From assembly GCA_028715415.1 (NCBI GenBank), contig JAQURX010000005.1:43-64042 (forward strand): DNA of 64,000 nucleotides. The letters run 5' to 3'. Below, in pieces: positions 1-64,000 of this stretch. A model generated the notes under the pieces. The model saw nothing but the letters and a program-made list of their open reading frames with translations, ran no database searches and was not told the origin of the DNA. The stretch comes from Candidatus Omnitrophota bacterium. GTDB lineage: Bacteria; Omnitrophota; Gorgyraeia; Gygaellales; Profunditerraquicolaceae. The stretch's first letter is position 1; every line of letters starts with the position of its first letter. A program made the position numbers and the translations under genes.

Positions 1-1802
1 TCGCTGGTAAAATCGCGGATAATATCTATTTCAGAAAGTTTAACTTTGTATTGAACCATCTCTAAAGTAGTGTCAAGTATTGTGTTTAATTCAAGTAATT
101 CAAAATTCTCATCGCCGCGGCGGGAATATTTCAAAATTCCACGCACAACTTCCCCTCCCTGCACAACATTTGCCTGAATGCGTTCAAGGGCATGGTTTAT
201 GTCTTTAAGCATTTCTTTAACTTCGGGAGTGCATTTTGAAGTGTCTGTATTTACCAGAGTATTAATACTATCTCCTGCGATCAATGAAAGAGCGTAGAAA
301 CGGTTATTTATTTGATGTGATAATCCATCGGCCATGGTCCCGATTGTTGCCATTTTCTCTGCCTGTCCGATTTGCTCCTGCATTTCTTTTGTTTCAGCAT
401 AGAACTGCGCGTTCTCAATTGCAAGCGCTGCCTGGCTTGCAAGCACTTGGAATACATTAAGGTCGTCAATTGTAAAAATCTCTCCTGAAATTTTATCTCC
501 TAAAACAAAAAATCCCATGAATTTATCTTCCAGAAAGCTCGGGATAATTACCGAAGCGTCAAGCAGATGCATTTTTTCTTCTAATATCTTAAAAGTTACT
601 TCATTGGTGTCTTGGGCTTGGCGTTTAATTTCTTCGTAAACAAGCGGCTCGCGCTTAACCATAATCCATGAAACAAGAGTATTGTCGGAAGAAATTTTCT
701 GAATCGGCACCCTTCCTTTATCCCGGCAAACTTGCAAGACATATTCATCTGCCTGCCGGTCGTAAAGATAGGCCGAGAAATAGGAAATTTTGACGGTTTT
801 GGTCATAATGTGCGCAATTAGGTTAAGGAGTTTGTTTAGGTTGCGCACGCGAGTCATGCCGAGTGAAGCCTGTTTTAAGGTTTGCTGATAGCGTCGTTGC
901 TCTTTAAGCAGGCGGTCCTCTGCTCTTCTTTGGATGTAGATATAAAGGAACGGGCCAACAGTGGCTAAGAGGGTTAACAAGCCAAACGGCACAATCCACC
1001 ATTGTGAACCAAGCATATCAACAAGCCAGCTTTTAAGCCAAATAGTCGCTGCGAAAGGTATGCCGAGAACGAGGGTGTAAACAGCGATAAATACGCCTGC
1101 TCGGGTGATGGCTATGGAAACATCCATAAGTCTATATCTAAACATTGCATAAGCAAAAATAAAAGGATATAGTCCGATAAGAATGTTTGAATAAGGATAA
1201 ACAGGTAATCCAAATATAATATATAAGAACATTCCTTCTGGTCCTAGCCAGCCAATTACTGATCCGATTAAGAAATATTTTAGCTGATTGCTTTGGCTTC
1301 CGTTAGTACTCCCCCTGTAAAGATTGAATATTAGAAAGAAAGTATAAAAGAGGATTAAATTATAAAAAATAATATAATAAATCAGGTAAAGTGGATTAAT
1401 CTTTAGATTTAAAACAAAGAAATAAAATTGATTAAAGGAATATTCTAAAAGAATAAAATCTTTTTTAAAGAAAATTAAGTAAAGAGATAGGATAGTTAAA
1501 ATATAAACTAAAATGATTTGAAATGTTCTACGTTTTGTTTTGGTAAGTATTAGCGCGTAATGAATGAAAAAAGTGCAGGTTAATGTTACTCCTATATGTG
1601 CTATTTTAGTCCAATATAAGGCAATTTCTTTTGAATTAGTAGTTGAAAACTTGTAAGCACCTAAAGCCCAAATTGCACAAGCAACGCAAACCATACCCCA
1701 GACATTAGAAAGGCGCTTATTTTTGCCTTTTGTAAATGTGAAAATAGCAATAAAAGAATTTGTAATTAATGTGAATATACAGGACCAAGCAAATAGGTTC
1801 AT
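1..1802 (-). CDS. Sensor histidine kinase, N-terminal portion (multi-TM membrane domain + GAF-like + HisKA H-box); C-terminal ATPase lies beyond the window edge
   Basis: Manual reverse translation from ATG at 1802 gives an open frame to position 1. N-terminus is hydrophobic and helix-rich (MNLFAWSCIFTLITNSFIAIF..., IGLYPFIFAYAMF...). It is followed by a GAF-like region and the H-box IGTMADGLSHQINNRFYALS. Not in the ORF track because the stop is outside the window. Confidence 0.65.
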   Translation of the reverse strand, partial: MNLFAWSCIFTLITNSFIAIFTFTKGKNKRLSNVWGMVCVACAIWALGAYKFSTTNSKEIALYWTKIAHIGVTLTCTFFIHYALILTKTKRRTFQIILVYILTILSLYLIFFKKDFILLEYSFNQFYFFVLNLKINPLYLIYYIIFYNLILFYTFFLIFNLYRGSTNGSQSNQLKYFLIGSVIGWLGPEGMFLYIIFGLPVYPYSNILIGLYPFIFAYAMFRYRLMDVSIAITRAGVFIAVYTLVLGIPFAATIWLKSWLVDMLGSQWWIVPFGLLTLLATVGPFLYIYIQRRAEDRLLKEQRRYQQTLKQASLGMTRVRNLNKLLNLIAHIMTKTVKISYFSAYLYDRQADEYVLQVCRDKGRVPIQKISSDNTLVSWIMVKREPLVYEEIKRQAQDTNEVTFKILEEKMHLLDASVIIPSFLEDKFMGFFVLGDKISGEIFTIDDLNVFQVLASQAALAIENAQFYAETKEMQEQIGQAEKMATIGTMADGLSHQINNRFYALSLIAGDSINTLVNTDTSKCTPEVKEMLKDINHALERIQANVVQGGEVVRGILKYSRRGDENFELLELNTILDTTLEMVQYKVKLSEIDIIRDFTS

Positions 1803-1808
1803 TTTTAG

Positions 1809-3245
1809 TTATAATTTATCACTAAACGTACTTAAAATATTTTTTGCCGTAATTCTACCAGAAACAGCTACTGTTGAAATCCCTCCTTGTCCTGCCCCTC
1901 TAGTGCACCAATGACCTGCAAGATAAAGATTTTTTACTGAAGTTTTTTGCGGAATTAAATTGCCCTTAGTTTGATTTTTTGTAGAAGCCCACCCAAAAGC
2001 AGCTCCATTCCTATTTAAAGTGTATCTATGGAAAGTACAAGGAGTGGCTGTTTCAATTAAATCGATATTTTCTTTGAGGTCGTCCACTATCCTATTAGAA
2101 ATGTCTATTAGTTTGTTTGTTAATTGACCTCTTTTTTGTTTCCAAAAATTCTGATTTTCAAAAGTAGCCATTGTAAATATTTCAATAGTATTTTTTTGAG
2201 ATTTAACTAAAGACTTGTCTTTTGAAGAAGGAAAAGACACTAATAAGCCACTAATTATATTTTCTTTTAAGTTGGTTCTTAAATTCTTGTAACAATTTTC
2301 AATATTGTTTTCTGAAAAATACCAAATATTAGAGCAGTTGTTAGAGGTCTCTTTTAGGTCTTTTTTTATTCCCAAGTAGACTGCAAACACTGAATTTGAA
2401 GGCTTAAGTCTATCTACCGTTTTTCTTTCCTTAGTTTTGGTTTTAATTAATTTCTTAAAAGTTAAGGTAGCATCACAAGCAGAAACTGTTCTTTTAGAAT
2501 AAATCTTTTCTTTGGATACCAACTCTACTCCTATAGCAATGTTATCTTTAACTAAGATTTTAATGACTTCTTTTGAAAGAATAATTTCTCCCCCAAGTGA
2601 TTTAAATCTTTTTACGAATGCTTCAGTAAAATCTTGCATTCCTCCTCTTGGATAGTATCCCGGGTCTAGTATGAATTCATTAAAGAATACAATAGCGATG
2701 ATAGCAGGAATTTTACTTGGTGGTAAACCCATATTGCCTAATAAAAGCAATCCAATTGATGATTTTAAATTAATATCCTTAAAGAAATAATCAAGCAAAT
2801 CTTTTGTGCTTAAGTTTTTAGTCGCTTTAAATTGAAGAAAAATTTCTTTTTTAGAAATGAACTTAAAAAAACGTTCAATATTATTTTTTTCTTTTGGAAA
2901 ACTTTTTTTAAATTCATTAATTGTGTCAAAATAATTTTTTCTAATGTAAGTAATTGAATCAGGTAGGATTATTTTATCAGCCGGATCAAATTGATTAAAT
3001 TTTATTATATTGGTTAGATCGAGTTCTTTAATAATTTGGTTTAGCGATCCATGTTTTATCCCGCCAATATAGTGGATAGATGTGTCAAATTTATAACCTT
3101 TTCGCGTGAAAGAAGTGCAATAGCCACCTGCCATTGAGTGTTTTTCAACAATTAACACTTTCAACCCAGCTTTAGCAAGATAACACCCGCAAGTAAGGCC
3201 CCCGATTCCCGCTCCAATTATTACTACATCGTATTTGTTTTTCAT
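1809..3245 (-). CDS. FAD-dependent oxidoreductase, phytoene desaturase (CrtI)/amine-oxidase family
   Basis: N-terminal dinucleotide fold DVVIIGAGIGGLTCGCYLAKAGLKVLIVEK and C-terminal YLAGHWCTRGAGQGGISTVAVSGRITA typical of the CrtI family; 478 aa. Confidence 0.7.
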   Translation of the reverse strand: MKNKYDVVIIGAGIGGLTCGCYLAKAGLKVLIVEKHSMAGGYCTSFTRKGYKFDTSIHYIGGIKHGSLNQIIKELDLTNIIKFNQFDPADKIILPDSITYIRKNYFDTINEFKKSFPKEKNNIERFFKFISKKEIFLQFKATKNLSTKDLLDYFFKDINLKSSIGLLLLGNMGLPPSKIPAIIAIVFFNEFILDPGYYPRGGMQDFTEAFVKRFKSLGGEIILSKEVIKILVKDNIAIGVELVSKEKIYSKRTVSACDATLTFKKLIKTKTKERKTVDRLKPSNSVFAVYLGIKKDLKETSNNCSNIWYFSENNIENCYKNLRTNLKENIISGLLVSFPSSKDKSLVKSQKNTIEIFTMATFENQNFWKQKRGQLTNKLIDISNRIVDDLKENIDLIETATPCTFHRYTLNRNGAAFGWASTKNQTKGNLIPQKTSVKNLYLAGHWCTRGAGQGGISTVAVSGRITAKNILSTFSDKL

Positions 3246-3847
3246 TTTATATGTTTAACTGCTTCTATGCTATTTTTGCGAATAGAACGTTTGCCTTTTT
3301 CCGCTGGATAACCAAAGGTCAGAATTGCTATTAATTCTTTATCGGTTTTAAGTAGTTTATTAATTCCTTCTTTGCAAAATAGAGGAGTGTCAAGCCAGCA
3401 GGAGCCAATTCCACAAGATTCAGCACCAAGAATCATATTTTGGATGGCCGCAGAAATTGCGCTAAATTCAGCCTTCTTGATTATGCCTGAAAACCTTGAG
3501 TAAATTTCTTTAAATCTATTTTTCATTTTATCCATATCTCCGGAATTATATACTGCAATTGTAACAGGAGCTGACTTAATTATATTTGATGCGGAGTGAA
3601 GTAAAATATTAACTCCTGCTCCGGAATTCTTGGATTTTTTCAAAACGATTTCCGATAGTTGTTTTTTTATCGATTTATTTGTTATTACTACAAAAAACCA
3701 AGGTTGGATTCTTAGGAAGCTTGGAACTGACGGCCCCCAGATCCCCGCCTCAATAATCTTATCCAAGATTTTCTTAGGGATGGATTTGTTTTTATATTTT
3801 CTTACTGTCGCGCGCTCTTTGATAAGTTTGAGTACATCAGTTTTCAT
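3242..3847 (-). CDS. Nitroreductase-family flavoprotein
   Basis: 201 aa; ATVRKYKNKSIPKKILDKIIEAGIWGPS N-terminal nitroreductase signature; 4-nt ATGA overlap with the downstream gene suggests translational coupling. Confidence 0.65.
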   Translation of the reverse strand: MKTDVLKLIKERATVRKYKNKSIPKKILDKIIEAGIWGPSVPSFLRIQPWFFVVITNKSIKKQLSEIVLKKSKNSGAGVNILLHSASNIIKSAPVTIAVYNSGDMDKMKNRFKEIYSRFSGIIKKAEFSAISAAIQNMILGAESCGIGSCWLDTPLFCKEGINKLLKTDKELIAILTFGYPAEKGKRSIRKNSIEAVKHIK

Positions 3848-3873
3848 ACAAAACCTTCCGTGGCTGGTGAAGA

Positions 3874-5133
3874 TTAAATTTTCTTAGCAAACCATTTTGT
3901 CATTGCTATTAGTGGAAGCATTGGCGGCAGGCCCGGAGCAAATGGCAATACACTGGCATCGCAGACAAAAAGATTCTTTAGTTTTGTTTCTAAGTTGTTA
4001 TCTACAACTTTTCCAATAGCCGCAGTTCCACCCGGATGCGCGCCTTTTAATTTTGTGACAAATATGTTCTTTGGGTCAACTCCGCATTCAACAAGAATTG
4101 TTTTGGCAATATCTCTTCCTTTTTTTAGTTTTCTTAGGTCGTTTTCTGTAGGGGCTTTGGATATTGTGCCATCAGGATAAACTTTTCCAATAGAATCGTC
4201 ATTAATCTTTGTCATGATTCCGATTAATTTTCTTCTTTTGAAAATGTTTAGGTAGTCTTTTGGCTCTAATCCGGAGAATAAACCGATGCAATTAGGGTCT
4301 ACAAATGGCGACAATACAAATCCTTCGGTTTTGTGGAATTTAGTACAAACTACAGACATTGATAATTCTTTTGCCTGTGTAGAATCTTTTGCAACTCCAT
4401 AAGTCATATGAAACAAATCTACAAAAAGATTATCTCCAGCTTCAATCCCTGAATTTTGTAGAATTATTGGAGTTCCTATGCCTCCTGCGGAAAGGATGAT
4501 TTTGTCAGCAAAATACTTCTTTCCATTCTTTCCTTCTACTCCAGTGGCTTTCCCGCTTTCTTCAATAATCCTTTTAACTGAGAATCTAGTAATTAAATCA
4601 ATGCCTAGGTGTTTGATTTCCTCCCAGCATTTTTTTGCCGACCATTTTATGCCAAATTTGCACCCTTCAGAGCAATGTCCGCAGTCAAGGCATTTTCCCG
4701 TAATACTAAACTTAGGCATAGGGAACATCTCATAGCCAAGTTTATTCGCAGCATCCATTATCCTGTGCGAAGTTTTACCAATTTCAAGGCCGCTATCTCT
4801 GACAAAACATTCTTTTTTCGCCTCGGCAATTTCATCTTTGAAGTCAATGCTAAGTTGGTTGTATTCTTTGTCGGTGAAATCAACCGCGTTTCCGCAGCTA
4901 ACAATGCTTGTGCCTCCAACGCCGAAAACCCTAAAAATCGTAACTCCTTGGATACTTTTTGCAAGAGCAAATTTATCATAAAAAAGCGCAGCAGGAAAAA
5001 CCGAACCCAAGTTATTAATAATCCCGCCTTTTTCTAAAAGCAATACGGTTTTATTTTTTTTAACTAATTCTTTAGCAAGCACTAATCCGCAAAGCCCGGC
5101 TCCTACAATTATATAATCATATTTTTTTTCCAT
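3874..5133 (-). CDS. Compact GMC-family FAD oxidoreductase with inserted Cys-rich (CxxCxxCxxxC) motif
   Basis: N-terminal DYIIVGAGLCGLVLAKEL...LLEKGG, the central stretch VGGTSIVSCGNAVDF, and C-terminal GAHPGGTAAIGKVVDNNLETKLKNLFVCDASVLPFAPGLPPMLPLIAM match GMC N- and C-domains. An extra CLDCGHCSEGCKFG insertion is present. Only 419 aa. Confidence 0.55.
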   Translation of the reverse strand: MEKKYDYIIVGAGLCGLVLAKELVKKNKTVLLLEKGGIINNLGSVFPAALFYDKFALAKSIQGVTIFRVFGVGGTSIVSCGNAVDFTDKEYNQLSIDFKDEIAEAKKECFVRDSGLEIGKTSHRIMDAANKLGYEMFPMPKFSITGKCLDCGHCSEGCKFGIKWSAKKCWEEIKHLGIDLITRFSVKRIIEESGKATGVEGKNGKKYFADKIILSAGGIGTPIILQNSGIEAGDNLFVDLFHMTYGVAKDSTQAKELSMSVVCTKFHKTEGFVLSPFVDPNCIGLFSGLEPKDYLNIFKRRKLIGIMTKINDDSIGKVYPDGTISKAPTENDLRKLKKGRDIAKTILVECGVDPKNIFVTKLKGAHPGGTAAIGKVVDNNLETKLKNLFVCDASVLPFAPGLPPMLPLIAMTKWFAKKI

Positions 5134-5136
5134 TTT

Positions 5137-6201
5137 TCACCTCTGTTTTCTTAGGAAGTAAGTTAGTATTCTTTCTAAGAGGCTGTTGGTGATATTTGGC
5201 ATAGTAAAGCCACAACTTTTTAGTATCGCATTTGTATCAGTAGAGTCAAGATTTATTTTGAAATTTACCGAAAGGATTGTAGCGCGTAAAATTGCCTGTT
5301 GCGTAGGGGTAAACTTATCGGCAATAAATTCTTCCAAGCTTGTAATCTTGGGTTTTTTAAAGTTTGCCAGTTTAGCTGCAGTATTAATTATTGTTTCTAT
5401 TGGAACTAAATCTGTTGGGATAGGATGGAATGTCTTGTTTTTTTCTTTTGTGGTGTTTGCTAATACGTAAATCGCGTTTGCTGTTAGGTCAATCGGCACC
5501 AAGCTTAGGCGGGCGTCTTTAATCGGCAGAGTATCAAACAATTCAATCCTGCACAGGTTAATAAATTGATAGACGTGTTTAAATTGGAATGTTTTTCCTT
5601 CTATAGAATCTCCCATGATCATAGAAGGCCTAAATATATCAACCCAAAGCCCTTTTTTACGGAATTCTACCACAATTTTCTCTGCTTCAAACTTTGTTTT
5701 TTCGTAATTTGTATCAAACCCTTGTCCGACATCCAGATCCTTTTCGGTAAATTTATTATGATAATTACCGTAAACATAAGCTGTGCTGATGTGGTTGATT
5801 TTCTTGAGTAAGCCATTTTTTGCAAAACTATCGCTTAAATCAAGTATTCTTTTGGTGCCTGTAACATTTATATTGGTAATTTCATTTATTGGGCGGTTTA
5901 AATCTGTGATTGCGGCGCTATGATATATTTCTTCAACAGAATCCCGTAATTCCTGAAGCGTTTGATTACTCAACGCCAAGTTATCTTTACCGACATCTCC
6001 TTCTAAAATAACTAAATTATCGGGTTGAAATTTAGTATCCCAGAATTTTAACACTTCTAAGATTCTATTTTGTGAGGTTTTTTCTTTTGAACTTCTGGAA
6101 AGCGCAAAAACTTTATGGTTGTTCTCTAAGAATATTTTTAAGAGGTAGGAGCCAAGCAGCCCTGTTCCACCGGTGAGAAAAATTGTTTTTTGAGAGTTCA
6201 T
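5137..6201 (-). CDS. SDR-superfamily thioester reductase (R-domain / fatty acyl reductase-like) protein
   Basis: IFLTGGTGLLGSYLL...ALSRS...HSAA...NVTGT...YEKTK pattern matches the thioester-reductase / male-sterility NAD-binding family. ATG at 6201 (MNSQK) preferred over the TTG-extended track start at 6228. Confidence 0.6.
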   Translation of the reverse strand: MNSQKTIFLTGGTGLLGSYLLKIFLENNHKVFALSRSSKEKTSQNRILEVLKFWDTKFQPDNLVILEGDVGKDNLALSNQTLQELRDSVEEIYHSAAITDLNRPINEITNINVTGTKRILDLSDSFAKNGLLKKINHISTAYVYGNYHNKFTEKDLDVGQGFDTNYEKTKFEAEKIVVEFRKKGLWVDIFRPSMIMGDSIEGKTFQFKHVYQFINLCRIELFDTLPIKDARLSLVPIDLTANAIYVLANTTKEKNKTFHPIPTDLVPIETIINTAAKLANFKKPKITSLEEFIADKFTPTQQAILRATILSVNFKINLDSTDTNAILKSCGFTMPNITNSLLERILTYFLRKQR

Positions 6202-6211
6202 GAAATCGTTT

Positions 6212-7420
6212 TTATCCCGTTTTTCCAAAGACTATGCAGCAGTTGTTGCCGCCGAAGGCAAAGGCGTTGTTGAGTGCTGTGTTAATTTTAAGTTTTCTTG
6301 CTGTGTTTGGTACGCAGTCAATGTCGCATTCAGGGTCAGGTTCAGTAAAATTGATTGTCGGAGGCAAGACTCCTTCTTTAATCGCCATGCAGCATGCAGC
6401 TGCTTCAATGGCACTCGCAGCCCCCATGCAGTGGCCAAGCATTGATTTACTTGAGCTAACAGGTAGTTTTCTTTCTCCGAAAACTTCTTTTATGGCAGTA
6501 GATTCTTCTTTGTCATTTTGAGTTGTTCCTGTGCCATGGGCATTGATATAGTCAATATCATCCGGCTTAAGCCCGGAGTCGTTTATTGCTTTCTCCATTG
6601 CTTTTCTAATCCCTCTTCTTGCCGGGATAGTCATATGATGAGCATCGCAAGATAAGCCGGCTCCGAGAATCTCCGCGTATATGGGAGCTTTTCTTTCAAT
6701 AGCTTTTTCTAAGGGCTCTAGAATAAGAATGCCTGCGCCTTCCCCCAGAAGCATCCCTTTCCTGTTCTTGTCAAATGGGGCGCAAATATCAGGCGCCATC
6801 GCGTATAATTTCTGGAATCCTTGGTATGCAATCCTTGATAGTGCCTCAGCGCCTCCCGCAATCGCTAAATCTACCTGTCCGGTTTTGATTAAATCAAAGC
6901 CATAGCTTAGGCTATAATTTCCCGCAGAACAGGCATTGGGGATTAAAAGATTAGCCCCTTTTGTTTTAAAGAAATATCCGGTGTTTCTTGCAATTGAAGG
7001 AGAGAAAATATTAAGTAGGAATTTATTTGTCAGGCTGTCAGGGTCATTTTCCAAAATCATGTGTGATGACAGGTCTATAGTATTTCCTTCAGGAATAGTT
7101 ACGCCAATAACAAATGCCGGCTCTGTTTTTCTGATTGACGGGATGGGGATTTTTGCGTCTTTTAATGCAAGTTTTGTCGCGGCAATTGAAAAAACTGAAG
7201 CTCGCCCCATAAATTTCAGCATTTGTTTGGGGACAAAATCTTCGGGATTAAAGTTTTTTACTTCTCCCCCGTTTTTGCGGGTAAATTTGGAGGTGTCAAA
7301 CAAATCAACTTTGCTTATTCCGGACTTTCCTAAGATTAAATTCTTCCAAAAATCTTCTATTCCTATCCCAATTGAGGAAACAATTCCTAATCCGGTTACC
7401 ACAACTCTTCTATTCATCAT
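6212..7420 (-). CDS. fabF: Beta-ketoacyl-ACP synthase II-like condensing enzyme (intact Cys-His-His triad)
   Basis: Motifs PNACSAGNYSL (Cys), YINAHGTGTTQND (His) and KSMLGHCMGAAS (His). Start set at the MMNRR ATGs (7420/7417), because the track's MTPLI extension lies inside a repeat element. Confidence 0.8.
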   Translation of the reverse strand: MMNRRVVVTGLGIVSSIGIGIEDFWKNLILGKSGISKVDLFDTSKFTRKNGGEVKNFNPEDFVPKQMLKFMGRASVFSIAATKLALKDAKIPIPSIRKTEPAFVIGVTIPEGNTIDLSSHMILENDPDSLTNKFLLNIFSPSIARNTGYFFKTKGANLLIPNACSAGNYSLSYGFDLIKTGQVDLAIAGGAEALSRIAYQGFQKLYAMAPDICAPFDKNRKGMLLGEGAGILILEPLEKAIERKAPIYAEILGAGLSCDAHHMTIPARRGIRKAMEKAINDSGLKPDDIDYINAHGTGTTQNDKEESTAIKEVFGERKLPVSSSKSMLGHCMGAASAIEAAACCMAIKEGVLPPTINFTEPDPECDIDCVPNTARKLKINTALNNAFAFGGNNCCIVFGKTG

Positions 7421-7429
7421 AATTAATGG

Positions 7430-7494
7430 TGTCATTCCCGCGAAAGCGGGAATCTACGCTATTTTCTGGATCTTTGCTTTCGCAGGGATGACAA
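7430..7494. repeat. Palindromic repeat unit A (hairpin H1 + inverted diverged copy H2; tgtcat...atgaca termini)
   Basis: tgtcattcccgcGAAAgcgggaatctacg is a perfect 8-bp stem with a GAAA loop. The second arm ctggatctttgcTTTCgcagggatgacaa is a degenerate inverted copy. Copies recur at 16.5 kb and 52.3 kb. Confidence 0.8.
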
Positions 7495-7503
7495 TATTCA
7501 TCC

Positions 7504-7553
7504 GTCATTCCCGCCCCTGCTTCCGCAGGGGTAAACTCCAGTGGGAATCTACG
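7504..7553. repeat. Repeat unit B (H1 stem with nested inner hairpin cccctgcTTCCgcagggg)
   Basis: gtcattcccg cccctgcttccgcagggg taaactccag tgggaatctacg; a second copy at 16549 carries compensatory changes in the inner stem. Confidence 0.8.
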
Positions 7554-7566
7554 ACATAACCTTGTT

Positions 7567-8016
7567 TTATTCTTTTGGTTTGATTCCAAAGACGATGTTA
7601 GCTTCAACGACTGTTTCGTTATCAACTAATGCGCAGGCTTTGACAATTCCGGCGTTGCCAAGGATTTTCTCACCTTTTATCTTTAAAATTAACTGATCTC
7701 CGGGCCGCACCGGCTTTAAGAATTTAGATTCAACTCTACCTAAAAAGTATGTCGGGTGTTTTTCTGCGATTTCAGGTTTAAGTGCAGCAAAAAGAAGTAT
7801 GCTGGCCTGCGCAAGCGCTTCAATGATTACAACCCCCGGCAGGATAGGATTCCCCGGAAAGTGCCCCTGAAAAAAATAATCATTCATAGTGACATTTTTT
7901 AAGCAAGTAATTTCTCTTGAAGGCGCATTTATTTCAAGGACAGAATCAACAAAAAGAAAAGGGTATTTCTGCGGCAAGATTGATTGGATTTTATTTATAT
8001 CCCAGATAGCAGGCAT
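7567..8016 (-). CDS. fabZ: 3-hydroxyacyl-ACP dehydratase FabZ-like (hot-dog fold)
   Basis: FFQGHFPGNPILPGVVIIEALAQ active-site motif; 149 aa. Confidence 0.8.
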   Translation of the reverse strand: MPAIWDINKIQSILPQKYPFLFVDSVLEINAPSREITCLKNVTMNDYFFQGHFPGNPILPGVVIIEALAQASILLFAALKPEIAEKHPTYFLGRVESKFLKPVRPGDQLILKIKGEKILGNAGIVKACALVDNETVVEANIVFGIKPKE

Positions 8017-8017
8017 A

Positions 8018-8272
8018 TTATTTTTCTAGTAATGGCTGAAGGACTTTGTAAACATCGCCAAGGCTTCTTAAAGTAGGAATTTTCTCTTCAGGCACAACTA
8101 CCTTGTATTTCTTTTCAATGCTTGCGATAATTTCAAGCGCCATCATGCTGTCAATACCTAAGTCTTCTGAAAACTTAACATTTTCTAAAAGTTCTTTTTC
8201 TTCAACTTCGGTAATTTCAGCGACTAGTTTTTTTACCTCAAGCTTGATTTCCTCAAAATTCTTTTTAGCCAT
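8018..8272 (-). CDS. acpP: Acyl carrier protein
   Basis: 84 aa, phosphopantetheine attachment motif DLGIDSMMALEI. Confidence 0.85.
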   Translation of the reverse strand: MAKKNFEEIKLEVKKLVAEITEVEEKELLENVKFSEDLGIDSMMALEIIASIEKKYKVVVPEEKIPTLRSLGDVYKVLQPLLEK

Positions 8273-8289
8273 AGCCTCTCCCTTGGTTG

Positions 8290-9036
8290 TCAGATTGCCA
8301 AGCCACCGTCGATTTTAATTGCTTCGCCGGTAATGTAATTAGCTTTTTCCGATGCAAGAAAAACGCACAAGTTTGCCACTTCTTCGGCTTCGCCTAATCG
8401 TTTCACTGGTATGATTTTTAGAATTTCGGTTTTCATTTCTTCTCTCATCCCGCTTACCATATCTGTATTGATAAAGCCCGGACAGACAGCATTTACGGTA
8501 ATATTATATGCCGCTACTTCCTTTGCTAAAGCTTTTGTAAAGCCTATTATCCCTGCTTTTGAAGCGCTATAATTTGTCTGGCGCGGTAATCCGGTTATCC
8601 CGCTTACCGAGCTCATATTAATTATCTTGCCTGATTTTTGTTTCAACATTGTTGTTATGCAGGCCCGGCTCATGTTAAACGTCCCGCCGAGATTGGTTTC
8701 TAAAACATCTTTCCAGTCTTCCTGAGCCATCATTAACAATGCTTTATCTTTGGTAATACCTGCGTTATTGATGAGTATATCTATTTTTTGGAATTTTTCC
8801 ATAGTTTTTTCAATTACTTTCCGGCATTGCTCAAGGTCTCTGACATCTGTTTGTAAGCTGAGGCATTCAATATTTAATCCTTCAATTTCTTTTTTAAGTT
8901 TTTCCGCTTCCTCTATATTTTTATTATAAGTAAATACTACACTTGCTCCTGCTTTAGCAAGCGCAACACAGCAAGCCCTGCCGATTCCGCGAGAGCCGCC
9001 GGTAACAATCGCAATCTTTCCTTTTAATTCATTCAT
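8290..9036 (-). CDS. fabG: 3-oxoacyl-ACP reductase (SDR, FabG-like)
   Basis: KGKIAIVTGGSRGIGRA, NNAG and SxnY..K motifs. Start moved to MNELKGK (9036) to remove a 56-nt overlap of the track ORF with the upstream gene. Confidence 0.8.
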   Translation of the reverse strand: MNELKGKIAIVTGGSRGIGRACCVALAKAGASVVFTYNKNIEEAEKLKKEIEGLNIECLSLQTDVRDLEQCRKVIEKTMEKFQKIDILINNAGITKDKALLMMAQEDWKDVLETNLGGTFNMSRACITTMLKQKSGKIINMSSVSGITGLPRQTNYSASKAGIIGFTKALAKEVAAYNITVNAVCPGFINTDMVSGMREEMKTEILKIIPVKRLGEAEEVANLCVFLASEKANYITGEAIKIDGGLAI

Positions 9037-9037
9037 T

Positions 9038-10276
9038 TTAATTTTCCGTAAATTTTTCGAGGATACAGGCGCTATTGTATCCTCCTGGGCCAAAAGAAGT
9101 AATTAATGCAATCTTTACGTCTTTTTTCTCCCCTTTGTTAGGAACACAGTTGATTTCGCACTCCGGGTCTTTTTCTTCATAGTTTATTGTCGGTGGAATA
9201 ATTCCACGCTGCATTGCTCCTATGCAAGAAGCAACCTGAAGAGCACCTGAAGCTGCAAAAGTTTCACCAATCATGGACTTAATTGAACTAACTGGGATGT
9301 CTCTTAATTCTTTTCCAAAGATTTTATTAAGGACTTTTACCTCTGTTTTATCCAAATCCTGAGTTGAATTAGCGCAGCTTGAGATATAGTCTATATCTTT
9401 AATGTCGATTCCCGCTTCTTTAATTGCTTGAATTATTGCGATCTCAAGGCCTTCTCCTTGCGGGTTAATCGTTCCCATCTTACTCGCGTCAAAATAATTA
9501 CAAACACTTTTAATTTTAGCGTAAATATTAGCGCCTCGTTCCCTTGCCCTATCCTTTTCTTCTAGAGAAAAAACACAGGCAGCTTCTCCTAGTATAGGGC
9601 CATTTCTTTTTTTGTCAAAGGGGCAGCTTAATTCTTTTCCGTTTAACCCGGCCATGTAGCCAAGTTTTTGTAAGCCCATAAATAATGATGAGGTTAAAGT
9701 TTCGACACCTGCAGAGAAAATAATTTCTGCTTTGTTTGTTTTCAGGGCGTCTATGGAGTATTTCAACGCGGCAAGGCCCGAACAAAACCCCGTGCTCACT
9801 GTTGCATTAAAGCCTTGTATATTAAAACGGATTGAAACTTGAGAAGAAGCTGCGTTCATTACTGTTGAGGGGAAAAGCGCCGGGCTTGCGAATTCTATGC
9901 CTTCGGTAAATACTTCTTTGTCAAATTCCGTAATAGACCATAAATGCGGAAAGGTTGTCCCTGTGCAAACGCCGAATTTATCCGTATTCTCATCTGTTAT
10001 TTCAATTTTAGCATCGTCAATGGCAAGTTTTGCCGCTGATATTAAAAATAATGCGCTTCTATCTAAATTCCTCAAACCCTTAGCGCCTAAGATTTCTTTT
10101 GGATCAAAGTTTTTAGCTTCGCAGGCAGATTTTACTTTAAATTCATCTGTGTTGAAGAAAGAAATCTGTGTTGATGAATTTAAGCCGTTTTCAAGAGCCT
10201 GCCAGAACTCAGCCTTACCGATTCCGTTCGGGGCAATTACCCCAATTCCTGTAATAACAGTTTCAAAGTTTTTCAT
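9038..10276 (-). CDS. Ketosynthase-like protein with Cys retained but both catalytic His replaced (C-C-E; chain-length-factor / KS0-like)
   Basis: Full thiolase/KAS fold (MKNFETVITGIGVIAPNGIG..., VSTGFCSGLAALKY) but YISSCANST replaces YINAHGTGT and KSMIGETFAASG replaces KSMxGHxxGAAG. Confidence 0.7.
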   Translation of the reverse strand: MKNFETVITGIGVIAPNGIGKAEFWQALENGLNSSTQISFFNTDEFKVKSACEAKNFDPKEILGAKGLRNLDRSALFLISAAKLAIDDAKIEITDENTDKFGVCTGTTFPHLWSITEFDKEVFTEGIEFASPALFPSTVMNAASSQVSIRFNIQGFNATVSTGFCSGLAALKYSIDALKTNKAEIIFSAGVETLTSSLFMGLQKLGYMAGLNGKELSCPFDKKRNGPILGEAACVFSLEEKDRARERGANIYAKIKSVCNYFDASKMGTINPQGEGLEIAIIQAIKEAGIDIKDIDYISSCANSTQDLDKTEVKVLNKIFGKELRDIPVSSIKSMIGETFAASGALQVASCIGAMQRGIIPPTINYEEKDPECEINCVPNKGEKKDVKIALITSFGPGGYNSACILEKFTEN

Positions 10277-10279
10277 AGT

Positions 10280-11299
10280 TTATCTTACCGGTGCATGCGG
10301 CGCCCATACCTCAAAGCCATGTTGGACCGCAATATCAGAAATTTCTTCCATTTTGTCAGAACACGAACTTTCTCCTAAATAATGATGGAATGATTTCTCT
10401 TCAAAAGTTAAAAGCATTGTTTCTGCCATAGAGGCATTAATCACGCCTTTGGGAAGCCCTAAGTCAATATTAATATCTTCCGGAAACGGAACTTTTACTA
10501 AGGTGCCGCTAATTACCGGAAGCCCTTTGCAGATGTTATTTTCTGATTTTGAATTTAAAGTAGCATCGCAAAAGATCGGCTTTTTTTCTAATTCGGAAAC
10601 CATTTTTTCTAAATTCACTTTTGAAAAATCCAGATTAATGATGATATCAGCCTCTTTAATAGCTTTATTTATATCTGGTTCTACGCAAATCATGGTATTG
10701 TTATTGTGTAAAATTGTTTCTTCTATTCTTTGTAATATTTTAGGATCATCTCCTTGCAGGATAATTTTGTTTATGCAGCTTGAAAATCGTTCCGAGCAAA
10801 GTTTGCCTATTGAGCAGTCCGCACCGATTATGACAAGGGTTAAATTATTTGTTTTTAAGCCTCTTTCTCTGCAGGTCCTATAAATAGTTTCATAAATTGC
10901 CCAAGCGGAATAATATTTTCCGTTTGTTACTGGAAGAGGAACCTTTTCTTCAATTTTTTGATGATTTTTTTCTGCCAGGTATCCTGCATATCCGCTCAAG
11001 CCTAAAAGGCTTGCTTTAAGCTGCTTTGCAATGTTACCTGCTGAGTAAATCGTGTTTAGAACGAATTCTTCATCAAGGTTTGGAGCCTCGTTGTCTAATA
11101 ATGGGCTAATGATAACATGGCCTTGTATTTCTTTTCCTTGAGTTGATTGGATACGTTTTAGATGAATTACTTTGCAAGGATAACTTCCTTTGGAGAACAT
11201 TTTCGCAAAAAAACCGGGCATGCGTTTAAATGCAGGCCAGAATCCTTTAGCTTCATCCAGATTTGTCGGGTTTACTACAAAAGCAAAGCTTTTTATCAT
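10280..11299 (-). CDS. Rossmann-fold protein resembling long-chain acyl-ACP reductase (AAR) / shikimate-DH-like family
   Basis: By recollection, similar to cyanobacterial AAR. N-terminal GKEIQGHVIISPLLDNE compares to AAR GKVIHGRYIESCFLPE. NAD fold LVIIGADCSIGKLCSERF. C-terminal ASMAETMLLTFEEKSF...EEISDIAVQHGFEV compares to AAR ACFAEAMLLEFEGW...EAIGEASVRHGFQP. Confidence 0.45.
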   Translation of the reverse strand: MIKSFAFVVNPTNLDEAKGFWPAFKRMPGFFAKMFSKGSYPCKVIHLKRIQSTQGKEIQGHVIISPLLDNEAPNLDEEFVLNTIYSAGNIAKQLKASLLGLSGYAGYLAEKNHQKIEEKVPLPVTNGKYYSAWAIYETIYRTCRERGLKTNNLTLVIIGADCSIGKLCSERFSSCINKIILQGDDPKILQRIEETILHNNNTMICVEPDINKAIKEADIIINLDFSKVNLEKMVSELEKKPIFCDATLNSKSENNICKGLPVISGTLVKVPFPEDINIDLGLPKGVINASMAETMLLTFEEKSFHHYLGESSCSDKMEEISDIAVQHGFEVWAPHAPVR

Positions 11300-11309
11300 G
11301 TTAGGTTGG

Positions 11310-11534
11310 TTAGTTTTCCTCTAAAGATGATTTTCTGCGGTCTCTTTTTGAATAATTATATTCTGATTTCTCTTTAATCCATCTTTCAATATGTTTTTTG
11401 TGGAATCTCCAGTCTGTCCCAATTTTAAAAGCCGGGAGTTTCCCTTCACGAGCGTATTTTTGTACTGTTAAAAGGTGGACATTTAAGTATTCTGCTACAT
11501 CTTTCGCTGTCCAAATTTCTTTATTCTGTGACAT
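11310..11534 (-). CDS. Helix-turn-helix DNA-binding protein, excisionase/MerR-like family
   Basis: WTAKDVAEYLNVHLLTVQKYAREGKLPAFKIGTDWRFHKKHIERW; ATG at 11534 preceded by AGTGAGGT Shine-Dalgarno 7 nt upstream. Confidence 0.6.
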   Translation of the reverse strand: MSQNKEIWTAKDVAEYLNVHLLTVQKYAREGKLPAFKIGTDWRFHKKHIERWIKEKSEYNYSKRDRRKSSLEEN

Positions 11535-11570
11535 ATTTAACCTCACTTTAGCATATTTACACTTGCTATA

Positions 11571-11599
11571 AATATACTATCAAAACCATGACTTGTCAA
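11571..11599 (-). promoter_or_regulatory. Sigma70-like promoter (TTGACA -17- TATATT) driving the HTH/biosynthetic cluster
   Basis: Minus-strand read: cTTTATTGACAagtcatggttttgatagTATATTtatagcAagtg; -35 at 11594-11599, -10 at 11571-11576; about 30 nt upstream of the HTH start. Confidence 0.45.
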
Positions 11600-11620
11600 T
11601 AAAGAATTTAGGGACAAAAT

Positions 11621-11690
11621 AAAGGGGACGGTTCTATTTTTTTTGGTTTTCTTGACCGTAAAAATAGAACCGTCCCCTTTATTTACCTTT
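11621..11690 (-). terminator. Rho-independent terminator (18-21 bp perfect stem, T-tract); potentially bidirectional
   Basis: ggggacggttctattttt (11624-11641) pairs perfectly with aaaaatagaaccgtcccc (11660-11677), 18-nt loop. On the minus strand it is followed by tttattttg, immediately after the stop of the lipoyl-domain gene. Confidence 0.7.
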
Positions 11691-11921
11691 TTAATCTATA
11701 ATTGCTAAAGTGTCTCCAACGTTAACAGTATCTCCTTCCTGAAACATGATATCGGAGATAGTTCCGGTAGCTGGACTGGGAAGATTGAATGTAGCTTTAT
11801 CGGTTGCAAATTCAACAAGGTCGTCTTTTTCGCTTACCTTGTCTCCTAATTTAAAAAACCAGTAGGAAAGGGTTGCTTTTGTGATTCCTTCTCCTAATTC
11901 CGGAAGAACTACTTTAACCAT
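11691..11921 (-). CDS. Standalone lipoyl (biotinyl/lipoyl attachment) domain protein, E2-type
   Basis: About 76 aa with LPELGEGITKATL...EFATDKATFNLPSPATGTI lipoyl-lysine motif; ATG at 11921 has a strong AGGGAGGA Shine-Dalgarno 6 nt upstream. Confidence 0.7.
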   Translation of the reverse strand: MVKVVLPELGEGITKATLSYWFFKLGDKVSEKDDLVEFATDKATFNLPSPATGTISDIMFQEGDTVNVGDTLAIID

Positions 11922-11973
11922 GGTATCCTCCCTGGGCACCAGCCCGCCCTGTTTCATCCGATAGAAACAGGGG

Positions 11974-12717
11974 TCATAGTATTGGGGGTAAGCGTCTTCT
12001 TAGCCCCAGTTTATTAATTGATGTTGTTGTTAAACTTGCAGTTGAAAAAACCGCATTAAATTCCGGAAAAATCTCACAGTTGGGTTCTTCAGGCAGCGTA
12101 TTGTTAAATTTAGCAGCAATTTTATCTTTTAATTCTTTGATTTGCATGGAAGCTCCTAATTCAGCTTCTAAACAAGTCATTTTAATATCCATTCCACACG
12201 GCCTGATTAAATTAAAGTTTTCTAAATCAAATTTCTTAATATTGATACTAAGGCCGTGGAAACTTATCCAGTTTTTAATTGATATCCCGATTGAGGCGAT
12301 TTTCTTATCTTGAACCCATACGCCGGTTAATCCGGGACGCCTTACTCCGTTAATTCCCATTTCACAAAGTATATCCATGATAGTTTCTTCAAGGTATCTT
12401 AAGAAAAGGTGAATGTCTTTTTTGAAATATTTAAGGCTGAATATGGGATAAACTGTCAGCTGCCCGGGGCCATGATAGGTTATATCTCCTCCGCGCGTTG
12501 ATTCAATAACTTGAATTTTTTTTGCTTTTACTTCTTCCGGAGGAGCTACTAAATTTTGCCTGGAGCCTGCCCTGCCGATTGTAATCACCGGATTATGCTG
12601 GCAAAAAATAAGTGCAAGCGGATAATCTTCATTTTTTACAGCTGTGTGGGTTTGTGTTTGAAAGGCTAAAGCCTTATTGTAGTCAATCAAGCCTAAATCA
12701 AAGATTTTAACTTGCAT
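11974..12717 (-). CDS. lipB: Lipoyl(octanoyl) transferase LipB
   Basis: IFCQHNPVITIGRAG...GGDITYHGPGQLTVYPI...KIASIGISIKNWISFHG. Confidence 0.8.
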   Translation of the reverse strand: MQVKIFDLGLIDYNKALAFQTQTHTAVKNEDYPLALIFCQHNPVITIGRAGSRQNLVAPPEEVKAKKIQVIESTRGGDITYHGPGQLTVYPIFSLKYFKKDIHLFLRYLEETIMDILCEMGINGVRRPGLTGVWVQDKKIASIGISIKNWISFHGLSINIKKFDLENFNLIRPCGMDIKMTCLEAELGASMQIKELKDKIAAKFNNTLPEEPNCEIFPEFNAVFSTASLTTTSINKLGLRRRLPPIL

Positions 12718-12719
12718 TT

Positions 12720-14009
12720 TTATTTGATTGCGTCGTGGATTGCTTCTGACACTGTCGGGTGTGCAAAGATTATATTCTTTAAATTTGCTGTTGTGAAATG
12801 ATTAGAAATTGCTAGTGCTAAAATTCCAATTAGCTCTGTTGAGCGAGGCCCGATTAATGAGCTTCCTAAGATTTCTTTTGATTGCTTATGGGAGATAATC
12901 TTTATAAAGCCTTCTGTTTCATCTAAGATTCGCGCCATGCCGTTTCCAAGGAAATCAAATCTATCAATATTAATTTCAATCTTTTTCTCTTTGGCTTCAG
13001 CTTCTTTTAGCCCTACGCTTGCAATTTCAGGATCTGTAAAAATACAATTAGGCACAGTCGTGTTATCCGCTTTTTGCAAATTTCCTTCGGTAACAGCGTT
13101 TGAAGCGGCGAGAATCCCTTGATAAGAAGCATAGTGGGCCAACATGATTTTTCCTGTGCAATCTCCGCAAGCAAAAACTTTCGGATTACTTGTCTGTAGG
13201 TAGTCATTAATAATAACTTTACCTTTTTGCATTTTGATTCCCAATTCTTCAAGTCCAAGGCCGTAGGTATCAGGAGTTCTGCCTACGCAAACCAAAATTT
13301 TACTAATTCCTTTAAGGTCCAAATCTTTAGCATCAGTATTAGTACAGACTTTAATCCCCTTTTTCTTAAAGATCGTTTCTAACTTTTTGGCAATCTCAGC
13401 GTCTTCTTCGGGTAACAGAAAAGGCATCTTTTCAACTAGCGTGACTTTTACTCCTAAATTGTTAAATAAACTGGCGAATTCACAGCCGATTACTCCTCCT
13501 CCGATAATTAAGAGTGATGCTGGAATCTCGTTTAGATTAAGCAAATCGTCGCTTGAAAGCACATTCTTACCGTCAAATTTGAAAATCGGCAATTCCATCG
13601 GTTTTGATCCGGTAGCAATGATTAATTTCTTAGTTTCAATTATCTTTTCATTTACTTTAATTCTTTCAGGGGATAATAATTGAGCCTCCCCATTTAATAA
13701 ATCAATCCCCTGGAGCATAAATTGCATTCCTTGGGTGAGCTGTTGGACTATTTTATTTTTTCTTTCCTGGATTTTTGCGAAATTAAAGCTACAGTTGGTT
13801 AAATCTACTCCGAATATGGAAGATTTTTTGGCAAGAGAATATATTTTTGCGCTTTGGATTAAAGCTTTAGTGGGAATGCAGCCGCAGTTAAGGCAGGTGC
13901 CTCCTATTTTTGATTTTTCAATGAGGCATACTTTAGCCCCAAGTTTTTTTGCTTTGATGCTTGCGTTAAACCCAGCCCATCCTGCGCCGATTACAACAAT
14001 GTCATACAT
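12720..14009 (-). CDS. lpdA: Dihydrolipoyl dehydrogenase-family pyridine nucleotide-disulfide oxidoreductase (E3)
   Basis: YDIVVIGAGWAGFNAS, redox-active GGTCLNCGCIPTKAL, C-terminal HPTVSE dimer-interface motif. Confidence 0.75.
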   Translation of the reverse strand: MYDIVVIGAGWAGFNASIKAKKLGAKVCLIEKSKIGGTCLNCGCIPTKALIQSAKIYSLAKKSSIFGVDLTNCSFNFAKIQERKNKIVQQLTQGMQFMLQGIDLLNGEAQLLSPERIKVNEKIIETKKLIIATGSKPMELPIFKFDGKNVLSSDDLLNLNEIPASLLIIGGGVIGCEFASLFNNLGVKVTLVEKMPFLLPEEDAEIAKKLETIFKKKGIKVCTNTDAKDLDLKGISKILVCVGRTPDTYGLGLEELGIKMQKGKVIINDYLQTSNPKVFACGDCTGKIMLAHYASYQGILAASNAVTEGNLQKADNTTVPNCIFTDPEIASVGLKEAEAKEKKIEINIDRFDFLGNGMARILDETEGFIKIISHKQSKEILGSSLIGPRSTELIGILALAISNHFTTANLKNIIFAHPTVSEAIHDAIK

Positions 14010-14016
14010 TATAAAT

Positions 14017-14937
14017 TTAAAGAGGTAATTGTGCGGTTAATTTACGAATACTCTCAGCTGAAGCGATAAATTTGTCTTTTTCTTCTTTATTAAGATCAAG
14101 CTCAATAACTTTTTCAATCCCGTCTTTTCCGATCCTGCAGGGAACTCCAAGGCAGACGTCTTTAATGCCATACTCTCCATTCAAGCTGGCACAAACGCCA
14201 ATAGTCCGTTTTTCATTCTTAACTATTGTTTTTACGATATCAGCGATTGCAGCAGATGGAGCATAATATGCGCTACCCGATCCCAAATTAGAAACAATCT
14301 CCAAGCCTCTGCCTATTGTCCGATTGATTAAAGTTTCTAGCTTAGCTTTATCTACAAATTCGTCTAACGCAATGCCATTAATTTTTGTAAATCTTGCTAA
14401 AGGAAGCATTGCTTCTCCATGGCTTCCAATAACGCAAGCCTCAACGCTTGTTTGAGGAACTTTTAATTCTAAAGCAATGAGGTTTGCAAAACGCGCGGAA
14501 TCAAGGCCGATCCCCATACCGAAAACTTTATTATTCTTAAATCCGGTTTGCTTTAAAGCAAAAAAAGTCATTAAATCCAAAGGATTGGTAACTACAATTA
14601 GTATCGCCTCTTTTGCCAGATTTTTAATATTAATTGAAACATCTTTGATGATCTGGGCATTTTTAGCCAGGAGCTCTTCTCTGGTCATTCCGGGCTTACG
14701 TGCAAGGCCGGCAGTCATAACGACAATGTCAGAGTCTTTTATCTGCGTAATGTCATCACTTCCTGTGATATTGTAGTTTTGTTTTAAAATCGGGCGGGCA
14801 TCTTCTAAGTCAAGCGCTTTTCCGTGAGCTAAGCCTTTAAGGATATCAACGATTAAAATATCGCCTACACCCTCTTGAGCTAAGCGCATAGCGGTTGTGC
14901 TTCCCACATTCCCAGCACCAATAATACTGATTTTCAT
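14017..14937 (-). CDS. mdh: Malate dehydrogenase (LDH-like family, Arg at the substrate-specificity position)
   Basis: [16 protein letters not shown]...[14 protein letters not shown]...[11 protein letters not shown]. Confidence 0.8.
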
Positions 14938-16025
14938 AGTTTTTCTTTAATTTTTTTGATAATAGCATCAGCCATTTCTTGAGTGCCGACGCTGCCTGGA
15001 TCATCTCTGTGCGGTTTTAAATCATAAGTAACATCTTTACCTTCTTTTAAAACATCTTTTATTGCGTTTTCAAGTGTATCAGCAGCTTTATTCTCTTTTA
15101 AATATCTTAACATCAATACGCCTGATAAAATCATCGCAGTAGGATTAACTTTATTAAGCCCTGCGTATTTTGGAGCCGAGCCATGAACTGCTTCAAAAAC
15201 TGCTACATCATCCCCTATGTTTGCTCCCGGGGCAATTCCTAATCCTCCGATTAACCCTGCGCAAAGGTCGGAAAGAATATCCCCATAAAGGTTTGGAAGG
15301 ACCAGTACATCGTAATCATTTGGTTTCTGCACTAATTGCATGGCCATATTATCAACCAGTGCTTCTTGAAATTCTATCTTTCCTTCGTATTTTTTTGCAA
15401 CTTCCCGGGCAACTTTAAGGAATAAACCATCAGTAAATTTCATAATATTCGCTTTCTGAATTACTGTAATTTTTTTTCTATTGTTCTCTAATGCGTATTC
15501 AAAAGCGAACTTTACGATTCTTTCTGTGGCAAATCTTGAGATAGGCTTAATGGAAATACCTGATCCGGGGCGGATTTTTTTCTTGCTAAAAGTTTCTATC
15601 TTTTCTATAAGTTCTTTGGTTTCAGGTTTGCCTTCTTCAAATTCAATCCCCGCATATAAATCTTCACTGTTCTCTCTTACAATTAAAAGGTTGATATCTT
15701 TAAAATTGCTTTTTACTCCGATGTAAGTTTTTGCCGGCCGGACGCAGGCATAAAGATCCAAAGCTTGGCGTATGGCAACATTGACTGAGCGAAAACCTGT
15801 GCCGATAGGAGTTGTAATCGGGCCTTTAAGAGCAACTTTATTTTCTTTAACCGAATCAAGTGTTGCTTGCGGTAGGAGTTCGCCAGTTTTTTCTAAGGCA
15901 GCTTGCCCAGCTAAAGCTTCAACCCACTCTATTTTTACATTTGTTGCATCAATGCACCTTTTCGCAGCAAGGGCAACTTCTGGGCCGATACCATCACCGG
16001 GAATCAGGGTAACTTTATGATTCAT
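14934..16025 (-). CDS. Beta-decarboxylating dehydrogenase, isocitrate/homoisocitrate dehydrogenase-like (NAD-IDH type)
   Basis: [11 protein letters not shown]...[33 protein letters not shown] matches IDH rather than the LeuB signature; 363 aa. Confidence 0.7.
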
Positions 16026-16526
16026 CTAGACCTTTAATTCCTTATATTTCTTGAAATAATTAACTACTCCGCCTTCTTCTAATAATTTCTGCATAAATGC
16101 AGGTAGAGGTTTAATCTTAAATTCTATATTCTTACTTGTATTTTTTACAATACCGTTATCTAAGTCAACTTCAAGGATGTCAAACTCATTAATCTTATCA
16201 GTATCCAGTTCAATCAAGAGAAGGCCGATATTAAATGCATTGCGGTAGAAAATCCGGGCAAAAGATTTCGCTACTACTGCTACTATCCCCGATTCTTTAA
16301 TAACTAAAGGCGCTTGTTCTCTTGACGAGCCCATTCCGAAATTCTTACCGGCAACGATTATTGATTTTCCGGGTGTAATCTTTGAAGGGAAGCTCGGGTC
16401 AATATCTTCCATGATATGTTTCGCGAGCTCCTTAATATCAGTAATTGCGAATTTATAACGCCCGGAAATAATAAAATCCGTGTTAATGTTATCTCCTAAT
16501 TTTATTGCTTTGCCGTCAAATTTCAT
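16026..16526 (-). CDS. leuD: 3-isopropylmalate dehydratase/homoaconitase small subunit (short LeuD type)
   Basis: 166 aa, IKLGDNINTDFIISGRY...; AAAGGA Shine-Dalgarno upstream. Confidence 0.75.
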   Translation of the reverse strand: MKFDGKAIKLGDNINTDFIISGRYKFAITDIKELAKHIMEDIDPSFPSKITPGKSIIVAGKNFGMGSSREQAPLVIKESGIVAVVAKSFARIFYRNAFNIGLLLIELDTDKINEFDILEVDLDNGIVKNTSKNIEFKIKPLPAFMQKLLEEGGVVNYFKKYKELKV

Positions 16527-16547
16527 TTTAAGTATCCTTTACTCATC

Positions 16548-16633
16548 TGTCATTCCCGCCCCTGTTTCCACAGGGGTAAACTCCAGCGGGAATCTATGTT
16601 ACATCCTGGATCCCTGCTTTCGCAGGGATGACA
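16548..16633. repeat. Repeat locus: unit B' + hairpin H2 between pilT and leuD
   Basis: tgtcattcccg cccctgtttccacagggg taaactccag cgggaatctatg ... ctggatccctgcTTTCgcagggatgaca. The inner stem shows compensatory g>t/c>a relative to the 7504 copy. Confidence 0.8.
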
Positions 16634-16640
16634 ACTTTTT

Positions 16641-17687
16641 TTAGAGCTGTTTAAATTCGTCTAGATTCTTTACTTTTGACATTGCCACGTCTAAGGTTAT
16701 TAATCCTTTTTGAGTCAGTTCCTTTAATGACTTATCCATGGTTTTCATTCCGAATTGAGATCCGGTTTGCATGATTGTCGGGATTTGCTCAATTTCCTGT
16801 TCACGGATTAAATTTCTAATTGCAGGAGTTGCAACCATGATTTCATTTGCCATAACACGGCCTTTGCCTGAAGCATGCGGAAGCAATAACTGGGAAACAA
16901 CTGCCTGTAATGAGTCTGCTAGCTGCAATTTTACCTGCATCTGTTGGTGTGGAGGGAAAACATCTATAATTCTTTGAACTGTCTGAGGAGCATCAGGGGT
17001 ATGTAATGTTGCCAAAACCAAGTGCCCGGTTTCTGCTGCTGTTAAAGTAGTGGAGATTGTTTCAAGGTCACGCATCTCTCCTACTATGATTACGTTAGGA
17101 TCCTGCCTTAAAGCTCGTTTCAGGGATTCAGCAAATGAATGCGTGTCAGCGTAAACTTCTCTCTGCTTGATAACACTCTTTTTATTACTGAAAACAAATT
17201 CAATAGGGTCTTCAATAGAAACTATTAAACACTCTCTTTCATTATTAATCTGGTCTATCATGGCGGCAAGGGTAGTAGTTTTACCCATGCCGGTTGGCCC
17301 AGTAACAAGGACTAAGCCGTTTGGACGGCGAGCTAACTCAGGAATAATTGCTGGAAGGCCAAGGCTTTCCATAGTAGGGATAACTAAAGGCACACGCCTG
17401 CAGGCTGCTTCAACAGAGCCTTTTTGCATGTGGATATTGACTCTGAACCTGTCCAAATCCGGAAGCGCTAAAGAAAAGTCCAGCTCAAGGTCTCTTTCAA
17501 ACATTTCTTTTTGCGTATTTGTCAAAATGCCGTAAATCATTTTCTTAAGAGTGTCTTTGGACATGACAGGAAGGGTTGTGCGGTTTAATTTTCCATCAAT
17601 ACGCAGGATTGGAGGTTCGTTTTCTGTTAAGTGCAGGTCTGAAGCCTGTTTTTCTATACACATTACAAGCAGATCTCTTATCTCCAT
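16641..17687 (-). CDS. pilT: Type IV pilus retraction ATPase PilT
   Basis: 348 aa; MEIRDLL...ASDLHL..., Walker A VTGPTGMGKTTT, His-box and PilT C-terminal motifs. Confidence 0.8.
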   Translation of the reverse strand: MEIRDLLVMCIEKQASDLHLTENEPPILRIDGKLNRTTLPVMSKDTLKKMIYGILTNTQKEMFERDLELDFSLALPDLDRFRVNIHMQKGSVEAACRRVPLVIPTMESLGLPAIIPELARRPNGLVLVTGPTGMGKTTTLAAMIDQINNERECLIVSIEDPIEFVFSNKKSVIKQREVYADTHSFAESLKRALRQDPNVIIVGEMRDLETISTTLTAAETGHLVLATLHTPDAPQTVQRIIDVFPPHQQMQVKLQLADSLQAVVSQLLLPHASGKGRVMANEIMVATPAIRNLIREQEIEQIPTIMQTGSQFGMKTMDKSLKELTQKGLITLDVAMSKVKNLDEFKQL

Positions 17688-17702
17688 TCTAGTCCTCTCT
17701 TT

Positions 17703-18956
17703 TTATAGATATTGCTTGGGGTCTGTTATCCTGCCGCGGAGTGCGGATGCTGCAACTGTGGCCGGTGAAGCAAGGTAGATAAAACTATTTGGGTTTCCCA
17801 TTCTACCTTTAAAGTTTCTGTTAGCAGTTGAAATAACGCTCTCTCCATCTGCGGGTACGCCATTATGAGTTCCTACACACGGCCCGCATCCGGGAGCAAC
17901 TATTACTGCACCTGCTTTTATAAGAGTATCAACAATTCCTAGTTTTAAGGCGTCCAGATAAATATCGCGTGAACTTGGAGCGATTATCAATCTAACTCCT
18001 GAGGCAACGCGTTTTCCTTTAAGTATTTTCGCAGCAACCTTTAGGTCGCTTAATCTTCCGTTAGTGCAAGTGCCCAAAAAAGCCTCATTAATGATTACGT
18101 TCTTTAACTCTTGCGCCGTTGAAACTGTATCAACGCTATGAGGTATTGAAACTAAAGGCTTGAGTTTAGAAATGTCAAATTCCAAGACAGATTCATATTT
18201 AGCATCTTTATCTGCTATTTGTGGGTTAAGTTTTGTCCCTTTCGGCATTCTTGGCTTTAACCAATCAAGAGTGGTTTTGTCAACCGGCATTAGGCCCACC
18301 TTTGCTCCCATTTCAACAACCATATTGCAGATAGTAAATCTTGCATCCATGCTAAGCTGGTCAATTACAGGGCCGTAAAATTCTACAGCTTTATAGGTTG
18401 CGCCATCAGCCTTAATTTCGCCGATTATATGGAGAATAATATCTTTGGCATAAATACCTTTCGGTATTTTACCTTTAACGATAATTTTAATTGTTTCCGG
18501 GACCTTAAACCAGTTTTTCCCGCTTGCTAATGCAATTGAAAGATCAGTTGAGCCGACCCCGGTTGAAAAAACTCCCAAAGCTCCATATGTGCATGTGTGT
18601 GAATCAGCACCTAAAACTAAGTATCCGGGTAAAACCTGCCCTGATTCAGGGATAACCTGATGGCAAACTCCGCAGCCAATATCGTAAAGTTTGGTTTTAA
18701 GGCCTGATGCAAAGTCGCGCATCTTTTTGTGCACTCTTGAAACGCCTTCACTTGGCGAAGGAGCACTATGGTCTATAACCATGCAAAACTTTGTTTTTAG
18801 CTCTTTTATGCCGAGCTCTTTGACTCGATCAATAATAATTGACGATGTCCCGTCTTGCCCAAAAGCAAGTTCAATATTACAGACAGCAAAATCACCTGCG
18901 CTTAAATCTTTTCCTGCGTGATTACTTAATATCTTTTCTGCGACAGTCTTTCCCAT
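17703..18956 (-). CDS. leuC: 3-isopropylmalate dehydratase/homoaconitase large subunit (short LeuC type, aconitase family)
   Basis: 417 aa, MGKTVAEKIL..., Fe-S cysteines ...GTCTNGR... / APGCGPCVG. Confidence 0.8.
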   Translation of the reverse strand: MGKTVAEKILSNHAGKDLSAGDFAVCNIELAFGQDGTSSIIIDRVKELGIKELKTKFCMVIDHSAPSPSEGVSRVHKKMRDFASGLKTKLYDIGCGVCHQVIPESGQVLPGYLVLGADSHTCTYGALGVFSTGVGSTDLSIALASGKNWFKVPETIKIIVKGKIPKGIYAKDIILHIIGEIKADGATYKAVEFYGPVIDQLSMDARFTICNMVVEMGAKVGLMPVDKTTLDWLKPRMPKGTKLNPQIADKDAKYESVLEFDISKLKPLVSIPHSVDTVSTAQELKNVIINEAFLGTCTNGRLSDLKVAAKILKGKRVASGVRLIIAPSSRDIYLDALKLGIVDTLIKAGAVIVAPGCGPCVGTHNGVPADGESVISTANRNFKGRMGNPNSFIYLASPATVAASALRGRITDPKQYL

Positions 18957-18959
18957 TAA

Positions 18960-20135
18960 TTAAATTTCCTTAAGCCAGGTTTCTAACCTATCCATGGCAA
19001 TCGTAAGCTGCTCTATTGAATTAGCGAAACTTATGCGTACATAATTATTAAGCCCGAATCCTATCCCGGGGATTATACTTACAAATTTTTCATCAAGCAT
19101 CCTGTTTGCAAAAGTCATGGAATCAAGTTTTGTTCTTTCAATCCCGCAAAAGATATAAAATGCTCCCTGCGGAACCACATATGAAATTTTATCCATCTTT
19201 TTGAGGCGGGAGATTATATAATTTCTTCTTTTTTCAAATTCTATGCAAAGGCTTTTAGAAAATTCATCAGGAGCGCTTAATGCTGCAACAGCTGCCTTTT
19301 GAGCAATAGAATTTGGGTTTGAAGTTGAATGATCCTGAAGGTTTGAGATTGCATCAGCAATTTCCTTGGGAGCTCCGAGGTATCCAATACGCCAACCAGT
19401 CATGGAGTAACTTTTTGATAGCCCATTAACTGTAATTGTTAGATCGTAGATACTCTTATTCAAGCTGCCGATGGAAAAGTGTTTTAAGTTGTCAAAAATA
19501 ATCTTTTCATAAATCTCGTCGCTTATGACATAGATTTTATTATCCACGCAGATTTGTGCAATTTCTTCCAGTTCATTTTTTTCGTAAACACAACCGGTTG
19601 GATTTGATGGGCTATTTAAAATAAGCACCTTTGTTTTTTTAGTTATTGCTTTTTTAAGTTCCGCAGTGGTAATTTTAAAATTATTTTCCGGCAAGGTTTT
19701 GATAAAAACCGGTTCTCCTTCACACAAATTAACCATTTCCGGATAGCTGACCCAGTAAGGAGACGGAATAATAACCTCATCTCCACGGTCTACCAATACA
19801 AACAAAGCATTAAAAATGCTGTGTTTTGCACCGCAAGAAACTATGATTTGGTTAGGCGCGTATTCTAGTGAATTGTCTTTCTTGAATTTTTCCGAAATGA
19901 GTTTTTTTAATTCAGGAGTTCCTGTGGTAGGGGTATATTTTGTAAAACCGCTTTTAATAGCTTCAATTGCGGCGTTTTTGATAAAATCAGGGGTATCAAA
20001 ATCAGGTTCTCCCGCAGCAAGCGTAACGATATCCTTACCCTCTGCTTTTAGTTTCTTTGCTTTTGATGTTATAGCAAGAGTTAAGGAAGGGTTAATTTTC
20101 TTTAAACGAACGGCTAAAGTTGTATCTGTTCGCAT
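18960..20135 (-). CDS. Class I PLP-dependent aminotransferase (AspC family)
   Basis: 391 aa; LAAGEPDFDTP...; SKSYSMTGWRIGY PLP-lysine region. Confidence 0.8.
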   Translation of the reverse strand: MRTDTTLAVRLKKINPSLTLAITSKAKKLKAEGKDIVTLAAGEPDFDTPDFIKNAAIEAIKSGFTKYTPTTGTPELKKLISEKFKKDNSLEYAPNQIIVSCGAKHSIFNALFVLVDRGDEVIIPSPYWVSYPEMVNLCEGEPVFIKTLPENNFKITTAELKKAITKKTKVLILNSPSNPTGCVYEKNELEEIAQICVDNKIYVISDEIYEKIIFDNLKHFSIGSLNKSIYDLTITVNGLSKSYSMTGWRIGYLGAPKEIADAISNLQDHSTSNPNSIAQKAAVAALSAPDEFSKSLCIEFEKRRNYIISRLKKMDKISYVVPQGAFYIFCGIERTKLDSMTFANRMLDEKFVSIIPGIGFGLNNYVRISFANSIEQLTIAMDRLETWLKEI

Positions 20136-20153
20136 AGGGATATGAAATTAAAA

Positions 20154-20720
20154 TTATAAAGAATCCCTCTCTTTTTTAAAGATACCTCTAAGGCCACCTA
20201 AAAATTTCTTTGAAGGCTTTTTTGTAACCGGAGGCTTTTCTTTAACTGCGACATTGCTTTCTTGTGCCTTTTCTTCTTTCTGCGCAGTTTCAATCTGTTC
20301 AGTTTTGGAAACCTCTTCGGTTTTAGTTTCTTTTGCTTTCTTTTCTTTTTTGACTTCTTTCTTTTTAATTTCAGTTAACTCAAAAATAACTAACTTAGCG
20401 CTGTCCCCTCTTCTGATCCCATAATTGATTATCCTTGTAAAACCGCCAGTCCTATTCGCAAACCTAGGAGCGATATCACTAAAAAGCAAGCTTACCAGTT
20501 TATGGTCGCCTAATATTGAGAACGCATCCCTTTTTCCTGCTAAGGTATTTTTTTTGGCAGTTGAGATTAATTTCTCAAATAAAGGCTGAGTTGTTTTTGC
20601 TCTTTGCAAAGTTGTCTTTATGCTCTGGTTTATAAGAAGGCTTCTAATCAAGCTTTTCACGGTAGCTTTGTGCCAACTCGTAAAGCGGTTTAATTGATAT
20701 CTGGATTTTTTATGTCTCAT
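20154..20720 (-). CDS. rplQ: 50S ribosomal protein L17 with ~70-aa Lys/Glu-rich C-terminal extension
   Basis: MRHKKSRYQLNRFTSWHKATVKSLIRSLL... then KKKEVKKEKKAKETKTEE... tail. Confidence 0.85.
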   Translation of the reverse strand: MRHKKSRYQLNRFTSWHKATVKSLIRSLLINQSIKTTLQRAKTTQPLFEKLISTAKKNTLAGKRDAFSILGDHKLVSLLFSDIAPRFANRTGGFTRIINYGIRRGDSAKLVIFELTEIKKKEVKKEKKAKETKTEEVSKTEQIETAQKEEKAQESNVAVKEKPPVTKKPSKKFLGGLRGIFKKERDSL

Positions 20721-20763
20721 TTTAAATTTCCTTGAAGTTAGTTATATTTAAAGCTAACGAATA

Positions 20764-21753
20764 TTATTTTTTAAGTTTCTTTTGGTCAACTTGCATGCCT
20801 AAAGTTAACCCCATACCCATAAGCAATTCTTTAATTTCAGTCAGGGATTTTTTACCGAAATTTTTAAAAGCAAGCATCTCCTCTTCGCTTCTCTTCACTA
20901 GATCAGCGACGGTTTTAATATTCGCTTCTCTTAAGCAATTTGAGCTTCTGACGGAGAGCTCAAGTTCGGAAATCGGAAGCCTTAGTTTTTCATAAACAAT
21001 AGCCTCTTCTTTATTCATCTCAGGTTCTTCCTCGGCGATATCATCAGGAAGCTGTCCAAAGCTGACAAAAATATCAAGATGCCTCTGTAAGATATTTGAA
21101 GCATAGAGAAGTGCATCTTTTGGGCTGATTGCTCCGTTAGTAAAAATCTCCAAGATAAGTTTATCATAGTCTGTTTTTTGCCCGACTCGCGTATTCTCTA
21201 CAAAGTAATTTACTTTAATTACTGGAGTAAAGATTGAATCAACAGGAATAAGCCCTATGATTTTATCCTCTTTTTTGTTTAATTCTGCCTGGACATAGCC
21301 TCTGCCTCTTGCAACTTCCATTTCCAGGTTGAATTTAACATCTTTTGTCAGTGTGGCAATATGAAGCTCTGGATTGATTATTTCAATTGTTTCATCAACA
21401 ATTATATCTTTTGCCTTAATCTCACCCTTTGAGTCCTTTTTGATGTAGATAGTCTTTGGAATCTTTGAATGAGAGTTAATGATAAGGCTCTTTATATTTA
21501 AAATAATCTCCGGAAGGTCTTCAAGGACTCCGGGAATACTGGAGAATTCATGCTCGGCGCCGATAATTTTAATTGAGGTAACAGCGCTTCCTTCAATAGA
21601 TGAAAGAAGGACTCTTCTTAAAGAGTTCCCTAAAGTAACTCCATAGCCTCTTTCAAAAGGTGCCGCAGAAAACTTCCCATAAGTTTCTGTGTAGGTAGAT
21701 TCATCGCACTCTAATCTTTTTGGTAGTTGAAAATCTCTCCATTTTATACCCAT
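20764..21753 (-). CDS. rpoA: DNA-directed RNA polymerase alpha subunit
   Basis: 329 aa; NSLRRVLLSSIEGSAVTSIKI. Confidence 0.9.
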   Translation of the reverse strand: MGIKWRDFQLPKRLECDESTYTETYGKFSAAPFERGYGVTLGNSLRRVLLSSIEGSAVTSIKIIGAEHEFSSIPGVLEDLPEIILNIKSLIINSHSKIPKTIYIKKDSKGEIKAKDIIVDETIEIINPELHIATLTKDVKFNLEMEVARGRGYVQAELNKKEDKIIGLIPVDSIFTPVIKVNYFVENTRVGQKTDYDKLILEIFTNGAISPKDALLYASNILQRHLDIFVSFGQLPDDIAEEEPEMNKEEAIVYEKLRLPISELELSVRSSNCLREANIKTVADLVKRSEEEMLAFKNFGKKSLTEIKELLMGMGLTLGMQVDQKKLKK

Positions 21754-21816
21754 CTAGTCCTCCTAATTAATATTAATTTTAAAGTTTAGAACTTTAAAGT
21801 GTAATACTTTTAAACT

Positions 21817-22443
21817 TTATTTGGAATACAACTCTACGATCAACTGTTCCTGAATTATATGTTCAATATCTTCTTTTTCAGGAAGCCTTATAACTTTGGC
21901 GGTCAACTCTTTTGCATTAAACTCAAGCCATGAAGGGACAGTCCTTTCTTTTGTAATCTCCATGGTCTCCTTCATGTTTTTAGATTTATCGTTTGGTTTT
22001 ATTTGAATCACATCGTCTTTTGCGATCTGATAAGAAGGGATGTTTACCCTTACAGAATTTACCAACACATGGTTATGGCGTACGATTTGCCTTGCCTGTG
22101 CCCTTGATAAGGAAAGCCCGAGCCTGAATATTACATTATCAAGCCTGCGTTCCAACATCTGTAAAAGCACTTTACCTGTGACGCCCTTTGTGTGAGAAGC
22201 AACTTCAAAGTATCTACGGAACTGTTTTTCCAAAACTCCGTACATTCTTTTTACTTTTTGTTTTTCGCGCAACTGTAAACCATAGTTGGAAAGCTTTGTT
22301 CTTCTTCCTTCTCCATGGTCTCCGGGAGCGTATGCCCTTTTAGTAACCGGGCATTTTTCCGTAAAACATTTTGTGCCTTTTAGAAAAAGCTTATCTGTTT
22401 CCCTACGGCACAACCTGCAAACTGCATCTGTATAACGAGCCAT
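21817..22443 (-). CDS. rpsD: 30S ribosomal protein S4
   Basis: MARYTDAVCRLCRRE... Zn-ribbon N-terminus. Confidence 0.9.
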   Translation of the reverse strand: MARYTDAVCRLCRRETDKLFLKGTKCFTEKCPVTKRAYAPGDHGEGRRTKLSNYGLQLREKQKVKRMYGVLEKQFRRYFEVASHTKGVTGKVLLQMLERRLDNVIFRLGLSLSRAQARQIVRHNHVLVNSVRVNIPSYQIAKDDVIQIKPNDKSKNMKETMEITKERTVPSWLEFNAKELTAKVIRLPEKEDIEHIIQEQLIVELYSK

Positions 22444-22446
22444 TGA

Positions 22447-22836
22447 TTACACTCTCCTTTTCTTCTTAGGACGGCAACCATTATGAGGAATCGGAGTCAC
22501 ATCCTTTATTAAGGTTATAATAAGCCCCGCAGCCTGTAAGGCTCTAATAGCCGATTCTCTTCCAAATCCCGGCCCTTTTACGCGCACCTCAAGTTCTTTA
22601 ATGCCAATTTCTTTGGCTTTTCTTGCCGCGTCTGTTGCCGCAATCTGGGCTGCAAAAGGGGTTGATTTCTTTGAACCGCTGTATCCTACGATACCCGGAG
22701 CAGACCAAGCTAACACATTCCCCTGCCTATCTGTAATAGTGATAATTGTATTATTAAAACTTGCCTGAATGTGAGCAATCCCTGCTGTAACCCCTCTGGC
22801 AATCTTCTTCTTTTTTGCCTTATCTTTTGTTGCCAT
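22447..22836 (-). CDS. rpsK: 30S ribosomal protein S11
   Basis: 129 aa; [18 protein letters not shown]. Confidence 0.9.
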
Positions 22837-22878
22837 ATTAATTTTACTCCTTTTCCTCTAAATAGTGTTTATTTAAGC

Positions 22879-23289
22879 CTATTTTGCAGCTTTAGGTGCT
22901 GCTTTTGCCGGTGCTTCTTTTTTAACAATAGCTAAATTGCCTTTACGAGGGCCTTTTCTGGTCCTTGAGTTTGTACGGGTACGTTGCCCTCTAACAGGAA
23001 GCCCTTTTCTATGGCGTGAACCTCTATATGAACCGATATCCATAAGCCTTTTAATATTCTGAGATATTTCTCTGCGAAGGTCGCCTTCAATCCTAAGGCC
23101 ACTCTTTTGAATTGTATTGGTAATATGAGAGATCTCTTCATCTGTCAGGTCTTTGGCGCGCTTGCTTGGTTCAATCCCGGCATCTTTACAAAGCTTGATT
23201 GAAACAACTTTCCCAACGCCGTATAAATATGTTAATGCAATATCAACTCTTTTTTCTTTAGGAATGTCAACACCTAGAATTCTTGGCAT
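22879..23289 (-). CDS. rpsM: 30S ribosomal protein S13
   Basis: [26 protein letters not shown]. Confidence 0.9.
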
Positions 23290-23368
23290 TTATTTTTTTC
23301 TCCTTAATTTCCCTTTAGCTTAATTCAGAGGGGTTAATCTCGAACGAAGAAAGGGGGTAAACAAATTT

Positions 23369-23485
23369 TATCTAACCCTGTCTTTGTTTATGTTTTGGAT
23401 TTGTGCAAATTACCCGTAGAACTCTTCTTCTTTTAATAATTTTACACTTATCACATATTTTTCTAATGGAAGCTTTTACTTTCAC
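23369..23485 (-). CDS. rpmJ: 50S ribosomal protein L36, GTG start, C-terminus apparently frameshifted
   Basis: Not in the ORF track (too short). Translation [28 protein letters not shown] matches L36, then diverges. The -1 frame continues NPKHKQRQG*, the canonical L36 end. AAAGGA Shine-Dalgarno lies upstream of the GTG. Confidence 0.6.
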
Positions 23486-23532
23486 TTAATTTTCCTTTCA
23501 AATGTTTCATTATAAGATTTATATTAAGAGGC

Positions 23533-23751
23533 TTATTTGACTCTAAACGTAATCCTGCCTCTTGTTAAATCATAAGGAGATAACTCAAGCTTTACTTTGT
23601 CCCCGGGAAGTATTCTTATGAAATTCATGCGCATTTTTCCTGAAACATGAGCGAGGACAACGTGCCCATTTTCCAGCTCAACTTTAAACATCGCATTTGG
23701 GAGCGCTTCAATTATCTTGCCTTCTGTTTCAATCAATTCTTCTTTAGCCAT
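23533..23751 (-). CDS. infA: Translation initiation factor IF-1
   Basis: 72 aa; [31 protein letters not shown]. Confidence 0.9.
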
Positions 23752-23769
23752 AGCTTTGTCTTTAAAGTT

Positions 23770-24522
23770 TTATGAAGCAAAAGCCGTTAAAATTTGAGGT
23801 CCGTCTTCCGTCACAGCTACAGTATGCTCAAAATGCGCTGAGAGCGAACCGTCTTTTGTAACTGCTGTCCAGCCATTTTCAAGAATTTCTGATTCCCAGG
23901 AGCCCATGTTTACCATTGGTTCAATGGCTAAAACCATGCCGCTTTTTAATTGTGGCCCGAATCCTTTTCTTCCGAAATTCGGGATTTCCGGGTCTTCGTG
24001 CAACTTAACTCCAATACCGTGCCCTACAAATTGCCGAACCACTGAAAAACCATTTCTCTCAACGTAATTCTGAATACTGTAGGAAATATCTCCTAAGTAA
24101 TTCCTTACCCTTGCTTCTTTTATCCCGATTTCCAAAGCTTTCTTTGTTACATCTATGAGCTTTTTTTCTTTTGAGCCTACTCTACCTATTCCTATTGTAA
24201 TTGCCGCGTCAGAGAAGTATCCTTCCAAATTAACGCCAAGGTCAAGGCTTAAAATATCTCCTTCAAGAAGCACTCTTGGGCCGGGAATACCATGCACAAT
24301 CTCTTCGTTTATTGAAGTACAGACTGTTGCCGGGTAACCGTTATATCCTTTAAAGGCAGCTTTCGCGCCTTTTTTGACAATGAGCTCTTGCGCCAAATCA
24401 TCTATTTGGCCAGTTGTGATCCCAATCTTAACGAACTTTTTAAGCTCTTCCATCACCAAGCTTAAAATTTCTCCGGACTTTTTCATCATCCGAAGATCAA
24501 ATTCAGATTTTAACGGAATCAT
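23770..24522 (-). CDS. map: Methionine aminopeptidase type I
   Basis: Start placed at MIPLKSEFDLRMMKKSG; metal-binding D, D, H, E, E residues in expected contexts. Confidence 0.85.
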   Translation of the reverse strand: MIPLKSEFDLRMMKKSGEILSLVMEELKKFVKIGITTGQIDDLAQELIVKKGAKAAFKGYNGYPATVCTSINEEIVHGIPGPRVLLEGDILSLDLGVNLEGYFSDAAITIGIGRVGSKEKKLIDVTKKALEIGIKEARVRNYLGDISYSIQNYVERNGFSVVRQFVGHGIGVKLHEDPEIPNFGRKGFGPQLKSGMVLAIEPMVNMGSWESEILENGWTAVTKDGSLSAHFEHTVAVTEDGPQILTAFAS

Positions 24523-25168
24523 TATAAGCCTTTGCAAGCTTAATTATTTCTTTAAGAACGACTCCCGCTTCTGCATCAGCGGATAAATTATTAAATTTAT
24601 TCTTTGATTTGTAATATTCTATTAAAGATGCGACTTCGTTTTTATAAACCTCAATCCTCTTTTTAATGGTTTCAATATTGTCATCGCTTCTTTGATAAAG
24701 CTTGCCGTTGCATTTATCGCAAATGCCTTCAACTTTAGAAGGCATGTTGGTTATATGGAAATTAGCACCGCAATTACTGCATACCCTTCTTCCGGAAAGC
24801 CTTTGTATGATTACCGGATCAGAAGTATCAAGATAAAAAACTAAATCAATTGACATGTTTCTTTTTTTGAACATCTCATCCAAAGATTTCGCCTGGGCCA
24901 AATTACGTGGATACCCGTCAAGGATAAAGCCTTTTTTCGTATCGGGCTCGTCGAATCTTTGCATGAGCATTTTAGCAACTAGCTCATCAGGGACTAAAAG
25001 GCCTTTATCCATGTATCCTTTTGCTTCCTTGCCTAAATTAGTTGCATCTTTGACATTCTGGCGTAAAAGGTCTCCCGTTGAAATATGTGCTAAATGAAGC
25101 TCTTCAGCTAATCTTTTTGACTGTGTTCCTTTTCCTGCGCCAGGAGGACCTAAGAAAACTATTCTCAT
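24503..25168 (-). CDS. adk: Adenylate kinase (Zn-lid type)
   Basis: MRIVFLGPPGAGKGTQ; CSNCG...CDKCNG lid. Confidence 0.9.
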   Translation of the reverse strand: MRIVFLGPPGAGKGTQSKRLAEELHLAHISTGDLLRQNVKDATNLGKEAKGYMDKGLLVPDELVAKMLMQRFDEPDTKKGFILDGYPRNLAQAKSLDEMFKKRNMSIDLVFYLDTSDPVIIQRLSGRRVCSNCGANFHITNMPSKVEGICDKCNGKLYQRSDDNIETIKKRIEVYKNEVASLIEYYKSKNKFNNLSADAEAGVVLKEIIKLAKAYNDSVKI

Positions 25169-26515
25169 TTATCGCCTTCCTCTAATGTGCCCACCCTTAA
25201 TAAAGCCTTCGTAGTGGTGCGTTAAAAGATGAGATTCGATTTGTTTTAATGTATCTAACATGACTCCAACAACGATAAGGATTGCTGTGCCTCCAAAAAA
25301 TGATGCAACTAAGTACGGCACTTTAAGCCAGGCCATGATTAGATCGGGAAATATCGCAATAAAAGCAATAAACATTGCACCTGCTAAAGTAATCCTTGTC
25401 ATAACATAATCCAGGTATTCTGCCGTAGGCGCTCCGGGCCTGATCCCGGGAATAAATCCGCCGTATTTCTTCATATTTTCAGATAAGTCCAACGGATTAA
25501 AAACGATTGCTGTATAGAAATAACAAAAGAATATAATTAACAGTGCGTAAATTACCGTATAAAGAATGTGTCCTCTGATTAATCCTTGTGCTAACCTTTG
25601 GAAACCCGGATTTGGGATAAAAGAAGCCAATGTCGCCGGAAAAAGTATAATTGACTGCGCAAAGATAATAGCAATAACACCGGAAGTGTCAACTTTAAGC
25701 GGTATATATGTTGATTGGCCTCCGTAAATCTTTCTTCCTACAATCCTTCTTGCGTATTGAACTGGAATTTTTCTTTGCCCTTGAGTTATCATTATAACTG
25801 CAAAGACCACGCTTACAAGAAAGACCGCCATAATTAACAGTGTAAAAGGTTGAATCTGCCTGCGGCTTGGAGCAAAGGGTGAAATTAAAACAAAAAGCTG
25901 GTGAAATGCCGATGGAATCCTGGAAACAATACCCGCAGTGATGATTAATGAGATACCATTTCCTATCCCCTTTTCCTGTATTTGTTCTCCCAGCCACATA
26001 ATAAAAATAGTTCCTGTGCTAAGAGTTAGCATTGTAAGTATTCTAAATCCGATCCCCGGAGTCATAACGATTTTTAATCCTTCAAACCGGGCAGGATCTT
26101 CAAGCCACAATGCGATAAAGAATGATTGAACTAGTGAAAGGACTATGGTCCCATAGCGGGTAAATTGGTTGATTCTTTCGTGCCCTGCTTTTCCTTCTTT
26201 GGCGATTTTTTCCAAAGCAGGAATTACTGCGGTCAAAAGCTGCATGATAATTGAAGATGATATATAGGGCATGATCCCAAGCGCAAAAATGGTCAGTCTC
26301 TCCATTGCGCCACCCGAGAACATATTCATTATGCCAAAGAGCGTTCCGCCTTGAGTCTTTGCAACACGGCTAAAAAACTCTGCTAAAGCCGATCCGTCAA
26401 TCCCGGGAGTAGGTATATAGCAACCTATCCGGTAAACGGTAATAAGTGCAAGAGTAATTAGAAGACGCCTTTTTAAATCAGGGATCTTAAATGAATTAAC
26501 TAATGCACTAAGCAT
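25169..26515 (-). CDS. secY: Preprotein translocase SecY
   Basis: 448 aa polytopic membrane protein in the canonical spc-operon position. Confidence 0.9.
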   Translation of the reverse strand: MLSALVNSFKIPDLKRRLLITLALITVYRIGCYIPTPGIDGSALAEFFSRVAKTQGGTLFGIMNMFSGGAMERLTIFALGIMPYISSSIIMQLLTAVIPALEKIAKEGKAGHERINQFTRYGTIVLSLVQSFFIALWLEDPARFEGLKIVMTPGIGFRILTMLTLSTGTIFIMWLGEQIQEKGIGNGISLIITAGIVSRIPSAFHQLFVLISPFAPSRRQIQPFTLLIMAVFLVSVVFAVIMITQGQRKIPVQYARRIVGRKIYGGQSTYIPLKVDTSGVIAIIFAQSIILFPATLASFIPNPGFQRLAQGLIRGHILYTVIYALLIIFFCYFYTAIVFNPLDLSENMKKYGGFIPGIRPGAPTAEYLDYVMTRITLAGAMFIAFIAIFPDLIMAWLKVPYLVASFFGGTAILIVVGVMLDTLKQIESHLLTHHYEGFIKGGHIRGRR

Positions 26516-27092
26516 TTATAATTTCTGTCTTTCCGCCTGCCTTAATAATTTCGGCAGAGGCCCTTTTTGAGAAAGCATGGGCTTGGATGGTTTTAGCGCT
26601 TCCTATGGTGCCATCTCCTAAGACCTTAACAAGCTTCGCTTTATCTTTTATTAAACCTTTTTGAGCTAATAATTCTATGCTAACTATTGCCTCTTTAATC
26701 TTATCTAACTGTCCAAGATTAATAATCTGGTATTCTTTCTTAAAAATATTTGTAAAACCGCGTTTAGGCATCCTGCGGATTAAAGGAGAGGTTCCTCCTT
26801 CAAAGCCAATATAAAAATGCCTTCCTGCACGCGAAGTCTGTCCTTTACTTCCTCTTGTGGAAGTTTTACCATGCCCTGAACTTGAACCCCTGCCAAGCAA
26901 CTTCTTTTTTTTGTGTGCGCCCTTAGGAACAGCTAAATTATGTAAACCGAAGGTAACAGTGCTTGCCTGAACCTTTTTTCTCGCCGGACGGGTTTTTTTG
27001 GCAACAGGTTTGGTTTCTTTAACTTCTGTTTTATGAGTTTTTACTTTTCCTTTTGATTTTTCTATTTTCTCTTTTTTGATTTTCTTTTCCAT
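26508..27092 (-). CDS. rplO: 50S ribosomal protein L15 with Lys-rich N-terminal extension
   Basis: GRGSSSGHGKTSTRGSKGQ...GFEGGTSPLIRRMPKRGF core preceded by ~45 aa of K-rich sequence (true start uncertain). Confidence 0.8.
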   Translation of the reverse strand: MEKKIKKEKIEKSKGKVKTHKTEVKETKPVAKKTRPARKKVQASTVTFGLHNLAVPKGAHKKKKLLGRGSSSGHGKTSTRGSKGQTSRAGRHFYIGFEGGTSPLIRRMPKRGFTNIFKKEYQIINLGQLDKIKEAIVSIELLAQKGLIKDKAKLVKVLGDGTIGSAKTIQAHAFSKRASAEIIKAGGKTEIINA

Positions 27093-27110
27093 TTTAAATA
27101 TTCCTATTGA

Positions 27111-27593
27111 TTATTTTTCTGCTGGATTAGCAACAGGTTCCTTTACGATCAAATTCTGTAACCCGTCAACAGTAGCTTTGATGACATTGATAGGATTGTT
27201 TGATTTAAGGCATTTTGTCAATATATCCTTTATACCTGCAGCTTCGCATATAGCTCTTACTGGACCTGCAGCAATAACTCCGGTTCCTTCAGAAGCAGGC
27301 TTAAGAAGGACTTTTGCAGCGCCATATTCACCGATAATTTGATGAGGGATCGTGGAGCCTTCCATTGGCACCTTAAATAAGCTCTTTTTCGCTTTTGTTA
27401 AAGATTTGCGTATCGCATCTGCAACTTCATTTGCTTTATCTAATGCAAAACCAACTCTTCCTTTCGTGTCTCCTACAACTACCAGAGCGCTAAAGTGTAG
27501 TTTTTTACCACCCTTAGTAACCTTAGTTACCCTGTTTATGGTAATAATTTTTTCTACCAATTCAGCATGTTGATCAATATTTAATTCTCGCAT
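27111..27593 (-). CDS. rpsE: 30S ribosomal protein S5
   Basis: 160 aa; [16 protein letters not shown]. Confidence 0.9.
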
Positions 27594-27613
27594 TTTTTAC
27601 TTGGCTCCTCTAA

Positions 27614-27976
27614 TTAGAATTCTAATCCGCCTTTTCTTAAGGCTTCTGCAAATGCTTTTACTCTGCCATGATATAAATACCCTGCACGGTCAAAGATAAT
27701 CTTACTAATCCCTTTTTGTTTAGCTTTTTGAGCAAATAACTCGCCTAAGAATTGAGCAGCTTTTATATTTCCGCAGGTAGCAAGCTTTTGCTTGATTTCT
27801 TTGTTATTTCCTGATAAAGAGAATATGGTTTTTTTATTAGCATCATCAACTACTTGAGCAGAAAAATTGTTCAAACTCCGGTGTATAACTAATCTTGGCT
27901 TTTCAATGGTGCCAAACATTCTTACCTTGATGCGATGGTGCCTTTTTAATCTTGATAGCTCTTTTTTATTTTTCAT
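27614..27976 (-). CDS. rplR: 50S ribosomal protein L18
   Basis: 120 aa; conserved position and sequence. Confidence 0.9.
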   Translation of the reverse strand: MKNKKELSRLKRHHRIKVRMFGTIEKPRLVIHRSLNNFSAQVVDDANKKTIFSLSGNNKEIKQKLATCGNIKAAQFLGELFAQKAKQKGISKIIFDRAGYLYHGRVKAFAEALRKGGLEF

Positions 27977-28002
27977 TTTAATTACCTAAATTTTAGTTTA
28001 AG

Positions 28003-28548
28003 TTACTTGCTTGTTGCCTGTGCTTTTCCAATCTTTTTCTTAACGTGTTCACCAACAAATCGAATACCTTTTCCTTTATAGGGCTCAGGAGGATAAAATG
28101 CGCGAATCTCAGTAGAAATCTCTCCAACTAATTCTTTATCGATTCCCCTTATGACAATTTGAGTTGGTTTTGGTGTTTCAATTTTTATCCCAGCAGGTAT
28201 CTCCATTATGACTGGATGGGAATAACCTAATGCCATGTTAAGCTTGTTGCCTTGAACAGCGGCTTTAAACCCGACTCCGATAATTTCCAATTCTTTTGTA
28301 TAGCCTTCCATTGCCCCTTTAATCATGTTTACAATAAGTGCGCGATAAAGGCCATGCAAGGATTTATCTGTTTTGATGTCCGATGCCCTTTTTACAAGTA
28401 ATTGCCCGTCTTTTGATTCTATCGTAATCCTCGGATGGATCGTCCTGCTGATTTTTCCTTTAGGGCCTTCAATAAAGATTTCCTTATCTTTAATCTCAAC
28501 TTTTATTTCTTTTGGTACTACTATTGGTTTTTTTCCTATTCTAGACAT
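28003..28548 (-). CDS. rplF: 50S ribosomal protein L6
   Basis: Start at MSRIGKKPI (28548) rather than the track's upstream start, which overlaps rpsH. Confidence 0.9.
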   Translation of the reverse strand: MSRIGKKPIVVPKEIKVEIKDKEIFIEGPKGKISRTIHPRITIESKDGQLLVKRASDIKTDKSLHGLYRALIVNMIKGAMEGYTKELEIIGVGFKAAVQGNKLNMALGYSHPVIMEIPAGIKIETPKPTQIVIRGIDKELVGEISTEIRAFYPPEPYKGKGIRFVGEHVKKKIGKAQATSK

Positions 28549-28564
28549 TTTAGTATAATTAGTT

Positions 28565-28960
28565 TTACCAGATATAACCGATAATTTCTCCACCGACTCC
28601 CAATTCTCGGGCTTTTTGATCAGTAATAACACCCTTGGAAGTTGAAATAATTGCAAGTCCTCTGCCTCTTAAAACAGACGGAACCTTATTGTTTCTAACA
28701 TAAATACGAATACCGGGCTTGGAGATTCTCTTGATATTTTTAATAGCGCTTTTACCAGCAATGTATTTAAGATAAACACGGATCATGCCTTGTTTCTTGT
28801 CTTCAATAAGCTTAAAATTCTCAATATATCCGTCTTGTTTTAAAATACCCAAAATTGATTTTAAGGTATTTGAAGCTGGCATATCTGCAGTTTCTTTTTT
28901 TGCCATTATGGCGTTTCTGATAATAGTAAACGCATCGGCAATTAAATCAGTTCTTGACAT
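28565..28960 (-). CDS. rpsH: 30S ribosomal protein S8
   Basis: 131 aa; MSRTDLIADAFTIIRNA. Confidence 0.9.
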   Translation of the reverse strand: MSRTDLIADAFTIIRNAIMAKKETADMPASNTLKSILGILKQDGYIENFKLIEDKKQGMIRVYLKYIAGKSAIKNIKRISKPGIRIYVRNNKVPSVLRGRGLAIISTSKGVITDQKARELGVGGEIIGYIW

Positions 28961-28991
28961 TTGTCTCCTTCTTTTCGATTTTCTTAATTAA

Positions 28992-29177
28992 TTACCAGCT
29001 GGCTTTTTTAATACCAGGTATTAAACCTTGCCATGCCAACTCTCTGAAGCAAATTCGGCAAAGCTGGAAACGCCTTAAATAACCGCCTGACCTTCCGCAG
29101 ATCTGGCATCTGTTGTGTGCACGCGTAGAAAACTTAGGTGCTCTTTTCCATCTTGCTATTTGTGAATTTTTAGCCAT
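28992..29177 (-). CDS. rpsZ: 30S ribosomal protein S14 type Z (zinc-binding, 61 aa)
   Basis: [23 protein letters not shown] with four Cys. Confidence 0.9.
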
Positions 29178-29183
29178 TCTTTA

Positions 29184-29735
29184 TTAATCCTTAGTTTTAA
29201 AAGGTATACCGAATAACTTTAATAGTTCTTTTGCCTGTTCTTTGTTTTTAGCGTTCTTGATTACAAAAGTAATATCCATGCCTTGTGCGCGGCTAATTTT
29301 ATCGTAGTCAATCTCAGGGAAAATTCCCTGTTCGCTCAATCCTAAGGTATAATTTCCGGCTTTATCAAAAGATTCAGCAGGAACTCCTCTAAAATCGCGA
29401 ATACGAGGAAGTGCGATATTTATAAGCCTATCCATAAACTCGTACATCATTGCGCGCCTTAATGTAACTTTGCAGCCTACAGGCTGGCCTTGTTTAATCT
29501 TAAAATTAGATATGGCTTTTTTTGCTCTTCTAATAATAGGCTTTTGTCCTGTAATAACACCTAATTCTTCCATTGCTCTATCAAGTATCTTGATGTCTTG
29601 AATTGCTTCTCCAACACCCATATTTACCACAATTTTATCAAGCTTTGGGCAAGCAAGCTTATTTTTTAAATTAAAGGTCTTCATTAATTCAACACTTACT
29701 TCAGTCCTGTATTTTTCTAATAATCTTGGCACCAT
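29184..29735 (-). CDS. rplE: 50S ribosomal protein L5
   Basis: 183 aa; conserved. Confidence 0.9.
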   Translation of the reverse strand: MVPRLLEKYRTEVSVELMKTFNLKNKLACPKLDKIVVNMGVGEAIQDIKILDRAMEELGVITGQKPIIRRAKKAISNFKIKQGQPVGCKVTLRRAMMYEFMDRLINIALPRIRDFRGVPAESFDKAGNYTLGLSEQGIFPEIDYDKISRAQGMDITFVIKNAKNKEQAKELLKLFGIPFKTKD

Positions 29736-29736
29736 T

Positions 29737-30048
29737 TTATAATACCCCTTTACAAACTTTGCAAATCCGGGATTTAGTTCCGTCTTTGTTGATTAACATG
29801 CCTACGCGCACACCCTTATTGCATTCCTTGCAAACAACCATGAGGTTTGATACGCTAATCGGCTTTTCAATGGAAACTATGCCGCCTTTTTCCTCTTGCC
29901 TTGTTTGGCGCTTATGTTTTTTTACTAAATTGATTCCTTCAATTACGGCACGCTTAGTTTCAGAGATAACTTCTAAAACCTTGCCTTTTTTGCCTTTGTC
30001 TTTTCCTTTTGTTACTTCCACTATGTCGTTCTTTTTAATTTTTTGCAT
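29737..30048 (-). CDS. rplX: 50S ribosomal protein L24
   Basis: 103 aa; KKNDIVEVTKGKDKGKKGKVL. Confidence 0.9.
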   Translation of the reverse strand: MQKIKKNDIVEVTKGKDKGKKGKVLEVISETKRAVIEGINLVKKHKRQTRQEEKGGIVSIEKPISVSNLMVVCKECNKGVRVGMLINKDGTKSRICKVCKGVL

Positions 30049-30416
30049 TAAATAACCTCTGGCGCTAAAGATATAATTTTACTGAAATTCTTTTCTCTTA
30101 ATTCACGGGCAACCGGCCCAAAAACACGAGTCCCTCTTGGATTCTGCGCAGTATCAATAAAAACAATTGCATTCCTGTCAAATCTAAGCACTGATCCATC
30201 TGAACGCCTGATTGGATTTCTTGTCCTTACGATAACCCCTTTTGCTTTCTCGCCTTTTTTAATAGCGGCATTTGGAGCAGATTCTTTGATGTGCACATTA
30301 ACCACATCACCAATTTCTGCTGTTGGGCAATTCTTTTTGCCGAGAACGCAAATAAGAGCGGCTTTCTTTGCTCCTGTGTTATCTGCTACATCTAAAATTG
30401 AACGTAACTGAATCAT
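30048..30416 (-). CDS. rplN: 50S ribosomal protein L14
   Basis: [18 protein letters not shown]. Confidence 0.9.
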
Positions 30417-30691
30417 TTTATCTCCTCTTTAATTTCTATTTGAGGTGTTTTTACTTTTTCAATAACTGCTATAAGCCTAAAGCACTTTTCTTTAGACAAA
30501 GGCCTTGTTTCTTCAATCTTTACCTTATCGCCAATTTTAGCAACACCTTTTTCATCATGAGCCTTAAATTTTGTATATCTTTTCATGATTCTGCCGTATT
30601 TGGCGTGTTTGCTCATATGCATTATCTTGACAATAATGGTTTTCTGCATCTTGTTGCTTGTTACTGTTCCTATGTATGTTTTTCTGGCCAT
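30413..30691 (-). CDS. rpsQ: 30S ribosomal protein S17
   Basis: 92 aa; conserved. Confidence 0.9.
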
Positions 30692-30695
30692 TTTA

Positions 30696-30884
30696 TTATT
30701 CTTTCTTTGAGTTTAAAATTGTTTTAATCCGGGCAATATCCTTTTTTATAACGGAAAACATATGGGGCTTTTCAACTCTTCCACCGAAACGCGCGTCGTT
30801 AAGTTTAAACAAATCTTCCTTTAAGCTTTTTTCTTTTAGCAGTAATTCTTCTTTTGATAAATTTTGAAAGTCTTTTGGTTTCAT
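30696..30884 (-). CDS. rpmC: 50S ribosomal protein L29
   Basis: 62 aa; conserved position between L16 and S17. Confidence 0.85.
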
Positions 30885-30916
30885 TCTATTACTCCTCGAA
30901 CGAGTCTAACTTAATA

Positions 30917-31333
30917 TTACCTGTGAATCCTTGTAACAAATTTTGTCCTGCAAGGCAGCTTATATGCAGCTAAGCGGAAACACTGTTTAGCGTATTCCTC
31001 GGGGATGCCCCCTAACTCAAACAATATTCTTCCTCTCTTAATAACTGCAACCCAATGGTCAAGATCTCCCTTGCCTTTACCCATTCTAACTTCAGCCGGT
31101 TTCTTTGTAATTGATTTATCTGGGAAAACCCTGATCCAAAGTTTGCCACCTTTATGCAGCTGCCGAGCCAAGATAACACGCACGGCTTCAATTTGAGTAT
31201 TCTTTATCCAGCCATTTTCCAATGTTTTTAGGCCATATTCACCAAAAGCAAGCTGGGCTCCGGTAGTTGCAACACCACGGCGATTCCCTTTTTGCAGCTT
31301 GCGATATTTAACCCTCTTTGGCATTAATACCAT
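30917..31333 (-). CDS. rplP: 50S ribosomal protein L16
   Basis: [13 protein letters not shown]. Confidence 0.9.
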
Positions 31334-31352
31334 TTAAATTTCTCCCTCGTTT

Positions 31353-32039
31353 TTATGCTTTGGGTGTTTCTTCTTCAGCAGGCGCTTGCTGTACTGTTTC
31401 ACTTCCTCTTTTTGTTAGTATATCGCCTTTATAAATCCATACTTTTACCCCGATAAGCCCGTAAGTTGTCAAGGCTTCGCAAAATCCATAGTCAATATCA
31501 GCACGCAATGTCTGTAATGGAACCTTTCCTTGTTTATAGGTTTCTGTACGAGACATTTCTGCCCCGTTAAGCCTCCCTGCGCAGCTTACCCTGATTCCTT
31601 TTACTCCCGCATTCATGGATTGCTCCATAGATCTTTTTACAGCCCTTCTAAACGCTACTCTCTTTTCCTGTTGAAATGCGATGTTTTCTGCGACTAATTG
31701 CGCGTTCCAAGCCGGATTTTTTACTTCTTCTATGTCAATTGCAACCTCTGTTTTTACCATTCCATTAAGATCGCTTCTCAATCGTTCAATATCTGCGCCA
31801 TGGCGCCCTATTACAAGGCCAGGACGTGCAGTAACCAGCTTAATCTTGACTTTTTGAGCAAGCCTTTCAATGATAATATTAGCAATAGCAGCCTGTTTGA
31901 ATTTCTTCTTAATGTATTTCCTTATTTCATAATCCTGGTGCACAAATTTCGGGAAATCCTTAAAGCTAGCAAACCAACGGCTATGCCACGTCCTGATGAA
32001 ACCGACTCTTAATACAAATGGATGTACCTTTTGACCCAT
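31353..32039 (-). CDS. rpsC: 30S ribosomal protein S3
   Basis: MGQKVHPFVLRVGFIRTWHSRWFA. Confidence 0.9.
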   Translation of the reverse strand: MGQKVHPFVLRVGFIRTWHSRWFASFKDFPKFVHQDYEIRKYIKKKFKQAAIANIIIERLAQKVKIKLVTARPGLVIGRHGADIERLRSDLNGMVKTEVAIDIEEVKNPAWNAQLVAENIAFQQEKRVAFRRAVKRSMEQSMNAGVKGIRVSCAGRLNGAEMSRTETYKQGKVPLQTLRADIDYGFCEALTTYGLIGVKVWIYKGDILTKRGSETVQQAPAEEETPKA

Positions 32040-32043
32040 AGAA

Positions 32044-32382
32044 TTATTCTCCTGACTTTAGATCTAACTCAATTCTTATATGTGAAGTTCTTTTTAAAAT
32101 TGGGGCCGCTCTACCAAAGGCAGCTGCCTTAAATCTTTTCCACATTGGACCGGGATTACAAGTTATTTTAGAAACGTATAATTGGTCTGCGGTAAAACCT
32201 TTTACTTTAGCATTCGCGATAGCAGACCTTAATATTTTAATCAAGTATTCTTTCGGCCGTTTATTAAGATTTAAAAGTATATTCTCAGCTTCTACAGCAT
32301 CTCTTCTACGGATTAAATCCATTACCTGGCAAACTTTTTTTGGTGCGAGTCTTAAGAATTTTCCTTCAGCTTTAGCAATCAT
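32044..32382 (-). CDS. rplV: 50S ribosomal protein L22
   Basis: 112 aa; conserved. Confidence 0.9.
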   Translation of the reverse strand: MIAKAEGKFLRLAPKKVCQVMDLIRRRDAVEAENILLNLNKRPKEYLIKILRSAIANAKVKGFTADQLYVSKITCNPGPMWKRFKAAAFGRAAPILKRTSHIRIELDLKSGE

Positions 32383-32383
32383 T

Positions 32384-32671
32384 TTAAGTCTTCTCCGCAG
32401 CTTTCTTGGCTTTTACGCCGCCATGTTTCTTAAATATTCTAGAAGGTGCAAACTCTCCTAATTTATGCCCTACCATATTTTCGGTGATAAAAACCGGAAT
32501 ATGCTTTCTGCCGTCGTATACAGCAAAAGTTGTACCTACAAAATCAGGGATTATGGTTGAGCGCCTGGACCATGTTTTAATTGCCTGGCGGCCTCCCATA
32601 CGTCGTGCAGCTTCCACTTTCTTTATTAATTTCTCTTCTACAAACGGGCCTTTTTTTAATGAACGTGGCAT
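32384..32671 (-). CDS. rpsS: 30S ribosomal protein S19
   Basis: [19 protein letters not shown]. Confidence 0.9.
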
Positions 32672-32673
32672 TT

Positions 32674-33507
32674 TTATTTCCTTCGCTTAAGTATAAATTT
32701 ATCTGAATATATTGCTTTTCTTCTTGTTTTATAGCCTTTAGTTGGTACTCCCCAAGGAGTAACTGGATGCGGATTTCCTTGTCCAGATTTTCCTTCGCCA
32801 CCGCCATGAGGGTGATCTACCGGGTTCATCGCAAGGCCTCTAACTGTAGGCCTTATACCTAACCATCTGGATCTACCTGCTTTTCCTTTAATAATAGCTT
32901 CGTGCTCAATGTTTCCAAGTTGACCTATAGTTGCACGGCAATCCAAACTTACGATTCTAACTTCACCAGAAGGCAAGCGAATGTGGGCGAAATTTTCTTC
33001 TTTAGCCATGATTTGAGCACTTGACCCCGCGCTTCTTACTATTTGGCCGCCCTTTCCTTTAAATAACTCTATATTATGCACAAGAGTTCCCGATGGAATA
33101 TGCCTTAAAAGAAGAGCATTTCCGGCTTTTATATCAATATCCTTCTTATCAGAAGATACAATTTCATCTCCAACTTTTAATTCTGCCGGAGCTAAAATAT
33201 ATTTTTTTATTTTATTGTTATACTCAAGCAAAGCAATTCTTGCGGAACGGTTAGGATCATATTCAATTGCAATTACTTTTGCTGGCATATCTAATAAATC
33301 TCTCTTAAAATCAATCAAGCGTAACATCCTTTTATGCCCGCCACCCTGATGTCTTACTGTAAGCCGGCCATATGAATTTCTTCCGCCTGTTTTTTTAAGA
33401 GGCACAATCAATGATTTCTCAGGCTTAGTTTTAGTGATTTCAGAGAAATCATAACCGCTCATATGCCTTCTTGATGGTGTTGTTGGTTTGAATTTAATTA
33501 TTCCCAT
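32674..33507 (-). CDS. rplB: 50S ribosomal protein L2
   Basis: 277 aa; [13 protein letters not shown]; HPHGGGEGK. Confidence 0.9.
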
Positions 33508-33524
33508 TTTTAGTTTTCCTTAAA

Positions 33525-33803
33525 CTATACGGCAGTGTCAATCTTCTGGCCGGTTTTTAACGTTACTATAGCTTTTTTTAAATCGGGTGTCTTTCCTAAT
33601 TGGTGCCTTACCCTCTTTAGTTTTCCGCTTGAAATTAAAACATTTACATGCTCAACTTTTACTTTATAAATCTGCTCAACTGCTTGTTTAATCTGGATTT
33701 TATTCGCGGCATTGTTTACTAAAAACAGATACCTGCCAGATGGCTCAAAAGCCGTTGATTTTTCCGTTCTCATTAATGATTTTATAATGTCTTGCGCAAT
33801 CAT
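33525..33803 (-). CDS. rplW: 50S ribosomal protein L23
   Basis: 92 aa; conserved position. Confidence 0.85.
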   Translation of the reverse strand: MIAQDIIKSLMRTEKSTAFEPSGRYLFLVNNAANKIQIKQAVEQIYKVKVEHVNVLISSGKLKRVRHQLGKTPDLKKAIVTLKTGQKIDTAV

Positions 33804-34504
33804 TTTTTATCCTTATTAGATGCCTTGGCTGTTTTAACTACCTTTTCTGATTTGCCCTCTCGGTTTAACCGGTTGGTTATTTCCTTAAGAGCATCTTTTG
33901 TGACAATCAATTTTGTATGTGACATTACTTCGTAAGTATGGGTATTCTTTGCTAAATTAAAATCAATAAACCCGATATTTCTTAATGAAAGCAATGTTGA
34001 ATCGTCTATTTTATCAAGCAAAACTAACGCTGTAAAAGACTTTTTTTCTTTCCTGGGGAGAATCTTTAAATTGCTAAGGACTTTAACTGCGTCTTTTGTT
34101 TTTGCTTTATTAATTTTCAATTCATCAAGAATAATTATGTTATTATCAATGAGCTTAGCATTAAGAGAAGATTTTAATGCGACGTTTTTAATTTTTTCCG
34201 GAAGGTTATAAGAAAAATCTTTCGGATGAGGCCCAAACACAACGCCACCGTGCCTCCACAGAGGAGAACGTGTTGAACCTACTCTTGCCCGGCCAGTGCC
34301 CTTTTGTTTCCAAGGTTTGCGTCCGCCTCCGGAAACCTCGCCTCTGGTTTTTGTTGAAGCAAGGCCCCTTCTTTTATTAGCAAGGTGCGCATTAACTGCC
34401 TGATAAATAGCTTCTTTATTTACTATGCCGTCAAATAATTTGCTATTTAACTCTACTTTGTCTATTTCTTTTCCTTCATTGTTATATATAGGTAAACTTG
34501 TCAT
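33800..34504 (-). CDS. rplD: 50S ribosomal protein L4
   Basis: 234 aa; conserved. Confidence 0.9.
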   Translation of the reverse strand: MTSLPIYNNEGKEIDKVELNSKLFDGIVNKEAIYQAVNAHLANKRRGLASTKTRGEVSGGGRKPWKQKGTGRARVGSTRSPLWRHGGVVFGPHPKDFSYNLPEKIKNVALKSSLNAKLIDNNIIILDELKINKAKTKDAVKVLSNLKILPRKEKKSFTALVLLDKIDDSTLLSLRNIGFIDFNLAKNTHTYEVMSHTKLIVTKDALKEITNRLNREGKSEKVVKTAKASNKDKK

Positions 34505-34507
34505 TTT

Positions 34508-35143
34508 TTACTTGCCCTTAACCTGCTTGGGTGCGCCTTTCTTTTTTGCTTTTTTAATAATAACTAAACAATTCTTGTGCCCTGGGATAGCCCCTTTTAC
34601 CAACAGTATGTTATTTTCAATATCAGTTTTCATTACCTTTAAATTTTGTAAAGTTACTCTGATATTGCCCATGTGTCCTGGCATATGATGGCCCTTCCAT
34701 ACGCGGCCAGGTGTAGTTGTTGAACCAATTGAACCAACCCTGCGGTGTGAAGTAGAACCGTGTGTCTGTGGCCCACCCTTCCAATTCCAGCGTTTCATGC
34801 CGCCTTGGAAACCCTTTCCGAGCGAAGTTCCAGTAACATCAACAAAATCTCCGGCTTTAAATAAATCCACCTTGATTTCTTCACCAACTTTATATTCTTT
34901 TCCGGATTCTTTCGTTACTTCTCTGATAATTTTACGAGGAGCTACGTTAACTTTTTTAAATAATCCTAAGACTGGTTTTTTCAAGCTTTTTTCTTTTGCT
35001 AACTCAAAACCGATCTGGACGTTCTTTTCTTTTACAGCTAAGATAGGGCATGGCCCTGCTTCAATAGCCGTAACAGCTACCTGCTCACCTTTATCAGTGA
35101 ACATTTGCGTCATTCCAATTTTTTTTCCGATTATACCTATCAT
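34508..35143 (-). CDS. rplC: 50S ribosomal protein L3
   Basis: MIGIIGKKIGMTQMF. Confidence 0.9.
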   Translation of the reverse strand: MIGIIGKKIGMTQMFTDKGEQVAVTAIEAGPCPILAVKEKNVQIGFELAKEKSLKKPVLGLFKKVNVAPRKIIREVTKESGKEYKVGEEIKVDLFKAGDFVDVTGTSLGKGFQGGMKRWNWKGGPQTHGSTSHRRVGSIGSTTTPGRVWKGHHMPGHMGNIRVTLQNLKVMKTDIENNILLVKGAIPGHKNCLVIIKKAKKKGAPKQVKGK

Positions 35144-35199
35144 TTTATAGTCAATATTTAGCTTATCAAAAAAAGCCTGCTTTAATTAATAAGCGCTTT

Positions 35200-35499
35200 T
35201 TATTTTATTTCAACATCTACACCAGCAGGCAAATTCAGTTTTCTTAGCGAATCAATTGTCTTGGATGTCGGTTCGAAAATATCGATAAGGCGTTTGTGGA
35301 TGGAGAGCTCAAACTGTTCACGTGACTTCTTATCAATAACCGGGGAACGCAAGACCGTGTAGATTTCTCTTTTTGTTGGTAAAGGCACCGGCCCGTGAAT
35401 ACTTGCGCCGGTGCGCCTTACGGTTTCTACTATTTCCTCTACCGCCTGATCCAAGAGACGGTGATCATACGCTTTTAGTTTAATTCTTATCTTTTGCAT
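35200..35499 (-). CDS. rpsJ: 30S ribosomal protein S10
   Basis: [17 protein letters not shown]. Confidence 0.9.
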
Positions 35500-35514
35500 A
35501 GTTGTTTTAAGCTT

Positions 35515-36717
35515 TTAAGCAATTACCTCGGTAACAACACCTGCTCCTACCGTATGTCCACCTTCACGGATTGCAAAACGAGATTCTTTTTCCATAGCAA
35601 TTGGTGTTATCAATTCAACTTCACAAGCAACATTATCACCGGGCATAACCATTTCTACTCCAGTAGGAAGTGTTACCGCTCCGGTAACATCTGTAGTACG
35701 GAAATAGAACTGAGGCCTGTAACCTTTAAAGAATGGTGTATGCCTTCCACCTTCTTCTTTTGTTAAAACGTAAACTTGAGCTTTGAATTTAGTATGTGGT
35801 GTAATTGATTTTGGAGCAGCAATAACCATACCACGCTCAATATCTTTCTTATCAATACCTCTTAAAAGAAGACCAACGTTATCTCCTGCATGGCCTTCAT
35901 CAAGAAGCTTTCTAAACATTTCGATACCAGTTACTACTGTTTTCTTTACTTCTGGCCTTAACCCTACTATTTCAACTTCTTCACTAAGTTTTACTTTACC
36001 ACGTTCGATTCTACCAGTTCCAACTGTCCCTCTACCTTCAATGCTAAAGACGTCTTCAACAGCCATAAGTAAAGGCTTATCAAGTTCTCTGGTTGGAAGT
36101 GGAATGAAGTCGTCGCAAGCTTTCATTAACTCTAAGATACATTTTGCATCTTCGCCGTTTGCATCCGAGGCGCCTAAAGCTTTTGAAGCGCTTCCTCTTA
36201 CGATTGGAGTTTTATCTCCAGGATAACCATATTTGGTGAGTAAATCCCTTACTTCCATTTCAACTAAATCTAAAAGTTCCTTATCGGTAACTAAATCGCA
36301 TTTGTTTAAAAAGACTACCATTGAAGGAACGTTTACCTGTCTTGCTAAGAGAATATGTTCTCTTGTTTGAGGCATAGGGCCATCAGCAGCAGAAACTACT
36401 AAGATAGCGCCGTCCATCTGAGCTGCACCGGTAATCATGTTTTTAATATAGTCTGCGTGTCCAGGGCAATCAATATGAGCATAATGACGAGCATCCGTTT
36501 CGTATTCAACGTGAGCAACGGAAATTGTAACAACTTTTGTTTCGTCTCTAACTGTACCACCCTTTGCGATATCAGCATAATTTCTTTCAGTGGCTTTTCC
36601 TAACTTAGCCAAAACGTGTGTAATAGCTGCAGTTAAAGTTGTCTTACCATGATCGATGTGACCAATGGTCCCGATATTTACGTGTGGTTTACTTCTAACA
36701 AACTTTTCTTTAGCCAT
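35515..36717 (-). CDS. tuf: Elongation factor Tu
   Basis: 400 aa; [22 protein letters not shown]. Confidence 0.95.
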
Positions 36718-36741
36718 TTTAAAACACCTCCTGTTTAGAGT

Positions 36742-38835
36742 TTAAGTTGTTCTTTTCCCAGAAGTTGCAAAACCTGCAACAATTTTTTCCGATATATGTG
36801 AAGGCACTTCAGAATAAAACGAAGGCTCCATTGTATAGGATGCGCGGCCTTGTGTCAAGCTTCTTACTGATGTTGCGTAGTTAAATACTTCTGCTAGCGG
36901 AACATTAGCCCTTATTATACGCAAATTTAGCCTTTGTGCAAGAGAAACTATTTTTGCACGACGAGAACTTAAATCGCCGATAACCTGTCCCATGAATTCT
37001 TCGGGGACTACAACTTCCATATCCATGATAGGCTCGAGCAGGACTGGGCTTGCATGCCTTAATCCGTCGGAGAAACCAAGTGAGCCTGCCATCTGAAATG
37101 CTAATTCTGAAGAATCAACTTCATGAAACGATCCGTCTATTAAAGTTACTTTTACATCCGTTACAGGGTAACCTGCGATGACTCCATTTTTAGCAGCTCC
37201 CATAATTCCTTGTTTTACTGCAGGAATATATTCTCTTGGGATAGCACCGCTTTTTATTTTATCTTCAAAAGTTATTCCTGTACCCGGAACTTCTTGAGGT
37301 TCCATTTCTAAAACACAATGCCCGTATTGTCCGCGGCCACCGCTTTGTGAAATAAATTTTCCAACTGATTTTACTTTTTTAGTAAGAGTTTCTCTGTAGG
37401 CAACTTGAGGAGCGCCTACTCCTGCTTCAACATTAAATTCTCTTAAAATTCTATCAATGATAATTTCCAAATGCAACTGTCCCATCCCGGCTATCAAAGT
37501 CTGTCCTGTTTCCTGATTATAAGTAACGCGGAATGAAGGATCCTCATCTTCTAATTTATGTAATGCCATACCAAGTTTTTGCTGAGCATCTTTTGATTTT
37601 GGTTCAATTGCCTGCTGAATAACCGGCTCAGGAAAACGCATAGCTTCAAGTAAAATATGCATATCTTCATTGCACAATGTATCCCCGGTTTTTGTTTCTT
37701 TAAGGCCTACTGCTGCGGCAATCTCTCCAGTAGAAACACTCTCAACAATTTCCTGCCTATTAGCATGCATTTTTACAATTTTAGTAACACGTTCTCTTTC
37801 TCTTTTTGTGGCATTGTAAATATAAGTTCCTGACGAAAGTTTACCAGAATAAACTCTGATGTAATTTAGTTTTCCTACGAAAGGATCGGTTGCAACTTTA
37901 AAACAAAGAGCGCAAAAAGGCGCGTCATCAGAAACAGCAATCTCTTCAAATTCTCCTGTTTCAGGATTGGTTCCCTTTGCAGCAGGGACATCAACAGGAG
38001 AAGGAAGATAATCTTTTACAGCATCCAAAACCATCTGAACGCCTTTGTTTTTAAATGCAGTTCCGCAAAGAACCGCAATAAATTTATTTGCAATAACAGA
38101 CCTTCTGATTGCATCTTTAAGTTCTTGATTTGAAATTGCTTTATTATGGAGATAATCATCCATAATTTTATCGTCGGCTTCAGCTAATTTCTCAATCAAG
38201 ATAGCCCTGTATTTCTCTACTTCTGGCATTAAATCTGCGGGAACATCCTTAACTTCAAATTCTTTTCCCAGATCATCTTTATAAAGAGTTAATTTCTTTT
38301 CAACGAGATCAATAATTCCTTTAAAATCTGCTTCTTTGCCATAGGGAAGTTGGATAGCAGCGACATTGGCACCTAATTTCTTTGTCATCTGGTCAACTAC
38401 GTCAAAGAAATTGCTTCCAGTCCTATCCATTTTATTTACGAAAGCAATTCTTGGGACATTATACCTGTCAGCTTGACGCCAGACAGTTTCAGACTGAGGT
38501 TCAACTCCGCCAACTGCACAAAAAACTACAACAGCCCCATCTAAAACCTTTAAAGACCTTTCAACTTCAACTGTAAAATCTACGTGGCCGGGAGTATCAA
38601 TCAAATTAATGTGAATATCTTTCCATGTGCAGGTAGTTGCAGCAGCAGTAATCGTAATTCCTCGTTCCTGCTCTTGCACCATCCAGTCCATGGTAGCAGC
38701 TCCATCGTGGACTTCTCCGATTTTATAGGTTCTACCGGTATAAAAAAGGATGCGCTCGCTGGTTGTTGTTTTCCCAGCGTCGATGTGCGCGATAATCCCG
38801 ATATTTCTAATTTTATCTAAAGGTATCTTTCTCAT
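36742..38835 (-). CDS. fusA: Elongation factor G
   Basis: 697 aa; [18 protein letters not shown]. Confidence 0.95.
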
Positions 38836-38838
38836 AGT

Positions 38839-39309
38839 TTACCAGCGGAAATGTGCAAACGCTTTGTTTGATTCTGCCATCTTATGTGTATCGTCTCTCT
38901 TTTTAATACATGAACCTTCGCCTTTGTAGGCTGAAATAATTTCTTCGGCAATCTTCTCACTCATTGTTTTGCCTTTTTTACTCTTAGCAAAATCTCTTAT
39001 CCAACGCAATGCAATTGAAGTGCCACGTTCTTGACGCACTTCAATAGGAACCTGATAAGTTGCGCCACCTACCCTTCTGGGTTTTACTTCAAGCCTCGGA
39101 CGGGCATTATCTAAAGCCTTATTAAATACTTTTAAGACGTCTTGATCATTAAGCTGTTTTTTAATAATATCAAATGATCCATAAACCATTTTTTCAGCTA
39201 TTGCTTTTTTACCTTTAAGCATTACCATGTTGATGAATTTTGCAACAATCTTACTGTTGAACTTTGGGTCTGCTGTTATTTCTTTCTCTTGAGCTTTTCT
39301 TCTTCTCAT
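38839..39309 (-). CDS. rpsG: 30S ribosomal protein S7
   Basis: 156 aa; conserved. Confidence 0.9.
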   Translation of the reverse strand: MRRRKAQEKEITADPKFNSKIVAKFINMVMLKGKKAIAEKMVYGSFDIIKKQLNDQDVLKVFNKALDNARPRLEVKPRRVGGATYQVPIEVRQERGTSIALRWIRDFAKSKKGKTMSEKIAEEIISAYKGEGSCIKKRDDTHKMAESNKAFAHFRW

Positions 39310-39325
39310 TTGTAATTATTAACTC

Positions 39326-39700
39326 CTATTTCTTAGGCATTTTTGCGCCGTATTTAGAACGAGATTTTCTGCGCTGGTTAACACCGGCTGCATCAAGCGT
39401 ACCTCTTACAATATGGTACCTGACGCCCGGTAAATCTTTTACACGTCCGCCTCTTACTAATACTATGGAATGCTCCTGAAGATTGTGCCCTTCTCCCGGA
39501 ATATATGAAGTAACTTCTATGCCTGTGGTTAACCTTACCCTTGCGATTTTTCTTAATGCTGAGTTAGGTTTCTTCGGTGTCATTGTACGAACCTGCAAAC
39601 AAACCCCTTTTCTCTGAGGGCATGCTTTTAAAGCCGGTGATTTTGATTTCTTCTTTTTGGATATTCTTCCGTACCTAATTAATTGCGAAATTGTTGGCAT
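39326..39700 (-). CDS. rpsL: 30S ribosomal protein S12
   Basis: [12 protein letters not shown]...[10 protein letters not shown]. Confidence 0.95.
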
Positions 39701-39703
39701 AGA

Positions 39704-42700
39704 TTATTCCTTTATCTTTTCAGTCTCTCTTACTTCTTCTTTCTTACTTACTTTTTCTTCAGCAGTTTTTACTAATTCAATTTGGCGATGATCACTAAAA
39801 CCTGTTCCAGCCGGAATAAGATGGCCTACAATAACATTTTCTTTAAGCCCAAAAAGTTCGTCTCTCTTTCCGGATGCAGCAGCTTCGGTAAGCACTCTTG
39901 TAGATTCCTGGAAACTTGCAGCAGAAATAAAGCTTTCTGTGGTAATAGAAGCTTTCGTAACACCAAGCAGTAATGGCGTGGCCTGTGCAGGCTTTCCTTC
40001 TTTTTTAATGATTTTGGCGTTTTCTTTATGGAATTTCCATTTATCAACTTGTTGAGTCGCCAAAAATTCGGTATCTCCCGGATCTTCAATTCTAACTTTT
40101 TTAAGCATCTGCCTGATGATAACTTCAATATGCTTATCATTGATCCTGACGCCTTGCAGACGATAAACTTCCTGTATTTCGTTAACCAGATATTCTTGCA
40201 AGACTTTGTCTCCGCAGACTCTTAAGATATCCTGTAAAACTACAGGCCCGTCAGTAAGCTGTTGGCCGGCATCAACTTTATCACCTTTATAAACATTAGG
40301 ATGCTTTCCATGAGGAATTACGTATTCTCTCTGCATCCCTGTGATGGACTTTACAATAATTACTCTCTGGCCTTTTTTAGTTTCACCAAATTCAACAAAA
40401 CCGTCAATTTCACTGATTACTGCGGGATCCTTAGGCCTTCTTGCTTCAAATAATTCTGCTACTCGGGGAAGACCACCTGTAATATCCCTTGTTTTAACGA
40501 CGAGTCTTGGGATTTTAGCAAGGAGTTCTCCACCGTCAACTTTCTGCCCATCTTTAACCAAAATATGGGCTCCTATAGGAATAGGATAAATTCCTGAAAC
40601 AGATTTAGATTCATCTAAAACAACAATTTGAGGATGAAATTCCTGTTTATGCTCAACGACAACGCGCTCAACCAATTTTGTAACAGGATTAAGCTCTTCT
40701 CTTACTGTTATGCCTTCGCGTAAATCTTCAAATTTAACTTCACCGGGAACTTCAGTAAGGATTGGAATAGTGTAGGGATCCCAACGTACAAATGCTATTC
40801 CCTTTGTGACCTCTGCGCCATCATCAATGCTGATAAATGCGCCCTGAGGAACAGCATATCTTTCAAGTTCTCTTCCTTGTTTATCATTAATACTTACTGC
40901 GCCGTTTCTATTTAAAACAACATTTTCTTTATTTCTTGTGGTTGATCTTACGCTATGGTATTTAACAATACCTTTATTCTTGGATTTAAAGAATGACTGC
41001 TCAACTGTCCTAGAAGCAGTTCCACCGATATGGAATGTTCTCATTGTTAGCTGGGTACCAGGTTCACCGATACTCTGCGCGGCAATTACGCCAACTGCTT
41101 CGCCCAGCTCAACGATTCTCCCGGAAGCAAGATTCCTACCGTAGCATTTTGTGCAAACTCCTCGCCCCGATTCGCAGGTTAATACGCTTCTGATACGTAT
41201 CCTTTCAATCCCTAATTTTTCTATCATATCAGCTTTTTCTTCGCTGATATCGCTGCCAGCTTCAACAATAACTTCGTCGGTTATAATATCTACTATGTTA
41301 TCCAAAGCAACTCTTCCAACAATACGGTCCTTAAGGCTAACAACAACTTCGTCACCTTCAATAATTGCAGCGACAGTAATTCCGTTAAGAGTGCCGCAAT
41401 CTAGTTCATTAACAATTACTTCCTGGGCGACATCTACAAGCCTTCTGGTTAAGTAACCAGCGTCAGCTGTTTTAAGCGCTGTATCTGCCAAACCTTTACG
41501 TGCACCGTGTGTTGAAATAAAATATTCCAAAACATTAAGGCCTTCCCTAAAATTTGCTGTAATAGGGCTTTCAATAATTTCACCTGATGGCTTTGCCATA
41601 AGTCCACGCATACCTGCAAGCTGCCTTACCTGAAGCCTAGACCCGCGGGCACCTGAATCTGCCATCATAAATATAGGATTAAAAGACTCCATGCCTTTAA
41701 ATAAAAGGTCTGATATCTTATCGGTTGCATGTGTCCAAATGTCGATAACCTTACTTTTTCTTTCGCTATCGGTAATAATACCTTTGCGATATTGATCTTC
41801 AACTTTGGAGACCTCTTCTTTAGATTCTTTCAATACATCTTTTTTCTCTACGGGAATCTGCATATCGTCAATGCCGATTGAAATTCCGCCTTTTGTCGCG
41901 AAGTCAAAACCAAGCCTCTTAATATCATCAAGAAGATTAACGGTAACCTGATTACCAAATCTCTTGTAACATTCGCCGACAACTTCTCCAACCTTGCTTT
42001 TATTTAATTCTTTATTTACATAACCAAAATCCTTAGGAAGAAGTAAATTGAACAAAACCCGGCCAACTGTAGTTGTAACCAGCTGGTTTCCGACGATATT
42101 CTTCTTTTCTTCTACATCCCAAAGATTATTAATTCTTAATTTAATGCGAGCATGTAAATCAACTGCCCCATCTTCATAGGCAACTAGAACTTCATCGGTA
42201 TTTGCAAAAATCTTATCTTCTCCGAGAGCTCCGGGTTTTTCTTTAGATAAATATGCTGTTCCTAAAATTATGTCTTGAGTTGGGGTAATAATTGGACGTC
42301 CATCTGCGGGAGAAAAAACATTATTAATAGAAAGCATTAGAATCTTTGATTCTAACTGAGATTCTAATGATAAAGGAACATGCACTGCCATCTGGTCTCC
42401 ATCAAAGTCAGCGTTAAAAGCAGTACAAACTAATGGATGGATTTTAATCGATTTTCCTTCTATTAAAACAGGCTGAAAAGCCTGAACGCCTAAACGGTGA
42501 AGTGTAGGAGCACGGTTCAAAAGCACAGGATGATCTTTGATTACTTCGTCAAGGATATCCCAAACTTCAATCTTGCCACGTTCAACCATTCTACGTGCAC
42601 CTTTAATAGTATGCACAAAACCTTTTTCTCTTAATTTTTTGATGATAAACGGCTGGAATAACTCCAGTGCCATTTGTTTTGGTAAGCCGCATTCGTGCAG

Positions 42701-43756
42701 TTTTAGCTCAGGGCCAACGACGATAACTGAACGGCCAGAGTAATCAACGCGCTTTCCTAAAAGATTCTGCCTAAACCGGCCTTGTTTTCCTTTAAGCATA
42801 TCGGAAAGTGACTTTAAAGGACGGCTATTTGCTCCGATTACTGCTTTTCCATGCCTGCCGTTATCTAAAAGTGCGTCAACTGCTTCCTGAAGCATACGTT
42901 TCTCATTGCGGATGATGATTTCAGGAGCATTTAAATCAATTAATTTCTTTAAGCGGTTGTTTCTATTGATTACTCTTCTATATAAATCATTGAGGTCGGA
43001 TGTAGCAAATCTACCGCCATCTAAAGGGACTAAAGGCCTTAAATCCGGAGGAATTACAGGAAGCATTTCTAAAATCATCCAGTCTGCTTTATTGCCGGAT
43101 TTCTTAAAGTCTTCAATAATCCTTAATACCTTGAATCCTTTTTGATTGCTTATTGCTTCTTTTGATTTCTCAAGGTCGCGGCGGATCTTGCGGCAATGTG
43201 CGTCTAAATCCAATTCTTTCAAAAGGTCGCGTACTGCCTCAGCGCCAATCTTTGCTTTAAAATTATTGCCGTATTTTTCCAGGGCTTCTTGATATTTATC
43301 TTCGCTTAAAAGCTCTTTTTTCTTTAAAGGCGAGGTTCCCGGATCAACGACAACATATTCTTCATAATAGATAACTTTTTCTAAATCTCTAAGGCCGATG
43401 TCAAGAAGAGCTGATAAACGGCTGGGGACTGCCTTAAAAAACCATATGTGGGTTACAGGAGCTGCTAATTCAATATGGCCCATACGTTCGCGCCTAACTG
43501 AAGAACGGTCTACAGTAACCTGGCAGCGGTCGCAGGTAATACCTTTAAACTTTATTCCTTTATATTTTCCGCAGTTACATTCCCAATCACGGACAGGGCC
43601 GAAAATCTTTTCGCAGAACAACCCGTCTTTTTCTGGTTTAAGTGTGCGGTAATTGATGGTTTCAGCTTTTTTCACCTCACCTTTTGACCAGGACTTAATT
43701 ATCTGAGGAGAAGCTATTTTTATACTTATACTATCAAATGTAATTATCTCATCCAT
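39704..43756 (-). CDS. rpoC: DNA-directed RNA polymerase beta-prime subunit
   Basis: 1350 aa; [12 protein letters not shown] active-site motif, Zn-binding CNCGKY...C..C. Confidence 0.95.
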
Positions 43757-46700
43757 TATTTTGCCTTTTCTGTTCTGATATCCAGGCCTAAGCCCTGAAG
43801 TTCTTTAATTAACACGTTAAATGACTCAGGAATACCGTGGGATAAGCGTTGTTCACCTTTAACGATTGCTTCATATATGCGGGTCCTTCCGGCAACGTCG
43901 TCGCTTTTTACAGTAAGCATTTCCTGTAATGTAAAAGCAGCTCCGTATGCCTCAAGCGCCCAAACTTCCATTTCCCCTAATCTCTGGCCACCGAATTGTG
44001 CTTTACCGCCTAATGGTTGCTGAGTTACTAAGGAATATGGTCCAATTGAACGAGCATGAATCTTTTCATCAACTAAATGTATAAGTTTCATAATATACAC
44101 ATATCCAACAGTAATTTTTTGATCAAACTGTCTTCCGGTATATCCGTCATAAAGATTGATTTTTCCATCTTCGGGAAGCCCTGCTTTCTTTAGCATTTCT
44201 TTTATTTCGCTTTCTCTTGCTCCGTCAAAGACAGGACAACTTACATGTAAACCCAACATTTTTGCAGCCCAACCAAGGTGGCATTCAAGAATCTGCCCTA
44301 CATTCATACGTGAAGGAACGCCTAAGGGATTCAAGATTACATCAATAGGACGGCCATCTGGCATATAAGGCATATCTTCTTCGGGTAAAATGCGCGCCAC
44401 AACACCTTTATTACCGTGACGGCCTGCTAATTTATCCCCTTCAGCAAGCTTACGCTTTGTTGCAATATACGCAACTACTCTTTTTAATACGCCTGCGGGT
44501 AATTCATCTCCACGCCTTACTTTCTCAATTTCCTGTTCTTCTTCAGCCAAAAGCTCCTGAATCTGCTCATCAAAAGAAGCAGATAGAATCTTTGCTTCCT
44601 CATTTTCTCCCAGATCCATCTTTTCAAGCTTTTTAGCGTCAACGCCGAGAATCTTGCTTAAGCGGGAAATCTTTTCAGTCTGAACAAATTCTATTTCTTG
44701 CTTATAATAAGCTTTTAATTCTTTAATCTTTGCTAATTCTTTAGTTTTCTCTTCTTTTGATTTTCTGCCGCGATCCTTACGGGAAAAGATATGCACATCA
44801 ATGACAACACCTTCAACTCCGGGAGGAACAATCAAAGAAGTATCGCGTACATCTCCTGCTTTTTCCCCGAAGATTGCGCGTAAAAGCCTTTCTTCCGGAG
44901 AAGGTTCAGAATCTGTCTTTGGTGTAATTTTTCCTACAAGAATATCCCCCGGGCCTACTTCAGCTCCGATGCGGATAATCCCGTTTTCATCAAGATTCCT
45001 TAATGCATCTTCATTAACATTAGGGATGTCACGAGTAATTTCTTCATTTCCTAAACGAGTTTCTGTTGCTTCAATTTCAAATTCTTCAATATGTATAGAA
45101 GTAAAAGCATCTTCTCTAACTAACTTTTCATTGATAATTATAGCGTCTTCAAAATTGTAACCGCGCCATGGCATAAAGGCACAAAGTACATTAGTTCCCA
45201 GCGCAAGTTCGCCGTTATTTGTAGCAATACCATCAGCAATGATATCGCCTTTTTCAACATGATCGCCTACTTTTACTAAAGGCCGTTGATTTAAACAGGT
45301 ATCAGCATTGGTACGTAAAAATTTCTTAAGATGGTAAATCTTTTTCCCGATAACAATAGTCGTAGAATCAACACTGGTAACCTTTCCTGAATCTTCTGCG
45401 ACTACAACTGTGCCGGAATCACGGGCAACTTTTTCTTCCATAGCAGTGCCGACAATAGGTGGTTGCGGAATCATTAAAGGAACTGCCTGGCGTTGCATAT
45501 TTGAACCCATCAAAGCACGGTTTGCGTCATCATGCTCTAAGAATGGTATTAAGGAAGCAGCGACTGAAACTAACTGCTTAGGAGAAACATCCATATACTG
45601 GACTTGTTTTCCAGGTACTTTAGGAAAATCATCTTTAAAACGGCAGCTAACACTTGACTCAGAAAAAGTTCCATCAGGGTCTAAAGGAACATTGGCCTGA
45701 GCAATTATCTTATCTTCTTCTATGTCTGCAGTTAAATAATCAATTTTTTTAGTAACCTTTCCATCTTCAGCTTTTCTATAAGGAGTTTCTAATAAACCAA
45801 GGGTATTTACTCTTGCATAGGTGCTTAAAGAAGCAATTAAACCGATATTCGGGCCTTCAGGAGTTTCAATGGGGCAAACCCTGCCATAATGCGAAGGATG
45901 GATATCTCTTACTTCAAAACCAGCTCTTTCGCGGGATAAACCACCGGGGCCTAAAGCACTCAACCTTCTCTTGTGGGTCATTTCAGCCAATGGGTTTACC
46001 TGATCCATAAACTGAGATAACTGGCTTCGTGCAAAGAAATCTCTAATCTGATTAGACAAAAGTTTGGAATTTACAAGATAGTGCACATTAAGATTCTCAA
46101 CTTCACCAAGTATTCCTAATCTTTCTCTGATAGAACGTTCAACGCGCGACAAACCAATTCTAACCTGATTTTGAACCAACTCTCCAACTGTCTTAACACG
46201 GCGGTTTCCTAAATGGTCAATATCGTCAATTTTTCCAACATTATCTTTTAGCCTGATAAGATACTCAATAACTTTGATTACCGTCGCAGAATCAAGGATA
46301 CGTTTTTCTAAGGAAACATCCATCCCTAGTTTTCTGTTAAGGATAAATCTTCCTGCACGCTCCAAATCGTATCTGCCCGGATCAAAGAATAATCTATAAA
46401 ACAGGCCTTCTGCAGCTTCTTTTGTTACCGGCTCTGTTGGCCTCATTTTTCTATAAAAATCCAAATACGCTTCTTCTTTATTCTTGGTGGTATCTTTCTT
46501 TAAGGTGTTCGCAATCTCCGGATATTCCTTGCCAAAAGCATTAATTATTTCAGCATCCGTGGAAAATCCAAGGATTCTTAAAATTTGAGTCGCAGGAAAA
46601 TTTCTGCGCCTGTCAACATAAGCAAGTATAGTCCCGGTTAAGTCATATTTAAATTCAAGCCAAGCTCCACGATAAGGGATAACCCTGCCGTAGAAAATCT

Positions 46701-47160
46701 TTTTGCCAGTAGGGTGCAATTCTTCTTCAAAAGAAACGCCCGGAGAGCGTTGTAACTGGCTTACTACTACTCGCTCATCACCATTGATAATGAAAGTTCC
46801 GGTTTCCGTCATTAATGGTATTTCGCCAAAATAAGCATCCTGCTCTTTAGTCTCAGAAGGAGTAGTTAGCCTGAACTTTACCTTAAGCGGAGAGGCAAAA
46901 GAAAGCCCTCTATTTTTAGATTCAGAAATTGTATATTTCGGCTTTCCTAACGAATAAGAAATAAACTCAAGCTTTACAGTACGGTCAGCATTCTCAATAG
47001 GCAGAATTTCTTCAAAAACTTCCTGTAAGCCAATACGTTTTCTTTGGTGCACAGGAACATCAAGTTGCAGAAATTCATGAAATGCCTCAAGCTGCACATC
47101 AAGCAGATTAGGCAAATCATAGACCTCTTTAATTTTTGCAAAATTCTTGCGTTTAATCAT
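43756..47160 (-). CDS. rpoB: DNA-directed RNA polymerase beta subunit
   Basis: 1134 aa; conserved rifampicin-cluster and C-terminal motifs. Confidence 0.95.
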
Positions 47161-47202
47161 TTTCTAACCTATTCCTTAAGCTTAGTTAAATCCGCTTTTT
47201 TA

Positions 47203-47592
47203 TTATTTTAATTCTACTGTTGCGCCAGCTGCTTCTAATTTCTTTTTCATATCCTCAGCCTCTTCTTTTGTTGCGCCATCTTTGATCGGCTTTGGAGCAG
47301 CATCAACTAAGTCTTTGGCTTCTTTTAAACCAAGGCTTGTCATGGTTCTTACTTCTTTGATTACCGCGATTTTGTTAGCACCAGCACTTGTTAAAACTAC
47401 GGTAAACGTGCTTTTTTCTTCAGCAGCTGCTGCAGCACCACCGGCAGAAGCACCTGCGGCAGGAGCGGCCATCATCGGCATATTAGCCTTTACGCCAAAT
47501 TTCTCCTCTAATGCTTTAACTAAATCAGAAAGCTCTAATACTGTCATGCTCTCTATAGATTTAATCATTTCATCCAATTTTTCAGTTGCCAT
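47203..47592 (-). CDS. rplL: 50S ribosomal protein L7/L12
   Basis: 129 aa; Ala-rich hinge, C-terminal GLKEAKDLV. Confidence 0.9.
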
Positions 47593-47606
47593 TTTGTTTC
47601 CTCCTT

Positions 47607-48134
47607 TTAACTAGTCTTTTTTTGTTTGATTTGATCTAAGCAAATAACAAATTTCGCCAATACCTGATTTAAAGTGATTACTATTCCTGATATTGGCGAA
47701 TTTAATGCCATAACAACCTGTGCTCTTAAAACTTCTTTTGAAGGAAGTGAAGCTAAATGTTCAATATCCTTTTTCTCAAGGATTTTATCTTTTAAAGCCC
47801 CACCTTCTAATATTAAATGTTCATGTTCTTTTGAGAAATTACACAATGCTTTAGAAGCTGCTACCGGCTCTTCCTTAATAAACACAAAGCCGCAAGGCCC
47901 TTCTACGTTCTTAATTAATGTATCAAGCCCAGCTTCTTTAAGCGCACGACGTGCAACTGAATTCTTAGGGACAAAAAGATTGGCGTTGGCAGCTTTAAGA
48001 ACCATCCTTAAAGAGCTTAAATCCGGACTTTTAAGGCCGGAATATTTTATAACATAGACTGCGCTTGATTCTTTTATTGTGCTTTTAATCTTCTTTTCCG
48101 AAACTTCTTTGACTATTAAGCCGACCTTTTTCAT
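47607..48134 (-). CDS. rplJ: 50S ribosomal protein L10
   Basis: 175 aa; position between L1 and L7/L12. Confidence 0.85.
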
Positions 48135-48814
48135 ATTACTAACCTTACTCCCGGGTTCATTGATGTGGAAATTGAAAGTGATTTTACGAATTTTCCTTTA
48201 ACTGTAGAAGGCTTTGATTCGGTGAGCGCTTCAATTACTTTAGAAGCGTTATCGTATAATTTATCCTCGCCAAAAGAAATTTTACCTACTGCTAAATGTA
48301 CTCCACCTTGCTTGTCTACACGAAATTCAACTTTACCTTTTTTAACATCTTCAATAGCTTTTGTAATATCATTTGTTACTGTTCCTGTTTTTGGGCTAGG
48401 CATAAGTCCGCGGGGGCCAAGTACTTTACCAAGTTTACTTAAATCTTTCATCATTTCCGGAGTTGCAATTGCGCAATCAAAATCCATAAAACCACCCGCA
48501 ACTTTTTCAATTAATTCAAGTCCGCCGACTAAATCCGCATTTGCTTCTTTTGCCTGTTTTTCATGCTCGCCTTTACAGAAAACAGCAACTCTAACTTTTT
48601 TACCGGTTCCATGGGGCAGAATAACAGTGCCTCTTACCATTTGTTCTGATTTTTTAGTATCAACACTTAAATTAAAATGCAAATCCACAGAAGCGTCAAA
48701 TTTCGGCGCAGGAAGTTTTTTAAGCAAAGCTATCGCTTCTTTTAAAGGAAATGTTTTTTCTTTATCGGTAACGCTCTTTTCTGATTCTTTGTATCGCTTG
48801 CTTCTAATTTTCAT
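48131..48814 (-). CDS. rplA: 50S ribosomal protein L1
   Basis: 227 aa; conserved. Confidence 0.9.
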   Translation of the reverse strand: MKIRSKRYKESEKSVTDKEKTFPLKEAIALLKKLPAPKFDASVDLHFNLSVDTKKSEQMVRGTVILPHGTGKKVRVAVFCKGEHEKQAKEANADLVGGLELIEKVAGGFMDFDCAIATPEMMKDLSKLGKVLGPRGLMPSPKTGTVTNDITKAIEDVKKGKVEFRVDKQGGVHLAVGKISFGEDKLYDNASKVIEALTESKPSTVKGKFVKSLSISTSMNPGVRLVI

Positions 48815-48822
48815 ATTAGTAT

Positions 48823-49251
48823 TTAGCCTTCTACTGTTATCCCCATGCTTCGGGCAGTGCCTTCAATGCTTTTCATTGCCTGAACAAGGTCAGAGGTATT
48901 TAAATCAGCATTTTTCAATTTAGCGATTTCCTCTATTTGTTTTTTTGTTACTTTTCCGATTGTTTCCCAACCACTTAAGCCCGAGGCCTTTGCTAAATTA
49001 GCAGCACGCTTAAGCAATATTGATGTTGGTGGGCTCTTAATAATAAAGGTAAAAGACCTGTCTTCAAATACACTGATGACTACAGGAAGGATCAAACCAT
49101 CTCTTCCTTTAGTCTGGTCATTAAACTGTTTGCAAAAACCCATAATGTTAACACCGTGCTGGCCTAATGCAGGTCCAACCGGAGGCGCTGGATTTGCAGC
49201 GCCAGCAGGAACGTGTAACTTGATTTGTGCTTTAATAACTTTTTTAGCCAT
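48823..49251 (-). CDS. rplK: 50S ribosomal protein L11
   Basis: [30 protein letters not shown]. Confidence 0.9.
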
Positions 49252-49255
49252 AGTA

Positions 49256-49783
49256 TTATATTTTTTCTACTTGCCAGTATTCTAATTCAACTGGTGTTGC
49301 TCTGCCAAAAATTGAAACACTGACCTTGATTTTACCTTTTTCAGGATGAATTTCGTCAATTGTACCGTTGAAATTTACAAATGGACCCTCTGTTACCCTA
49401 ACCTGCTCGCCTTTTTCAAAGATTACCTTAGGGCTTGGTTTGGTTTGAGTGTCCTTTGTTTTCTTTAAGATATTGTCTATTTCTCCTTGAGGCAAAGGCA
49501 TTGGTTTTTTCCCTAATCCGATAAATCCTGTGATGCCTGGGGTAGTTTTAACAAAAAGGAAGGTTTTTTCGCTTAATTCCATTTCAACTAAAAGATAACC
49601 TGGAAAGAATTTTCTTTGAGATATCTTCTTTTTGCCAGAACGAATCTCAGAAATCTGCTCGGTTGGAATAACTATACTACAAATATCTTCCTGCAAGCCC
49701 TCTGAAGCAATTCTTTTTTCCAAGGTAGCCTTAACCCTGTCTTCTAATCCTGTTTGTGTGTGAACGACGTACCAGTTTTTCAT
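49256..49783 (-). CDS. nusG: Transcription termination/antitermination factor NusG
   Basis: [20 protein letters not shown] domain, C-terminal KOW. Confidence 0.9.
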
Positions 49784-49971
49784 CTGAACAAAAAGCTTAA
49801 AAATTTAGAAAGAATCACATCTACCAGTCCTATAAAGACCCCGAGTATGGTTGTTATGGCTATAACCACAAGCGTTGAATCCATCAGTTCATGCCGGCTA
49901 GACCAAGCAACCTTACTTAATTCTACTTTTACTTCTTTTACAAAATTTATCGGTTTCTGCACTAAGTTCAT
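49780..49971 (-). CDS. secE: Preprotein translocase subunit SecE
   Basis: 63 aa, single C-terminal TM helix, upstream of nusG. Confidence 0.8.
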   Translation of the reverse strand: MNLVQKPINFVKEVKVELSKVAWSSRHELMDSTLVVIAITTILGVFIGLVDVILSKFLSFLFR

Positions 49972-49998
49972 TTTTTCCTTGTAGTAACTCTTTTGATA

Positions 49999-50070
49999 CA
50001 GGGACGGAGGGACTTGAACCCCCAGTTCCGGTTTTGGAGACCGGTGGTTTACCAGTTAACCGACGTCCCT
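49999..50070 (-). tRNA. tRNA-Trp (anticodon CCA)
   Basis: Minus-strand read AGGGACG-tc-GGTT-aactggtaa-AACC-a-CCGGT-CTCCAAA-ACCGG-aactg-GGGGG-ttcaagt-CCCTC-CGTCCCT-g; clean cloverleaf. Confidence 0.85.
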
Positions 50071-50120
50071 AATCTTAAAAATGGCGGGAAGCCATTAACC
50101 GACGCCCCCTTACCCCTTAC

Positions 50121-50270
50121 CTACTTGATTTCTTTATGTGGGGTATGCTTATGACAGAAACGGCAATATTTTTTGGTTTCTAATCTGTCTTGATGCAGTT
50201 TCTTATTCTTCTTTGTAGTGTAATTTCTATTTTTACAAACCGTACACTCTAACGTAATTATTTCGCGCAT
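50121..50270 (-). CDS. rpmG: 50S ribosomal protein L33 (Zn-ribbon type)
   Basis: Not in the ORF track (49 aa). [49 protein letters not shown] with CxxC...CxxC. Confidence 0.8.
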
Positions 50271-50318
50271 AATTAAACCTACCTGGACCTTAGTTCGTTT
50301 TTAGGCTTTAGTAATTTA

Positions 50319-50391
50319 AGCTGGAGACGAGAATTGAACTCGTGACCCCGTCCTTACCAAGGACGTGCTCTGCCAACTGAGCTACTCCAGC
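50319..50391 (-). tRNA. tRNA-Thr (anticodon GGU)
   Basis: Minus-strand read GCTGGAG-ta-GCTC-agttggc-aGAGC-a-CGTCC-TTGGTAA-GGACG-gggtc-ACGAG-ttcaatt-CTCGT-CTCCAGC-t. Confidence 0.85.
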
Positions 50392-50564
50392 AAATGGATG
50401 CGCTCGTCGGCTAATCTAATAATCTTGGTAAATTCCACATTTACCCTTCTATTTGTCAAAATAGTAAAAAACTCTTCCCCATAAAGAATTTTTCAATTCT
50501 TTATTTCTTTTTATTTATAATTACACAATAATATTGATGAATCAGAATTTCGTAAAGATAGAAG

Positions 50565-50593
50565 AGTATATATTACCAATTGTTTCTTGTCAA
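50565..50593 (-). promoter_or_regulatory. Sigma70-like promoter (TTGACA -17- TATACT) upstream of the tRNA-Thr/rpmG/tRNA-Trp/secE array
   Basis: Minus-strand read cTTGACAagaaacaattggtaataTATACTctt. It lies just downstream of the rsmA stop and about 170 nt upstream of tRNA-Thr. Confidence 0.35.
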
Positions 50594-50602
50594 GCATTTT
50601 TT

Positions 50603-51397
50603 TTAATTATTTTTCAGATTTGAGAGATTTGCGAAATCATTAAGGCTCAATGATTCAGGGCGGGTATTCTCATCAATATTAAATTCTTTAAAAAAGTGTA
50701 AAAGTAGTTCTTTAGAAACAACATTTTCAAGGCTGTTCCTTAGGGTTTTTCTTCTTTTATTAAAAGCTGCTCTGATTATCTTAAAAAACCTACCCTCTTC
50801 GTTCAAGTGAACCGGAGGCACTTGCCTTGTTTTTAAAAGCACTAAGCTGGAGTCAACCTTTGGCACTGGGAAAAAACAATTCCTGCTGATTTTAAACATT
50901 ATTTTTGGCTCTGTAAAATACTGTACAAAGCAACTAAATGATCCGTAGTCTTTTGTGCCCGGGCTTGCAATTATTCTCTCAGCAAATTCTTTCTGTACTG
51001 TTAAGAAAGCTTCACTAATAAAATCCCTTGAGTCAATTAATTTCTCAATAATTGGGCTTGATATATAATAAGGGATATTTCCAAATACCTTTATCTTTTG
51101 TTTATGCTTTGCGAATATCTCTTCAATGTTCAGTTTTAGGATATCCTTGTTTATTATTGAAATACTTTTTAAATCACTGAGATTTTCATTTAGTAAATTG
51201 CTTAATACGGTATCAATCTCTACTGCATACACGTGATTTACAAAGCCTGCGATAATGCGGGTTAGCTCTCCTTTGCCGGGCCCTATCTCAAGGACAATGT
51301 CAGAAGGCTTTAACCCAAGGGCATAAATAATTTTATTCCTGATATTCTTGTCAATAAGGAAATTTTGGCCTAACCGTTTTTTTGGTTTAATGTGCAT
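50603..51397 (-). CDS. rsmA: 16S rRNA (adenine1518/1519-N6)-dimethyltransferase RsmA/KsgA
   Basis: LGQNFLIDKNI...VLEIGPGKGELT. Confidence 0.85.
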   Translation of the reverse strand: MHIKPKKRLGQNFLIDKNIRNKIIYALGLKPSDIVLEIGPGKGELTRIIAGFVNHVYAVEIDTVLSNLLNENLSDLKSISIINKDILKLNIEEIFAKHKQKIKVFGNIPYYISSPIIEKLIDSRDFISEAFLTVQKEFAERIIASPGTKDYGSFSCFVQYFTEPKIMFKISRNCFFPVPKVDSSLVLLKTRQVPPVHLNEEGRFFKIIRAAFNKRRKTLRNSLENVVSKELLLHFFKEFNIDENTRPESLSLNDFANLSNLKNN

Positions 51398-52326
51398 TGT
51401 ATGGCAAGTTTAATTGCTTCTATTAAAGAACCTGAGTCTGCTCTATTGGGAGATTTTGCGATGTCAAAAGCAGTGCCATGCAAAGGAGAAGTCCTTACAA
51501 AAGGAAGCCCTATGGTAATATTTACCCCTTCGTTCTTTCCTGTCAACTTAAGAGGTATCAAGGCCTGATCATGGAACATAGCCACTACACAATCAAATTC
51601 CTTGTTGTAGGCCTTATAAATTGCCACATCTGCGGATAAAGGGCCGCTGATGTCAACTTTAGACTTTAGCCTTAAATCTCTAACCGCAGGCTTAATTACC
51701 TTGTTTTCTTCATTTCCAATTACGCCATTATCAGAAGCATGCGGGTTTAAACCGGAAATTACAATTCTTGGTTCTTTTATTGCAAACATTCTTTTTAAAG
51801 CGCAATTTGCCAAAAGCACAGCTTTCTTAATCCCTTGTTTATCGATTCGCAAAGAGACATTGTTTAGAGGAATATGGCGGGTAACAAGCAGAGTTTTTAA
51901 ACAATTATTAATTAACATCATCTCAAACTTGTTTACTTTAAAACTTTCTGCAATATATTCAGTATGCCCGCTAAATTTTATACCTGCCCTATTAATGGCT
52001 TCTTTTGAAACTGGACAGGTAACTAAACAATCTACTTGATTTGTTTTAAGCAAGTCCAATGCTTTATTTAGATATTCTATTGAAGCCCTGCCGTATTCTT
52101 TCTTTATCTTTCCAAAAGAAAAGCCCTTCCGGGGAACATTATCTAAATCAATGAGCTTTACATTGCTAAACTTATGCTTGTGCCAGCCAACTTTGTTAAG
52201 CACAAACTCAGAGCCAATTATTGTAAAATCTGCACATCTATTTAACTTCCTAAGGGCTTTAACGAGAATCACCGGGCCAATCCCTGAAGGATCCCCCATT
52301 GTTATGCAAACTTTGATTTTTTTCAT
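51370..52326 (-). CDS. pdxA: 4-hydroxythreonine-4-phosphate dehydrogenase PdxA
   Basis: ITMGDPSGIGPVILVKAL...; HGTAFDIA; surA-pdxA-rsmA linkage as in E. coli. Confidence 0.85.
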   Translation of the reverse strand: MKKIKVCITMGDPSGIGPVILVKALRKLNRCADFTIIGSEFVLNKVGWHKHKFSNVKLIDLDNVPRKGFSFGKIKKEYGRASIEYLNKALDLLKTNQVDCLVTCPVSKEAINRAGIKFSGHTEYIAESFKVNKFEMMLINNCLKTLLVTRHIPLNNVSLRIDKQGIKKAVLLANCALKRMFAIKEPRIVISGLNPHASDNGVIGNEENKVIKPAVRDLRLKSKVDISGPLSADVAIYKAYNKEFDCVVAMFHDQALIPLKLTGKNEGVNITIGLPFVRTSPLHGTAFDIAKSPNRADSGSLIEAIKLAIQCTLNQKNG

Positions 52327-52334
52327 TGGTTTTT

Positions 52335-52398
52335 TGTCATTCCCGTGGAAACGGGAATCTACGCTATTTCCTGGATACCTGCTTTCGCAGGTATGACA
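52335..52398. repeat. Palindromic repeat unit A'' (H1' + H2'') directly upstream of the pdxA start
   Basis: tgtcattcccgTggaaAcgggaatctacgctatttcctggatAcctgctttcgcaggTatgaca. Both stems carry compensatory substitutions relative to the 7430 copy. Confidence 0.8.
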
Positions 52399-52428
52399 AG
52401 ACTAAAAGGTATGACGGATTAAACAGAT

Positions 52429-53397
52429 TTATTGCATGATTTTTATATAGGAATTATTCTTAATTTCAGCAAGCCACTTTTTCAGCTGCTCTTCTTTTTT
52501 CTTTTCATAAAGAAAGTTTTGAATCTTGTCTTGAACTTGCGACAGGCTAACCTGTTCAGGGGCAGATATGCTGCTTAACCTAAAAACAAAACATTGGCCG
52601 TCAATTTCAACAGGATCAGAGACTTCTCCAACATTCAATTTATAGACAATATCGGAGATTTCCTTTTTTAATTCTTCGTCTTTGGAGACTTTCAAGTTGT
52701 TAACAACCAGAGGATACCTCGTGGCAAGGCTTGTGAGCTTTTCGCCCCTTCTTAGATTATAGACCAAGGAATCGGCTTGATCCTTATTTTCAATATTAAT
52801 GACATCTAAATCACGGATTTCTCCGGTATTAAACTCATTGGGATGTGCATTGTAATAACTAGTAACTTCTTCCGGACTAACTACAATTCTGCTCATAACC
52901 TTAAACTCCAGAATATTACTCATAAGGATATGATCCCTAATCTTATTTTCTAAATCTGCCTGAACAAGTCCTTGTTTAGCCAGCGCTTGCTGGAATGCCG
53001 CATCAGAGCCGTATTTCTTCTTGATCTCATTAATTTTATCTTTAATCTTGCCTGCATCAGGAATAATGCTTATAGTTTTTTTAGGGGCTATTTCAATCTT
53101 CCCATCGTTTTTTCTTGCTTCTTGTAAGATAAGACGGTCATCAATTAATTTATTCAACAAATCCATTTTCAATTCATTTACTTTTTCTTCTAGCTCTTTC
53201 CCGCTAAATTGCTCAGAATACTGAAGCCGGATAAAATTAACAAAATCCTTCAGGTCTTTTTGAGTAATGCTTTCTTTATTAACTACGGCAATAATTTTAT
53301 CTTCCGCTAAAGAATTCTTTAAAGGAAAAACAAAAAGCATGCTTAGTAAGCAAAAAAAGCAAAATTTAATTTTGTTTATCATTAAAGACTCCGGCAT
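52429..53397 (-). CDS. surA: SurA-like periplasmic chaperone / parvulin-type PPIase-domain protein
   Basis: Signal peptide MINKIKFCFFCLLSMLFVFPL, SurA N-domain-like region, degenerate PpiC-like C-terminal region. Confidence 0.65.
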   Translation of the reverse strand: MPESLMINKIKFCFFCLLSMLFVFPLKNSLAEDKIIAVVNKESITQKDLKDFVNFIRLQYSEQFSGKELEEKVNELKMDLLNKLIDDRLILQEARKNDGKIEIAPKKTISIIPDAGKIKDKINEIKKKYGSDAAFQQALAKQGLVQADLENKIRDHILMSNILEFKVMSRIVVSPEEVTSYYNAHPNEFNTGEIRDLDVINIENKDQADSLVYNLRRGEKLTSLATRYPLVVNNLKVSKDEELKKEISDIVYKLNVGEVSDPVEIDGQCFVFRLSSISAPEQVSLSQVQDKIQNFLYEKKKEEQLKKWLAEIKNNSYIKIMQ

Positions 53398-55366
53398 TCT
53401 TAAAGCCCGTAATTGCCTCTTTCAAAAGTCGGCAATATAAATCAAACCCTACTGCTGCGATAAAACCATGCTGTTCAATGCCTAAAAGGTTACCAGCGCC
53501 CCTTATTTCTAGATCTTCCATTGCAATATTAAAACCTGCACCTAAATCAGTATGCTCCTGAATCGCGTTAAGGCGTTTTTTTGCAGGGGAATCCAGCACA
53601 TCCTTATCGCGGACCATAAAATATGCGTAGGCATTCCTATTAAACCTGCCAACCCGGCCGCGCAGCTGGTGCAAATCCGACAGCCCGAACATATCCGCAT
53701 CTTCAACAATAATTGTATTTACATTCGGAATATCAAGGCCGGATTCAATAATCATCGTGCAAACCAGGCAATCAATCTCTCCGCGCAGAAAATCTGCCAT
53801 TATTTTTTCCAAAATTTTGGCTGGCATCTGCCCGTGGCCTATCGCGAATCTGATATTTGATGGAAGCCAGTTTTTTAGCTTATCTTTAACCCGCTCAATA
53901 TCATGGATTCGGTTATGGAGGTAGTAAATTTGGCCTTTTCTTCCTATCTCCCTGAGTATAGCCTGCTTTATCAGGTCTTCATCATATTCTACCACAACAG
54001 TTTTGATAGGCAACCTATTTTGTGGCGGTGTATTTATAACTGACAAATCTTTGGCGCCCATTAAACTCATGTACAACGTCCTTGGTATTGGTGTCGCCGT
54101 CAAAGTTAAGACGTCTATTGAAAGCCTTAGCTGCTTTAATTTTTCCTTTGCCTTTACCCCAAAACGCTGCTCTTCATCAATAATCAAGAGCCCCAGATTT
54201 TTAAACAAAACGTCCTCCGATAATAGTCTATGAGTGCCTATAACAATATCAATACTGCCTCCGGCTAAACCTTCAACAATTTTCTTCTGTTCTGCTTGTG
54301 TTTTAAACCTACATAGAAGTTCTACTTTTACCGGAAATTCTTTAAGGCGCGCACTAAAATTCTGGTAATGTTGCTCAGCTAGGATTGTTGTGGGAACCAA
54401 GTAGGCTACTTGCTTATTATCCATTACTGCTTTAAAGGCAGCGCGCATTGCCACTTCGGTCTTTCCGTAGCCTACATCTCCGCAAAGAAGCCTGTCCATT
54501 GGTTTAGTTGATTCCATATTTTCTTTAACTTCACTCGTTGCTTTAACCTGGTCTGGAGTTTCTTTAAAAGGAAATGTAGCCTCAAAATCTTTCTGCCAAT
54601 CCACATCTTTTGAAAAAGAGAATCCTTGTGAAGAAAGCCGCATTGCCTGCAATGACAAGAGCTCCCACGCTAATTTCTGTATCCCTTTTCTGGTTTTTTC
54701 TTTTATCCTCTGCCATTCTTTGCCGCCTAACCGGAATAATTTCGGCTTTCTGACATGAAAAGCGATGTATTTCTGCACTAAATTCATCGCATCCGTCGGA
54801 ACGTAAAGCTTCTCCTGACGATCGTATTCAATGACTAAATGATCTTTAGATTTTGCACCAGATTTAATCTTTTCAATTCCCAGGAAACGCCCTATGCCGT
54901 GCTGATTATGCACAACATAATCGCCGATATTTAAATCTACAAAATTTGAAAGAGGAACCTCTTCTTTAAAAGAATGGGTTTTAAGGCTTGACGGCTTCTT
55001 GATTGGCAAGATTATGGCAATCTTGTGTTCCCAAAGAGGCTCTCCTGTATCAGGATTAAAAGACCTTATATGCTGAATAAGCTCATTATCAAATTCAATG
55101 CGGATTGGTAACTCAAAGGTAAAAGGAAATATATCAAGAACGCCTCCTCTTCTGGCAAAGTCTCCTTCTTCTAAAACGCGTTCTTGCCTTTTATAGCCAA
55201 GGTCAACCAATGAAGCATGAAGTGCCTCAAAGTTGATAGATAAATTAAGGTATAGTTTTAACGATTTAAACATTTCGGAAAGAATTAAAGCGCTAGCAAA
55301 AAAGGAATATTTTTTTGCTAGCGCTGAATATAAGCTACTTGGAGCCCTTGCGGCCTCCGAAGGCAA
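53366..55366 (-). CDS. mfd: Transcription-repair coupling factor Mfd, compact 666-aa form
   Basis: UvrB-homology segment LVDLGYKRQERVLEEGDFARRGGVLDIFP, RNAP-interaction domain GDYVVHNQHGIGRFLG, helicase motifs GDVGYGKTEVA, LIIDEEQRFG, QLRGRVGR and TRG motif. TTG start is the most upstream possible start, abutting secDF. Confidence 0.8.
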   Translation of the reverse strand: MPSEAARAPSSLYSALAKKYSFFASALILSEMFKSLKLYLNLSINFEALHASLVDLGYKRQERVLEEGDFARRGGVLDIFPFTFELPIRIEFDNELIQHIRSFNPDTGEPLWEHKIAIILPIKKPSSLKTHSFKEEVPLSNFVDLNIGDYVVHNQHGIGRFLGIEKIKSGAKSKDHLVIEYDRQEKLYVPTDAMNLVQKYIAFHVRKPKLFRLGGKEWQRIKEKTRKGIQKLAWELLSLQAMRLSSQGFSFSKDVDWQKDFEATFPFKETPDQVKATSEVKENMESTKPMDRLLCGDVGYGKTEVAMRAAFKAVMDNKQVAYLVPTTILAEQHYQNFSARLKEFPVKVELLCRFKTQAEQKKIVEGLAGGSIDIVIGTHRLLSEDVLFKNLGLLIIDEEQRFGVKAKEKLKQLRLSIDVLTLTATPIPRTLYMSLMGAKDLSVINTPPQNRLPIKTVVVEYDEDLIKQAILREIGRKGQIYYLHNRIHDIERVKDKLKNWLPSNIRFAIGHGQMPAKILEKIMADFLRGEIDCLVCTMIIESGLDIPNVNTIIVEDADMFGLSDLHQLRGRVGRFNRNAYAYFMVRDKDVLDSPAKKRLNAIQEHTDLGAGFNIAMEDLEIRGAGNLLGIEQHGFIAAVGFDLYCRLLKEAITGFKNAGVFNDKQN

Positions 55367-57539
55367 TTACAAGAGGAGACGCGATGTAAACTGTAGAATA
55401 AACACCGGAAATAAAACCAACAATAAGCGTAAAAGCAAAATTGCTTAAGATTTCTCCGCCAAAGAGAAAGATAGCGATAACTACTAAGAGTGTAACTCCA
55501 GAGGTAAGTATCGTCCTCCCCAGTGTTTGATTTACGCTTAGATTAATTAACTCATAAAGCGTAGATTTTCGTTGTATACGCATGTTTTCTCTAACGCGGT
55601 CATAAATAACTATAGTATCATTTATTGAATAACCGGCAATAGTAAGAAATGCAGTAACACTTAAAAGGTCAATTTCTCTTCCGGAAATAGCCAATGCGCC
55701 AAGAGCAATAAGGACGTCATGGACAATCGCAATAATACCAGCTATCCCAAAGTTAAAATGTTTAAACCTAAAAGTCACATAGACTAAAATACCTACAAAT
55801 GACCAGATTAAGGCCATAATTGCTTTGTCTGCTAAGTGTTTACCAGCTATGGGGCCGACACTTTCTACCCTAAGCATCTGCACATCCTGATTTGGAAACT
55901 TTTCTTTTAGTTTATTTGTAACAATATCACCTTTATAGCTTGGGGTTTTTATCAATACAACGCTAGGATCCTCTTTAAATTGCTGCAAAGTTGCACTAGC
56001 AAAACCTGCTTCACTAATAGCAGTTCTTAATTCATCAATAGGAACTGCGGTTTTAAACTTGTATTCTTGCAGCTGGCCTCCTGAGAAATCAATGCCATAA
56101 GCACTGGGGCCTTTTTTAAAAAGAACGGTCATTCCCCAAATAATGATAATTAAGGAAAGCGCGTAACAAATCTTTCTTTTTCCAATAAAATCAATCTTAG
56201 TATCTTTTATCAGCTTAAGCATTGGCAAAGATTTAATCCAGCCAAGATTTAACAAAAGCTCAAATATTGTCCGGGTTACTACAATCGCAGTAAACATTGA
56301 AGCAATAAGACCGATAGTTAAAGTAACAGCAAAGCCTCTGATTGGCCCTGTCCCGAATTGAAAAAGAAAAAATGCAGCAATTAAAGTAGTAAGATTCGAG
56401 TCAAAAATTGCGCTAAATGCTTTGTCATATCCATTAGCAATTGCAACGCGCAAAGGTTTTCCTATTCTAATTTCTTCTCTTATTCTTTCATTAATAAGAA
56501 CATTGGCATCTACTGCCATACCAAGCGATAAAGCGATACCAGCTATACCGGGTAAAGTCAAAGTTGCCGAAATTCCCGGGAATAATACCGGAAGCATCCC
56601 TAAGCCGCCTAAAACCATAAGTAAATTTAAGAAAAGCGCGATATCGCTAACGACTCCGGCCAAAAGATAATAAACTGCCATAAAAAGAAAAACCAAGCAC
56701 ACGCCAATCAAAGCAGCCTTAAATCCTTTATTTATGGAATCCTGGCCTAAAAGAGGGCCGATAGTCCTTTCTTCTTCTATTTGCATAGGAGCTGGCAAAG
56801 CGCCAACCCTAAGGATTAAGGACAAATCCTGAGCTTGCTCAATACTAAAGCGGCCGGTTATGACTGCTTCTCCGGAAGGAATAGCTTCTTTAATATTAGG
56901 AGCTGACTGCACTTTTCCATCCAAAACAATCGCCAATCTTCTTCCTACGTTCTTTGCTGTAATATCGGCAAATTTTTTGGCTCCTTCTGCATTAAATTGC
57001 AAACCTACAACCGGTTCGTTAAATTCACTCTGGCTAAACTGTACTGTTGCATTAGTTAAGGCATCTCCAACCAAAACAGCTTGTTTTTCTAAAAGAATTG
57101 GCTCATTATTTTCTTGCGTATATTTCAATTCAAAGCCTTCAGGAACAGTGCCTGCTATCGCTTGTTTTAACTTTTCCGCATCATTTGAAACAAGCTTAAA
57201 CTCCAAAAGGGCGGTTTTTCCAATAATATCAATAGCGCGGTTTCTGTCTGTTACACCGGGTAGCTGAACAACAATTTCGTCTTCACCTTGTTTCTGGATA
57301 GAGGTTTCTCTTACTCCAAATTGATCAATCCTGTTACGGATTACTTCAACAGCCCTGTCAGTTGCATCAACTTTCGCTTTTTCGTTTAAATTACTGGTGT
57401 CAACTTTAAGCAAAAGATGCATTCCTCCCTGCAAATCCAGACCTAAATTAATCCTTTTTTGGATAGGGAAACCAAAATAAACACATAGCCCCACAATTCC
57501 CAAAATCAGAATTGACTTATATAATATACGCCTTTCCAT
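55335..57539 (-). CDS. secDF: Fused protein-export membrane protein SecDF
   Basis: 734 aa with two 6-TM modules and a large periplasmic loop. Confidence 0.85.
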   Translation of the reverse strand: MERRILYKSILILGIVGLCVYFGFPIQKRINLGLDLQGGMHLLLKVDTSNLNEKAKVDATDRAVEVIRNRIDQFGVRETSIQKQGEDEIVVQLPGVTDRNRAIDIIGKTALLEFKLVSNDAEKLKQAIAGTVPEGFELKYTQENNEPILLEKQAVLVGDALTNATVQFSQSEFNEPVVGLQFNAEGAKKFADITAKNVGRRLAIVLDGKVQSAPNIKEAIPSGEAVITGRFSIEQAQDLSLILRVGALPAPMQIEEERTIGPLLGQDSINKGFKAALIGVCLVFLFMAVYYLLAGVVSDIALFLNLLMVLGGLGMLPVLFPGISATLTLPGIAGIALSLGMAVDANVLINERIREEIRIGKPLRVAIANGYDKAFSAIFDSNLTTLIAAFFLFQFGTGPIRGFAVTLTIGLIASMFTAIVVTRTIFELLLNLGWIKSLPMLKLIKDTKIDFIGKRKICYALSLIIIIWGMTVLFKKGPSAYGIDFSGGQLQEYKFKTAVPIDELRTAISEAGFASATLQQFKEDPSVVLIKTPSYKGDIVTNKLKEKFPNQDVQMLRVESVGPIAGKHLADKAIMALIWSFVGILVYVTFRFKHFNFGIAGIIAIVHDVLIALGALAISGREIDLLSVTAFLTIAGYSINDTIVIYDRVRENMRIQRKSTLYELINLSVNQTLGRTILTSGVTLLVVIAIFLFGGEILSNFAFTLIVGFISGVYSTVYIASPLVIAFGGRKGSK

Positions 57540-57558
57540 TAGTTGATTCTCCTTACTT

Positions 57559-57852
57559 TTACTTGGCTAAACCCGGTTGCGCTTTAACATAAGCAACGCA
57601 GTTTTTCTCAACTTCTATTTTTACGTTTTCATCAATTCTTAAGGTTAAAGTTTTATCTTTAACATTAATAACTGTTCCGTGTATGCCGCCGGTTGTTACA
57701 ATCTCATCGTTCTTTTTTAAATTTGAAAGCATCTTTTGATGCTCTTTTTCTCTGTTTTTTTGCGGCTTAATAAGCATAAAATAAAATATTACGAATATTA
57801 AGGCAAAAGGAATGAGATTAACTATCGGATTCACAGCCTGTGCTTGTGGCAT
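57559..57852 (-). CDS. yajC: Preprotein translocase subunit YajC
   Basis: 97 aa; single TM then VTTGGIHGTVINV. Confidence 0.85.
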   Translation of the reverse strand: MPQAQAVNPIVNLIPFALIFVIFYFMLIKPQKNREKEHQKMLSNLKKNDEIVTTGGIHGTVINVKDKTLTLRIDENVKIEVEKNCVAYVKAQPGLAK

Positions 57853-57853
57853 T

Positions 57854-58099
57854 TTAAGCCTCCTTAGATGCTTTTTTAGCTAGACTTTTAACAGTTGCTG
57901 AAAGTTGAGCGCCGTTCTTAACCCAGTATTCAAGACGGTCTTTTTTTATCTTGAATTGGCCAGAAACAGGGCTATAGGAACCCAATTCTTCTATACAGCT
58001 GCTATCTCTGCCTTTACGCTCATCAAAAACAGAAATTCTAAAGTGGATTTGCCCTTTAGGATTTTTTCCAATTCTTCTTAATCTTACATGTACTGCCAT
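57854..58099 (-). CDS. rpsP: 30S ribosomal protein S16
   Basis: MAVHVRLRRIGKNPKGQIHFRISV; AGGGAGGA Shine-Dalgarno. Confidence 0.9.
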   Translation of the reverse strand: MAVHVRLRRIGKNPKGQIHFRISVFDERKGRDSSCIEELGSYSPVSGQFKIKKDRLEYWVKNGAQLSATVKSLAKKASKEA

Positions 58100-58128
58100 T
58101 TTTTATTTCCTCCCTGAGCAGAAGCTCG

Positions 58129-58154
58129 CCCCAAATCATCCTTTAGATTTGGGG
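58129..58154 (-). other. 9-bp stem-loop between trpE-like gene and rpsP (no T-tract; possible processing/attenuation element)
   Basis: ccccaaatc-atccttta-gatttgggg perfect inverted repeat, immediately upstream of the rpsP Shine-Dalgarno. Confidence 0.3.
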
Positions 58155-58165
58155 GTTAACTTTTC

Positions 58166-59656
58166 TTACTTAATGATTGCTTCAATTAACGCTTTTGCTT
58201 TATTTACACACTCATAGTATTCTTTTTCAGGAACTGAATCCGCTACGATCCCTGCTCCTGCTTGAATATGTGCACAATTACCCTTAATAACAATTGTTCT
58301 TATTGTAATACAGGTATCCATGTTGTGTGAAAAACTAAAATACCCCACACAACCCGCGTAAGGGCCACGCCGCAGATTCTCCAATTCATCTATAATTTCC
58401 ATTGCCCGGATCTTGGGACTGCCGGAAACTGTCCCTGCGGGGAATGCCGCTTTCATTACATCATAGATATCATATTTGGTTTTGTCAAGTATTCCTCTTA
58501 CTTCGCTTACCAAGTGCATAACATGAGAATACTTCTCAACCGACATGAATTCGCTAACCTTTACACTACCTATCTTACTAACCCTGCCTAAGTCATTTCT
58601 CCCCAGATCAACAAGCATTAAATGCTCCGCACGCTCTTTCTCGTCGGAAACAAGCTCTTGTGCAAGTAAAACATCTTCTTCTTCAGAGTGACCTCTGGGC
58701 CTTGTTCCGGCTATTGGGCGGGTTTGGACAACTCCATTCTCACACCTTACCAGCATTTCAGGGGAAGCTCCTACAATCTCAATCTTCTTTAATTTTAAGT
58801 AATACATATAAGGAGACGGATTAAGGCTTCTTAAATTCCTGTAAACACGAAAAGAGTCTTTGCTGAACTTCAAGCTAAAACGAATAGAAGGCACTGCCTG
58901 TATAATATCACCTTTTCTTATATACTCTTTCATTTTCGTTACAATCTTGATAAATTCGTTTTTACTTAGATTAGCGGCGATAGCCGGTTTTGTGGATTTT
59001 TCTTCAATAGTATCGTTTTCAATTATCGCAGAACAAAACTCTTTTCGTATAGATTCTATCTTTTTCAAAGCCTTATTATAAACTTTAAGCAACTCTATAT
59101 TGCTCAATTTCAACCCTTTGTTAGGCAAAATACAATTATTGACTATTTTTATCTTGTGGTTTACATGATCAAAAATAAGAATAGTGTCAGTTAAAATAAA
59201 TACACAATCAGGAACATTCAGAACATCTTTGTTTTTATCCGGCAGATGTTCAAAAAATCTCACCGTATCGTAGCCCATATAACCGACTAATCCGCCGTAA
59301 AAACGAGGAAGGCCCTTTACCAAAACAGCCTTAAAATCTTTCATTACTTTCTTGATTTCATCAAGCGGAGTTGAATCGGTAACAAAACGGTCGGATTTAT
59401 TCTGATGCGGATGAATAATTTCAATATCCCTGCCTTTACTAATAAATATTAACGAAGGGTTGCTTCCTAAAAAAGAATACCGGGCAATCTTCTCCTGCCC
59501 TTCAACGGATTCCAAAAGAAAAGCGTAATCGCTCTTTTGGAGCTTAAGAAAAGCTGAAACCGGAGTATCAAGATCAGCATTGATCTCTTTAAATACGGGA
59601 ATGACATTACCCGATTTAGCTAATTTTTTAAATTCCTGGAATGTTGGATAATACAT
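58166..59656 (-). CDS. trpE: Chorismate-utilising enzyme, anthranilate synthase component I-like (TrpE/PabB family)
   Basis: 496 aa; N-terminal LLESVEG...ARYSFLG, C-terminal [19 protein letters not shown]...[12 protein letters not shown]. Confidence 0.7.
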
Positions 59657-59666
59657 ATTTTATTAG

Positions 59667-59999
59667 TTATTTTAGTTTTCTATAGAAACAGCTTCTGTTC
59701 CCAGTGTGGCAGGCAGCACCGACTTGCCTAACCTTAATTAATAAAGCATCTAAATCGCAATCGTAGGCAATTGATTTAACAAATTGAAAGTGCCCGCTTG
59801 TTAATCCTTTAACCCAGTATTCCTTTCTGGATCTCGACCAAAAGCAAGTTTTCCCAAGTTTGATTGTACGCCTAAGCGATTCTTTATTCATATAAGCCAC
59901 CATCAAGACTTCGTTTGTTTTATAATCCTGCACAATTGCCGGTATCAAGCCTTGCTTATCAAACTTAAAATCATTTAACGAAACTTTTTCTTTTTTCAT
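59667..59999 (-). CDS. hisI: Phosphoribosyl-AMP cyclohydrolase
   Basis: 110 aa; [24 protein letters not shown]...[10 protein letters not shown]. Confidence 0.85.
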
Positions 60000-60766
60000 A
60001 ATCTTACCAAAACTCCTTTTTCACTTAAATACTTCTTTACTTGTTCAATTGTATATTCTTGATAATGGAATATTGAAGCAGCTAATGCGGCATCTGCGTT
60101 TGCCTTTGTAAAAACTTCTTGGAAATCTTCAAGTTTTCCTGCGCCGCCTGAAGCAATTACCGGAACAGTTACCGCATCAGTGATTGACTTTGTAAGCTGG
60201 ATATCAAACCCATCTTTTGTGCCGTCAAAGTCCATGCTGGTTAAAAGAATTTCTCCAGCTCCCAGTTTACATACTCTTTTTGCCCATTCTATCGCATCAA
60301 TACCCGTCGGAGTCCTTCCTCCGTTTACGAAAACTTCCCATTTTGGGGGATTATTAGAGGGCGCTGTGTTCTTAGCATCTATTGCTACTACTATACACTG
60401 GCTTCCAAATCTAACAGCCGCATCAGAAATCAATTCAGGGAACTTGACAGCCTGCGTGTTGATTGACACCTTTTCTGCTCCGGCATTTAAAAGTGCCCTG
60501 ATATCGTTTACTTCCCCGATTCCTCCTCCAACAGTAAAAGGAGTAAAAATATTTTTTGCAATATCTTCAACAAGGCCAATTAAGGTTTTTCTTTTTTCAA
60601 AACTTGCGGTGATATCCAAAAAAACAAGTTCATCCGCCTTTTGTGCGTCATATGCCTTGGCAACTTCAACCGGGTCCCCAGCGTCTTTAAGCCCGAGAAA
60701 CTTCACACCTTTTACTACCCTTGCGTCTTTTATATCAAGACAAGGGATGATTCGTTTGGTCAGCAT
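59996..60766 (-). CDS. hisF: Imidazole glycerol phosphate synthase cyclase subunit
   Basis: [20 protein letters not shown]. Confidence 0.9.
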
Positions 60767-60769
60767 AAA

Positions 60770-61231
60770 TTATTTTGTTTTTTTATAGAGATACTGCCTT
60801 AGCAAAGCCCATGTCCTTTTATTCACATGGCCGGTAGCTTTGATATTAGCATTCCTCTGAAACATTTTAATCGCATCTACTGTTTGTTTCCCCATCTTTC
60901 CATCAATAAGGCCCGGATTATAACCAGCGTTCTGCAAAGCAATCTGGATTTGCTTGATATTAGGCCTGGATTTAACTTCTCCTACAACCTTCTTCTTAGA
61001 AACATGTTTAATGGCAGCTACTTCAGCCGGTTTCTCTTGCGCCCTTGCTAAAGCATCTTTTAAACTATTAATTTCTTCATCTTTAGACTGAATCTGCGAC
61101 TCTAAAACAGAAACCTGATTCTTTAATGATTGGATATCCATTTCTTTCATCTTAAGATGTTTCCTTGTCGCGCAGCCGCTAAGAAGAAAAATGGAAGCGA
61201 TTACCAACATTACTAACCCTTTTCTATTCAT
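60770..61231 (-). CDS. Lipoprotein with coiled-coil and C-terminal peptidoglycan-binding (PG_binding_1-like) domain
   Basis: Signal peptide + lipobox LLSGC; IKQIQIALQNAGYNPGLIDGKMGKQTVDAIKMFQ PG-binding signature. Confidence 0.7.
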   Translation of the reverse strand: MNRKGLVMLVIASIFLLSGCATRKHLKMKEMDIQSLKNQVSVLESQIQSKDEEINSLKDALARAQEKPAEVAAIKHVSKKKVVGEVKSRPNIKQIQIALQNAGYNPGLIDGKMGKQTVDAIKMFQRNANIKATGHVNKRTWALLRQYLYKKTK

Positions 61232-61242
61232 CTTCCCCTCCC

Positions 61243-61965
61243 TTATGATATTTTCAATGCTTCGGTTAAAGTAAATTTTCCTTCATACAAAGCTTTTCCA
61301 ACTATAACACCAACAAGCCCGTCTTTTTCCAGCTTCTTTAGCTTTTTTAAATCTTCTAAACAAGATATCCCGCCTGAGGCAATGATTTCTAATCCGGTTT
61401 CTTTCAATAATTGTTTTATGCCTAAAATATTCGGCCCAGTCAATGTCCCATCTTTCTGGGTATCTGTGTAAATAATCTGCTTAAATCCAATATTCTTTAA
61501 AGTTGCAGCAAAAGTCAGGACGTCAATTCCTTTTTTACTTGCCTCCCAGCCTTTTATCTGCACACTTCCATCTTTTGCATCAATACTGACAATTATTTGT
61601 TCTTTGAATTCAAGATAAACTTTTTTTAAGAATGCTTCATCTTCTACAGCTTTAGTCCCAAGAACAACCCGTTGAACGCCAGACTTAAGAAGTAATTTAA
61701 TCGTATCAATCTCTCTTACTCCTCCGCCGAATTCAACCGGGATACCGATATTGCTGACTATTTCTTTTACCACATTTAAATTCTTAGGCTCTCCGGTTAA
61801 AGCTCCATCTAAATCAACCACGTGCAAAAATTGCGCGCCTTGCTTTGCCCAATGTTTGGCGGATTTTACCGGGTCACGGGAGTATAGTTTTTTATTATCA
61901 AACTTGCCTTGGACAAGCCTTACTACACATCCGTCTTTTAAATCAATAGCAGGTAAAATTAGCAT
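61243..61965 (-). CDS. hisA: ProFAR isomerase
   Basis: MLILPAIDLKDGCVVRLVQG. Confidence 0.9.
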   Translation of the reverse strand: MLILPAIDLKDGCVVRLVQGKFDNKKLYSRDPVKSAKHWAKQGAQFLHVVDLDGALTGEPKNLNVVKEIVSNIGIPVEFGGGVREIDTIKLLLKSGVQRVVLGTKAVEDEAFLKKVYLEFKEQIIVSIDAKDGSVQIKGWEASKKGIDVLTFAATLKNIGFKQIIYTDTQKDGTLTGPNILGIKQLLKETGLEIIASGGISCLEDLKKLKKLEKDGLVGVIVGKALYEGKFTLTEALKIS

Positions 61966-61968
61966 TTA

Positions 61969-62577
61969 TTATAAGTTAACAAAATTATTAATCATTTTAA
62001 GCCCAATCTCTTGGCTTTTCTCGGGGTGAAATTGCATTCCGAATACATTGCCTTGCCAAACGCTGGAAGCAAAATTAATCCCATACTCAGTAGTTGTGGA
62101 CACTAGTTTATTATCTTTTGGCAAAGGATAATATGAATGGCAGAAATAAACAAAAGATTTATCGGGAACCCCATTCATAAGAGGACAATTATCGGCAATT
62201 TTAGATAATTGGTTCCACCCCATATGCGGAACCTTAATTCCTTTATCCTCTTTAAATCTTTTAACACTTCCTTTAAAAACACCGAGGCCCTTTGTTTCTT
62301 TGGCTTCTTCGCTTGTTTCAAAAAGGATCTGCATTCCAAGGCAGATTCCTAAGAATGGTTTTCCATTCTTAATAACCTCAAGGATGCAGTAAATTAAATC
62401 CTTTTTCTTGAGTTCTTCCATTGCATCATCAAAAGCTCCGACTCCCGGAAGAACTATCTTTTCGGCAGATAAAATTTCTTTTGACTTATTTGAAACTATG
62501 GTTTTAGCACCTTGTAACTCCAGGGCCTTATTTACGCTATGGATATTTCCCATGCCATAGTCAATTATCGCAATCAT
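61969..62577 (-). CDS. hisH: Imidazole glycerol phosphate synthase glutaminase subunit
   Basis: MIAIIDYGMGNIHSV...GICLGMQ. Confidence 0.9.
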   Translation of the reverse strand: MIAIIDYGMGNIHSVNKALELQGAKTIVSNKSKEILSAEKIVLPGVGAFDDAMEELKKKDLIYCILEVIKNGKPFLGICLGMQILFETSEEAKETKGLGVFKGSVKRFKEDKGIKVPHMGWNQLSKIADNCPLMNGVPDKSFVYFCHSYYPLPKDNKLVSTTTEYGINFASSVWQGNVFGMQFHPEKSQEIGLKMINNFVNL

Positions 62578-63195
62578 CTAATCAATAACACCTTTCGTGG
62601 AAGGAATACCCTTTCTACGAGGATCAATCTGTGTTGCTTCATCCAATGCTTTACCCAATGCTTTAAAAACCGGCTCTAAATTAGTATGCAAATCTGGATT
62701 AGTTGTTTTAAGTATGATATTTAAATTCATCCCCATCCGCTTCGCTAAAGATTCAAAAAAATGATTCGCGTACTCAAGAGAATAATCCTCGTCTTTTTTT
62801 GCTGACATAGGCCCTAAATTCGATTCTATTCCTTTAAAGAAACCTCTTCCGCTTATATCAACTGCGACATTAGCTATGGCATCTTCCATTGGCACAGATG
62901 CATCGCCAAAACGCCTAATTCCTTTTTTATCTCCTAATGCCTGTTTAAAAGCATCCCCCAGGACAATCCCTATATCTTCATTAGTATGGTGAATATCAAT
63001 ATTAAAATCACCGCGCTTTACTAACACGTCTAAATCAAAATGGCCCCAAAATGAAAACAATTCCAACATATGATCAAGAAATCCTATGCCAGTTTTAATT
63101 TTAGACTTACCAGTCCCATCAATATTTAATTCAATAGCTATGTCGGTTTCTTTAGTTTTGCGTTTTACAATCGCAACTCTTTTTTTCATTATCAT
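62578..63195 (-). CDS. hisB: Imidazoleglycerol-phosphate dehydratase
   Basis: RKTKETDIAIELNIDG...HHTNEDIGI. Confidence 0.9.
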   Translation of the reverse strand: MIMKKRVAIVKRKTKETDIAIELNIDGTGKSKIKTGIGFLDHMLELFSFWGHFDLDVLVKRGDFNIDIHHTNEDIGIVLGDAFKQALGDKKGIRRFGDASVPMEDAIANVAVDISGRGFFKGIESNLGPMSAKKDEDYSLEYANHFFESLAKRMGMNLNIILKTTNPDLHTNLEPVFKALGKALDEATQIDPRRKGIPSTKGVID

Positions 63196-63205
63196 TCCTT
63201 GTAGT

Positions 63206-64000
63206 TTAAAATCTTGCTTTAACAGAATCCAAATGTTTAACTAAACCTTCAATCCCTGCAACCTTTTCTAAAGGCTCTCTTATTTTCTCAAGCGCTTTTT
63301 TAGAATAATTAATAATGTGGTTGCTTTTGACAAAATCATGCGCTGATAACCCAGAGAAAAATCTTGCAGTCCCGTTAGTCGGAAGCACATGGCTTGGGCC
63401 AGCGACATAGTCTCCCACAGCTGTCGGGCTATAGGGCCCTAGAAAAATAGCTCCTGCGTTCTTTATAAGTTTTAAAAGCCTGTTTGGATTATTCACCAAG
63501 ATTTCAAGATGCTCAGGAGCAATTTTATTGGCAATGTCAGCTGCCTGCTCAAGGTTCTTTGTTAATATTATCGTTCCATTGTCAGAGGAAAGCTTGGATT
63601 TAATTTCATAAGCCAAACTTTTTGAGTTGGTAATTAAAATAGCGAGCCCCTTAGCGTGTTCAGCCTGAGCTTTTAAGTCAGCAATAATAAATTTTGGATC
63701 GCTATGCCTATTTGCGATAATTACAAGTTCAGTCGGGCCTGCAACCATATCAATATCAACCTGTCCAAAGACCTGCCGTTTAGCTTCTGTCACATATACA
63801 TTCCCTGGCCCAACAATTTTATCAACGCGCGGTATTGTCTTTGTTCCATAAGCAAGAGCGGCAATCCCCTGAGCTCCTCCTACACGATAAATCTCATCTA
63901 CCTTTAGCAGGTTTGCCACAACTAAAATATGCGGGTTGATAAACCCGAATTTATCTGGAGGGCTGATTAAGGCGATTTTCTTAACTCCTGCTAATTTTGC
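63206..64000 (-). CDS. hisD: Histidinol dehydrogenase, C-terminal portion (N-terminus beyond window)
   Basis: Open frame continues to the window edge; the listed 237-aa stretch matches the HisD C-terminal half. Confidence 0.85.

Follow-up and report, generated by a model that had tools for sequence, protein, structure and literature searches.

A Cys-less, probably non-catalytic protein of the acyl-ACP reductase fold in Candidatus Omnitrophota

[quoted passage not shown] In AAR, C294 is strictly conserved, and the C294S mutant does not form the acyl-enzyme intermediate but still binds stearoyl-CoA (Gao et al. 2020, PMC7089970). Neither PigE (PMC8341465) nor TAD (bioRxiv 10.1101/2024.10.28.620694) varies at the equivalent Cys, and GluTR, which is mechanistically similar and possibly related, also relies on a conserved Cys (PMC8341465). 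The N-domains of the PigE/TamH type (prodigiosin MAP pathway; NF053554; PDB 4PPM) have as substrates the intermediates, ACP or thioester, of a pathway resembling FAS. TAD of PKS/NRPS (CarI; PDB 9E4U) is an AAR-derived domain with a non-canonical function.

Here we analyze a 64 kb stretch of DNA from Candidatus Omnitrophota (the window), which encodes a 339-aa protein of the AAR fold (10280..11299, minus strand; ORF, homology, and AF2 model). The protein belongs to a Cys-less clade, which we call the W-clade. Searches of the literature on acyl-ACP reductase combined with Omnitrophica or pseudoenzyme, and on COG5322, returned no description of this clade.

Relationship of the 339-aa protein to AAR

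The start codon of the ORF is an ATG, and it is correct because the N-terminus, MIKSFAFVVNP, fits the family consensus. The translation is 100% identical to the NCBI entry 'hypothetical protein PHO70_02820' from a Candidatus Omnitrophica MAG. A previous sequence-only reading had noticed the ORF and three AAR-like blocks within it. Both are real, and all three blocks align with S. elongatus AAR. In particular, the N-terminal block GKEIQGHVIISPLL aligns with GKVIHGRYIESCFLPE, the Gly-rich block IIGADCSIG with VVGATGDIG, and the C-terminal block AETMLLTFE...EEISDIAVQHGF with AEAMLLEFE...EAIGEASVRHGF.

The proposed homology to AAR is confirmed by profile and structure comparisons. The clade profile matches AAR in hhalign with 99.7% probability and E 3.6e-26 over 316 columns, which cover all three domains. 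When the AF2 model (pLDDT 83, pTM 0.87) is searched with Foldseek, the top seven matches are all AAR (6JZZ, 6JZY, 6JZU, and 6JZQ among them) with TM 0.77-0.79, the best being 6JZZ (TM 0.79, E 9e-19). The next structural match is TAD (TM 0.66, E 2e-13). In sequence searches, the PDB entries of AAR are found by phmmer with E 2e-4 to 1e-3, and TIGR04058, the NCBIfam model of AAR, matches with E 2.8e-12 and 46.6 bits, below its curated cutoff of 449.7. The best match in the sequence libraries is the PigE N-domain model NF053554 (E 1.9e-17; residues 43-330 of the protein), which scores 62.9 bits (cutoff 850) and is covered at positions 46-334 of 837. The 339-aa protein is a member of the AAR superfamily (AAR / PigE-N / TAD fold).

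Cyanobacterial AAR (S. elongatus orf1594; PDB 6JZQ/6JZU/6JZY/6JZZ; TIGR04058) and the 339-aa protein have the three-domain fold and the length in common, and they share the T-x-G motif, the A-E-x-M-L-L helix, the HGF motif, and the N-terminal GKxIxG block. However, they are only about 19-21% identical, Cys294 is replaced by Ser, and the GATGDIG loop is degenerate.

The W-clade and its former active site

The W-clade is marked by an invariant Trp in a T-A-W-S motif, the loss of the Cys, and a C-terminus of the form QHGFEVWxPxAP. A further mark is genomic: the gene follows an HTH_17 gene and opens an island whose other boundary is a HisKA_7TM kinase. The 339-aa protein fits this definition, with W133, S290, QHGFEVWAPHAP, an HTH_17 gene (11310-11546), and a kinase gene (1-1808). 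The clade is monophyletic and comprises ~150 sequence clusters, nearly all from Candidatus Omnitrophota, and the 339-aa protein lies inside a 147-member crown clade. In the tree, two basal members have the Cys and the Gly, and the sister clade retains the Cys. Clade sequences were compared with Cys-retaining sequences in two sets, 131 versus 74 and 152 versus 109. Trp133 (codon 10901..10903, minus strand, by translation) defines the clade: 152/152 clade members have W at the position, whereas 87/109 Cys-retaining relatives have A, and AAR has Tyr136. Some clade members bear the JGI automatic annotation 'fatty aldehyde-generating acyl-ACP reductase'.

Ser290 (codon 10430..10432, minus strand; translation and alignments) stands where AAR has its catalytic Cys294, NASMAET of the 339-aa protein being aligned to FACFAEA of AAR. 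The catalytic Cys, whose conservation the sequence-only reading had proposed to check, is not conserved in the clade either. The column is composed of S58 A36 P12 C5 R3 D3 Q3 and rarer residues (n=131), corresponding to about 45% Ser, 27% Ala, 10% Pro, and only about 3% Cys, and Cys occurs at 0/27 genomic W-clade loci.

The cofactor site is relaxed as well. The dinucleotide-recognition loop reads GADCSIG (10805..10825, minus strand, by translation), compared with 162-GATGDIG-168 in AAR, so that the second loop Gly (AAR G165) is Cys in the 339-aa protein. Gly is found there in 15/131 sequences of the W-clade versus 70/74 Cys-retaining relatives. For G162 the corresponding counts are 89/131 versus 74/74, for Arg at R189 they are 11/131 versus 62/74, and His7 is kept in 33/131 versus 71/74. 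D244, P248, G99, and G265 are near-invariant in the Cys-retaining set (n=109) but relaxed in the W-clade (n=152); by our reading, the Asp...Pro loop (D244...P248) is the counterpart of the TAD nicotinamide-ribose loop. In the 2'-phosphate pocket of the 339-aa protein, D184 stands at the position of R189, I188 at that of R193, and a gap at that of R314. In the comparison with AAR, His7, R189/R193/R314, Y247, and P248 are not conserved. Given that its own G159 and G165, two of the three loop glycines, are kept, the 339-aa protein may bind nucleotide weakly.

With Ser290 in place of Cys294 and cofactor motifs relaxed across the clade, the acyl-ACP reductase activity that the sequence-only reading had invoked as a supply of fatty aldehyde is not upheld. 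NADPH-dependent reduction of acyl-ACP/CoA to aldehyde by the 339-aa protein is predicted, from its residues, to be absent.

The W-clade is still under purifying selection. Its alignment contains 17 invariant columns. The text of the AAR paper gives only M21, Y23, Y26, and M279 as residues of the acyl tunnel (PMC7089970), and conservation was measured as domain-level entropy in place of a listing of tunnel residues. By this measure, the C-terminal domain is more conserved in the W-clade (1.56) than in active relatives (1.81). The clade-specific invariants (W133, E137, L167, E318, E330, and P334) gather in the C-terminal helix and tail and at W133/E137. Around the former active site, T125-x-G127, A292-E293, and H327-G328-F329 are invariant.

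These features set the protein apart from each described type. A long-chain acyl-[ACP] reductase (TIGR04058 equivalog, EC 1.2.1.80) would reach the model cutoff and have Cys294, the loop and pocket residues, and ADO as a partner, whereas the 339-aa protein has none of these. In PigE, Cys296 is retained and a class III PLP aminotransferase is joined to the domain, whereas the 339-aa protein, although of the same fold family, stands alone and lacks the Cys, and thus is not of the PigE type; no aminotransferase is encoded in the operon. TAD has an invariant Cys2238, binds NAD(H), and is part of a megasynthase, whereas the W-clade has neither the Cys nor NAD(H)-binding features.

The closest relatives outside the clade (25-31% identity) are AAR-like proteins of Firmicutes/Actinobacteria, which carry 'shikimate dehydrogenase' annotations, Smithella-type GATNAIG proteins, which are the sister group of the W-clade, and Omnitrophota SRPBCC-AAR fusions. 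The Cys is present in all three types, as for the most part are the Gly loop and His7, and the clade Trp is missing; none of the three is encoded in the window. The Firmicutes/Actinobacteria and Smithella types lie in housekeeping contexts with no link to HTH_17, but one GATGAIG protein (locus L035) heads an HTH_17 island. Weak matches to PF01488, together with automatic 'shikimate dehydrogenase' names, are found in some relatives.

The island in the window and at related loci

The genes of the island all lie on the minus strand. The leader gene, separated by 10 nt from the AAR-like gene downstream, encodes an HTH_17 / excisionase-family DNA-binding protein (11310..11546; TIGR01764 E 7.6e-13; PF12728). 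Upstream of it, a consensus scan alone detects a putative sigma-70-like promoter, TTGACA-17-TATATT (11571..11599; 11/12). Directly downstream of the AAR-like gene is a CLF-like KS (9038..10276; Pfam ketoacyl-synt N+C) without the Cys-His-His triad, the C/H/H positions being F/C/E in the alignment to the neighbouring KS. It is followed by a FabG-like ketoreductase (SDR; 8290..9093; Pfam adh_short_C2 E 1.6e-69), an acyl carrier protein with a DSM motif (8018..8272; NCBIfam ACP models E 1e-13; PP-binding), and a FabZ-like / ApeI-like dehydratase (7567..8016; Pfam FabA E 6e-27; TIGR01750 E 2.7e-43). The next gene encodes an active-type beta-ketoacyl-ACP synthase (6212..7435; TIGR03150 fabF E 5e-122, below cutoff), in which the Cys, His, and His are present (motifs NACSAG, NAHGTGT, and GHCMG).

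The three neighbours named by the sequence-only reading are present as claimed. The first is a stand-alone thioester-reductase (R) domain protein (5137..6228; PF07993 E 3e-50; TIGR01746 E 9.5e-43) with intact TGGTGLLG and YEKTK motifs, which is likely the aldehyde/alcohol-forming enzyme of the operon, judging from these motifs. The second is a short GMC-family FAD oxidoreductase (3874..5133; GMC_oxred_N/C), which is found again in six related islands (cluster c20). The third, a CrtI-family flavoprotein resembling phytoene desaturase / carotenoid isomerase (1809..3245; PF01593; TIGR02734 crtI_fam E 1e-38), is separated from it by a nitroreductase-family flavoprotein (3242..3847; PF00881 E 2e-27), found again as cluster c51. 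The suggestion that a fatty aldehyde meets a different fate here may still hold, but its maker would be the R-domain protein.

The island ends at a HisKA_7TM sensor histidine kinase (1..1808), which is cut by the window edge and was recognized by tblastn with the kinases of related loci (594 aa aligned at 55% identity, 1781..9; a single open frame free of stops). A CRISPR array, ncRNA, or non-coding region at 1-1808 is ruled out, as there is no Rfam match, there are no significant repeats, and the kinase gene is there.

The locus lies outside the alkane context, as had been supposed. AAR has ADO as a partner, whereas a tblastn scan of all 64 kb of the window finds nothing resembling ADO (E>=2 only), no ADO is among the neighbours at 27 related loci, and the basic helix that binds ADO is not conserved in the 339-aa protein. 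Elsewhere in the window, tblastn with the whole family and the L003/L005 paralogues detects neither an SRPBCC protein nor a second, catalytically intact paralogue of AAR.

At the related loci, the W-clade gene directly follows the HTH_17 regulator in 20/27 cases; HTH_17 is undetected at 7/27, in part owing to the limits of ORF calling. The pair is kept under two upstream contexts, a lipoyl-protein block or a CoaX block, and HTH_17 is much more conserved than the W-clade protein. The kinase forms the downstream boundary at the same place in L001, L003, L005, L007, and L008. The modules downstream of the pair vary: a PlsC-like AT with an SRPBCC-AAR[Cys] fusion at ~12 loci, SRPBCC with an AAR paralogue at 4, and KS/CLF/KR/ACP/DH at 8. 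Because the W-clade protein is kept beside such different downstream genes, a single dedicated enzymatic partner is disfavoured. The SRPBCC-AAR fusions lie one gene from the W-clade gene in about 12 loci, but an obligate heteromer with the fusion is made less plausible by at least 11/27 loci, the window included, that have no AAR paralogue nearby. Island L035 consists of HTH_17, SRPBCC, AAR[Cys] (GATGAIG), GMC, and the kinase, and lacks a W-clade gene. Therefore, the W-clade protein is dispensable to the island, and the case for HTH_17 as its obligate partner is weakened.

Proposed role and alternatives

Since the catalytic Cys and the NADPH-binding motifs are lost, a non-catalytic helper is most likely, rather than an aldehyde-making enzyme. 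The 339-aa protein is probably a pseudo-reductase of the AAR fold that acts as an acyl-thioester/ACP-binding accessory and is not a source of aldehyde. The W-clade would be derived from Cys-containing thioester reductases. The acyl-accepting Cys was then released from selection, as were no fewer than three separate parts of the NAD(P)H site: the Gly-rich loop, the Arg of the 2'-phosphate pocket, and the Asp...Pro loop. The fold as a whole is retained, together with T-x-G and A-E-T-M-L-L around the former active site and the unusually conserved C-terminal domain. Such a protein would bind the acyl chain, the phosphopantetheine arm, or ACP non-covalently, comparable to AAR C294S with stearoyl-CoA. 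From gene order alone, we infer an accessory role, in which the protein would serve as an adaptor, a gatekeeper, or a sensor to the acyl-ACP-using module that happens to come next. In the window, this module would be the KS/CLF-KR-ACP-DH system, the product of which would be released reductively by the R-domain protein and then modified by the GMC, nitroreductase-like, and CrtI-like flavoenzymes. As Ser outnumbers every other residue at the Cys position and is present here, an acyl-O-Ser intermediate may exist in Ser-bearing members.

Chain-length factor (KS-beta), other pseudo-enzyme paralogues of type II PKS/FAS, and NmrA-type proteins have no sequence relationship to the W-clade and serve as an analogy only, in that a duplicated enzyme loses its catalytic residues but stays conserved in a non-catalytic capacity, as a partner or regulator. 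A more specific form of the accessory role, in which the W-clade gates or senses the flow of acyl groups from primary FAS to interchangeable lipid-tailoring modules, maybe as an acyl-ACP-responsive transcription switch with HTH_17, is speculative and rather unlikely.

The alternative that survives best, although we consider it doubtful, is a two-protein switch, in which the W-clade protein is the ligand-sensing partner of HTH_17 and the binding of acyl-ACP or lipid would modulate HTH_17 control of the island. NmrA-type Rossmann pseudo-enzymes regulate transcription factors in an analogous manner. The two genes adjoin on the same strand ~10 nt apart behind a promoter-like site, the pair persists across both upstream contexts and the differing downstream modules, HTH_17 is by far the better conserved of the two, and the conserved C-terminal surface is a gain specific to the clade. 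However, L035 is led by HTH_17 without a W-clade gene, HTH_17 is undetected at the 7 loci mentioned above (partly for reasons of ORF calling), no HTH_17/W-clade fusion proteins are found, and the adjacency is explained equally well if HTH_17 is a plain operon regulator.

It is improbable that the protein is a neo-functionalised enzyme, for example an acyl-ACP thioesterase/acyltransferase that would use Ser290, or a water activated with Glu293 and His327. The invariance of T125-x-G127, A292-E293, and H327-G328-F329, the plurality of Ser at the Cys position, and the lack of an obvious thioesterase or loader in KS/CLF-type islands are consistent with such an enzyme. But E293 and HGF are just as invariant in the Cys-retaining reductases, indicating that they are ancestral and not newly recruited. 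In addition, a catalytic Ser should be invariant, yet Ala and Pro are frequent at this position, and no new clade-specific polar residue adjoins it in sequence.

A working acyl-ACP (thioester) reductase, forming aldehyde either by way of acyl-O-Ser or with hydride passing directly to the ACP thioester and no covalent catalysis, is very unlikely. The homology to AAR and the fold are clear, two of the three loop glycines are kept, the operon is shared with ACP and thioester-handling enzymes, and the JGI label names this activity for some clade members. However, the catalytic Cys is missing, its column is unconstrained throughout the clade, several NADPH-contact elements are relaxed, the TIGR04058 score is far below its cutoff, and an intact R-domain reductase is already present in the operon. 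Oxoesters are poor hydride acceptors. Moreover, acyl-enzyme formation is abolished in AAR C294S (PMC7089970).

Finally, a shikimate/quinate dehydrogenase, a glutamyl-tRNA reductase, or a generic Rossmann enzyme with a spurious likeness to AAR, to which the weak PF01488 matches and automatic names of some relatives might point and which the sequence-only reading had named as possible best matches, is rejected: AAR is the best structural match and aligns across all three domains, the Pfam search of the 339-aa protein returns no Shikimate_DH (PF01488) at E<=1, and AroE, LeuDH, and similar folds reach TM of only 0.31-0.45 (AroE structures 0.32-0.41), compared with 0.79 for AAR.

The label 'fatty aldehyde-generating acyl-ACP reductase' is probably wrong for a clade of ~150 sequence clusters, and this also bears on the alkane, aldehyde, or fatty-alcohol potential inferred for Omnitrophota MAGs. 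The W-clade, Cys-less and with an eroded cofactor site, would be the first pseudo-enzyme lineage of the AAR fold. Omnitrophota are uncultured, often ultra-small bacteria. The fixed spot of the W-clade gene between the HTH_17 regulator and the 7TM sensor kinase, heading swappable lipid/polyketide-like modules, makes the locus a tractable one and a handle on the unusual lipids of Omnitrophota and on their control. If the W-clade indeed gates or senses acyl flow, it would represent a new regulatory/adaptor use of the AAR fold and would provide a handle on the membrane-lipid or polyene chemistry of an uncultured phylum.

Fold and catalytic residue of the AAR-like protein

The 339-aa protein encoded at 10280..11299 (-) in the ORF listing is 100% identical to the NCBI 'hypothetical protein' PHO70_02820 of a Candidatus Omnitrophica MAG, and a Pfam scan of it returns zero domain matches. 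A PDB sequence search with this query matches only PigE (4PPM) and the acyl-ACP reductase (AAR) of S. elongatus (6JZQ/6JZU/6JZZ). AAR matches a profile of 41 close homologues of the query with 99.7% probability (E 3.6e-26, 316 columns, 21% identity). The best seven Foldseek matches of the AlphaFold2 model of the query (pLDDT 83, pTM 0.87) are AAR chains throughout (E 1e-15 to 1e-18, TM 0.77–0.79), followed by 9E4U, a terminal amidation domain (TAD) of PKS/NRPS (TM 0.66). The profile and Foldseek matches bear out the AAR kinship proposed in the sequence-only reading, and the three sequence blocks it cited match AAR as stated. Shikimate dehydrogenase, leucine dehydrogenase, and carbamoyltransferase folds are rejected, with TM scores of just 0.31–0.45 to the model.

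The AAR sequence used for alignments is identical to PDB 6JZU_A at 341/341 positions, so the residue numbers are those of the literature. In phmmer, MAFFT, and hhalign alignments alike, Ser290 of the query (NA-S-MAETMLL) is positioned opposite Cys294 of AAR (FA-C-FAEAMLL), and PigE has Cys in this column. The catalytic Cys, whose conservation the sequence-only reading had proposed to check, is thus missing. C294 of AAR is strictly conserved and is the key catalytic residue (Gao et al. 2020, PMC7089970); the equivalent residues are conserved in PigE (Cys296, PMC8341465) and invariant in TAD (Cys2238, bioRxiv 10.1101/2024.10.28.620694). Gao et al. chose the C294S substitution because the acyl-enzyme thioester cannot form, and the mutant protein keeps non-covalent binding of stearoyl-CoA (PMC7089970). 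In addition, the AAR dinucleotide loop 162-GATGDIG-168 reads GADCSIG in the query, and the 2'-phosphate residues R189, R193, and R314 correspond to D, I, and a gap. The query very probably belongs to the AAR superfamily without being a functional acyl-ACP reductase.

Sequence features of the Trp clade

A word-indexed search with the query finds 65 homologues; when 1.84 billion representatives are searched exhaustively with a profile, 2,965 pass E<=1e-3, among them 677 that also pass E<=1e-30. In a family alignment of 212 sequences drawn from the profile-search matches, 131 have an invariant Trp in common (W133 of the query, motif T-A-W-S); their Cys column contains S58, A36, P12, C5, R3, D3, Q3, G2, F2, and others. 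Several positions kept in the 74 relatives with Cys and without Trp are relaxed in these 131: G162 (74/74 versus 89/131), G165 (70/74 versus 15/131), His7 (71/74 versus 33/131), and R189 (62/74 versus 11/131). When genomic loci are included, G99, the Gly at AAR position 109, I167, D244, P248, and G265 are near-invariant in 109 Cys sequences and relaxed in 152 Trp sequences. D244 and P248 delimit the DGGYP loop, by our reading the putative counterpart of the Asp-Asp-Ser-Gly-cisPro loop of TAD, which contacts the nicotinamide ribose (bioRxiv 10.1101/2024.10.28.620694).

In a neighbour-joining tree, the Trp sequences form a monophyletic clade of 149 tips, the sister group of which is Smithella-type and retains the Cys and GATNAIG. 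The basal members P0123 and P0142 still have the Cys and the Gly loop, and the Cys is nearly absent from the 147-tip crown.

With 17 invariant columns in 41 sequences at ~40% identity, the Trp clade is still under purifying selection. Compared with active relatives, it varies less in its C-terminal domain (mean entropy 1.56 versus 1.81), which ends in a conserved tail, QHGFEVWxPxAP. W133, E137, L167, E318, A321, E330, and P334 are clade-specific invariants. Judged from sequence, drifting catalytic and cofactor sites, a conserved remainder, and a new conserved surface are the signature of a pseudo-enzyme with a putative non-catalytic role.

Gene islands of the Trp clade

In a scan with each GTDB species represented by a single genome, the Trp clade is nearly confined to Candidatus Omnitrophota MAGs, outside which it occurs in a single Margulisiibacteriota MAG and in two MAGs that carry a Planctomycetales label. 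The Cys is missing in 27/27 non-redundant genomic copies. Neighbouring ORFs were called and clustered around these loci (n=27). An HTH_17/excisionase-family gene lies directly upstream of the Trp-clade gene in 20/27, itself preceded by an Lpd-LipB-lipoyl-protein block or a UvrB-CoaX block. Three modules occur downstream: Module I, a PlsC-like acyltransferase and a ~525-aa SRPBCC-AAR fusion retaining the Cys, GGTGDIG, and His7 (~12 loci); Module II, an unfused SRPBCC protein and an AAR paralogue (4 loci); and Module III, KS, CLF-like KS, KR, ACP, and DH (8 loci, the window included). One locus, L026, has Modules I and III together. Genes for a short GMC oxidoreductase often come next (6 loci), as do those for an R-domain reductase (3) and for proteins of nitroreductase-like (3) and CrtI-like type. 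The island then closes with genes encoding a sensor kinase (HisKA_7TM), a response regulator, and an HD protein. Smithella-type genes occupy other, unrelated contexts without HTH_17.

The operon of the window is transcribed (-) in the order HTH_17, AAR-fold, CLF-like, KR, ACP, DH, KS, R-domain, three flavoproteins (GMC, nitroreductase-like, CrtI-like), kinase. A promoter-like match (TTGACA-17-TATATT, 11599-11571) precedes the HTH_17 gene (11310-11546, (-)), which lies 10 nt from the AAR-like start. The HTH_17 protein has a sub-threshold match to the MADS anti-phage HTH protein MAD1 (54 bits, cutoff 80), most likely reflecting the shared excisionase-type HTH fold only. Directly downstream of the AAR-like gene, the KS-like, CLF-like protein (9038-10276, (-)) has Phe (with an adjacent Cys), Cys, and Glu in place of the Cys-His-His triad; two apparent pseudo-enzyme paralogues are thus adjacent. 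Between it and its partner, the active-type KS (6212-7435), are FabG-like KR, ACP, and FabZ/ApeI-like DH genes (-). The HisKA_7TM sensor histidine kinase gene (1-1808, (-)) is cut by the window start and runs past it, so this segment seems ORF-free in the ORF listing; the kinase is 55% identical to that closing the equivalent island in locus L008.

The window contains neither a further AAR paralogue nor an SRPBCC gene, and its operon contains no enoyl reductase, thioesterase, or aldehyde-deformylating oxygenase (ADO), the last as the sequence-only reading had noted. Therefore, an aldehyde or alcohol, if any, is most plausibly released by the stand-alone thioester-reductase (R) domain protein (-), which has the motifs TGGTGLLG and YEKTK. 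The earlier idea of a different aldehyde fate may survive, with this enzyme as the source in place of the AAR-like protein.

Cys-retaining relatives occur elsewhere. In Firmicutes (Orenia) and Actinomycetota (L009 9036-9953; L010 8907-9812), the conserved gene order is CoaX, a protein of ~300 aa that has no Pfam domain, AAR-like, GreA, and LysS, which suggests a putative housekeeping thioester reductase paired with the ~300-aa protein. A 304-aa protein beside the Trp-clade gene of L008 (11041-11955) is a candidate relative of the latter. In Omnitrophota, a lipid-binding SRPBCC (Polyketide_cyc) domain is fused to an AAR domain with the Cys (L003 11567-13135; L007 11581-13161; also L013, L016, L024, L026, L028, L029, and L036). 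The usual neighbours of these fusions are a PlsC-like acyltransferase and a GMC oxidoreductase of the short type, and this set looks like an uncharacterised fatty-aldehyde/lipid pathway. The fusions of L020 and L015 lack the Cys (Ala and Ser).

Upstream of the island in the window are genes for an 88-aa stand-alone lipoyl-domain protein with a TDKA lipoyl-lysine motif (11691-11957, (-)), a LipB-like octanoyltransferase (11974-12717, (-)), and a dihydrolipoamide-dehydrogenase-like flavoprotein (12720-14009, (-)), with no adjoining E1 or E2 catalytic genes. Many Omnitrophota loci conserve this block (clusters c4, c10, and c5) immediately before HTH_17. The 88-aa protein could be a free lipoyl carrier, and because LipB uses octanoyl-ACP, the block may be tied to the acyl-ACP island next to it. 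Farther upstream, a PilT/T2SSE-type ATPase gene (16641-17687, (-)) sits between the large (aconitase/LeuC-like, 17703-18956, (-)) and small (LeuD-like, 16026-16526, (-)) subunit genes of an isopropylmalate/homoaconitase-type dehydratase. L003, L004, and L008 have the same layout, which L007 shows in part.

Proposed role of the Trp-clade protein

Acyl thioesters on ACP would be the constant substrate of every downstream module. The AAR fold offers a cleft for phosphopantetheine/nucleotide and an induced, hydrophobic tunnel for the acyl chain, and, as engineered AAR C294S shows (PMC7089970), can hold an unreacted acyl-thioester ligand. We therefore favour a binding accessory: the query would be a non-catalytic acyl-ACP or acyl-chain binder at the island head, acting as adaptor, gatekeeper, or sensor. 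Taken whole, an AAR-fold pseudo-reductase serving as acyl-binding accessory is probably the best explanation; the binding role specifically, which we infer, is tentative, its chances just short of even.

A role as sensor partner of HTH_17 overlaps with this model and is unlikely: locus L035, which has no Trp-clade gene, has HTH_17, SRPBCC, AAR[Cys], GMC, and kinase, and the best reading of HTH_17 is therefore island leader and regulator, not obligate partner. A new enzymatic function, for example as thioesterase or acyltransferase, is somewhat less likely still. A still-working reductase is very improbable, given Ser290 at the Cys294 position and the inability of AAR C294S to form the acyl-enzyme (PMC7089970).

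A literature search over 8 million full texts returns nothing on AAR homologues in Omnitrophica, AAR pseudo-enzymes are undescribed in it, and COG5322 gives nothing relevant. Existing labels are 'hypothetical' (NCBI) and, for some clade members, 'fatty aldehyde-generating acyl-ACP reductase' or 'predicted amino acid dehydrogenase' (JGI). Within the AAR superfamily, the Trp clade is a branch without the Cys and with an eroded cofactor site, and its genomic role is conserved. While its function is one we infer, a tempting functional call is corrected, and a coherent, testable family and locus are defined.
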